Virus record (IMG/VR): IMGVR_UViG_2734482545_000002
From: a virus
Lineage: Duplodnaviria > Heunggongvirae > Uroviricota > Caudoviricetes
Length of the DNA stretch: 25,502 nucleotides
Direction: 5' to 3' (one strand)
Positions 1 through 25,502 of the stretch are shown here, piece by piece. Within the stretch, counting starts at the first letter, position 1. Every line of letters starts with the position of its first letter. A program made the translations under genes and the position numbers. The notes below the pieces were generated by a model that searched no databases, was not told the DNA's origin, and saw only the letters and a list, made by a program, of their open reading frames with translations.

Positions 1-28
1 AGGGACAGCTGATAGAAACAGAAGCCAC
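1..28 (-). CDS. insA: IS1 InsA, N-terminal fragment (GTG start at 28..26, continues off window)
   Basis: Minus-strand reading from 28: GTG GCT TCT GTT TCT ATC AGC TGT CCC = VASVSISCP, matching the InsA N-terminus as I recall it. Truncated by the window edge, not necessarily in the genome. Confidence 0.6.
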
Positions 29-83
29 TGGAGCACCTCAAAAACACCATCATACACTAAATCAGTAAGTTGGCAGCATCACC
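1..83 (-). mobile_element. IS1: IS1 insertion sequence, terminal 83 bp (left inverted-repeat end); rest of element lies beyond the window's left edge
   Basis: Reverse complement of 1-83 reads GGTGATGCTGCCAACTTACTGATTTAGTGTATGATGGTGTTTTTGAGGTGCTCCAGTGGCTTCTGTTTCTATCAGCTGTCCCT, which I recognise as the IS1 left end including the terminal inverted repeat (window 61-83) and the start of insA. Recognition is from memory. Confidence 0.85.
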
Positions 84-832
84 AGCCTTCTTGAGGCTAC
101 CACCTGTTTTCAGGTGTCATTCAGACGTGATTTGCCCCAGATTGGGAAAGCACGCTTTTTTCTCAGCTATCGTCCTCTTATTTTGCCGTTACATTTCTTT
201 TTGCATTCTAATGATTAATTTACAATAATAATATCGGTAATTATTGAGTAATAATAAATTAATTATTGCAAATGTAATTTAATTCCATCTTCGCGTTATA
301 TTCCAATCTTTAATCTCCGCATGGAACAAGTTGCATGCGTGACTATATTAAGACGACTTATAACCACCAAAACATTTGCTTTGCAAGCAAAAACAGTGAC
401 CATTGACTCTAAGAAAATTCCGATCTATTGTTAGGGTCATCAAAGTTACTTAACAGTATTCCGAAATGAAAATACAAAGCAAGCTAATTGTCTTATTAAA
501 CATTATTATTGCATTTATATTATTTGAGCTTTTAGCTCAAAAATTTGGTTTGAGTACATTATTTTAAAGCAAGATAAACAATATCGGGCACTCTAGTTTT
601 TATAATTAACAATTAAACGTCCATAAAATGTTATTTACTTTTCTTCGCTATTGTCATATCTTAATATAGTGGCTTACGCCACTCTACTTTCATCACATTT
701 TGTACGTTTATGTACTCGCCATGAAGCTCTTTCATGGCGATTTTTTATTCTTAATCCAAGAACATACTCCCTACCTATAGCAAAATCACTTTTTTAACAA
801 AAGAATAACGTATTTAGGTAATCATTACGAAT
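84..832. other. AT-rich non-lambda spacer/accessory segment between the IS1 end and tfa; no ORF of 60 aa or more on either strand
   Basis: Visibly AT-rich (roughly 30% G+C by eye, not computed) against the GC-rich structural genes. Does not match the sequence I recall downstream of lambda tfa. The supplied ORF track has no ORFs here. Confidence 0.6.
717..747 (+). terminator. Rho-independent terminator candidate, plus-strand orientation
   Basis: cgccatgaa (717-725) / ttcatggcg (731-739) form a 9-bp GC-containing stem with loop gctct, followed by a tttttt tract at 741-746. On the minus strand the hairpin is preceded, not followed, by the U tract, so the orientation is plus. Confidence 0.5.
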
Positions 833-1414
833 TTACCCTATAGGTGCTACTGGCCATTCAATATCCGGTGCAGTTGATGTATCAACACGGTTCAGCAACA
901 CCCGATACTTTTTCCAAGCTTCCAGCAACAAGGTTTCTTTCTCCGTTGCGATCTCCAGATCCACAGCATCCTGAAGCGGCGCTATATGCTCACTGGCTAC
1001 CTGCATCAGGCTGTTTTTTGTTTCTTCCGCCTCCCGGATCCGGAACAGTTTTTCTGCTTCCGTATCCTTCACCCAGGCTGTGCCGTTCCACTTCTGAAAC
1101 TCCCCTTCCGGGGATAACCAGGTGACATTTTCCGGTAATGAGCCGAGTTCAGAAATAAATAACGCGTCGCCGGAAGCCACGTCATAAACCGTTTTACCCC
1201 GATGATCTTCAACGAGATGCCACGATGACTCATCACTGTTGAAAACAGCCACGAAACCAGCCGGAATATCTGGCGGTGCAATATCGGTACTGTTTGCAGG
1301 CAGACCTGTATGAGGCGGAATATATGCGTCACCTTCACCAATAAATTCATTAGTTCCGGCCAGCAGGTTATAAATTTTTATGGTCCGTGCTTGTTCACTC
1401 ATTCTGAATGCCAT
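833..1414 (-). CDS. tfa: Tail fiber assembly protein (lambda Tfa homologue), 193 aa
   Basis: [27 protein letters not shown]... is near-identical to lambda Tfa as I recall it, except the last few C-terminal residues. ATG at 1414..1412 overlaps the stf stop (ATAATG arrangement as in lambda). Confidence 0.93.
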
Positions 1415-4400
1415 TATGCGAGCCTCACAATATAGTTAAATGCGATGTTTTTGACGGTGTTTTCCGCGTTACCAGCAGCGTTAACGGTGATGGTGTGTCC
1501 ATGTGAACCAATCGCAACAGAGTGCGTATGAGCACCAATACCGACAGTATGCGCGTGTGCACCCGCAGATGCTGCTGTGCCGGACAGTGAGTGTGTATGG
1601 TTTCCTTCTGAAGATGATTTACCTACCCATTGGGAGGTGCCACTGGTTAATGAGCCACTGATACCAACCTGATTAGTCCCGCTAACTTGAGTACTCCCTG
1701 CCGGAAACATTCCAGTAGGTTGACTCCCGCTATTCGTTCTGGGCCCAGTCTGACTATGTTGGTGGGCCCCAGCTGAACTTGTAGAGCCGCTCAGACTGTG
1801 CGTATGCGCCCCGGTGTTATTCGTGGATTTAGTGCCGTAATCAAACGACGATGTGGTTTTCGTCCCCAAATCCGTACTGGATGCGCTGGCGCTGTGGGTG
1901 TGCGATTTAATGCCATCCTGTTCCTGAGACAATACGGCACGACCACTGGCGGGCTTGCCCTTAATCGTCCAGCCACGCATATCAGGGATCACGCCTGACG
2001 GATAAGCGGCTGCAAGTTTCGGGTAAGCAGATTTGTCAAAAGTCTGCCCCTGCATCAGGGCATAACCAGACGGAACGGTATCTGATGGCCACGGGATTGG
2101 TGCACCGACTGGATAAAACTCTGCAGGAGGATGAGCCGAGGTGTAAAGCTGCGCCCACGGCGACCAGTTTGCGTCGGTCGTATCCCGTCGTGAACGAATA
2201 AATGCCGGAGCATGAGCACCGCTTGTACCACTCCAGCCGATGAGTAACTCACCTTCGCCAACGGCTGTCATCCCTTTCAGGTGAATGATATTTCCATACG
2301 CTGTTGGATATCCGTTGTTATACACCTCGTATAACTCAAGACCTGCTGCCCCCTGCGTATTGTCTGTCAGCGCGGCTACCCGACCTTTTGAAGCCAGATT
2401 AACTGATGATACTGCTGTTCCACCTGACGGTAGCGCCCCGATCTCTGATGCCGTTGGCTTATTTCTGGAGTTATAGTCCCTTCGCCAGCCAGGTGAATAA
2501 TCTGTTCCGTGATTAATATAGGTAAACTGGGCGTTGGTTGTTCCGCCACCGCTGGATGTGGTCGGAGTGGTAATGCGGATCGTCATCGCTGACTTTATCC
2601 CCATTACTTCAATGACAGCTCCGGCGAGATGAATATTACCGCAGCCAGTATCAGTAATGATTTTATTATTGCCATAAGACCAGGAACCCTTGCACATCCA
2701 GTATGGATGGTTAAATGCTCCCTGAGAATCCAGCCACTCGATAAACTGTGCAGTCGTCCAGTTTCCTGTTGTTGTGCTTACTGACCCACCGAAGGCACGG
2801 CAGGCACCAATATTTTTCGTAAAGGTGTCTTTGCCAGGGATATCCGCACCGTTCTGATCTTTCTGCAGACGTTTCTCAGCATTGTCATTGGCTGCTTTTA
2901 CTGCCTTTGGCGTTGCCGCCAGCGTTTCAGACGTGCTGTTGGTCGCGCTGCTTAGCTGGATTATCCCTTTCTGTGCTGTCGTTGCATCCTGTGCGGTGTA
3001 TTTCCCGTTAGCCAGGTCATACGCGGCCTTAACGGCTTTTGGTGTTGCCGCCAGTGACTCGGAAGTGCTGTTAGTCGCACTACTGAGCTGTACTATCCCC
3101 TTTTTCGTCGTGCTCGCATCCTCAAGCGCCACGGCGGATGCAATATCCTCTGCCCGTTTTGCCGCTGTCTCAGCGCGCGTTGCTGCAGATTCCGCCGTAC
3201 TTTTGCTCTGAGCTGCTGCCGTCGCACTACCAGCAGCCTCTGTCGCCTTCGTGGATGCCGTCGTGGCGCTGCCCTTCGCTGCTGACGCCTGTCTGGTCGC
3301 CTCATCTTTTGAAGCAGACGCCGATGATGCCGATGACGCCNNNNNNNNNNNNNNNNNNNNNNNNNNNNNNNNNNNNNNNNNNNNNNNNNNNNNNNNNNNN
3401 NNNNNNNNNNNNNNNNNNNNNNNNNNNNNNNNNNNNNNNNNNNNNNNNNNNNNNNNNNNNNNNNNNNNNNNNNNNNNNNNNNNNNNNNNNNNNNNNNNNN
3501 NNNNNNNNNNNNNNNNNNNNNNNNNNNNNNNNNNNNNNNNNNNNNNNNNNNNNNNNNNNNNNNNNNNNNNNNNNNNNNNNNNNNNNNNNNCTGTTTTTGA
3601 GCCTGCCGCAGCTGAGGCACTCTGTCCCGCTGCCGTTTCAGAAGACCTGGCGTTCGTCTCGGACGTTTTGGCCGCCTTCGCAGAATTTGCAGCCGCCGTC
3701 GCCGAGGAAGCTGCGCTACTGGCGCTTGATGATGCGTTCGTTTCTGATGATTTTGCCGCCTCTTTTGAAGCCGACGCATCCCGGGCTGAGGTGGCAGCTT
3801 CTGACGCTTTCGTGGTCGCGGTGGATGCAGAAGTGGCTGCTGATTGTTGTGACGCTGCCGCATTCGTTTCTAACGTTTTCGCCGCACCGGCACTGGTAGC
3901 CGCCGCGCTTTTTGAGGACTCTGCAGCGGCAGCACTTTTTGAGGCTTCAGTGGCCTTTGTTGATGCCGTTCCTGCGCTGGAAGACGCTGACTGAGCCGAC
4001 GAAGCGGCCTGTCCGGCTGACGTGCTGGCTGCACGTGCTGAATCTGCAGCATCAGTCGCATGGGTTGCCGCCTCACGGGCTGATGTGCTGGCATCGCTGG
4101 CTGATTTCTTCGCGGCTGCCGTGTTCTGTGCCACCGCGGACGCGTTACGCGCCACCTCTTCCACCATCAGCTCAAAACGGCGCAGTGCCTCCGGACGGGC
4201 ATCATCCTCCGTCATGGCACCGAGAAAATCATTCAGCGTACCGGGTCGGGAATCTTCATACACGGTGATGGTCCCGGCATGTGACGGCGGGAATCCTTCC
4301 ACCAACAGAATAACGCTGTACTGACCGTACTCAACGTCCATGCTGTAACGCCCGGCTTCATCCGGATTTTCTGAGGCCAGCGTGTTCACCACCACCGTGG

Positions 4401-4491
4401 TGCTGTTACGTTTTGCTTTCAGCTGGATTGTGCAGTTCTGTACCGGTTTTCCTGTGCCGTCTTTCAGTACACCTGAAATCTTTACTGCCAT
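1414..4491 (-). CDS. stf: Side tail fiber protein (lambda Stf family), about 1025 aa including a 250-nt N run; enlarged relative to lambda Stf
   Basis: N-terminus [26 protein letters not shown] and C-terminus ...[29 protein letters not shown] match lambda Stf. Ala/Ser/Thr-rich low-complexity stalk and His-box motifs ([21 protein letters not shown]) are present. Start taken at ATG 4491..4489 (MAVK) rather than the upstream GTG at 4497 used by the track. Confidence 0.9.
2885..3115 (-). repeat. Imperfect direct repeat of ~75 bp inside stf, encoding two copies of the ~25-aa motif GI(V/I)[11 protein letters not shown](S/T)[11 protein letters not shown]
   Basis: Two similar nucleotide blocks (around 2893-2970 and 3040-3110) are visible; the protein shows the motif twice about 45 residues apart. 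Consistent with the known phage tail-fibre repeat motif. Confidence 0.7.
3341..3590. other. Run of 250 N inside stf (assembly gap or masked sequence)
   Basis: Literal n characters. The stf reading frame is maintained across the run as given. Confidence 0.99.
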
Positions 4492-4500
4492 ATTCACCCC

Positions 4501-4529
4501 ACAAAAAAGCCCGCCTGAACCGGCGGGCT
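4501..4529 (-). terminator. Rho-independent terminator downstream of lom (minus strand)
   Basis: Minus-strand read: agcccgccg gttca ggcgggct hairpin followed by tttttt (complement of the A-run at 4503-4508). Same position as the terminator-like hairpin in lambda between lom and stf. Confidence 0.7.
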
Positions 4530-4556
4530 GTCATAACACTGTGTTACCTGGCTAAT

Positions 4557-5364
4557 CAGAATTTATAACCGACACCCACGATGAAACCGTCAGTGCGCCA
4601 GAGACGTGTTGCTGTGGCGACCGTCATCACTTCNNNNNNNNNNNNNNNNNNNNNNNNNNNNNNNNNNNNNNNNNNNNNNNNNNNNNNNNNNNNNNNNNNN
4701 NNNNNNNNNNNNNNNNNNNNNNNNNNNNNNNNNNNNNNNNNNNNNNNNNNNNNNNNNNNNNNNNNNNNNNNNNNNNNNNNNNNNNNNNNNNNNNNNNNNN
4801 NNNNNNNNNNNNNNNNNNNNNNGAGCCTTCATAAGCAATATCAATGGCCACGGATTCGGTCGGGTTAAACTGCACGCCAGCTCCCCACGCCAGAGACGTG
4901 TTGCTGTGGCGACCGTCATCACTTCCGGTCAGCACGTCGTGCGTTTTCCCCTTGTTGTCAGTTACGCGGAGATAATCCCCGGAGAAAGTCGACACACGGC
5001 TGTAAGCCACACCCGCCATCGCATACGCGCTGAACCATTCATTCACGCGCACAGACGGCCCCGCCATCACGCTGAACCAGCGGTTACGCACGGAATCTTC
5101 ATGCCAGCGGGTATCGCTGTAACGGGTCAGCTGGCGATTCTTGTCTCCTGCATAGCTGAATGACGTCACCAGCCCCAGCGTATCCGTAAACTCATAACGG
5201 TATTTCACGTTAATCCCGTTCAGATCATCACTGCCGGGAACGTTGGTCCGGGCATGAAGATACCCCGCGCTCAGCGTGGACTGATGTTCAGACGCCCATG
5301 CAGGCGCACCGGATACGGCCAGGCAAATGGCTGCGGACAAAATGGCTGCACAAACTTTACGCAT
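4557..5364 (-). CDS. lom: Outer-membrane protein Lom (Ail/Lom family beta-barrel), interrupted by a 189-nt N run
   Basis: N-terminus MRKVCAAILSAAICLAVSGAPAWASEHQSTLSAGYLHARTN... and C-terminal TDGFIVGVGYKF-stop (4592..4557) match lambda Lom. The span is ~187 nt longer than lambda lom, about the size of the N run. Confidence 0.9.
4634..4822. other. Run of 189 N inside lom, flanked by a duplicated ~38-bp block
   Basis: cgccagagacgtgttgctgtggcgaccgtcatcacttc occurs at 4596-4633 (immediately left of the N run) and again at 4887-4924. Confidence 0.95.
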
Positions 5365-5386
5365 AATTACCTCTCGCTTTTCTGCA

Positions 5387-5413
5387 ATAAAAAAGGCGTC
5401 ATTCCTGACGCCA
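5387..5413 (-). terminator. Rho-independent terminator downstream of J (minus strand), upstream of lom
   Basis: Minus-strand read: ggcgtcagg aat gacgcc hairpin followed by ttttttatt (complement of aataaaaaa at 5387-5395). Confidence 0.65.
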
Positions 5414-5434
5414 TTTATTGGGGTTATAAATATT

Positions 5435-8400
5435 TCAACGAATACTGATGCCGGAAGCCGCTTTTTTGGTCACAATCACCGTACAGTCGGTGATATTGCC
5501 TGCCCCCTGATTGCCTTTCTGGAAAATCTTAAACTCCAGAGTGACGCTACCACCACCACTAGGCATATCAATAACTGCACTGTAACTACCGGGAATGGCC
5601 CCTTTAGTTTCTCTGGATGCGATTAATACGCCGTTTTTGCGAACTTCAAAACCATAACCCGTGTATCGCGTGCCTCCTGGGTTATTTCCGCTCCCCGGAT
5701 CGTCATACGCTATACCGTTAAAAATAATGGGCGGAATAATAATCTGGCGGTCAAAGTTATGATCATCGCTTATGGTGACTGTAACCGTCCCGTTTGGTGT
5801 TTCCGTGTTACCCCACGTACCAGCCTGTTTCGGAAATGATTTGGATACAGCTTTAACGAAGTCACCTCTGACCTGAGTCGCCTCCAGCATGCCCTTAATC
5901 GTACAGTTTTCATTTACCGTGACATTGTTGAGCGTCCCGGCGTTCGCATTCACACTGCCACTGATATCCGCATTTTTAGCGGTCAGCTTTCCGTCCGGAG
6001 TCAGGGAAAATGCCGATGGATTTCCACCGCTGGTAATGGTGGGGGCCGTCAGGCGTTTCAGGAACACGTCGTTCATGAATATCTGATCGCCCTGACCAAC
6101 AAACATCGGTTTTGTGTTGCCATTCGCAGGATTAACCATCGCAATCCTGTCCGCCGCCAGCAGCACCTGACTCTGCATGCCGTCAGGGGTGTTCTCAATA
6201 CCGGCACCAATACCCGCGATATAAAGGCGTCCGTCCTGCATCTGCTGCAGCTTCACAGCCCACATGCTGTTCAGGTTATTATTTGTATCAACCTGAACCT
6301 TCTGTATCTGCTGAATTGCCGCACTCTGGTCTTCCAGTTTCTTATTGACGGTCTGCGTGATTTCATTGCTGACATCCGTAATGGACGTCCTGATTTCAGC
6401 CAGGTCAGGCGCAAGCTGACCGTTATCAATCTGCGTCCACAGCTCCTGAGCCAGATGGGTTTTCCCTATCTCGCCTTTGAAAAAATCCAGATAACCGGAT
6501 GCATCATCACTCGGCTGACCAACAGCCTCCACGAATGCCGATTTGCCAACGGTGTTCACACTGCGGATATAAAAGTAATAATCATGGCCCGGTTTGATAT
6601 TGATACTGGCGGCTATCCAGTACAGCGCCGTGCCAAGATAGCGTGCTGTGGTTTCAACCTGCCTGATATCCGCAATCCGCTTTTCCGAGAACCAGAACTC
6701 AAACTGTACCGTCGGATCATAAACCGCAAGATGCGGCGTGGCGGTTATCTGAAAATAGCCCGGCGTCAGCTCAATCCGCGACAGCGCTGCCGGTGCGGCA
6801 ATCCGGAACGATACCGACGCCGGATCGCCCTGCTGCCCCCACGCATTTACTGCCCGGACTGTCAGCCTGTAGTTCCCCAGCGCCAGTTGTGTGAAGCGGT
6901 AAGTGGTTTCCGTCGTCCGGGCCGTGCTGACCAGNNNNNNNNNNNNNNNNNNNNNNNNNNNNNNNNNNNNNNNNNNNNNNNNNNNNNNNNNNNNNNNNNN
7001 NNNNNNNNNNNNNNNNNNNNNNNNNNNNNNNNNNNNNNNNNNNNNNNNNNNNNNNNNNNNNNNNNNNNNNNNNNNNNNNNNNNNNNNNNNNNNNNNNNNN
7101 NNNNNNNNNNNNNNNNNNNNNNNNNNNNNNNNNNNNNNNNNNNNNNNNNNNNNNNNNNNNNNNNNNNNNNNNNNNNNNNNNNNNNNNNNNNNNNNNNNNN
7201 NNNNNNNNNNNNNNNNNNNNNNNNNNNNNNNNNNNNNNNNNNNNNNNNNNNNNNNNNNNNNNNNNACCGTCAGGAACACGGCTCACTTTTACCTTCACGC
7301 CGTCGGTGACGGACTGGACCTCCACGCTGACCGGATTCCCCTGCCCGTCAACCAGGCTTATCAGCGTGGTGCCGGAGGATGGCAGCGTGATTTCACGGTC
7401 GAGCGTCAGCGTCCGGGTCTGGCTGTTCACCGCCAGCACGCGCCCGCCGGTGCGGATACCGGCATAGTCATCATCGCAGATTTCAATGACATCGCCCGGT
7501 ACATGACGAAGCCCTTCAGCACCCACGCTGAAATCCACGGTCTGCGTCTCCAGCAGTTCCGTTTTAATCAGCCACAGCCCGGCGCGGTGTGCCTGCCCCC
7601 GGCTGGTACAGCCAAAGGCATCCATCTTCGTGACGTTACGACCGTAACGGACAATGGCCTGCGTATCCTCCACAAGCTCTGTCGCCGTCTCCCAGCCGTT
7701 ATCCGGGTCAATCCAGTTCACCTCAACGGCATTATGGCGGTCTTTCAGGGCGCTGAAACTGTAGCGGAACGGCGCGCCATCATCCGGCATCACCACATTA
7801 CTGCGGTTATAGGCCCACACCTTATCCGACTGTCGGTCCTGCACGAACGTCAGCGTCTGCCCGTTCCATACCGGCATACAGCGCATCGCCGAGCAGAAAT
7901 CACTGAGCACATCCCACGCCTTGCGCTGTGTGGTCAGCCAGGCATTACAGGTGATGCGCGGCTCCGTGCTGCCAAAGCCGTCCGGCACCGACTGGTCACA
8001 GTACTGGCCGATGACATACAGCGCCCATTTATCCACATCTGCCGCACCAAGACGTTTCCCCATGCCATAGCGCGGATGGGTCAGCATATCCCACAGACAC
8101 CAGGCCATGTTGTTGCTGTATGCCGGTTTTAACGTTCCGTCCCAGATACCGCTGTATTGCCGCGTCTGCGGATTATAGTTCGACGGCACCTGCAGAATGC
8201 GCCCGCGAAGATGATAATTACGGCTCACCTGCTGGCTGCCGAACTGCTCCGAATCCACCTGTACGCCGACCAGTGCCGTGTTCGGGTAGCACTGTTTCAC
8301 ATCGATGATTTCGGTGTATGACGACCAGAGCGTTTTGTTCTGCAGCTGGTCTGTGGTGCTGTCCGGCGTCATTCTGCGCATCCGGATATTAAACGGGCGC

Positions 8401-8921
8401 GGCGGCAGGTTATCCACCACCACCGAGGCCAGATACTGCGAGGTGGTTTTGCCCTTAATGGTGATGTCTTTTTCCGTCACCCAGCCACCGTTACGCTGTA
8501 TCTGAACCAGCAGGCGGACTTCCGACGGATTCCTGTCTCCCTTTGAGGTGGTTTCCACCAGTGCCTGTACACCGAAGGTAAAGCGCAGACGGTCGATGTT
8601 TGCCGACGTGATGGTCCGGGTGATCGGCGTGTCATATTTCACTTCCGTACCCAGCACCGTCTCGGAGCCGGAGGATTCAAACCCCTCCGGCGGTGACTGC
8701 TCCTGCTCACCTGCCCGGAACACCACCGTGACGCCGGAGATGTTGGTATTCCCCTCATTGTCCAGCACCGGCGTACTGTTCAGCAGCACGCTTTTTAATC
8801 CATCCACCGGACCTTCAACCGGCCCTTCACTGATGGCATCGATCACACTCAGCAGCTGCGTGGACTTCAGGTTGTCCTTCGCTTCGCGCGGGGTATGCCC
8901 CTTACTGCTGCCTTTACCCAT
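5435..8921 (-). CDS. J: Tail tip / host specificity protein J (central tail fiber), about 1130-1160 aa; split into two track ORFs by a 331-nt N run
   Basis: N-terminus [45 protein letters not shown] matches lambda J. Track ORFs 6771..8921 and 5435..7279 are the N- and C-terminal parts in different frames across the N run. The C-terminal ~150 aa diverges from lambda J. Confidence 0.9.
6935..7265. other. Run of 331 N inside J
   Basis: Literal n characters. The J frame changes by +1 across the run, so the stated gap length cannot be exact. Confidence 0.99.
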
Positions 8922-8981
8922 TCGTCATGCTCCATAAACGATAAAACCGCCCGGAGGCGATTTCACATAAAACATTTTGCA

Positions 8982-9653
8982 TCAGCGACCAATCACCACA
9001 ACCTGACCACCGTCCCCTTCGTCTGCCGTGCTGATCTCCTGAGATACCACACGTGACCCCACGCGCATTTCACCATACAGAACAGGCATAACATTGCCCT
9101 GGGCAACCATGTTATCCAGTGAGGAGAAATAGGTGTTCTGCTTACCGTTATCCGTTGTCTGTGTGCGGGGAGTTCTGGCTTTCGGTGCCAGCATCTGAGC
9201 CACACCGCCGAGCACCATACTGGCACCGAGAGAAAACAGAATGCCGGTCATACCACCGGCACCAATGGCAGCCCCCCATGCTGCAAGGGTGGCTCCGGCG
9301 GTAAAGAATGATCCGGCAATGGCGGCTGCTCCCAGGACAATCTGGAATACACCACCTGACTTGGCCCCGGCGACTCTGGGAACAATATGAATCACAGCGC
9401 CGTCAGGCAGAGCCTCATGTAACTGTGCCGTTAATCCGGACGTGCTAACATCCTGCCCGGCAATACGCACCTGATACCAGCCGTCGCTCAGCTTCTGACG
9501 AAACGCAGGGAGCTGTGTGGCCATCGCCCGGATGGCTTCGGCACCCGTTTTCACACGAAGGTCGATGCGGCGGCCAAATCGTTGCAAATCCCCGTAAAGG
9601 CAGATGCGTGCCATGCCCGGTGACGCCAGAGGGAGTGTGTGCGTCGCTGCCAT
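8982..9653 (-). CDS. I: Tail assembly protein I, 223 aa
   Basis: Same length as lambda gpI, with the Gly/Ala-rich hydrophobic C-terminal half. Overlaps K by ~100 nt as in lambda. Confidence 0.88.
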   Translation of the reverse strand: MAATHTLPLASPGMARICLYGDLQRFGRRIDLRVKTGAEAIRAMATQLPAFRQKLSDGWYQVRIAGQDVSTSGLTAQLHEALPDGAVIHIVPRVAGAKSGGVFQIVLGAAAIAGSFFTAGATLAAWGAAIGAGGMTGILFSLGASMVLGGVAQMLAPKARTPRTQTTDNGKQNTYFSSLDNMVAQGNVMPVLYGEMRVGSRVVSQEISTADEGDGGQVVVIGR

Positions 9654-10213
9654 TTGTCGGTATACCTCTCTCGTTTGCTCAGTTGTTCAGGAATATGGTG
9701 CAGCAGCTCGCCGTCACCACAGTAAATGGCGGCATGATTCGGCACCGATGAACCAAAACAGCACAGCAGCACATCGCCCGGCTGCGCCGCTGACAACGGC
9801 ACCTGATACAGCCCTGTGGCCTCCAGATTATCCAGATAGAGATTCTGACCGTGACGCCACCAGTCATCCTCACGATGAAAATCCGGCATCTCAATCCCCG
9901 CCAGATGGTAAGCATCCCGGAACAGCGTGTAACAGTCCGTCACCCCGTGCTCAAAGCGCCGCCCGGTAAGATGTGGCACACAGCGGAACTTGTGAATCGC
10001 CCCCCGGCAGACCAGCCACCACGGCAAATCACTCTGCACCTGCAGCCGCCGGTCGGCCTCACTCAGCCAGGGCAGACCACCGTCCGGCTCACCGGAGATA
10101 TTCACGCAGGGGAAATATCTTTCCCCCTCCGGCGTTCTTACCACGAAGCCGCACGACTCCGCTGGAGCACATCGCCGGGCGTGCGCCAGAATCGCTGATT
10201 CTGTCTCTGTCAT
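9551..10213 (-). CDS. K: Tail assembly protein K (NlpC/P60-type peptidase fold), 220 aa as called
   Basis: Sequence ...AHARRCAPAESCGFVV...HIPEQLSKRERYTDKWQRRTHSLWRHRAW... recognised as gpK family. ATG at 10213 directly follows the L stop; the true start could be internal. Confidence 0.85.
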   Translation of the reverse strand: MTETESAILAHARRCAPAESCGFVVRTPEGERYFPCVNISGEPDGGLPWLSEADRRLQVQSDLPWWLVCRGAIHKFRCVPHLTGRRFEHGVTDCYTLFRDAYHLAGIEMPDFHREDDWWRHGQNLYLDNLEATGLYQVPLSAAQPGDVLLCCFGSSVPNHAAIYCGDGELLHHIPEQLSKRERYTDKWQRRTHSLWRHRAWHASAFTGICNDLAAASTFV

Positions 10214-10218
10214 GGGAT

Positions 10219-10917
10219 TTACTGCGAAAGTTTGTTAATGGAAAGGAAGCCGCCAAAGTTGCCGACGTTATTGCGAAACTTACAGCCACTCAGGCATTTG
10301 CTGCATTTATCCTTCGTGATGTCGGACGTTGGCTGGTCATATTCATCCGCGACCGCCGGACCGTGATAACCGCACTCATCGCCGCGATAGGTCCAGGTGC
10401 AGGTGTTGGCCAGCATGATACGTCCCGGAAAAACAGCGCCATCTGTTTCCGTCGGCGTGGACAGTACAAAAGAGGCACTCACCGCGCTCAGTTCGCTGCA
10501 CTGCTCAATGCGCCAGCGGCTGATCACCTCCTGCTCCGGATCGGCGTCACTGTTTCCGTTGACGAAGTTCACCGCATCCAGAAAACGGGCGTAAACCTTA
10601 CGCCGGACCACCGTTCCGCCGACCAGACTCTGTAGATCTTCCGCCATCCCGGTGACCATACCGTACAGGTTAGAAACCATCAGCGTGGGGCGCGTACTGG
10701 TGCCTTTGCCATTCAGTTCAAAACCACTCCCCTGAATGGGATACGGCTGATACTGTCGCCCCTGCCAGGTGACCGGCTCACCTTTTTCGTTCTGCTCATT
10801 ACAGAAAAAATAACGTTCTCCACCGACCTCTGTCAGATCGATTTCCCAGAGCACCACGCTGGCCGACTGCTCCGCACGGGTGCATTCATTCAGTGTTTCC
10901 TGCCGGATATCCTGCAT
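10219..10917 (-). CDS. L: Minor tail protein L, 232 aa
   Basis: Length and sequence (MQDIRQETLNECTRAEQSASVVLWEIDLTEVGGERYFFCNEQNEKGEPVTWQG...) match lambda gpL. Start overlaps the M stop. Confidence 0.92.
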   Translation of the reverse strand: MQDIRQETLNECTRAEQSASVVLWEIDLTEVGGERYFFCNEQNEKGEPVTWQGRQYQPYPIQGSGFELNGKGTSTRPTLMVSNLYGMVTGMAEDLQSLVGGTVVRRKVYARFLDAVNFVNGNSDADPEQEVISRWRIEQCSELSAVSASFVLSTPTETDGAVFPGRIMLANTCTWTYRGDECGYHGPAVADEYDQPTSDITKDKCSKCLSGCKFRNNVGNFGGFLSINKLSQ

Positions 10918-11246
10918 CAGTTCACCACCTGTTCAAACTCTGCGCTGAACTCAACACGCAGCATACTGACCCGCGACGACCATTTTGCGCAGGTCACCTT
11001 TATCTGCCGCCACTCATAAGGCGGCGTCCACAGAAAGGCTTTCCAGCCCCCGTGCTCTTCCAGAAACGACTCCAGTACCATGGCCTCCTCACGGGGGACA
11101 GAAAGCGTCACGCTGTACGTTTTCAGGTTGGCATTCAGCCCGGCAGGCGCTCGCTGGGAATAGCCATCACCAAAGCGCACCTTTCTTACAGAAGGGGCCG
11201 AAGCCACATCCATACCGGGTTTCACTTTCCAGCGGAAGGTTTTCAT
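10917..11246 (-). CDS. M: Minor tail protein M, 109 aa
   Basis: MKTFRWKVKPGMDVASAPSVRKVRFGDGYSQRAPAGLNANLKTYSVTLSVPREEA... matches lambda gpM. Overlaps the H stop by 4 nt. Confidence 0.92.
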   Translation of the reverse strand: MKTFRWKVKPGMDVASAPSVRKVRFGDGYSQRAPAGLNANLKTYSVTLSVPREEAMVLESFLEEHGGWKAFLWTPPYEWRQIKVTCAKWSSRVSMLRVEFSAEFEQVVN

Positions 11247-13804
11247 CGTCCACCTCCGGAGAACAGGCCACCATCACGCATCTGTGTCTGAATTTCATCA
11301 CGGGCACCCTTGCGGGCCATGTCATACACGGCCTTCATCATCTGTGGACCTGGCAGACCATTCGTACCGTCGTTCTGAATCACCACGTGATTGTTCTGAT
11401 TAAAATTAATGCCTTCAGCCCGCCGCATCTGCGCCGGACTTCCGGCACCGCCCACATAACCACCTTCCGCATAGCCGCGCATCAGCCGGTAGAGATTCCC
11501 CACGCCAATCCGGCTGGTTGCCTCCTTCGTGAAGACAAATTCACCACGGTGAACAATCCCCGCTGGCTCATATTTGCCGCCGGTTCCCGTAAATCCCCCG
11601 GTTGCAAAATGGAATTTCACCGCAGCGGCCTGAATGGCTGTACCACCTGACGCGGATGCGCCGCCACCAACAGCCCCGCCAATGGCGCTGCCGATACTCC
11701 CGACAATCCCCACCATTGCCTGCTTAAGCAGAATTTCTGTCATCATGGACAGCACGGAGCGGGTGAAGCTGCGCCAGTTCTGTTCACTGCCGGTCAGCAT
11801 CGCCGCCATATTCTGTGCAATACCATCAAAGGTCTGCGTGGCTGCACTTTTAACCTGTGACATACTGTCCGTGGCGCTCTCTTCCCACTCACTCCAGCCG
11901 GACTTCAGGCCTGCCATCCAGCTCCCGCGAAGCTGGTCTTCAGCCGCCCAGGTCTTTTTCTGCTCTGACATGACGTTATTCAGCGCCAGAGGATTATCGC
12001 CATACTGTTCCTTCAGGCGCTGTTCCGTGGCTTCCCGCGCTGCCTGCCGGTCAGTCAGCCCCCGGTTTTTCGCATCAATGGCTGCCCGTTTTGCCCGTTG
12101 CTGCTGTGCGAATTTATCCGCCTGCTGCGCCAGCGCATTCAGGTGCTCCTGATACGTAACCTTGTCACCAAGTGCAGCCAGCTGGCGTTTGTACTCCAGC
12201 GTCTCGTCTTTATGCGCCAGCAGGGATTTCTCCTGTGCGGACAGCTGGCGACGTTGTGCCGCCTCCTCCAGTACCGCGAACTGACTTTCTGCCTTCCACA
12301 AATCCCGGCGCTGCTGGCTGATTTTCTCATTCGCTCCGGCATGCTTCTCCAGCGTCCGGAGTTCTGCCTGAAGCGTCAGCAGGGCCGCATGAGCACTGTC
12401 TTCCTGACGATCGCCCGCATACACCTTCACGCCGGACTGTTTCGGCTTTTTCAGCGTCGCTTCATAATCCTTTTTCGCCGCCGCCATCAGCGTGTTGTAA
12501 TCTGCCTGCAGGATTTTTCCGTCTTTCAGTGCCTTGTTCAGTTCTTCCTGACGGGCGGTATATTTCTCCAGCGGCGTCTGCAGCCGTTCGTAAGCCTTCT
12601 GCGCCTCTTCGGTATATTTCAGCCGTGACGCTTCGGTATCGCTCTGCTGCTGCGCATTTTTGTCCTGTTGACGCTGTTGATCTACCCTCTTTTGGGCTGC
12701 ATCCCGCTCCAGGCGTTTTTTTTCACGATCATCCCAGTAACGCGCCCGTGCTTCATCGTTAACGAAATAATCATCCTTGCGCAGATTCCAGATGTCGTCT
12801 GCTTTCTTAAACGCAGCCTCTGCCTTAATCAGCATCTCCTGCGCGGTATCAGGACGACCAATATCCAGCACCGCATCCCACATGGATTTGAATGCACGTG
12901 CAGTCCTGTCTGCCCAGGTCTCCAGCGTGCCCATGTTCTCTTTCAGGCGGCGGGTCTGGTCATCAAACCCTTTCGTTGCGGCCTCGTTCGCCGCCTGCAA
13001 TGCCCCGGCTTCATCGCCGGAACGCTGCAACTGAGCAACATACGCAATCTGCTCCGCCGTCACGTTATGGAACTGGCGTGCCATCGCCGTCAGCCCCGAC
13101 GTCGGGTCTGTGGTCAGCTTCCCGAAGGCTTCAGCGACCTTGTCCACCTCCACGCCGGATGCATAGGAGAAACGCGCCACACTCTGGCTGATGGACGCAA
13201 TCTGAGCCTCACCGCTTACCCCCGCCTTAACCAGTGCGCTGAGTGACTCGCTGGTCTGGTTAAACGTCAGCCCTGCCGCCTGCCCGGCTCTGGACAGGAC
13301 CAGCATACGATCTGCCGTCAGTCCCGCCTGATTACCGGAAAGGACCAGCGTTTTGTTGAAATCGGACAGGGTTGAGTTGCCCTGATACCAGGCATACGCC
13401 AGCGCACCGGTCGCCACCGCCAGCGAGGTGGCCCCCACCATCGGCAGGGTGATCGCGCCGGCAAGCCCCCTGAACATGGGGATCATCCCGCCGAAGGAGT
13501 CCTTAACCTGACCACCCTGTTGCAGCAGGATCAGCCAGGGATTCTGCCCCCCTGCAAGCTGCGTGGCCACGTCGGTGAACTGTGCAGGCAGCATACGCAT
13601 GGCGGCTTTATACTGCCCGACGGAAATCCCCGCTTTCTGTGCAGCCAGCGCCTGTCGGCTCAGCGACTGTTCAACGACTGCCGCTGTTTTTTTCGCATCA
13701 CTTTCCGTACCGGAAAAATGACGCCTGACTCTGGCCATCTGCTCGTCAAATCTGGCCGCATCCAGACTCAAATCAACGACCAGATCGCCTACCGGTTCAG
13801 CCAT
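11243..13804 (-). CDS. H: Tail tape measure protein H, 853 aa
   Basis: Same length as lambda gpH, with the same N-terminus (MAEPVGDLVVDLSLDAARFDEQMARVRRHF...) and Gly-rich C-terminal region. Confidence 0.93.
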   Translation of the reverse strand: MAEPVGDLVVDLSLDAARFDEQMARVRRHFSGTESDAKKTAAVVEQSLSRQALAAQKAGISVGQYKAAMRMLPAQFTDVATQLAGGQNPWLILLQQGGQVKDSFGGMIPMFRGLAGAITLPMVGATSLAVATGALAYAWYQGNSTLSDFNKTLVLSGNQAGLTADRMLVLSRAGQAAGLTFNQTSESLSALVKAGVSGEAQIASISQSVARFSYASGVEVDKVAEAFGKLTTDPTSGLTAMARQFHNVTAEQIAYVAQLQRSGDEAGALQAANEAATKGFDDQTRRLKENMGTLETWADRTARAFKSMWDAVLDIGRPDTAQEMLIKAEAAFKKADDIWNLRKDDYFVNDEARARYWDDREKKRLERDAAQKRVDQQRQQDKNAQQQSDTEASRLKYTEEAQKAYERLQTPLEKYTARQEELNKALKDGKILQADYNTLMAAAKKDYEATLKKPKQSGVKVYAGDRQEDSAHAALLTLQAELRTLEKHAGANEKISQQRRDLWKAESQFAVLEEAAQRRQLSAQEKSLLAHKDETLEYKRQLAALGDKVTYQEHLNALAQQADKFAQQQRAKRAAIDAKNRGLTDRQAAREATEQRLKEQYGDNPLALNNVMSEQKKTWAAEDQLRGSWMAGLKSGWSEWEESATDSMSQVKSAATQTFDGIAQNMAAMLTGSEQNWRSFTRSVLSMMTEILLKQAMVGIVGSIGSAIGGAVGGGASASGGTAIQAAAVKFHFATGGFTGTGGKYEPAGIVHRGEFVFTKEATSRIGVGNLYRLMRGYAEGGYVGGAGSPAQMRRAEGINFNQNNHVVIQNDGTNGLPGPQMMKAVYDMARKGARDEIQTQMRDGGLFSGGGR

Positions 13805-14635
13805 ACCGGACTCCTCCTGCGATCCCTTCTGATACTGTCATCAGCATTACGTCATCCTCCGTCATGTCCGCCACATCCGGGGAAGCGGGGATAACTTCAT
13901 TCCCGTCCGGGCCAAAGCGGACACCTCCGGCAAGCCCTGCCGCTTTCTGCATCAGCACATCATCTTCAGGCTCTTCGTCAGCCTCGCGCCGGTTCAGCAG
14001 ACTGAAATCCAGCGGATGCATCTCCGGATCGCTGAAAAACAGGCTGAGCACGGTGTACGTCAGCCCGGAAAAGTGCATATCCAGCAGAACATCATGAAAA
14101 TAATGGGTACTGTAAAAGCGGTGCCAGTCGGCATACTCCGTGGATGACATCCCGGCAAGCATGGCGCGCCAGTCGGGTCGCCCCATCTCACGCGCCAGTT
14201 TCAGGGCAAAACTCAGCTCACCGTCGAACACTTTCCCGCAGAAACAGGCTCTGCAGGCCCGGCGTCCTCTGCCTGTTCAGGAGCATCATTCACCACAAAC
14301 TCATACATACCGGACAGCCGGTACACCACGTTTTCAGCATGAGAAATTGCCTCTGTGGGCCAGGTGGTAAGCACTTCCTGCTCAATCTGTTTAACGGCTT
14401 CATTCATGGACGGCATCTGCGTCTTCTTCGGATGGTTATGCCACAGGGACATCGCAACCACAAAAGCGCCGGTTCTGATGGCGTCTTCCACAGTAAACTT
14501 CCGGTTGCTGTCTGACTCCGCCTGTTCTGCCTGCCGTTTCATCAGGTCGAGATGCTCAATACGCTGCAGGGCTGACAGTTCAGAAAGCGTGACGGTCACA
14601 CCGTTATGTTCAAATGATTCGGTTTTCAGGAACAT
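13797..14635 (-). CDS. G-T: Tail assembly chaperone G-T fusion, made by programmed -1 ribosomal frameshift from G (14213..14635) into the T frame (13797..14231)
   Basis: G ORF ends ...SAGKCSTVS-stop. The -1 frame continues VFDGELSFALKLAREMGRP... (track ORF 13797..14231). The slippery heptamer GGGAAAG sits at the junction. Confidence 0.85.
14213..14635 (-). CDS. G: Tail assembly chaperone G, 140 aa
   Basis: MFLKTESFEHNGVTVTLSELSALQRIEHLDLMKRQAEQAESDSNRKFTVEDAIRTGAFVV... matches lambda gpG. ATG at 14635..14633. Confidence 0.9.
   Translation of the reverse strand: MFLKTESFEHNGVTVTLSELSALQRIEHLDLMKRQAEQAESDSNRKFTVEDAIRTGAFVVAMSLWHNHPKKTQMPSMNEAVKQIEQEVLTTWPTEAISHAENVVYRLSGMYEFVVNDAPEQAEDAGPAEPVSAGKCSTVS
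14231..14237 (-). promoter_or_regulatory. G-T programmed -1 frameshift slippery site (GGGAAAG on minus strand)
   Basis: Plus strand 14231-14237 is ctttccc, reverse complement GGGAAAG, located 5-6 codons before the G stop exactly as in lambda. Confidence 0.85.
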
Positions 14636-14650
14636 CGCTGACTCTCCGGA

Positions 14651-15391
14651 TTAACTGGCGGTGACGTTGATTTCTGCAACCGCAGCAAACTCACCATTAC
14701 CAGATACGACCGGAATGTTGACCTTGCCTGCAGCAACACCTTTCACGGTGATGGTCATACCACTGACCGACACGGTGGCTTTTGTTTTATCCGCAGACAC
14801 CGCACGGAAGCTCTTGTCGGTTGCGCCATCCGGCTGGAATGCCACGGTCAGCGTGGTGCTCTGCCCTTTCACTACGGAAGCACTGGCGGGTGTCACCGTC
14901 ATGCCGGTCGTCGCCGTCACCGTGCTGCGATCTTCTGCCATCGACGGACGTCCCACATTGGTGACCTTCACCGTGCGGGTAATCACCTCCTTCGCCGTCA
15001 CCGCCTTACCGATACTGCTGACCCAGCCACGGAACACATCGACCGTGCCGTTCGGGAAGCGGATTTTATAGGCACGGGTATCACCTTCATTAAACCACGC
15101 CAGCAGCGCCTGCTGCCCCTGCTCTCCGGGCATCCACGCCAGCGTGAAGCTGGTATCTCCGGCAGATTTCTGCCCCTGCCCGGTCGCAGTCCAGTCTGCA
15201 TCTTCATCATCGAGATAGCTGTCGTCATAGGACTCAGCGGTCAGTTCGCCGGGCGTCAGGTCTTTAACTTTTGCCAGACGCGACCAGTCAACGTCTGAAA
15301 GCGGGTTCGCATAAGGGTCACCGCTCCCCTTATAAACCCACAGGGTGGTCCCGGCACCTTTCACCGGCATTGTAGGATTTGGTACAGGCAT
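14651..15391 (-). CDS. V: Major tail tube protein V (with C-terminal Ig-like domain), 246 aa
   Basis: [44 protein letters not shown]... matches lambda gpV. Start chosen at ATG 15391..15389, preceded by a GAGGA Shine-Dalgarno, rather than the track's upstream ATG at 15421. Confidence 0.92.
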
Positions 15392-15398
15392 AGCGTCC

Positions 15399-15794
15399 TC
15401 ACATTTCATAGATAATGACATAAGTCAGATCGGCTGAACTCCACAGGCCCGCATCATCGTCGCGCCGGTAGTCATAGCCGCTGGCCACCATACTGGTGAT
15501 CAAATCTGACAGTGCCGGGATATCGCTCATCACAGGATAAATCCGGGACTCCATCCACGAATCCAGCTCTGAATCCGGCACCTGAGCAGGCAGGAAAACT
15601 TCAATATGCAGCTCCGCCTGCCAGGTATCGCTGTCCAGCTCTTCGCCCGTGTATTCAGCGCCGGTGAGATAAACGGCAATTGCCGGAAAATCTTCCTCAT
15701 CAAAAACAGCGGGGCGACCATCAAAAAGCGTCGCCCCGGTGTCATGCTTCTCCAGTGCATCCAGTACGGCTGCACGGAGTTCAGTATGTTTCAT
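15399..15794 (-). CDS. U: Tail terminator protein U, 131 aa
   Basis: [54 protein letters not shown]... matches lambda gpU. Confidence 0.92.
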
Positions 15795-16369
15795 CGCTTT
15801 ATTACCATTCTCAGTTGATGCTGCAGCGCATAGCCCAGCTCTTTCGGAAGACGTTCACGCCGTATCCGTTCAATATTCTGTTTAAACGCCGTGGTCAGCG
15901 GCACCGCCATCGGGATTTTCACCACATCAATGGGGTAACGGTTTTTCCCGGCCACACGCTGCATAACATGCCACCGGCCGTTTTTCAGTTGCTGAATAAA
16001 CGCGCCGGGAATACGACGGTTACCCACCACAAGCACGCTGCCGCCACCTTTCAGGGATGAACGCTGCCCCTTTTTATGACGCCTGCGGCGGGACAGGACA
16101 ACCCGCGCATTACCCAGCTTGATTACGGGCAAATCCCCCCGGTTAACTTTGATTCTGGCCTGCGGATTTTTGACCGTGGCCCTTTTCAGCCTGGCCCTTT
16201 CCTTTACCAGTTTCCGGCGTACCTTTGTCTCACGGGCAACCTGTGACGCAGACTGCGATATCGCGGATGAAGCAACGCGGTTAATGGCCATTGCGGCGGC
16301 ACCGGGCACCGCCGTTTTGCTGATACGGCTGAGGTTTTCAACGGCCTGCTCAAGACCTTTTATGGCCAT
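15791..16369 (-). CDS. Z: Tail completion protein Z, 192 aa
   Basis: MAIKGLEQAVENLSRISKTAVPGAAAMAINRVASSAISQSASQVARETKVRRKLV... matches lambda gpZ. Overlaps the U start by 4 nt. Confidence 0.92.
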   Translation of the reverse strand: MAIKGLEQAVENLSRISKTAVPGAAAMAINRVASSAISQSASQVARETKVRRKLVKERARLKRATVKNPQARIKVNRGDLPVIKLGNARVVLSRRRRHKKGQRSSLKGGGSVLVVGNRRIPGAFIQQLKNGRWHVMQRVAGKNRYPIDVVKIPMAVPLTTAFKQNIERIRRERLPKELGYALQHQLRMVIKR

Positions 16370-16380
16370 ACATCCCCCTT

Positions 16381-16734
16381 TCAGCGGCGACGGTTAACGG
16401 CAGGCGGTACGCCCCGTCCAAGCCAGAGATGACAACTTCCGCCATCATCCGGCGAAACCCGATCTACCCAGAAATTTTCCTCACCGATGGTCAGCGTGTC
16501 TCCACGCCGCAGCTGCCGCACCTCATCAGTCCGGACAAACAGGGACGGGCTGGAGCCTTCAACGCGCACGCCCTGTCCGGCATAGCTGATATTTTCAGGG
16601 TCATCAAAAACACCACGTATCACCGCACCTGACTGCTCACCGGATGTCATGGTGGCTGACGTTCCCATGTACCCGCGTATCGTTTCATCGGCGCGGGCAA
16701 TGGCAGCATCGAACAGGTTATCGAAATCAGCCAC
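16381..16734 (-). CDS. FII: Head-tail connector/joining protein FII, 117 aa
   Basis: MADFDNLFDAAIARADETIRGYMGTSATMTSGEQSGAVIRGVFDDPENISYAGQGVRVEGSSPSLFVRTDEVRQLRRGDTL... matches lambda gpFII. Confidence 0.92.
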   Translation of the reverse strand: MADFDNLFDAAIARADETIRGYMGTSATMTSGEQSGAVIRGVFDDPENISYAGQGVRVEGSSPSLFVRTDEVRQLRRGDTLTIGEENFWVDRVSPDDGGSCHLWLGRGVPPAVNRRR

Positions 16735-16745
16735 AGCGCCTCCCG

Positions 16746-17144
16746 TTATTGCATTCTGGCCAGGCCGCGCTCTGTCATTTCGGCTGCCACACCGGCAGAG
16801 ACACGAAACGCCGTTCCCGGCAGCACAAATGCCACAGGTTTATCCCGCGTGGCGTGAAGTGCATCAGTATGCAGCGTCACCAGTGCCACGACCGTGACCA
16901 GTTCAGCCGTATCCTGAATCACGGTATCCGGCTGCGCTGATACCACCTCATTTTCATGCCCGGTCAGCACATTTTCCCGGCTGAGAGGGGTGTCCTGACC
17001 GGCAGTTTCATCCGTGTCATCAAGCTCTTCTTCCAGCTCTGCCACACGAAGCGCCAGTTCTTCTTTCGTTCCCGTCAAACTGACATCGCGGTTCAATTGC
17101 TCACCCAGCTCCTGAAGACGGGCAATCAGTTCATCTTTCGTCAT
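16746..17144 (-). CDS. FI: DNA packaging accessory protein FI, 132 aa
   Basis: MTKDELIARLQELGEQLNRDVSLTGTKEELALRVAELEEELDDTDETAGQD... matches lambda gpFI. Start taken at the internal ATG 17144..17142, preceded by GGAGG; the track's 145-aa ORF starts 13 codons upstream. Confidence 0.9.
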   Translation of the reverse strand: MTKDELIARLQELGEQLNRDVSLTGTKEELALRVAELEEELDDTDETAGQDTPLSRENVLTGHENEVVSAQPDTVIQDTAELVTVVALVTLHTDALHATRDKPVAFVLPGTAFRVSAGVAAEMTERGLARMQ

Positions 17145-17185
17145 GAACTCCTCCACAGAGAGAAAATGGCCCCGAAGGGCCATGA

Positions 17186-18211
17186 TTACGCCAGTTGAAC
17201 GGACACGAACTCATCAGGATCAGCCAGCAGCATCAGCGGTGCTGACTGAATCATGGTGAACTCACGCGCCGGATCGCCGGTGGTCACCCAGTTTTTCGGG
17301 TAACGGGCAGAAGCGTTAATGCCTTCGCGCTGTGCGTCCGCATCCTGAATGCAGCCATAGGTGCGCAGACCGCGAGCCTGAGTGTTCCCCAGCACCATCG
17401 TGTTGTCCGGCAGGAAGTTCTTTTTGACGCCGTTTTCCACGTACTGTCCGGAATACACGACGATGGCCACATCGCCATACATTCCCTTATAGGACACCGC
17501 TTTGCCCAGGTCTTTTACCGCTGTCTCCAGCTCGGAATGAGAGCCGCGACGGGTATCCAGCTTCTCCTTGACGGCTTTGAAGGAACGGAACAGCGCCCAG
17601 CCTTTCGGGTCAAACACGATGATATTCACCACACCGCTGGCGTTCAGCGCGTAGGCTTCGATATCGTCGGTCGGGTCATACGTGGACTTGTCACGCTTGC
17701 TCCACTCCGTGACGCCGGACTGTGTGATGTTGTTCGCCGCACTGCGGCCCATATCCACCTCAACCGGATCGAAGGCTTCACCGGTCATGGTGTATTTGCC
17801 CTTGAGCACGGCAGAAACTGCCTGCATCTCTTCGACCTGAGCAATGGCCAGCTCTTCGTCACGCATGTTCTGCATGATGATGCGACGGCGGCGGTAAGCC
17901 GGGTCCGCCAGATTCTGCGGATCTTCATCCGGCAGGCGACGCAGGGTCATCTGCGGATTCACCTCATGCTTGGGTTTGACATATCCCGGCGTAAATTCAG
18001 AGGTGGAGCCGCCACGGGAACGGATAACCTCACCGGAAACAATCGGCGAAACGTACAGCGCCATGTTTACCAGTCCCGGAATTTGTGAGAGATAGACTTT
18101 CTCCGTAGTGAAGGGATAGCTCTCACGGAAAAAGAGACGCAGAAACAGCGGATCAAACTTAAATTTCTGCTCATTTGCCGCCAGCAGCTGGGCGGTTGTG
18201 TACATCGACAT
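17186..18211 (-). CDS. E: Major capsid protein E, 341 aa
   Basis: MSMYTTAQLLAANEQKFKFDPLFLRLFFRESYPFTTEKVYLSQIPGLVNMALYVSPIVSGEVIRSRGG... is near-identical to lambda gpE. Start at ATG 18211..18209; the track ORF extends 9 codons further. Confidence 0.95.
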   Translation of the reverse strand: MSMYTTAQLLAANEQKFKFDPLFLRLFFRESYPFTTEKVYLSQIPGLVNMALYVSPIVSGEVIRSRGGSTSEFTPGYVKPKHEVNPQMTLRRLPDEDPQNLADPAYRRRRIIMQNMRDEELAIAQVEEMQAVSAVLKGKYTMTGEAFDPVEVDMGRSAANNITQSGVTEWSKRDKSTYDPTDDIEAYALNASGVVNIIVFDPKGWALFRSFKAVKEKLDTRRGSHSELETAVKDLGKAVSYKGMYGDVAIVVYSGQYVENGVKKNFLPDNTMVLGNTQARGLRTYGCIQDADAQREGINASARYPKNWVTTGDPAREFTMIQSAPLMLLADPDEFVSVQLA

Positions 18212-18266
18212 AAAAAAATCCCGTAAAAAAAGCCACACAGGCGGCCTTTAGTGATGAAGGGTAAAG

Positions 18267-18599
18267 TTAAACGATGCTGATTGCCGTTCCGGCAAACACG
18301 GTCCGTTTTTTCGTCTCGTCGCTGGCAGCCTCCGGCCAGAGCACATCCTCATAACGGAACGTGCCGGACTTGTAGAACGTCAGTGTGGTGCTGGTCTGGT
18401 CAGCAGCAACCGCAAGAATGCCAACGGCAGCACCGTCGGTGGTGCCATCCCACGCAACCAGCTTACGGGTGGAGGTGTCCAGCATCAGCGGGGTCATTGC
18501 AGGCGCTTTCGCACTCAATCCGCCGGGCGCGGTTGCGGTATGAGCCGGGTCACTATTGCCCAGCGGCTGGTAATGGGTAAAGGTTTCTTTGCTCGTCAT
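18267..18599 (-). CDS. D: Head decoration protein D, 110 aa
   Basis: [68 protein letters not shown]... matches lambda gpD. Confidence 0.95.
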
Positions 18600-18608
18600 A
18601 AACATCCC

Positions 18609-19004
18609 TTACACTGGTGTGTTCAGCAAATCGTTAACGGCATCAGATGCCGGGTTACCTGCAGCCAGCGGTGCCGGTGCCCCCTGCATCAGACGATCCA
18701 GCGCAGTGTCACTGCGCGTCTGTGCACTCTGTGGTGCTGCGGCCAGAATACGGCGGGCCGTTTCCACGGTCATACCGGGGGTTTCGGCCAGCACGCGTGC
18801 CTGTTCTTCGCGTCCGTGAGCCTCCTCACAGTTGAGGATCCCCATAATGCGACTGTTTTCTGCCGCAACCGCTGCGGTGATCTGCGCGTTCACGTCCGGC
18901 TGCGCCGCGCTGGCGTTCTCGCCCTCCGTCGCTTGCACCACGCCAGTAACGTCAGCCTGCGAAGCAGTGGCTGAAACAGTTGTTGATTGAGTCTCTTTGG
19001 TCAT
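18609..19004 (-). CDS. Nu3: Scaffolding protein Nu3, 131 aa, nested in-frame in the 3' third of C
   Basis: Internal ATG at 19004..19002 preceded by AGGAGG gives MTKETQSTTVSATASQADVTGVV...LLNTPV, co-terminal with C. This nested arrangement is the known lambda C/Nu3 organisation. Confidence 0.8.
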   Translation of the reverse strand: MTKETQSTTVSATASQADVTGVVQATEGENASAAQPDVNAQITAAVAAENSRIMGILNCEEAHGREEQARVLAETPGMTVETARRILAAAPQSAQTRSDTALDRLMQGAPAPLAAGNPASDAVNDLLNTPV

Positions 19005-19908
19005 TCGCCCTCCTGAGAGACGGGATTTACGTGCATCCAGTGCATCACGCATGACGGTGATCGCATCGGTACTGTTAACAAGTTCATCAGCCAGTCCGGC
19101 ATCAATGGCCTCCTGACCGCTGTACACTGCAGCCTCGGTATCCAGCACAGCCTGCACGGACAGGCCGGTATATGCCGACACCTTCTGTGCAAACATCCGG
19201 CGGGTTGCATCCATCCGGGACTGCAATGTTTCCCGGACATCATCCGGTAGATGGCTGTAGGGGTTGCCATCCACCTTATGGCTGCCGCTGTAAATCAGCG
19301 TGATTTCCACGCCCTGTTTCTCCAGTGCAGCGCCGTAATTACTGTGAGCCATCATGACGCCGATGGAGCCTGTCCGGGCGGTCTGCGTGACCAGACGCCG
19401 GGAGGCGGCACTGGCAAGCAGCTGACCTGCGCTGCAGTTCATGTCATTGGCCAGCGCCCATACCGGCTTTATGTCACGCACACGGGCGATGATGTCAGCG
19501 CAGTCAAATGCTCCCGCCACCATTCCGCCCGGTGTGTCCATATCGAGCAGAATGCCGTCCACCATCGGGTCGCTGGCAGCCTGTTGCAGACGGGCGATAA
19601 TGCCGTTGTAACCGGTCATCCCCGAGTACGGCTGCAGCGCCCGCGTCCGGCTGACCAGCGTGCCGGACACCGGCAGCACGGCGATGCCGTTCATTACCTG
19701 ATAACTGCGGGCCTGTCGTGGTCCGTCATCATCACCGGATAACGCCAGCGCCGCGGGTGCCTCTCCGGCAGTCAGGCTGTCGCCGGATACTGCATCCGTC
19801 AGGCAGCTGATCCCAAGCTGGCCTGCAAGCGCACAAAAGAAAACCCGCGCATAGGCGGGTTCAAGCATCAGCGGCTCATTAAAAGCCATGCTGGCAATAT
19901 GCGGGAGA

Positions 19909-19928
<20 letters not shown>
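18609..19928 (-). CDS. C: Head maturation protease / minor capsid protein C (ClpP/SppA-like S49 family), about 440 aa, GTG start
   Basis: VTAELRNLPHIASMAFNEPLMLEPAYARVFFCALAGQ... matches lambda gpC. GTG at 19928..19926 is preceded by GAGGAGG. The track's 484-aa ORF extension overlaps B and is not supported. Confidence 0.9.
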
Positions 19929-23609
<3,681 letters not shown>

Positions 23610-23635
<26 letters not shown>

Positions 23636-24155
23636 TCAGCAACCCCGGTATCAGTTCATCCAGCGCGGCTGCTTTGTTCATGGCTTTGATGATATCCCGT
23701 TTCAGGAAATCAACATGTCGGTTTTCCAGTTCCGGAAAACGCCGCTGCACCGACAGGGGGATCCCGTCGAGAATACTGGCAATTTCACCTGCGATCCGCG
23801 ACAGCACGAAAGTACAGAATGCGGTTTCCACCACTTCAGCGGAGTCTCTGGCATTTTTCAGCTCCTGTGCGTCGGCCTGCGCACGCGTAAGTCGATGGCG
23901 TTCGTACTCAATAGTCCCTGGCTGGAGATCTGTCTCGCTGGCCTGCCGCAGTTCTTCAACTTCCCGGCGCAGCTTTTCGTTCTCAATTTCAGCATCCCTT
24001 TCGGCATACCATCTTATAACGGCGGCAGAGTCATAAAGCACCTCATTACCCTTGCCACCGCCTCGCAGAACGGGCATTCCCTGTTCCTGCCAGTTCTGAA
24101 TGGTACGGATACTCGCACCGAAAATGTCAGCCAGCTGCTTTTTGTTGACTTCCAT
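23610..24155 (-). CDS. Nu1: Terminase small subunit Nu1, 181 aa
   Basis: MEVNKKQLADIFGASIRTIQNWQEQGMPVLRGGGKGNEVLYDSAAVIRWYAERDAEIENEKLRREVEELRQASE... matches lambda gpNu1. Lies immediately beside cos. Confidence 0.96.
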
Positions 24156-24380
24156 TGTTCATTCCACGGACAAAAACAGAGAAAGGAAACGACAGAGGCC
24201 AAAAAGCCCGTTTTCAGCACCTGTCGTTTCCTTTCTTTTCAGGGGGTGTTTTAAATAAAAACATTAGGTTACGGCGAAGAAGAACGGAAACGCCTTAAAC
24301 CGGAAAATTGTCATAAATAGCGAAAACCCGCGCGCCTTCCGCCCCGTAACCTGTCGGATCGCCGGAAAGGACCCGCAAAA
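24156..24380. promoter_or_regulatory. cos: cos DNA-packaging site: cosB (Nu1 R-sites), cosN-equivalent 12-mer (24333-24344), cosQ-side flank
   Basis: Sequence between the Nu1 start and ~24380 aligns with the reverse complement of the joined lambda genome ends (from memory). Inverted R-site repeats gaaaggaaacgacag (24181-24195) and ctgtcgtttcctttc (24221-24235), plus an R3-like agaacggaaacgcc (24281-24294). The 12-mer at the cosN position is cgccttccgccc, against lambda aggtcgccgccc in this orientation. Confidence 0.85.
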
Positions 24381-24543
24381 TGATAATAATTATCATCTAC
24401 ATGTCACAACGTGCATCTACGCCATCAAACCACGTCAAATAATCAATTATGACGCAGGTATCGTATTAATTGATCTGCATCAACTTAACGTAAAAACAAC
24501 TTCAGACAATACAAATCAGCGACACTGAATACAGGGCAACCTC

Positions 24544-24777
24544 ATGTCAACGAAGAACAGAACCCGCAGAACAACAACCCGCAACATCCGCTTTCCTAAC
24601 CAAATGATTGAACAAATTAACATCGCTCTTGTTCAAAAAGGGTCCGGGAATTTCTCAGCCTGGGTCATTGAAGCCTGCCGCCGGAGACTGTGCTCAGAAA
24701 AAAGAGTTTCGCCTGAAGCAAACAAAGAAAAGAGTGACATTACTGAATTGCTCAGAAAACAGGTTAGACCAGATTGA
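24544..24777 (+). CDS. DUF3950 family small protein (YlcI-like), 77 aa
   Basis: MSTKNRTRRTTTRNIRFPNQMIEQINIALVQKGSGNFSAWVIEACRRRL... matches the YlcI/DUF3950 proteins I recall from lambda and DLP12-type prophages beside cos. The C-terminal tail differs from the K-12 copy. Confidence 0.8.
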   Translation: MSTKNRTRRTTTRNIRFPNQMIEQINIALVQKGSGNFSAWVIEACRRRLCSEKRVSPEANKEKSDITELLRKQVRPD

Positions 24778-24834
24778 AGCAATTTAGATAATCGTGCAGA
24801 CTACGCCCCCTCATATCACATGGAAGGTACTACA

Positions 24835-25245
24835 ATGGCTCAGGTTGCCATTTTTAAACAAATATTCGATAAAGTGCGAAATAATTTAAACTATCACTGG
24901 TTTTATTCTGAACTAAAACGTCACAATGTCTCACATTACATTTACTATTTAGCCACAGAGAATATTCATCTTGTTCTTGAAAACGATAATACGGTTTTAA
25001 TAAAAGGACAGGGTAAGGTTGTAAATGTAAGATTTTCAAAAAATAAATGCCTTATAGAAGCCACCTTAAAAGGATTCAAATCAGGAGAGTTATCATTTTA
25101 CGAATACAGGAAAAATCTTGCTACAGCAGGGGTTTTCAGATGGATTACAAATATCCACGAAAACAAAAGGTATTACTATACCTTTGATAATTCATTACTC
25201 TTTACTGAGAACATACAGAACACTACACAAATATTTCCGCACTAA
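24835..25245 (+). CDS. DUF1398 family protein (YbcV/YdfO-like putative envelope protein), 136 aa
   Basis: [58 protein letters not shown]...[25 protein letters not shown] resembles the E. coli prophage DUF1398 paralogues. Start placed at ATG 24835 with a GAAGG Shine-Dalgarno 7 nt upstream; the track starts 5 codons earlier at 24820. Confidence 0.78.
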
Positions 25246-25502
25246 ATCATAACGTCCGGTTTCTTCCGTGCCAGAACCGGACTCGCTGGCATGATGAAAT
25301 ATGTGTACCCGGTAACCCCGGTGTGCATCGTTTTTGATTATTCCCGCACACTCGCGCAGAAGGAGTTCCCCGTCGGGCTACGGTCTCTGTTAATACGGGA
25401 ATACGGCGACGATTGGATTTGCCCCTATATTTCCAGACATCTGTTATCACTTAACCCATTACAAGCCCGCTGCCGCAGATATTCCCGTGGCGAGCGATAA
25501 CC

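What the first reader, a model, noticed from the sequence alone, without database searches (positions are those of the whole stretch)
1..83. IS1 end abutting the prophage tail-fiber region
Bases 1-83 are the reverse complement of the IS1 terminal sequence, with the inverted-repeat end exactly at 83. IS1 has therefore inserted just beyond the tfa-distal accessory region and may have deleted or disrupted whatever originally lay there (in lambda, the b-region towards att/int). That affects whether the prophage is intact and where its real boundary is.
Basis: partly seen in the sequence, partly recalled or inferred. Interest (0 to 1): 0.55.

Follow-up and report, generated by a model that had tools for sequence, protein, structure and literature searches.

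The report
IS1 end inside prophage b-region
The first 83 bases are the end of an ordinary IS1 insertion sequence lying in the non-essential arm of a lambda-like prophage of Shigella sonnei and E. coli; it is an old, widely inherited copy that has deleted a few hundred bases beside it, which is routine for IS1.

Summary
**Observation: confirmed.**
- Window 1-83 matches the left (IRL/insA) end of an annotated 768-bp IS1A at 83 of 83 bases.
- Every IS1-free relative starts matching the window exactly at base 84.

**The window's own far side of the IS1 cannot be read.** The window starts inside the IS1, and every identical draft contig I found also breaks inside it.

**Closest complete genomes.**
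- Eight encode exactly this Tfa and match window 1-3340 at 99.9-100%. One of them is confirmed as Shigella sonnei 75/02.
- All eight have a full IS1 at this junction and no target-site duplication.
- Seven of the eight have the far side 15 nt from the start codon of a frameshifted AraC-family gene. Next come IS3 scars, intS and tRNA-Arg (argW).

**What is missing.** 97 E. coli genomes and free phages such as ev099 have the same region uninterrupted. Against them, this lineage lacks 741 bp of non-coding b-region.

**How common it is.**
- The same right junction occurs in 79 of 5,426 complete E. coli genomes.
- Its left breakpoints are nested: 550, about 741 and 1,505 bp are missing.
- In STEC409 the far side is htrE instead, apparently through a large inversion.

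**Conclusion.** The IS1 lies inside the prophage, about 2.8 kb from the argW end. It is not the prophage boundary. This is a known element showing known behaviour, so interest is low.

The parts
1..83 (-). Left (IRL/insA-proximal) 83 bp of an IS1A-type insertion sequence. The rest of the element lies off the window's left edge.
   Evidence: 83/83 identical to the annotated IS1A end in L001. Complete 768-bp copies sit at the same junction in genomes 99.9-100% identical to window 1-3340.
61..83 (-). IRL, the 23-bp terminal inverted repeat (GGTGATGCTGCCAACTTACTGAT on the minus strand). The element tip is at base 83.
   Evidence: Read directly from the sequence. The 23-bp extent is established IS1 knowledge; PMC12428005 describes imperfect inverted repeats of about 30 bp with the promoter PIS1 partly overlapping IRL. 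Homology to IS1-free relatives starts at base 84.
1..28 (-). First 28 nt of insA (GTG start at 28->26), transcribed leftwards, away from the phage genes and in the same direction as tfa and stf.
   Evidence: Translation VASVSISCP. The annotated IS1 CDS in L001 starts at the position equivalent to window 28.
84..92 (.). Nine bases (agccttctt) flanking the IS1 tip. They are not duplicated at the other end of the element in any complete copy examined.
   Evidence: Flank tables. A chimeric query for the simple-insertion left junction found 0 genomes.
84..832 (.). AT-rich spacer: the tfa-proximal remnant of the phage b-region. It is 99% identical to the same stretch in free phages ev099, mEp332 and PhiR70_1.
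833..1414 (-). Tail fibre assembly gene tfa, which anchors the 'prophage tail-fibre region' part of the finding.
   Evidence: PF02413 Caudo_TAP, E 4.6e-44. Annotated as tail fiber assembly protein in relatives.

Best explanation
Bases 1-83 are the IRL end of a complete, chromosomal IS1A copy lying inside the b-region (non-essential arm) of a lambda-like prophage of the Shigella sonnei / E. coli type.

**Shown**
- The IS1|agccttctt junction is inherited, not a fresh insertion in this strain. It is shared by many E. coli and by the genomes that match the window.
- The copy has no target-site duplication.
- Compared with uninterrupted relatives, DNA on its far (IRR) side is missing.
- Across lineages the IRL junction stays fixed while the IRR-side breakpoint steps outwards.

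**Inferred**
- IS1 transposed into the AT-rich stretch between the AraC-family gene and tfa. IS1-mediated adjacent deletions then removed neighbouring DNA from the IRR end, by intramolecular replicative transposition or an equivalent insertion-plus-deletion event.
- In the window's own genome the far side is most likely ...CATCCACCCAATT|IS1, 15 nt upstream of the AraC start codon. In that case 741 bp are missing.
- The copy also serves as portable homology for larger rearrangements.

**Consequence**
- The IS1 does not mark the prophage end and does not interrupt any late gene.
For: **Identity and position**
- 83/83 match to IS1A.
- Homology to IS1-free relatives starts at base 84.

**Spread of the junction**
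- 79 of 5,426 complete E. coli genomes.
- 12 IMG/VR contigs.
- 3 metagenome contigs.

**Uninterrupted form**
- AraC, 441 bp, tRNA-Ser relic, 109 bp, agccttctt, spacer: full length in 97 genomes; the 25 listed are 99.3-99.6% identical.
- Three free phages hold the relic-to-tfa stretch at 99%. The full order, from int through AraC to tfa, was checked in ev099.

**IS1 form**
- 73 genomes have AraC flank, IS1 and spacer in one piece.
- The left junction gccaataag|IS1 is in 101 genomes.

**Nested left breakpoints with the same right junction**

| Missing | Example |
|---|---|
| 550 bp | L001 type |
| about 741 bp | L005 and the S. sonnei type |
| 1,505 bp | ETEC1746 |

F404 has also lost 118 bp on the right side.

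**Duplication**
- None in any copy at this junction. The independent IS1 in L025 has a perfect CTGAACATG duplication.

**Genomes matching the window**
- Eight complete genomes encode the exact Tfa and match window 1-3340 at 99.9-100% (5 of the 8 with no mismatch). All have a full IS1 there, and 7 of 8 have the same left flank.
- One of them is CP019689, S. sonnei 75/02, where the locus lies in PHAST region 75/02pp2.

**Mechanism background**
- Absence of a duplication is attributed to adjacent deletion or IS-by-IS recombination (PMC11708052).
- IS1 is 768 bp and transposes mainly replicatively (PMC12428005).
Against: - The window stops inside the IS1, so its own far flank is unobserved. One of the eight closest complete genomes (LR213458.1, L040) has a fimbrial usher gene there instead.
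- Neither possible simple-insertion intermediate was found among the 5,426 genomes: duplication at agccttctt or at gccaataag. So the order of events is not established, nor whether there were one or two steps, nor which junction is the original.
- The left junction is in more genomes (101) than the right junction (79). The right junction is therefore not uniquely the stable one.
Confidence: 0.85

Rival explanations
1. Two direct-repeat IS1 copies once bracketed the 550-741 bp, and homologous recombination between them left a single copy without a duplication. No transposase-driven adjacent deletion was involved.
For: It gives the same end product. PMC11708052 lists IS-by-IS recombination as a frequent cause of missing duplications. 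This region does attract IS1: independent copies sit in L025 and L026.
Against: It needs more events. No genome with two IS1 copies flanking this stretch appeared in the junction searches. Each nested left breakpoint would need its own additional insertion.
Confidence: 0.1
2. In the window's own genome the far side of this IS1 is not the AraC region but an unrelated locus, because IS1-by-IS1 recombination or an inversion has moved it. The late region would then be detached from the rest of the b-region.
For: STEC409 has htrE 5' part|IS1|spacer at 1.41 Mb, and its partner AraC|IS1|htrE 3' part at 3.66 Mb. LR213458.1 (L040) has a fimbrial usher next to the IS1. Six of the 79 E. coli carriers lack the AraC flank.
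Against: Seven of the eight complete genomes that match the window at 99.9-100% over bases 1-3340 have the AraC-proximal flank.
Confidence: 0.1
3. A recent simple IS1 insertion in this strain, with an intact 9-bp duplication and nothing deleted.
For: The window alone cannot exclude it. IS1 normally makes 9-bp duplications, as the L025 control shows.
Against: The identical junction is shared by 79 E. coli genomes and by the genomes that match the window, never with a duplication. The predicted left junction occurs in 0 of 5,426 genomes.
Confidence: 0.03
4. The IS1 end is an assembly artefact: a repeat wrongly joined to the end of the contig.
For: The window and all near-identical draft contigs end inside the IS1, as is typical where assemblies break at repeats.
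Against: The same junction, with a full 768-bp IS1, is present in dozens of complete, closed genomes.
Confidence: 0.01

Closest known systems
IS1 (IS1A type) of E. coli K-12 and Shigella
   Same: The terminal 83 bp are identical, including IRL and the start of insA. Full 768-bp copies at this junction in relatives carry insA/insB' with the programmed frameshift.
   Different: Nothing in the element itself differs. This copy lacks the 9-bp duplication of a simple insertion.
IS-mediated adjacent deletions. For IS1 this is the classic nested-deletion behaviour (Reif and Saedler 1975, cited from my own knowledge); the general case is reviewed in PMC11708052.
   Same: One IS end stays fixed while a nested series of breakpoints extends from the other end. 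The IS is retained and there is no duplication.
   Different: This is inferred from natural variants across genomes, not observed as events. A single-step insertion-with-deletion or IS-by-IS recombination cannot be excluded.
b-region of lambdoid phages ev099 (NC_049953, Radostvirus), mEp332 and PhiR70_1
   Same: The spacer between the IS1 tip and tfa is 99% identical. These phages show the uninterrupted state.
   Different: They have no IS1. ev099 integrates through the lambda att core next to its own int. The S. sonnei-type prophage is instead joined to intS at argW.
Shigella sonnei 75/02 prophage region 75/02pp2 (CP019689, 414,035-462,932; PMC5447701)
   Same: L039 from this chromosome matches window 1-3340 with no mismatch and encodes the exact Tfa. 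The locus falls inside this PHAST region, which the paper labels 'intact' and lambda-like.
   Different: The paper's main text does not mention IS1 (0 occurrences). The window is not proven to come from this strain: there are 5 mismatches in 4888-6934.

Membership tests
IS1 family insertion sequence | Characteristic terminal inverted repeat (IRL GGTGATGCTGCCAACTTACTGAT...) | tested here: met
   Window 61-83, reverse-complemented, is this sequence. The whole of 1-83 matches the annotated IS1A end at 83/83.
IS1 family insertion sequence | insA reading frame starting just inside IRL and encoding the zinc-ribbon/HTH InsA protein | tested here: met
   Only 9 codons lie in the window (VASVSISCP). 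In loci that match the window at this end, the full gene hits PF03811 Zn_ribbon_InsA and PF12759 HTH_Tnp_IS1.
IS1 family insertion sequence | Element of 768 bp with a second inverted repeat, and insB' (DDE) reached by a -1 frameshift | not testable with these tools
   The window ends 83 bp into the element. In the eight complete genomes that match window 1-3340 at 99.9-100%, the copy at this junction aligns over IS1 positions 1-768 at 99.1-99.2% and hits PF03400 DDE_Tnp_IS1. RefSeq annotates 'programmed frameshift' in E. coli carriers.
Simple (unrearranged) IS1 insertion | Direct duplication of about 9 bp of target at both ends | tested here: not met
   The flanks are agccttctt on one side and gccaataag, cacccaatt or others on the other, in all complete copies. 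The positive control L025 has CTGAACATG on both sides. This could not be tested in the window's own genome.
Lambdoid prophage late / tail-fibre module | tfa (Caudo_TAP) followed by side tail fibre, lom, J and the head and terminase genes in lambda order | tested here: met
   tfa hits PF02413. Relatives are annotated with Lom, J, tape measure, portal and terminase.

The most novel reading that the evidence does not exclude
The IS1-bearing b-region segment (IS3 scars, AraC gene, IS1, spacer, tfa) is a cassette that has moved between prophages sitting at different chromosomal sites: lambda attB next to ybhB in many E. coli, and argW/intS in S. sonnei, STEC409, F404 and ETEC1746. The resident IS1 would act as a built-in deletion and recombination engine. 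It would strip the b-region step by step, remove the promoter of the AraC-family cargo gene and seed large chromosomal inversions. The uninterrupted form also holds a fossil serU attachment junction, which would record an earlier capture of host DNA by the phage lineage.
Probability: 0.3. Interest if true: 0.3.

Novelty: already known. Interest (0 to 1): 0.12.

Why it matters
The value is mostly practical.

- **Contig end.** It explains why this contig ends where it does: draft assemblies of these genomes break at this IS1.
- **Boundary.** The IS1 should not be read as the prophage boundary. In the closest complete genomes, phage-derived DNA continues for about 2.8 kb to argW.
- **Lineage marker.** The fixed junction together with the nested left breakpoints could serve as a simple marker for this prophage module in E. 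coli and Shigella.
- **Biology.** It adds nothing new. IS1 abundance in Shigella, duplication-less copies, adjacent deletions and IS-mediated inversions are all well described.

Tried and rejected
1. **Finding the window's own upstream sequence.**
   - The exact junction 40-mer is absent from the GTDB representative genomes.
   - All IMG/VR and metagenome contigs that carry it and resemble the window break inside the IS1.
   - The AraC|IS1 junction pattern is absent from IMG/VR.
   - Only the exact-protein look-up of Tfa reached complete genomes.

2. **The tRNA-Ser 3' fragment, 109 bp from the target, as the prophage attachment site.** That would have meant the IS1 event removed attR.
   - This holds for the serU lysogen L002.
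   - I rejected it for this lineage. In phage ev099 the fragment lies inside the b-region, and the functional lambda att core sits next to int.

3. **Searches for the two possible simple-insertion intermediates.** Both found nothing.
   - H296, which looked like one, is an independent IS1 insertion in the AraC 5' end with its own duplication.

4. **An apparent frameshift splitting the tail-tip gene J.** I rejected it as evidence of a defective prophage.
   - The gap is a run of 331 Ns in the window. Relatives have 342 nt there.

5. **A base-by-base identity count against the S. sonnei-type loci.** It was meaningless beyond the first N run, so I redid it with BLAST.

Full report
**The observation**

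Window 1-83, read on the minus strand, begins GGTGATGCTGCCAACTTACTGAT and runs into GTG GCT TCT GTT TCT ATC AGC TGT CCC. It matches, at 83 of 83 bases, the end of the 768-bp element that RefSeq annotates as 'IS1-like element IS1A family transposase' in E. coli MLI023K1 (L001 5316-6083).

This is the IRL/insA end. The insA start codon is at window 28->26, and the nine codons in the window translate to VASVSISCP.

Three IS1-free relatives start to align with the window exactly at base 84 (alignment A2).

Between the tip and tfa lies a 749-bp AT-rich spacer with GC of 0.27-0.34. tfa occupies 833-1414 on the minus strand and hits PF02413 at 150 bits.

**Where the window comes from**

- No complete RefSeq E. 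coli genome is identical. The best match is 97% over the first 2.5 kb.
- The junction 40-mer is absent from the GTDB representative genomes.
- It is present in 12 IMG/VR contigs and 3 metagenome contigs. All of those that resemble the window break inside the IS1.
- Looking up the exact Tfa protein found eight complete chromosomes, plus many draft contigs of about 25 kb.
- The eight chromosomes match window 1-3340 at 99.9-100% (five with no mismatch), and 3591-4633 and 7266-7689 at 100%.
- One of them, CP019689, is Shigella sonnei 75/02. The locus lies in PHAST region 75/02pp2 (414,035-462,932), which PMC5447701 labels 'intact' and lambda-like.
- I did not confirm the organism of the other seven.

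The window is therefore the S. sonnei-type version of this prophage. It most likely begins at a contig break caused by the IS1 repeat.

**What lies beyond the IS1**

All eight complete genomes have a full-length IS1 at this junction (positions 1-768, 99.1-99.2% identity). In seven of them its IRR end abuts ...TAGTTGCCATATCATCCACCCAATT. That point is 15 nt upstream of the start codon of an AraC-family regulator gene, which is frameshifted in these genomes.

Further left come IS3-family fragments, a complete intS, tRNA-Arg(CCT) (argW), yfdC and mlaA. The tRNA is about 2.8 kb from the far tip of the IS1.

The eighth genome (LR213458.1, L040) has a fimbrial usher gene next to the IS1 instead.

**The uninterrupted state**

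I built a hypothetical ancestor: AraC, 441 bp, a 62-nt tRNA-Ser 3' fragment, a 109-bp arm, then agccttctt and the spacer. It occurs full length in 97 complete E. coli genomes, and the 25 listed are 99.3-99.6% identical.

The relic-to-tfa part also occurs at 99% in the free phages ev099, mEp332 and PhiR70_1.

In ev099 the order is xis, int, lambda att core, IS3 fragments, AraC, relic, spacer, tfa. AraC and the tRNA-Ser fragment are therefore part of the phage b-region.

Alignment A1 shows the lambda core TTAGTATAAAAAAG. It is flanked by the int-side arm in ev099 and by ybhB-side chromosome in E. coli lysogens. In those lysogens attR lies about 1.95 kb beyond the IS1.

The IS1 is thus internal to the prophage, not its boundary.

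**How common the junction is, and what varies**

| Feature | Complete E. coli genomes (of 5,426) |
|---|---|
| Window's right junction (IS1 tip|agccttctt) | 79 |
| Left junction gccaataag|IS1 | 101 |
| Both junctions one IS1 apart | 73 |
| Uninterrupted ancestor | 97 |
| Simple insertion with duplication at agccttctt | 0 |
| Simple insertion with duplication at gccaataag | 0 contiguous |

In ev099 coordinates the target is at 4126. Copies that keep this right junction have the following left breakpoints:

| Left breakpoint | Missing | Where seen |
|---|---|---|
| 3575 | 550 bp | The common E. coli form |
| about 3384 | about 741 bp | L005 and the S. sonnei type |
| 2620 | 1,505 bp, all of AraC | ETEC1746 |

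- F404 has lost DNA on both sides: left breakpoint 3327, right breakpoint 4244.
- In STEC409 the junction's IS1 and a partner IS1 lie in opposite orientation about 2.25 Mb apart. They split htrE, and about 786 bp of htrE is missing. This fits a large inversion.
- None of these copies has a duplication.
- An unrelated IS1 in the AraC 5' end of B-JRPT-4119 has a perfect CTGAACATG duplication. This shows the check works.

**Mechanism**

One IS end stays fixed. A nested series of breakpoints extends from the other end. The IS is retained and there is no duplication. This is the signature of IS-mediated adjacent deletion. PMC11708052 lists adjacent deletion and IS-by-IS recombination as the usual causes of missing duplications. 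PMC12428005 describes IS1 as 768 bp, with PIS1 overlapping IRL, InsA acting as repressor, InsAB' made by a -1 frameshift, and mainly replicative transposition.

- Shown: the junctions, the missing DNA, the nesting and the lack of duplication.
- Inferred: that transposase-driven deletion produced them, rather than recombination between two former copies or a single-step insertion-with-deletion.
- Not resolved: which junction is the original one.

insA is co-directional with tfa, and my scan found no minus-strand terminator in the spacer. Late-operon read-through into the IS1 is therefore possible. This is untested.

**Consequences for the prophage**

The lost DNA is non-coding. It comprises the AraC upstream region, the tRNA-Ser relic and the 109-bp arm. 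No late gene is touched.

The window's ORF table suggested a split J gene. That is an artefact of a 331-N run. The window has three such runs, in stf, lom and J.

The window contains no evidence that the late region is defective. It cannot speak to the early region.

**Verdict**

The feature is a known element showing known behaviour, already annotated in public genomes. Interest is low.

Noticed in passing
window 3341-3590, 4634-4822, 6935-7265: Three runs of N (250, 189 and 331 bases) lie inside stf, lom and J. ORFs called across them are unreliable, and the apparent two-frame split of J is caused by the third run. Where I measured the true length in a relative (L035), it differs from the run length: 256 nt for the first run and 342 nt for the third.
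   Followed up: yes
window 466-567 (+), with 403-431 and 716-740: A 33-codon ORF encodes a hydrophobic peptide (MKIQSKLIVLLNIIIAFILFELLAQKFGLSTLF). It has a sub-threshold match to the small stress-response membrane protein YncL (NF000537, E 1.3e-5, 25 bits against a cut-off of 35). A promoter-like site precedes it and a strong plus-strand terminator-like hairpin (11-bp stem plus T run) follows it, convergent with tfa. It may be a small cargo gene of the phage b-region.
   Followed up: partly
window 873-1071 (-): There is a full-length Rfam match to IS009 (RF02111, 218 bits, gathering score 117). It lies entirely inside the tfa coding sequence, so the 'sRNA' family here coincides with a conserved part of a tail fibre assembly gene.
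   Followed up: no
L021 (phage ev099) about 3680-4125; L020; L002 5553-6000; L017 5117-5455: The uninterrupted b-region contains what looks like a fossil attachment junction. It has about 340 bp matching the chromosomal yodB-serU flank, a 62-nt tRNA-Ser 3' fragment and a 109-bp phage arm. This matches the real end of a serU-integrated relative (OSUCMP42NDM). It suggests an earlier capture of host DNA by the phage lineage. The segment is deleted in the window's lineage.
   Followed up: partly
L018 and L019 (E. coli STEC409, 3.66 Mb and 1.41 Mb): The IS1 at this junction and a second IS1 in opposite orientation separate the two halves of htrE, about 2.25 Mb apart. The arrangement is AraC|IS1|htrE 3' part and htrE 5' part|IS1|spacer-tfa, with about 786 bp of htrE missing. 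This is consistent with a large IS1-associated chromosomal inversion.
   Followed up: partly
L035-L042, AraC region (locus 8115-8857): In the S. sonnei-type genomes checked (L035, L036, L039, L041, L042) the AraC-family gene beside the IS1 is frameshifted: residues 1-162 and 138-247 are in different frames. Only 15 nt remain upstream of its start codon. It is intact in the E. coli relatives (248 codons).
   Followed up: partly
L001 3579-3662; L035 (window orientation) 2939-3022: The ev099/attB-type b-region carries the last 84 nt of an intS-like integrase gene next to the IS3 scars. In S. sonnei the same sequence is the 3' end of a complete intS at argW. So the b-region and the argW island share ancestry across this point. 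I did not determine which arrangement came first.
   Followed up: partly

What the first reader, a model, noticed from the sequence alone, without database searches (positions are those of the whole stretch)
84..832. AT-rich non-lambda island with a plus-strand transcription unit signature but no sizeable ORF
This ~750 bp is strongly AT-rich against the GC-rich morphogenesis genes and does not match what I recall downstream of lambda tfa. It contains a well-formed intrinsic terminator oriented on the plus strand (717-747), convergent with tfa, so something is probably transcribed left to right here. Yet only tiny ORFs are present (for example 321-434 at 37 aa, 466-567 at 33 aa). Two frames are open from the IS1 junction (84 to ~224/231), so this could also be the 3' remnant of a gene cut by IS1. 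Candidates are a small-protein or sRNA moron, or a decayed remnant of one.
Basis: seen in the sequence. Interest (0 to 1): 0.6.

Follow-up and report, generated by a model that had tools for sequence, protein, structure and literature searches.

The report
Unannotated prophage YncL-like small protein gene
The AT-rich stretch after the phage tail-fibre assembly gene holds a small, conserved, never-annotated gene unit for a 33-residue membrane peptide related to the E. coli stress protein YncL, carried by prophages in about 15% of complete E. coli genomes; it is a new example of a known kind of phage "extra" gene (a moron), not a new kind of system.

Summary
Window 84-832 is 27-34% GC, starts at an IS1 end (1-83) and carries a strong plus-strand intrinsic terminator (716-747).

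The region is two things.
- **84-254** is non-coding junction DNA. In IS1-free relatives it lies inside a 1.5-kb spacer leading to a YdeO-like AraC regulator gene. No gene was cut by IS1.
- **255-832** is a conserved 578-bp module. It sits directly after the tfa stop codon in 827 of 5426 complete E. coli genomes, in prophages at several integration sites, and is never annotated.

The core of the module is ORF 466-567, encoding the 33-aa peptide MKIQSKLIVLLNIIIAFILFELLAQKFGLSTLF.
- It is homologous to YncL: NCBIfam E 1.3e-5, BLASTP 2e-7, and 0 of 20000 shuffles reach the observed score.
- It is under purifying selection (dN/dS 0.09 against a 78%-identical lineage).
- It was intact in 79 of 85 loci.

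The last 90 nt of the 3' UTR (hairpin, AU-rich linker, terminator) are the best-conserved part and could be an RNA element.

Weaknesses: there is no Shine-Dalgarno sequence, the promoter is a consensus-level match only, and there are no expression data.

Verdict: a convergent small-protein moron, a new member of a known kind, of moderate interest.

The parts
1..83 (-). Terminal 83 bp of IS1 (inverted). The window starts inside the element.
   Evidence: 100% identical to IS1 ends in more than 5000 plasmid records, annotated IS1 family transposase.
84..168 (.). Right-hand 85 bp of a 215-bp junction block shared by many prophages. IS1 split this block.
   Evidence: These 85 bp match at 93-100% in several hundred further E. 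coli genomes in unrelated prophage contexts. The full block, L004 4873-5085, equals L008 2872-3086 at 96.7% and begins at a tRNA-Ser-like fragment.
169..254 (.). Very AT-rich spacer specific to the prophage variant that carries a YdeO-like AraC regulator gene further left.
   Evidence: Present only in the 280 genomes and 4 phages with full-length matches. In these it belongs to a 1.5-kb gene-free gap between tfa and the regulator gene.
255..832 (+). Conserved 578-bp tfa-linked module (the moron).
   Evidence: About 1000 further genomes match only query positions 172-749, always abutting the tfa stop, in prophages at ydfJ, icd/sitABCD and bio/ybhB. In 85 of 87 fetched loci a convergent tfa ends 80-139 nt after the 3' element.
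313..345 (.). Conserved island of unknown role upstream of the ORF.
   Evidence: 90-96% identity to the lineage that is 78% identical overall. No convincing promoter or conserved hairpin was found.
403..431 (+). Candidate sigma-70/sigma-S-type promoter: TTGACT, 17 nt, TATTGT, with C just upstream of the -10 hexamer.
   Evidence: A 9/12 consensus match. The -35 hexamer is conserved in 4 of 5 lineages, and the -10 keeps its A2 and T6. Promoter-like sites as a class are not enriched here (6 found, 4.8 +/- 2.3 expected).
466..567 (+). yncL-like ORF, 33 codons plus TAA: MKIQSKLIVLLNIIIAFILFELLAQKFGLSTLF.
   Evidence: NCBIfam NF000537 YncL, E 1.3e-5, residues 1-28 on profile 1-28/30. BLASTP against K-12 YncL gives 11/28 identical, E 2e-7. 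The alignment score of 60 compares with 20 +/- 4 in shuffles, reached by 0 of 20000. dN/dS is 0.09, and variable sites by codon position are 8/2/13. The ORF is intact in 79 of 85 loci.
668..683 (+). Conserved hairpin GUGGC-UUAC-GCCAC region in the 3' UTR.
   Evidence: -8.9 kcal/mol. The only stem change is G-C to G-U; the other change is in the loop.
684..715 (+). Highly conserved AU-rich linker, a possible seed or Hfq-binding region.
   Evidence: Only 4 variable sites in 675-734 across 37 distinct module sequences, the lowest density in the module. Identity to the 78% lineage is 93-96%, while both flanks fall to 50-66%.
716..747 (+). Intrinsic terminator: 11-bp stem at 716-740, then the U tract.
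   Evidence: the 96-nt element folds at -27.1 kcal/mol, z -6.45; -15.2 kcal/mol. The stem is unchanged in all but one of the related loci examined, and the tail varies among T6, T5 and TTTCTT.
833..1414 (-). Tail fibre assembly gene tfa, convergent with the module.
   Evidence: ORF of 193 aa. The same gene is annotated as tail fiber assembly protein in relatives. Caudo_TAP was found on a fragment in L093.

Best explanation
Window 255-832 is a moron: a self-contained plus-strand gene unit that travels with the stf-tfa tail-fibre cassette of lambdoid prophages and points against the late operon. It encodes a 33-residue single-helix inner-membrane peptide that is a diverged paralogue of the E. 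coli stress protein YncL.

Inferred mode of action:
- In the lysogen, when the late operon is silent, a transcript of roughly 310 nt starts near 438 (candidate promoter 403-431) and ends at the terminator 716-747.
- The Shine-Dalgarno-less, unstructured AU-rich leader allows low-level translation from ATG 466.
- The peptide inserts into the inner membrane. By analogy with YncL, it lowers membrane potential and pushes the cell towards a stress or low-metabolism state, which may benefit the lysogen.
- During lytic growth, Q-antiterminated late transcription runs through the unit in antisense and should shut it off.
- The plus-strand terminator also keeps the unit, and neighbouring inward-reading genes such as sitABCD, from making antisense RNA into tfa.

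Shown: conservation, linkage to tfa, YncL homology, purifying selection, and the terminator structure. Inferred: the transcription start, translation, membrane effect, benefit, and antisense shut-off.

Window 84-254 is not part of the unit. It is non-coding junction DNA of a neighbouring regulator moron, truncated by IS1.
For: - **Distribution and linkage:** the module is in 827 of 5426 complete E. coli genomes (933-940 places), on chromosomes only. It directly follows tfa in prophages at three different integration sites and in 85 of 87 fetched loci. It is absent from tfa-less relatives such as the CFT073 icd prophage.
- **Coding evidence:** the NCBIfam YncL profile matches at E 1.3e-5 and 3.7e-5 for two peptide variants, collinear from Met1. 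BLASTP to K-12 YncL gives E 2e-7. None of 20000 composition-preserving shuffles reaches the alignment score. Against the 78%-identical lineage there are 11 synonymous and 7 non-synonymous differences, giving dN/dS 0.09 with the same stop codon. Variable sites by codon position are 8/2/13. Only 28% of simulated random substitution sets keep the frame open. The ORF is intact in 79 of 85 loci.
- **Membrane character:** GRAVY is 1.5, and the best 19-residue window (2.54) starts at residue 7, the same position as in YncL.
- **Transcription unit:** the terminator is strong and conserved. The -35 of the candidate promoter is conserved. The start region is unpaired in the centroid fold.
- **What YncL does:** its production causes membrane depolarisation and nucleoid condensation (PMC12542507). 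It is sigma-S dependent in Salmonella, where its transcript was first catalogued as the sRNA STnc1110 (PMC5437024). It is cleaved by RseP in vivo (PMC10470546).
Against: - No Shine-Dalgarno sequence: best anti-SD pairing is +0.1 kcal/mol, against -7.2 for K-12 yncL.
- The promoter is only a 9/12 consensus match, in a region where such matches are at the chance level. One lineage has TTAACT in the -35 hexamer.
- The NCBIfam score (25 bits) is below the curated cutoff of 35.
- A single-sequence phmmer search of 1.8 billion representatives did not reach YncL at E <= 0.001.
- Diversity is small: five lineages, all from E. coli. The dN/dS estimate rests mainly on one deep comparison of 18 differences.
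- The 3' UTR element is more conserved than the ORF, so part of the constraint may be on RNA or DNA rather than on the peptide.
- No expression or proteomic data were available.
Confidence: 0.65

Rival explanations
1. The functional product is an RNA, not a peptide. On this reading the conserved last 90 nt (hairpin 668-683, AU-rich linker, terminator) form a regulatory sRNA, made from its own promoter or cut from the longer transcript, and the 33-codon frame is incidental or secondary.
For: - 675-734 has the lowest density of variable sites in the module: 4 in 60 nt, against 6-9 per 30 nt in the ORF.
- It is 93-96% identical in the lineage that is 78% identical overall, and is flanked by stretches at 50-66%.
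- The 96-nt element folds at -27.1 kcal/mol, z -6.45.
- Its architecture (5' hairpin, single-stranded AU-rich stretch, terminator with U tail) resembles Hfq-dependent sRNAs; that resemblance rests on my own knowledge.
- Changes avoid breaking the stems.
- The Salmonella yncL transcript itself was first listed as an sRNA (PMC5437024).
Against: - The ORF shows protein-level signals that an RNA-only model does not explain: YncL homology and dN/dS 0.09.
- No Rfam family matches at E <= 1.
- There are no compensatory base changes.
- No convincing internal promoter was found (inspection).
- The linker is no more complementary to its own start region or to K-12 yncL mRNA than shuffles are.
- Lineage D is a recombinant with its crossover at this element, so homogenisation by recombination could also explain the conservation.
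Confidence: 0.1
2. The ORF is the toxin of a type I toxin-antitoxin-like addiction or abortive-infection module. A depolarising peptide would be kept in check by an antisense RNA, either a dedicated sRNA or read-through from the late operon.
For: - The peptide is small and hydrophobic.
- The family member YncL depolarises the membrane and reduces viability when produced early (PMC12542507).
- Translation signals are weak, with no Shine-Dalgarno sequence, and the UTRs are conserved, as in many type I toxin mRNAs; this comparison rests on my own knowledge.
- The location is on a mobile element, in up to 4 copies per genome.
Against: - No conserved minus-strand promoter or antisense terminator was found. 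The only minus-strand promoter-like site over the unit (657 to 628) is not conserved in lineage E.
- No type I toxin family of NCBIfam or Pfam matches; the only hit is YncL.
- PADLOC gives no hit.
- YncL itself is not described as a toxin with an antitoxin in the papers read (PMC12542507, PMC10470546).
Confidence: 0.12
3. The segment has no function of its own. It would be spacer or linker DNA that hitch-hikes with the frequently exchanged stf-tfa cassette, and its conservation would reflect recent spread and recombination rather than selection.
For: - Four of the five lineages are 91-99% identical.
- The segment is always tied to tfa.
- In lineages B and E the module lies between a complete tfa and the 3' remnant of another tfa, which is evidence of cassette replacement.
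- Recombinant lineage D exists.
- A truncated copy (L010) and a frameshifted copy (P0003) exist.
Against: - The 78% lineage shows strongly uneven conservation: the ORF is kept at the protein level, and the 3' element is at 94% between stretches at 50-60%.
- The codon-position pattern of variation is 8/2/13.
- Homology to a known protein cannot arise by hitch-hiking.
Confidence: 0.1
4. For 84-231 only: the open frames are the 3' end of a gene interrupted by IS1.
For: Two frames are open from the junction (70-228 and 114-218). The phage ev099 record annotates a hypothetical ORF of about 55 aa across the equivalent position.
Against: - In IS1-free relatives the frames extend only to 55 and 45 aa.
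- RefSeq annotates nothing there in any listed genome.
- The first 85 bp belong to a 215-bp non-coding junction block that recurs in other prophage contexts, next to a tRNA-like fragment.
- No family hit for the 52-aa frame.
Confidence: 0.03

Closest known systems
YncL (E. coli K-12 b4598, 31 aa; NCBIfam NF000537 'stress response membrane protein YncL')
   Same: - Nearly the same length (33 vs 31 aa), and the alignment is collinear from Met1.
- 11 of 28 residues are identical and 18 of 28 similar, including N12, L19-F20 and the [KR]-F-G motif at 26-28.
- A single hydrophobic helix starts at residue 7 in both.
   Different: - It is carried by prophages directly after tfa, not at the chromosomal patD-ortT locus.
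- It has no Shine-Dalgarno sequence, whereas yncL has AAGGTGG.
- The UTRs and terminator are unrelated.
- It scores below the equivalog cutoff (25 vs 35 bits; YncL itself scores 68.6).
Lambda-type morons in the late region (lom, bor; concept reviewed in PMC3594210)
   Same: Extra DNA of deviant composition placed at a gene boundary of the late operon, with its own terminator and a candidate promoter. It is present in some relatives and absent from others, and is expected to be expressed from the prophage.
   Different: The product is a 33-aa peptide rather than an outer-membrane protein or lipoprotein. The unit is convergent with the late operon and moves together with the tail-fibre cassette.
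Type I toxins (Hok, Ldr, TisB, ZorO and similar)
   Same: Small hydrophobic membrane peptide. Its family member YncL depolarises the membrane on production (PMC12542507). Translation signals are weak.
   Different: No antitoxin sRNA was detectable and there is no match to any type I toxin family.
Salmonella STnc1110 (the yncL transcript first listed as an sRNA) and 3'UTR-derived sRNAs in general
   Same: A short transcript carrying a tiny ORF (PMC5437024). The terminator-proximal 3' part is better conserved than the rest of the UTR.
   Different: No sequence relation outside the ORF, no Rfam hit, no covariation, and no predicted target.

Membership tests
YncL family (NCBIfam NF000537, equivalog) | Score at or above the curated whole-protein cutoff (35 bits) | tested here: not met
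   25.0 bits for the window peptide and 23.5 bits for the lineage-E peptide. K-12 YncL scores 68.6. It is therefore not an equivalog of YncL.
YncL family (homology in the broad sense) | Statistically significant, collinear similarity over the whole peptide | tested here: met
   HMM E 1.3e-5, residues 1-28 on profile 1-28/30. BLASTP E 2e-7. Score 60 against 20 +/- 4 in shuffles, reached by 0 of 20000. Caveat: single-sequence phmmer on 1.8 billion proteins did not list YncL at E <= 0.001.
YncL family | About 30 aa with one transmembrane helix | tested here: met
   33 aa. The best 19-residue Kyte-Doolittle window is 2.54, starting at residue 7, against 2.15 at residue 7 in YncL.
YncL family | Membrane depolarisation and nucleoid condensation on production; stress-induced expression (PMC12542507, PMC5437024) | not testable with these tools
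   Needs expression and DiBAC4(3) or microscopy assays.
Moron | Composition different from the flanking phage genes | tested here: met
   GC 0.27-0.34 against 0.45-0.56.
Moron | Own terminator | tested here: met
   Stem 716-740 plus T6, -15.2 kcal/mol; the stem is unchanged in all but one of the related loci examined.
Moron | Own promoter | tested here: inconclusive
   TTGACT-17-TATTGT at 403-431 with a conserved -35. However, promoter-like matches are at the chance level in this AT-rich DNA (6 found, 4.8 +/- 2.3 expected).
Moron | Present in some and absent from other otherwise related phages | tested here: met
   Found in 827 of 5426 genomes. The CFT073 icd prophage with sitABCD lacks it. 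Only 4 of 50,697 phage records carry it.
Moron | Expressed from the repressed prophage | not testable with these tools
   No transcriptome data are accessible here.
Type I toxin-antitoxin | Antisense or overlapping sRNA antitoxin gene | tested here: inconclusive
   No conserved minus-strand promoter or terminator over the unit. Absence cannot be proven from sequence alone.
Type I toxin-antitoxin | Toxin belongs to a described toxin family | tested here: not met
   NCBIfam, Pfam, PHROGs and PADLOC give only the YncL hit.
Hfq-type or 3'UTR-derived sRNA | Intrinsic terminator with U tail plus a conserved single-stranded region | tested here: met
Hfq-type or 3'UTR-derived sRNA | Structure supported by compensatory changes, or membership of a curated RNA family | tested here: not met
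   There are no changes on both sides of any pair, only one G-C to G-U change. No Rfam match at E <= 1 apart from IS009 inside tfa.

The most novel reading that the evidence does not exclude
The module is a dual-function prophage unit that has escaped annotation in about one in seven E. coli genomes. On this reading it has two products:
- a lysogen-expressed depolarising peptide of the YncL family, acting as a phage-defence, abortive-infection or dormancy switch and shut off by antisense late transcription on induction;
- a conserved sRNA of about 85 nt, derived from the 3' UTR, that regulates host genes.
If so, YncL-type chromosomal 'stress' peptides and phage-borne membrane peptides would share one mechanism.
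Probability: 0.15. Interest if true: 0.7.

Novelty: new member of a known kind. Interest (0 to 1): 0.45.

Why it matters
- **An unassigned protein family.** YncL is a small membrane protein whose role is still unsettled. Only recently was its production linked to membrane depolarisation and nucleoid condensation (PMC12542507).
- **A mobile paralogue gives a handle on function.** A phage-borne copy that always rides with the tail-fibre cassette suggests the family can be selected on a mobile element. It also provides a tractable system: the isolated temperate phages mEp332, PhiR70_1 and ev099 all carry it, so one can ask what such peptides do for a lysogen.
- **An annotation gap.** The ORF is missed in every RefSeq genome row inspected and in all three distinct annotated phage genomes. 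The reasons are that it is short, lacks a Shine-Dalgarno sequence, and scores just under the NCBIfam cutoff.
- **A candidate RNA element.** The strongly conserved 3' UTR element is a candidate for a new prophage sRNA.

Tried and rejected
- The search for homologous proteins and the search for related loci rejected the 33-aa query as too short.
- **tblastn false negative.** tblastn of the peptide against phages returned nothing, although four phage records contain the ORF. The low-complexity filter probably masks it, so this is not evidence of absence.
- **Wider DNA scans.** Scanning one genome per species for the conserved linker gave only two chance hits in unrelated phyla. The metagenome and viral scans returned only the same five E. 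coli lineages. No deeper divergence was found, so no covariation test with real power was possible.
- **Representatives search.** It returned only the query itself and a frameshift variant.
- **Family libraries.** Pfam, PHROGs and PADLOC gave no hit. Rfam gave only IS009 inside tfa.
- **Literature.** Searches for the peptide and DNA strings found nothing.
- **ORF 321-434 (37 aa) rejected.** Its start codon is lost in four lineages.
- **ORF 651-797 (48 aa) rejected.** It spans the terminator and is frameshifted by the T6-to-T5 variants.
- **'Gene cut by IS1' rejected**.
- **Long-range RNA pairing.** A fold-back pairing between the 5' end (436-446) and 688-698 appears in the minimum-free-energy fold, but it is not maintained in lineage E (inspection). 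The linker is no more complementary to its own start region or to K-12 yncL mRNA than shuffles are.
- **Model strain.** I looked for the module in CFT073 to point to public data; its icd/sitABCD prophage has a different tail-fibre end and lacks the module.
Full report
**1. The observation**

- Window 84-832 is 27-34% GC, against 45-56% in the adjoining tfa and stf genes.
- Positions 1-83 are an IS1 end, 100% identical to IS1 in more than 5000 plasmid records.
- The consensus scan finds a plus-strand intrinsic terminator: stem 716-740 (11 pairs, 5 G-C) followed by T6. The hairpin folds at -15.2 kcal/mol.
As a bare pattern the terminator is within chance (2 found, 0.9 +/- 1.0 expected). Its weight comes from conservation, described below.

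**2. The region is two different pieces**

Megablast against 5426 complete E. coli genomes hits 1343 of them, but only 280 carry the whole 749 bp.

- *Full-length matches.* In those 280 genomes, and in the temperate phages mEp332, PhiR70_1 and ev099, the sequence is the tfa-proximal half of a 1.5-kb gene-free gap. On the far side of the gap lies an AraC-family regulator gene on the same strand as tfa, followed by IS remnants and the lambda attachment region at bioA/ybhB. The regulator is YdeO-like (NF007407, E 1.9e-43, below cutoff).
- *Matches to 255-832 only.* About 1000 further genomes match only window 255-832, at about 96%. There the segment again abuts the tfa stop codon, but in prophages integrated elsewhere: at ydfJ, and at icd next to sitABCD. 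A 78-80% identical copy also exists.
- *Matches to 84-168 only.* Several hundred genomes match only these 85 bp, in unrelated prophage junctions. They are the right end of a 215-bp block that starts at a tRNA-Ser-like fragment (L004 4873-5085 equals L008 2872-3086). IS1 has inserted into that block.
- *No gene was cut.* IS1-free relatives have only 55-aa and 45-aa ORFs across the junction and no RefSeq gene.

So 84-254 is non-coding junction DNA of a neighbouring regulator moron. The conserved unit is 255-832.

**3. Linkage to the tail-fibre cassette**

- In 85 of 87 fetched loci that contain the 3' element, a convergent tfa ends 80-139 nt beyond it. The two exceptions are a contig end and one rearranged locus.
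- In lineages B and E the module lies between a complete tfa and the 3' remnant of another tfa in the same orientation. This is what is expected if whole stf-tfa-module cassettes replace one another by recombination within tfa.
- The CFT073 icd/sitABCD prophage has a different fibre end without tfa, and it lacks the module.

**4. The core is a YncL-like small ORF (466-567)**

The encoded peptide is MKIQSKLIVLLNIIIAFILFELLAQKFGLSTLF.

- *Family match.* The peptide matches one NCBIfam model only, YncL 'stress response membrane protein': E 1.3e-5, 25 bits, residues 1-28 on profile positions 1-28 of 30. The peptide of the divergent lineage gives E 3.7e-5.
- *Pairwise similarity.* K-12 YncL, read from the MG1655 record, is MNVSSRTVVLINFFAAVGLFTLISMRFGWFI. 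BLASTP gives 11 of 28 identical and 18 of 28 similar, without gaps from Met1, E 2e-7.
- *Composition control.* Hydrophobic peptides can match each other spuriously, so I shuffled each partner 20000 times. The observed score of 60 compares with 20 +/- 4, and no shuffle reached it.
- *Selection.* Against the 78% lineage the 99 sense nucleotides differ at 18 sites: 11 synonymous and 7 non-synonymous, the latter all conservative (V/I, I/F, F/L, E/K, S/Y). The stop codon is the same. dN/dS is 0.09.
- *Codon positions.* Across 37 distinct module sequences, variable sites fall 8/2/13 on codon positions 1/2/3.
- *Intactness.* The ORF is intact in 79 of 85 loci, with only four peptide variants. Two short contigs carry a homopolymer frameshift, and the remaining four are three copies cut by contig ends and one in which the start-codon pattern was not found.
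- *The other ORFs.* The 37-aa ORF 321-434 has ACG instead of ATG in four of five lineages. The 48-aa frame across the terminator is broken by the T6-to-T5 variants.
- *Annotation.* The yncL-like ORF is annotated in none of the RefSeq rows inspected and in none of the three phages, which annotate other ORFs or nothing. In a collection of 15 billion predicted proteins it appears as a two-member unnamed cluster.

**5. Signals around the ORF**

- *Promoter.* The best candidate is TTGACT-17-TATTGT at 403-431. Its -35 is conserved in four of five lineages, and A2 and T6 of the -10 are kept. Such matches are at the chance level in this AT-rich DNA, so this is a candidate only.
- *Ribosome binding.* There is no Shine-Dalgarno sequence: +0.1 kcal/mol against -7.2 for K-12 yncL. 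The start region is unpaired in the centroid fold.
- *3' UTR.* It is 180 nt long. Its first half is poorly conserved (50-66% in the divergent lineage). Its last 90 nt comprise hairpin 668-683, an AU-rich linker and the terminator. These 90 nt are the best-conserved part of the whole module: 93-96% identity, with 4 variable sites in 675-734. They fold far better than shuffles (z -6.45).
- *Variation in the element.* Changes there are loop changes, one G-C to G-U change, or changes in U-tract length. None is compensatory.
- *Independence.* The element never occurs apart from the module, except in one truncated copy.
- *Other tests.* It matches no Rfam family. Its linker shows no better-than-chance complementarity to its own start region or to K-12 yncL mRNA.
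- *Recombination as an alternative.* Lineage D is a recombinant whose crossover lies at this element, so recombinational homogenisation competes with selection on an RNA as the explanation for its conservation.

**6. Most likely mechanism**

- *Shown:* a conserved, tfa-linked, AT-rich unit with a YncL-family ORF under purifying selection and a conserved plus-strand terminator, convergent with the late operon.
- *Inferred:* the unit is transcribed in the lysogen from about 438 to 747 and translated at a low level. Its peptide inserts into the inner membrane.
- *By analogy with YncL:* YncL production depolarises the membrane and condenses the nucleoid (PMC12542507). Its expression needs sigma-S in Salmonella (PMC5437024), and it is cleaved by RseP in vivo (PMC10470546). 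The prophage peptide may therefore modulate membrane energetics and the stress state of the lysogen.
- *On induction:* Q-antiterminated late transcripts would cross the unit in antisense and silence it.
- I put 0.65 on the 'genuine YncL-family small-protein moron' reading. My confidence in the physiological role is much lower.

**7. Rivals**

- An RNA-only element: 0.10.
- A type I toxin-like module: 0.12. No antitoxin RNA is detectable and there is no toxin-family match.
- Functionless hitch-hiking spacer: 0.10. This is contradicted by the uneven conservation and by the homology to a known protein.
- A gene remnant cut by IS1, for 84-231 only: 0.03.

**8. Comparison and novelty**

- The peptide works like, and is homologous to, YncL. 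It fails the NCBIfam equivalog cutoff, sits on a prophage, and has unrelated UTRs. It should be called a YncL-like paralogue, not YncL.
- As a genetic unit it fits the moron concept (PMC3594210). The unusual features are its convergent orientation and its tight coupling to the tail-fibre cassette.
- I found no paper describing it: string searches gave nothing, and of the 34 papers mentioning YncL, none of the 30 listed titles, nor any passage read in four of them, describes a prophage copy.
- It is a new member of a known kind. Interest is moderate, for three reasons: the ORF is widespread and unannotated, it offers a handle on an uncharacterised protein family, and the 3' element may be a new prophage sRNA.

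Noticed in passing
window 873-1071 (-): Rfam family IS009 (an sRNA candidate from E. coli K-12) matches at 218 bits, E 7.8e-55, entirely inside the tfa coding sequence. The 'family' here is simply conserved tfa sequence.
   Followed up: no
L004 4828-4890 (relative lacking IS1; this part is missing from the window): A fragment resembling the 3' half of a tRNA-Ser gene (TGGCGGAGAGAGGGGGATTTGAACCCCC...) lies in the spacer between tfa and the YdeO-like regulator gene. ARAGORN finds no complete tRNA. It looks like an old attachment-site scar, and it marks the left edge of the 215-bp block shared with other prophage junctions.
   Followed up: partly
L004 3501-4244 (-), and the same gene in L001-L003: In IS1-free relatives the next gene after the gap is a 247-aa YdeO/GadX-like AraC regulator, about 756 bp from the point where IS1 sits in this window. 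The IS1 insertion may have separated it from upstream sequence. Whether the gene still lies beyond the window start cannot be told.
   Followed up: partly
L005 about 4900-5000; L006 4892-4991; L011 2704-2803: In lineages B and E the module is preceded by the 3' remnant of a second tfa gene in the same orientation. This points to replacement of whole tail-fibre cassettes by recombination within tfa.
   Followed up: partly
L043, L055, L081: A recombinant module lineage: the left part resembles the sitABCD-linked lineage and the right part resembles the 78% lineage, with the switch at the terminator.
   Followed up: partly
L010 3001-3195: In an O169:H41 strain the module is truncated, leaving only the 3' element and tfa next to the ydfJ remnant. 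The stf gene there is also broken by an ISVsa5 insertion.
   Followed up: no
window about 3300-3600 and about 4600-4800: Runs of N (masked or unresolved sequence) lie inside the alanine/serine-rich repeat part of the 1027-aa side tail fibre gene and just beyond it. They show as X in the translation and as near-zero GC.
   Followed up: no
window 523-541 (+): A second terminator-like hairpin (8 pairs) lies inside the yncL-like ORF. It is partly conserved, but it is followed by a poor T tract and is probably a chance match.
   Followed up: no
literature (PMC8175672): In K-12 RIL-seq data the Rac-prophage 3'UTR sRNA KilS is reported to target chromosomal yncL. This is a separate link between prophages and this small protein.
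   Followed up: no

Follow-up and report, generated by a model that had tools for sequence, protein, structure and literature searches.

The J gene of this lambda-like prophage raises the question of whether the end of the central tail fibre, which selects the host receptor, shares the origin of the head and tail genes that precede it. The window, i.e. the whole stretch of 25,502 nt that was analysed, corresponds to the left arm of such a prophage and is read on the minus strand. A sequence-only reading had proposed that the C-terminal region of J diverges from that of lambda while the rest of the head and tail is near-identical, and that the phage probably uses a different receptor. BLASTN comparison of the reverse complement of the window with lambda (NC_001416) aligned window 10083-24332 with lambda 13-14263 at 97.4% identity and window 7266-10082 with lambda 14344-17160 at 95.5%; beyond these blocks, downstream, identity to lambda becomes patchy. 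The near-identity of the other head and tail genes is thus borne out at 95-97% DNA identity over the matched blocks.

Gene J occupies the position expected of a lambda-type J in the tail gene row (H-M-L-K-I-J-lom-stf-tfa), which is collinear with lambda 13-17160 at 95-97%, and 60 nt separate the end of gene I from its start, the same spacing as that of lambda. From its start at 8921 to its stop codon at 5437-5435, J spans 3487 nt, including a run of 331 N, while intact relatives have 3498 nt (1165 aa). Its 3' part is carried by a minus-strand ORF (5435..7279) whose C-terminus is the peptide that the sequence-only reading had singled out. Residues 1-552 are 97% identical to lambda J, and likewise to the J protein of phage 434. 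Six Pfam families match J, all above cut-off: FNIII-A_GpJ, Phage-tail_3, Ig_J, Ig_J_second, Phage_Tail_Tip and Ig_GpJ_C. The features on which the following analysis relies are:

8921..5435, minus strand: gene J, tail tip attachment or central tail fibre protein, defined from ORFs and their translations, Pfam and relatives.
6935..7265, no strand: run of 331 N within J, where lambda, 434, E. coli MB56, PhiR42_1 and S. sonnei CP023645.1 have 342 nt.
6095..6455, minus strand: second mosaic block, which covers the alpha-helical shaft together with the upper central fibre and has 28 extra residues, defined by DNA and protein alignments.
5916..6094, minus strand: lower portion of the central straight fibre, conserved among the J genes of lambda, 434 and the window, defined by DNA windows.
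5438..5915, minus strand: block encoding a receptor-binding domain of the 434 class, with OmpC as predicted receptor, defined by alignments, PF12421 and phage records.
5395..5412, minus strand: hairpin resembling an intrinsic terminator, GGCGTCA-GGAA-TGACGCC followed by TTTTTTATT, 23 nt past the J stop codon.

Global alignment of the last 150 residues of J with lambda J 988-1132 gave 55 identities out of 156 positions (35%) with five indel sites (+2, +6, +1, +2 and -6 residues), a low value that agrees with the divergence first noticed in the sequence. The same 150 residues align with phage 434 J without a gap and are identical at 143 positions (95%). By comparison, the first 150 residues that follow the N run are close to both phages, with 143/150 identities to lambda and 144/150 to 434. 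When DNA identity to lambda was followed by windows of 60 nt, it was 90-95% at 6094-5915, fell to 65% at 5914-5855 and ranged from 32 to 65% over 5914-5435 as a whole. The break therefore lies at ca. 5915, within about 15 nt of the boundary of 5900 that had been given for it. It occurs at the identical point in 434 J, both by DNA windows and in the same columns of the protein alignment. Downstream of it, from 5915 to 5435, the DNA is 87-100% identical to 434 and PhiR42_1; over the receptor domain, identity to 434 is 95.7%, and the 3' J segment of the hybrid lambda h434 imm21 is 95.5% identical to the window. The annotated terminator of phage 434 also lies at a position equivalent to that of the hairpin at 5395..5412. 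The tip falls outside the LamB-binding class, with 35% identity to lambda J ca. 985-1132 and 35.3% to lambda records in tblastn.

The domain itself had been correctly recognised from the sequence. The C-terminus of J matches PF12421 (Tip attachment protein J, C-terminal receptor binding domain) with 90.7 bits for a cut-off of 26.2, the Ig_GpJ_C match spans ca. 5441-5848, and over the last 199 residues an end-to-end alignment was obtained with the solved structure of the receptor-binding domain of lambda gpJ (8xck/8xcj, E 9e-47; also 8iyk). The best match by sequence among PDB entries was the A8 gpJ 713 (9wca/9wcb, E 1.6e-55), for which no paper describing the structures was found.

Among phage records, a 466-nt segment covering this region is carried by 74 at 90-97% DNA identity, including phage 434, lambda h434 imm21, long-tailed Stx phages, mEp460 and ev243. 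Searching with the domain sequence by tblastn likewise returned 74 phage records of at least 90% amino acid identity, the best being phage Evi (99.3%). The other 169 phage records were below 60%, and at most 45% among the records listed, with 35% for lambda, 39% for phage 21, 41% for phi330 and 45% for Fels-1. Since these two groups are well separated, the tip of the window is assigned by its sequence to a discrete 434 (h434) class.

Upstream of the tip, the proposal that J is lambda-like holds for most of the protein, such as residues 1-552, and fails for the block at 6095-6455, where DNA identity to lambda and to 434 is only 23-67%. The same block is 95-98% identical to PhiR42_1 and was also found in the J genes of an E. 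coli MB56 prophage and of the S. sonnei prophage. It is followed by the conserved fibre segment (5916-6094), with DNA identities of 90-97% to lambda, 85-97% to 434 and 80-97% to PhiR42_1. J is therefore a three-part mosaic, and not lambda J with a new tip. Engineered gpJ chimeras have been joined at lambda aa 964, which falls inside the stretch equivalent to 5916-6094 (PMC11338833), and this stretch is likely the joint at which receptor domains are exchanged by homologous recombination. The receptor module of the window would have been gained in this way, as part of ordinary lambdoid mosaicism. The longer shaft, with its 28 extra residues, may affect how a signal travels from tip to hub.

In the same part of the protein, a peptide corresponding to lambda J 902-933 has been reported as the trigger of the prophage defence nuclease HepS (PMC13043305). 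The aligned segment of the window J lies at ca. 6045-6140, an estimate taken from the protein alignment. It retains the QIFMNDVF core around lambda F924, so that HepS might also sense this J.

Phage 434 has OmpC as its receptor, and giving lambda the 434 tail-fibre gene switches its binding from LamB to OmpC (PMC3509688, PMC11101478). Comparison of the lambda h434 imm21 hybrid with its parents at informative sites indicates lambda sequence up to 17619 and 434 sequence from 17637. The h434 host-range allele thus consists of J from codon ca. 705-711 to its end together with downstream DNA, and within this part of J the differences between 434 and lambda are almost confined to the last ca. 150 residues. 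Because of its 95% amino acid identity to 434 J, the tip of the window is probably specific for OmpC, and the earlier suggestion that the receptor differs from that of lambda finds support in this homology. For the closest isolated phages (the PhiR series and mEp332), a literature search for receptor data returned only a paper on another subject, in which no receptors were assigned to them.

In lambda, gpJ ends in an Ig-like domain that is trimeric and located at the far end of the central fibre, four bottom loops enter the LamB trimer, and the opening is relayed up the fibre until the tail tip opens (PMC11101478). By analogy with these structures, three copies of the Ig-like domain would occupy the same place on the central fibre of this phage, and their bottom loops would engage a trimeric outer-membrane porin, leading to opening of the tail tip. 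For a 434-class tip this porin would be OmpC rather than LamB. Overall, 5435-5915 very probably encodes a 434-class J receptor domain that recognises OmpC and that was joined to lambda-like head and tail genes by homologous recombination.

This tip is by no means rare. The 466-nt segment was found in 2113 of 5426 complete E. coli genomes (about 40%), mostly at 90-99% identity, and J-like DNA in 4650 of the 5426, with a median of three places per genome. A group of temperate phages known as isolates matches the whole window at 96-97% identity. The plaque-forming phage PhiR42_1 has a J of 3498 nt with the same whole-gene mosaic and 95-98% DNA identity over 4823-6934. Window 420-480 had no exact match in a collection of species-representative genomes. 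The gpI protein of the window is encoded identically in several assemblies. These include CP023645.1 (GCA_002442535.1), which corresponds to Shigella sonnei CFSAN030807 (PMC11594029) and in which the locus is 99.7-100% identical to window 1-19574. Its J has 1165 intact codons and agrees with the window at 1050 of the 1051 readable residues, the sole difference being N55S. The allele thus occurs in intact form in a finished genome.

A second complete assembly with the same prophage, CP022459.1, has single-base indels in the J region, and neither a J nor a tape-measure gene is called there. These indels reflect either decay of the prophage in some strains or homopolymer errors of the assembly.

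The copy found in the window is less easily read. As written, the N run puts the readable parts of J on its two sides into different frames, since it is 11 nt shorter (331 nt) than the 342 nt of five relatives, and the resulting 3487 nt are not a multiple of 3. Two possibilities can be considered: either the length of the run is only an estimate for a gap, or J has really lost 11 nt and is frameshifted. In all, three N runs occur in the tail-fibre region, at 3341-3590 (stf), 4634-4822 (lom) and 6935-7265 (J). Compared with the homologous stretches of relatives, their lengths deviate by -6 nt, about +209 nt and -11 nt, respectively. The runs may be scaffold gaps of estimated size, and scaffold joins are favoured by an exact 38-nt repeat beside the lom run, as would be found at contig ends.

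In gene K (9551-10213, minus strand), 81 nt that are present in lambda (14264-14343), in 434, in PhiR42_1 and in the near-identical S. sonnei copy are deleted in frame at 10082/10083. The protein thereby loses 27 residues (EAYFRMSPEDWLQAEMQGEIVALVHSHP) that contain the HSHP metal-binding motif of the JAB/MPN domain as well as the annotated start codon of lambda K, and its Prok-JAB score in Pfam drops from 52.6 to 20.3 bits for a cut-off of 25. The tail-tip assembly protein K, as judged from these losses, may be non-functional here.

In lom (about 4556-5364, minus strand), the 38-nt exact direct repeat occurs at 4596-4633 and 4888-4925 and abuts the N run. Read along the gene, lom is normal as far as 4823; the N run comes next, and beyond it the repeat leads into the lom 3' end. 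S. sonnei CP023645.1, which has no called lom gene, contains a single copy of the repeat, fused directly to the 3' end. The window may thus merge two lom alleles. A tandem duplication of 292 nt in lom was considered and rejected, the second expected repeat segment matching at 17 of 65 positions only.

These defects could mean that J is a relic, with a frameshift inside the N run, a prophage unable to build tails and a domain left without current receptor function. Such a reading would accommodate the J span and its short N run, the K deletion, the disruption or duplication of lom around the second N run and the IS1 that abuts the prophage end. It nevertheless appears rather unlikely when set against the possible scaffold origin of the N runs, the intact 1165-aa J of the near-identical copy in the complete S. 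sonnei genome, and the readable part of J, which is free of stop codons throughout and evidently conserved. For this particular prophage copy, the ability to make tails, or to express the domain in a working tail, is uncertain, given the unsettled frame of J across the N run and the deletion in K.

A further point concerns the residues that distinguish the tip from that of 434. OmpC is polymorphic. Seven substitutions occur in the last 150 residues, which are, with the window residue first and numbered on the 1165-aa J, S1032A, Q1036K, A1037V, N1047D, I1136V, Q1138H and G1143R. They align with lambda 1004, 1008, 1009, 1017, 1099, an insertion after 1099, and 1104. In lambda J, whether OmpF use is gained depends on changes at S1011, S1012, S1049, T1053 and N1107 (PMC8890733), phage 21 acquires OmpC as an additional receptor through one J mutation (PMC11336670), and two natural OmpC-directed gpJ tips, A8 and 1A2, accept different OmpC variants (PMC11338833). 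These porin-switch mutations and the selectivity of natural tips imply that fine specificity could differ from that of 434. The domain might then be 434-like with a shifted specificity, directed to another porin (OmpF, LamB) or to certain OmpC variants, for instance those of Shigella or of particular E. coli lineages.

Three of the seven differences do fall within the stretch corresponding to lambda 1099-1104, and another three within 1004-1009, close to the receptor-switch residues 1107 and 1011/1012. One mutation is enough to alter porin use in phage 21, and the A8 and 1A2 tips differ in the OmpC variants that they accept. However, the differences from 434 are mostly conservative or lie at sites that vary within the class, the two tips are free of indels relative to each other, and the tip of the plaque-forming phage Evi differs from that of the window at 1 of 145 residues only. 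A shifted specificity in place of that of 434 is accordingly seen as quite improbable, and a retuning, by these substitutions, of the OmpC variants or of the porin accepted as unlikely. Should retuning have taken place, the 434 class would represent a natural allelic series that tracks OmpC polymorphism, here in an S. sonnei-type background. Finally, the idea that the lambda-like/434-like junction is an assembly chimera of two prophages in one genome, to which the three N runs of the window and the median of three J-homologous places in E. coli genomes could lend some colour, is hardly credible and was rejected, since the junction at ca. 5915 lies in gap-free sequence inside the uninterrupted stretch 4823-6934 and the identical arrangement recurs in complete genomes and in isolated phages.

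Downstream of J and lom, the side tail fibre gene stf (1414-4497, minus strand) forms one open frame of 1027 codons, unlike the frameshifted stf of laboratory lambda. The tfa gene (833-1414, minus strand) encodes an assembly chaperone of 193 aa and its DNA is 93% identical to lambda tfa. Besides J, the side fibres probably play a part in adsorption. The window starts inside the end of an IS1 (approximately the first 190 nt), and the DNA between it and the tail fibre assembly gene is AT-rich and devoid of ORFs. Window 1-832 matches 280 E. coli genomes at 99.5% identity. In strain 104 of E. coli, the prophage end adjoins a gene for an AraC-family regulator, IS remnants and ybhB-bioA, which is the region of the lambda attachment site.

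The exchange of J tips among lambdoid phages, with 434 and OmpC on one side and lambda and LamB on the other, has been textbook knowledge since the h434 hybrids, and natural J tips are already in use to retarget lambda particles. The 434-class module, its receptor and its exchange are therefore long known and very common, and the present locus carries little weight as a discovery. Its practical value is one of annotation: the central fibre can be described as 434-class with a predicted specificity for OmpC, and the entry should carry a warning that this copy may be defective.

When compared with known J systems, that of phage 434 (OL657226.1 15505-18918) is the closest in its tip, with a receptor domain 95% identical, the same break from lambda and the same terminator position. 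It differs by the seven substitutions and by lacking the shaft and upper fibre block of the window with its 28 extra residues. Lambda J (NP_040600; 8xck/8xcj/8iyk), which binds LamB, shares the gene position, the series of domains, residues 1-552 at 97% and PF12421 with the window, but its receptor domain is 35% identical with five indel sites, and a different receptor is expected. The same mosaic over the whole gene, with a length of 3498 nt, occurs in PhiR42_1 (PV340562), Evi (LR597642), mEp332, Stx phage 2851, the cdtI phage and the S. sonnei CFSAN030807 prophage, in which J is uninterrupted and shows point differences only from the window.

Other OmpC-directed tips of lambda type belong to separate classes. 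In the A8 gpJ chimera (9wca/9wcb), the J tip of a natural E. coli prophage was placed on lambda at aa 964 and delivered DNA via OmpC (Brodel et al. 2024, PMC11338833). Its receptor domain is ca. 41% identical to that of the window (60/147), which makes it a distinct OmpC-targeting class, although the preceding fibre segment is 87% identical. The J of phi330, an EHEC siphophage, is also of lambda type with OmpC use established by experiment, and its tip, ca. 41% identical to that of the window, again represents a separate class. The lambda-type J of Gifsy-1 from Salmonella, with a C-terminal region reported to be 18% identical to that of lambda, forms a further class, for which OmpC use is likewise experimental and which also binds OmpX and BtuB.

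Follow-up and report, generated by a model that had tools for sequence, protein, structure and literature searches.

The window, by which we mean the whole 25,502-nucleotide stretch of DNA that was analysed (IMG/VR record IMGVR_UViG_2734482545_000002), carries a lambda-like prophage in reverse orientation: Nu1, A, W, B and a full set of lambda-sized head and tail ORFs lie on the minus strand. Genes on the far side of cos include one that is ylcI/ynfO-like (24544..24777) and one of the DUF1398 family. The elements of the cos region and the adjoining terminase genes are the following.

24368..24374, minus strand: cosQ heptamer GGGTCCT, at lambda −30 to −24; packaging-termination element.
24331..24346, minus strand: 16-bp cosN core, CG–GGGCGGAAGGCG–CG, with the conserved CG at both nick positions.
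24333..24344, minus strand: cosN cohesive-end 12-mer, GGGCGGAAGGCG, equivalent to lambda bp 1–12; predicted to form the 5′ overhang at the left (Nu1-side) end of the chromosome.
24339..24344, minus strand: left half of cosN (bp 1–6), GGGCGG, the same as in lambda.
24333..24338, minus strand: right half of cosN (bp 7–12), AAGGCG; the variable, mutation-tolerant half (PMC4669245), which adjoins cosB.
24280..24295, minus strand: cosB R3 (lambda bp 50–65), AGGCGTTTCCGTTCTT, the same as in lambda; limits from PMC9026076.
24221..24236, minus strand: cosB R2, one 16-bp inverted copy, paired with R1.
24180..24195, minus strand: cosB R1, the other 16-bp inverted copy, paired with R2.
23610..24155, minus strand: Nu1, terminase small subunit, 181 aa, intact; PF07471 is recorded at an identical locus.
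21710..23635, minus strand: A, terminase large subunit (gpA), 641 aa, intact, with the lineage-specific substitution L404R; GpA_ATPase/GpA_nuclease, PF05876 and PF20454 are recorded at an identical locus.

The 12-mer at 24333..24344 occurs only once in the window and reads cgccttccgccc on the plus strand and GGGCGGAAGGCG on the minus strand, which is the lambda orientation. We aligned the region with five closely related natural phages and with lambda, represented by the DE3 record. In that record, the feature annotated as ‘cos site’ is GGGCGGCGACCT, so the lambda sequence given in the first-pass annotation was correct. Relative to this sequence, the window has mismatches at bp 7, 8, 9, 10 and 12 and is the same at bp 1–6 and bp 11, giving a cohesive-end identity of 7 of 12 bp. 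The right hexamer is AAGGCG in the window versus CGACCT in lambda. The same annotation had described a nick-site 12-mer altered in one half-site, flanks near-identical to lambda on both sides and a conserved cosB, and the alignment agreed on each point. Five of the six bases in the Nu1-side half are changed and the other six bases of the 12-mer are identical. Outside the 12-mer, there are no differences from lambda between −16 and +34, the nearest being at −17 and +35. In cosB, R3 is unchanged, R2 and R1, which have 16 bp in common (PMC9026076), are intact, and the interval between cosN and R3 contains no indels, leaving the spacing as in lambda.

The changes in cosN are strongly clustered. 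The region contains 23 differences from lambda in 400 bp, of which 5 fall inside this single hexamer. Given the background of 18 in 388, the probability of five or more changes in six positions is 1.2 × 10⁻⁶, or ~5 × 10⁻⁴ when corrected for all window positions. A second cluster, of four changes, was seen at window 24415–24420 (lambda −71 to −76), where lambda has CTCCAC and the window GTAGAT. GTAGAT at −76 to −71 is the common natural haplotype and occurs with both cosN alleles; this cluster was ruled out as a window-specific feature, as it is lambda itself that carries the minority haplotype, CTCCAC.

With its five mismatches, the site falls outside the canonical GGGCGGCGACCT type. It is otherwise lambda-like in its left half, both CG pairs, the distance to cosQ, the spacing of R3, R2 and R1, and the adjoining Nu1 and gpA. 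Rotational symmetry extends over 8 of the 16 bp of the cosN core in the window as compared with 10 in lambda: the G2:C11 and flanking pairs are kept, G3:C10 and G6:C7 are lost and C4:G9 is gained. By contrast, GGGCGGAAGGCG and GGGCGGCGACCT have the same G+C content (10 of 12) and a very similar duplex stability, with nearest-neighbour ΔG37 values of −17.8 kcal/mol for GGGCGGAAGGCG and −18.2 kcal/mol for the lambda end. As both properties are preserved, the self-annealing of GGGCGGAAGGCG ends should be unaffected.

A comparison with the cos sites of other lambdoid phages, proposed in the first-pass annotation, established that GGGCGGAAGGCG is not a private mutation: it is a rare, recurrent natural allele, and the exact 12-mer was found on many backgrounds, phage and phage-plasmid records included. 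We searched 5,426 complete E. coli genomes using a 40-nt probe centred on GGGCGGAAGGCG with an obligatory 28-nt exact seed. This seed must span the whole 12-mer, and matches to the probe therefore carry exact GGGCGGAAGGCG. The allele was present in 83 genomes at 88 places, 73 of them chromosomal and 15 on plasmids. Lambda-type cos regions, located with a 110-nt probe, occurred in 3,510 of the same 5,426 genomes at ~6,000 places, 27 of which were on plasmids. The exact 12-mer was confirmed in every variant-probe locus that was retrieved, and the neighbouring genes varied (iss/ylcI, KilA-N/DUF1398, Qin-like cspI and others).

The allele was also found repeatedly in IMG/VR. A scan in which the 12-mer was left free returned at least 120 sites; among the matches listed, 115 were canonical, 3 carried GGGCGGAAGGCG and 2 had single-base variants. 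Only 1 of the 120 sites listed was changed in the left half; the single left-half variant seen in IMG/VR reads GGGCGACGACCT. A scan specific for the variant yielded 55 contigs with 29 different haplotypes over −60 to −1, and one upstream haplotype was found with both cosN alleles. Metagenome contigs with GGGCGGAAGGCG numbered 31. The cosB beside the 12-mer in the 55 contigs was mostly of the lambda type, with two other downstream arrangements, and at least two types of small terminase subunit adjoin the allele. Four IMG/VR contigs have another cosB after GGGCGGAAGGCG, and the Nu1-family protein encoded there is also of another kind, 180 aa long (PF07471, E 1e-24). Downstream of it, these four contigs have a 91-aa ORF and then a capsid-E gene that is truncated, with no gpA within 3.2 kb; they could represent a deleted prophage or a satellite-like element. 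In one IMG/VR metagenome contig, the 12-mer and ~45 bp of cosB precede a gpA frame that opens at a Met near residue 60. This contig is a deletion derivative that has lost Nu1 and the 5′ end of A.

To these alleles can be added those recovered by IMG/VR scans in which either A7 alone or G12 alone was fixed. GGGCGGAAGGCG was dominant in both, with 51 contigs each. Rare right-half alleles with the same flanks were AAGGCT, CAGGCG, AAGCGT, CAGACG, CTGACG, CGACCG and AGACCT, the last of which (C7A) also occurs in phage PhiR70_1. GGGCGGAAGGCG has the most divergent right half among the alleles encountered. The existence of rare neighbouring alleles (CAGGCG, AAGGCT, AAGCGT and CAGACG) makes a stepwise change through tolerated intermediates plausible. 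Two single-step origins for the hexamer were considered and rejected. Had CGACCT undergone a micro-inversion, the result would be AGGTCG, two mismatches away from AAGGCG. The hexamer AAGGCG is also found inside R3 (TTTAAGGCGTTT), from which it might have been copied by templated conversion; chance alone would place a given 6-mer within 200 bp in about one case in ten.

We also scanned GTDB genomes with the pattern cosQ-N21-CGGGGCGG-N6-CG. Chance matches in G+C-rich genomes dominated the output and only three real cos sites were recovered, two in Citrobacter and one in Kluyvera. Literature searches with GGGCGGAAGGCG in either strand gave only unrelated matches; the survey of Vahanian et al. 2017 (Virology 509:140) lay outside these searches. 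The phenomenon of natural right-half variation in cosN is already known, and GGGCGGAAGGCG itself is absent from the searched literature.

Published work on lambda bears directly on how such an allele might behave. Many mutations at bp 7–12 have a minimal phenotype (PMC4669245, Feiss et al. 2015). By contrast, symmetric changes in the left half are severe: according to Xu & Feiss 1991, as summarized in PMC4669245, G2C carries a tenfold cost and C11G none. This asymmetry between the halves depends on cosB (Hang, Catalano & Feiss 2001, as summarized in PMC4669245). Anchoring at cosB makes bottom-strand nicking insensitive to sequence, and nicking becomes inaccurate when the anchoring is disturbed (PMC4669245); terminase measures off ~47 bp from the R sequence to its cut (Higgins & Becker 1994, as summarized in PMC4669245). 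The tolerance of bp 7–12 is accounted for if the cosB-anchored terminase sets the bottom-strand nick by distance. Natural cosN variation is likewise confined to bp 7–12, with the flanking CG pairs and cosQ conserved: N15 and phiD326 differ from lambda at bp 9 and 12, and Gifsy-1 at bp 8, 9 and 11 (PMC4669245). Moreover, cosN-N15 is as good a substrate for lambda TerL as the lambda site itself (PMC4669245).

Because the changes in the window are confined to the half that terminase tolerates, GGGCGGAAGGCG is most likely a working site with a different sticky end and not a broken one. We consider it probable that GGGCGGAAGGCG is a functional, naturally occurring lambda-type cosN allele that is cut by an ordinary lambda-type terminase, and we infer that cutting occurs at the usual positions to give 5′-GGGCGGAAGGCG ends. 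In the proposed mechanism, the Nu1–gpA terminase would bind cosB, and the R3-bound small subunit would set the large subunit such that the bottom strand would be nicked at a fixed distance, between bp 12 and 13, with little influence from the sequence of bp 7–12. The top-strand nick, at the conserved left half, would come from a second gpA. The predicted products are 12-nt 5′ overhangs, GGGCGGAAGGCG and its complement, in place of the lambda GGGCGGCGACCT. Such ends would be self-complementary by construction and as stable as those of lambda, and the chromosome should still be able to cyclize. The efficiency of cutting could be reduced, since the five combined right-half changes are matched by no published mutant.

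From the 12-mer, the first-pass annotation had drawn an either/or: the phage has a different cohesive-end sequence, or its cosN is mutated and the prophage may be unable to cut and package its DNA. Recurrence, intact terminase genes and the tolerance of bp 7–12 favour the first of these, and a different cohesive-end sequence in this phage is, on sequence grounds, well supported; the second is disfavoured. According to that second reading, the five substitutions block nicking, the DNA is not matured and the allele survives only in dead prophages. Consistent with it, the right half has kept only one of its six lambda bases, the symmetric pairs G3:C10 and G6:C7 have gone, the prophage lies in an IS-rich Shigella sonnei genome, and the portal gene is disrupted in some sister strains. 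In addition, none of the phage records and none of the 31 metagenome contigs starts or stops at GGGCGGAAGGCG. We nevertheless find inactivation unlikely. Decay would not be expected to strike the tolerant half alone and leave cosQ, cosB, the left half and the CG flanks intact, and cutting is normal in published right-half mutants and in natural variants (PMC4669245). The allele occurs on many backgrounds, and in a crude test, full-length Nu1 and gpA were encoded at 38 of 42 variant loci, counting those with at least 2.75 kb downstream, as compared with ~30 of 60 canonical loci. As described below, identical terminase proteins accompany both alleles.

The allele is also found in phage records and telomere phage-plasmids of unrelated strains and hosts, which is difficult to reconcile with its survival in dead prophages alone. 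Two phage records contain GGGCGGAAGGCG, YDC107_1 (classified in Ravinvirus) and PhiR46_1, and both are N15-like telomere phages. PhiR46_1 is complete, comprising telL/telR, ParAB, a primase, a lysis cassette and a full lambda-type head–tail module. Its host field reads ECOR13, which suggests that this carrier produces virions; a paper describing PhiR46_1 or the PhiR phage records was not found in our literature search. Of the 27 lambda-type cos places on plasmids of complete E. coli genomes, 15 have GGGCGGAAGGCG. The ~46-kb plasmids that were examined, such as pEC21Z151-46K, are N15-like telomere phage-plasmids that combine telN, ParAB and a primase with a lambda-type Nu1–A–head–tail module.

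Whether the prophage in the window can itself make phage is a separate question, one that depends on regions beyond the window. Over 6.8 kb the window is 100% identical to CP104423.1, and it is 99.98% identical to CP041322, a Shigella sonnei genome (PMC8209639); on the strength of these matches, it is very probably an S. sonnei prophage. Directly beyond window position 25502, in the usual place of the lambdoid lysis cassette, is an IS3-family transposase. An element encoding an integrase, AlpA and Bro-N truncates the portal gene B at 293 aa in CP041322 and in one draft genome. Together, the L404R substitution in gpA and the IS3-family element beside the window mean that this prophage may be inactive for reasons unrelated to cosN. 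The head and tail genes of the window itself are open. J appears frameshifted, being represented by ORFs 8921..6771 and 7279..5435. The window contains runs of N at 3341–3590 (250), 4634–4822 (189) and 6935–7265 (331), in the side-tail-fibre, lom-like and J genes. The frameshift was rejected as a sign of a dead prophage: it is an artefact of the third N run, and comparison with intact gpJ shows that only the masked stretch is missing.

A further alternative, which we judge very unlikely, is that the bottom-strand nick is displaced, yielding a cohesive end that differs from that of lambda in length as well as in sequence. The altered right half and the reduced symmetry would be compatible with such a shift, as would the inaccuracy of nicking once anchoring is disturbed (PMC4669245), although these points bear on it only indirectly. 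However, the spacing between R3 and cosN and the CG at bp 13–14 are unchanged, and it is the distance from R3 that sets the nick position, according to references cited in PMC4669245.

Alternatively, GGGCGGAAGGCG could require a co-evolved terminase of altered nuclease specificity and mark a distinct packaging specificity. Suppressors in gpA that extend cosN specificity have reportedly been obtained in lambda genetics (Arens et al. 1999). Further, the window gpA carries L404R, three residues past D401 and thus near the nuclease Asp; D401 belongs to the AGIDSQ motif, which lies where the nuclease domain begins. We compared 39 variant with 34 canonical carriers that encode full-length gpA, and no gpA residue separated the alleles. 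Indeed, four gpA proteins and five Nu1 proteins were 100% identical between variant and canonical carriers. The gpA residues most associated with GGGCGGAAGGCG, D9 and A21, reached only ~50% versus 10%. This association looks like linkage, as both residues fall where A overlaps Nu1 or lies next to it. L404R was present in 3 of the 73 gpAs sampled and in just 3 of the 39 variant carriers. The exact gpA of the window is indexed in ~7,000 blocks of public assemblies, indicating that the L404R protein is fixed in a heavily sequenced lineage. Overall, these comparisons make a co-evolved terminase highly improbable, and cutting of GGGCGGAAGGCG would appear to need no special or co-adapted enzyme. Finally, an error of sequencing or assembly, to which the masked N runs elsewhere in the window might point, has a negligible probability and is already refuted by the identical cos region in independent complete genomes (CP104423.1 and others) and by the presence of the allele in more than 80 E. 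coli genomes.

A functional GGGCGGAAGGCG allele has consequences for annotation. A cos site that departs from lambda at 5 of 12 bases should not be annotated as dead if the changes lie in bp 7–12. Tools that look for the canonical 12-mer to locate lambda-type termini would miss ~1.5–2.5% of sites (88 of ~6,000 places in complete E. coli genomes; 3 of the 120 sites listed from IMG/VR), and they would also overlook over half of the telomere phage-plasmids with a lambda-type cos in those E. coli genomes. The allele further provides support from natural variation for a cosB-proximal nick that is set by distance: it is more extreme than those of N15 and Gifsy-1, and identical terminases occur on both alleles.

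It is conceivable, although we regard it as doubtful, that GGGCGGAAGGCG constitutes a second cohesive-end compatibility class among lambda-like elements of E. coli and Shigella, shared by integrated lambdoids, N15-like telomere phages and the elements with a different Nu1. If the same terminases cut both alleles, a chromosome packaged from one allele to the other, its ends mismatched at 5 of 12 positions, should fail to cyclize. Lambda/N15 ends, with two mismatches, are viable at a fourfold cost (PMC4669245), and five mismatches should cost far more than this. If the compatibility-class reading is true, GGGCGGAAGGCG could partly block cos-mediated hybrid formation, hijacking by satellites or cross-packaging from prophages that are adjacent or in tandem, and this effect might keep the allele at low frequency. 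True incompatibility of GGGCGGAAGGCG ends with those of lambda would also bear on which lambdoid elements exchange arms through cos.

Among known cohesive ends, the canonical GGGCGGCGACCT type is that of lambda, 434, HK630 and many others. The window has in common with lambda the cosQ heptamer GGGTCCT, the CG flanks, the left half GGGCGG, C11, and R3, R2 and R1 with their spacing; Nu1 and A are ~98–99% identical across natural carriers. It differs from lambda at bp 7, 8, 9, 10 and 12 and in having 8 rather than 10 symmetric bp.

The N15 and phiD326 end, which we confirmed in N15 as GGGCGGCGTCCG, is likewise a natural variant in the right half only and has G at bp 12. It differs from the window at four positions, however, and G12 is the only variable position that they have in common, which places the window outside the N15 type. 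N15 departs from lambda at only two positions and has its own simple cosB and TerS, whereas GGGCGGAAGGCG is mostly found beside a lambda-type cosB and Nu1; N15-like telomere phages also carry the window's allele. An N15-type end was found in the Kluyvera site. The Gifsy-1-type end, GGGCGGCAGCGT in Citrobacter meridianamericanus, is again a right-half-only variant and has A8 and G9 in common with the window. Unlike the window, it has the lambda bases C7, C10 and T12 but not C11; with four differences between the two, the window is not of this type. The putative cohesive end of mEp213/LLS, GGGCGGCGCGCT, which was inferred for this E. coli lambdoid phage (PMC12315714), is also a right-half variant; its only differences from lambda are at bp 9 and 10, and the head genes that accompany it are not those of lambda.
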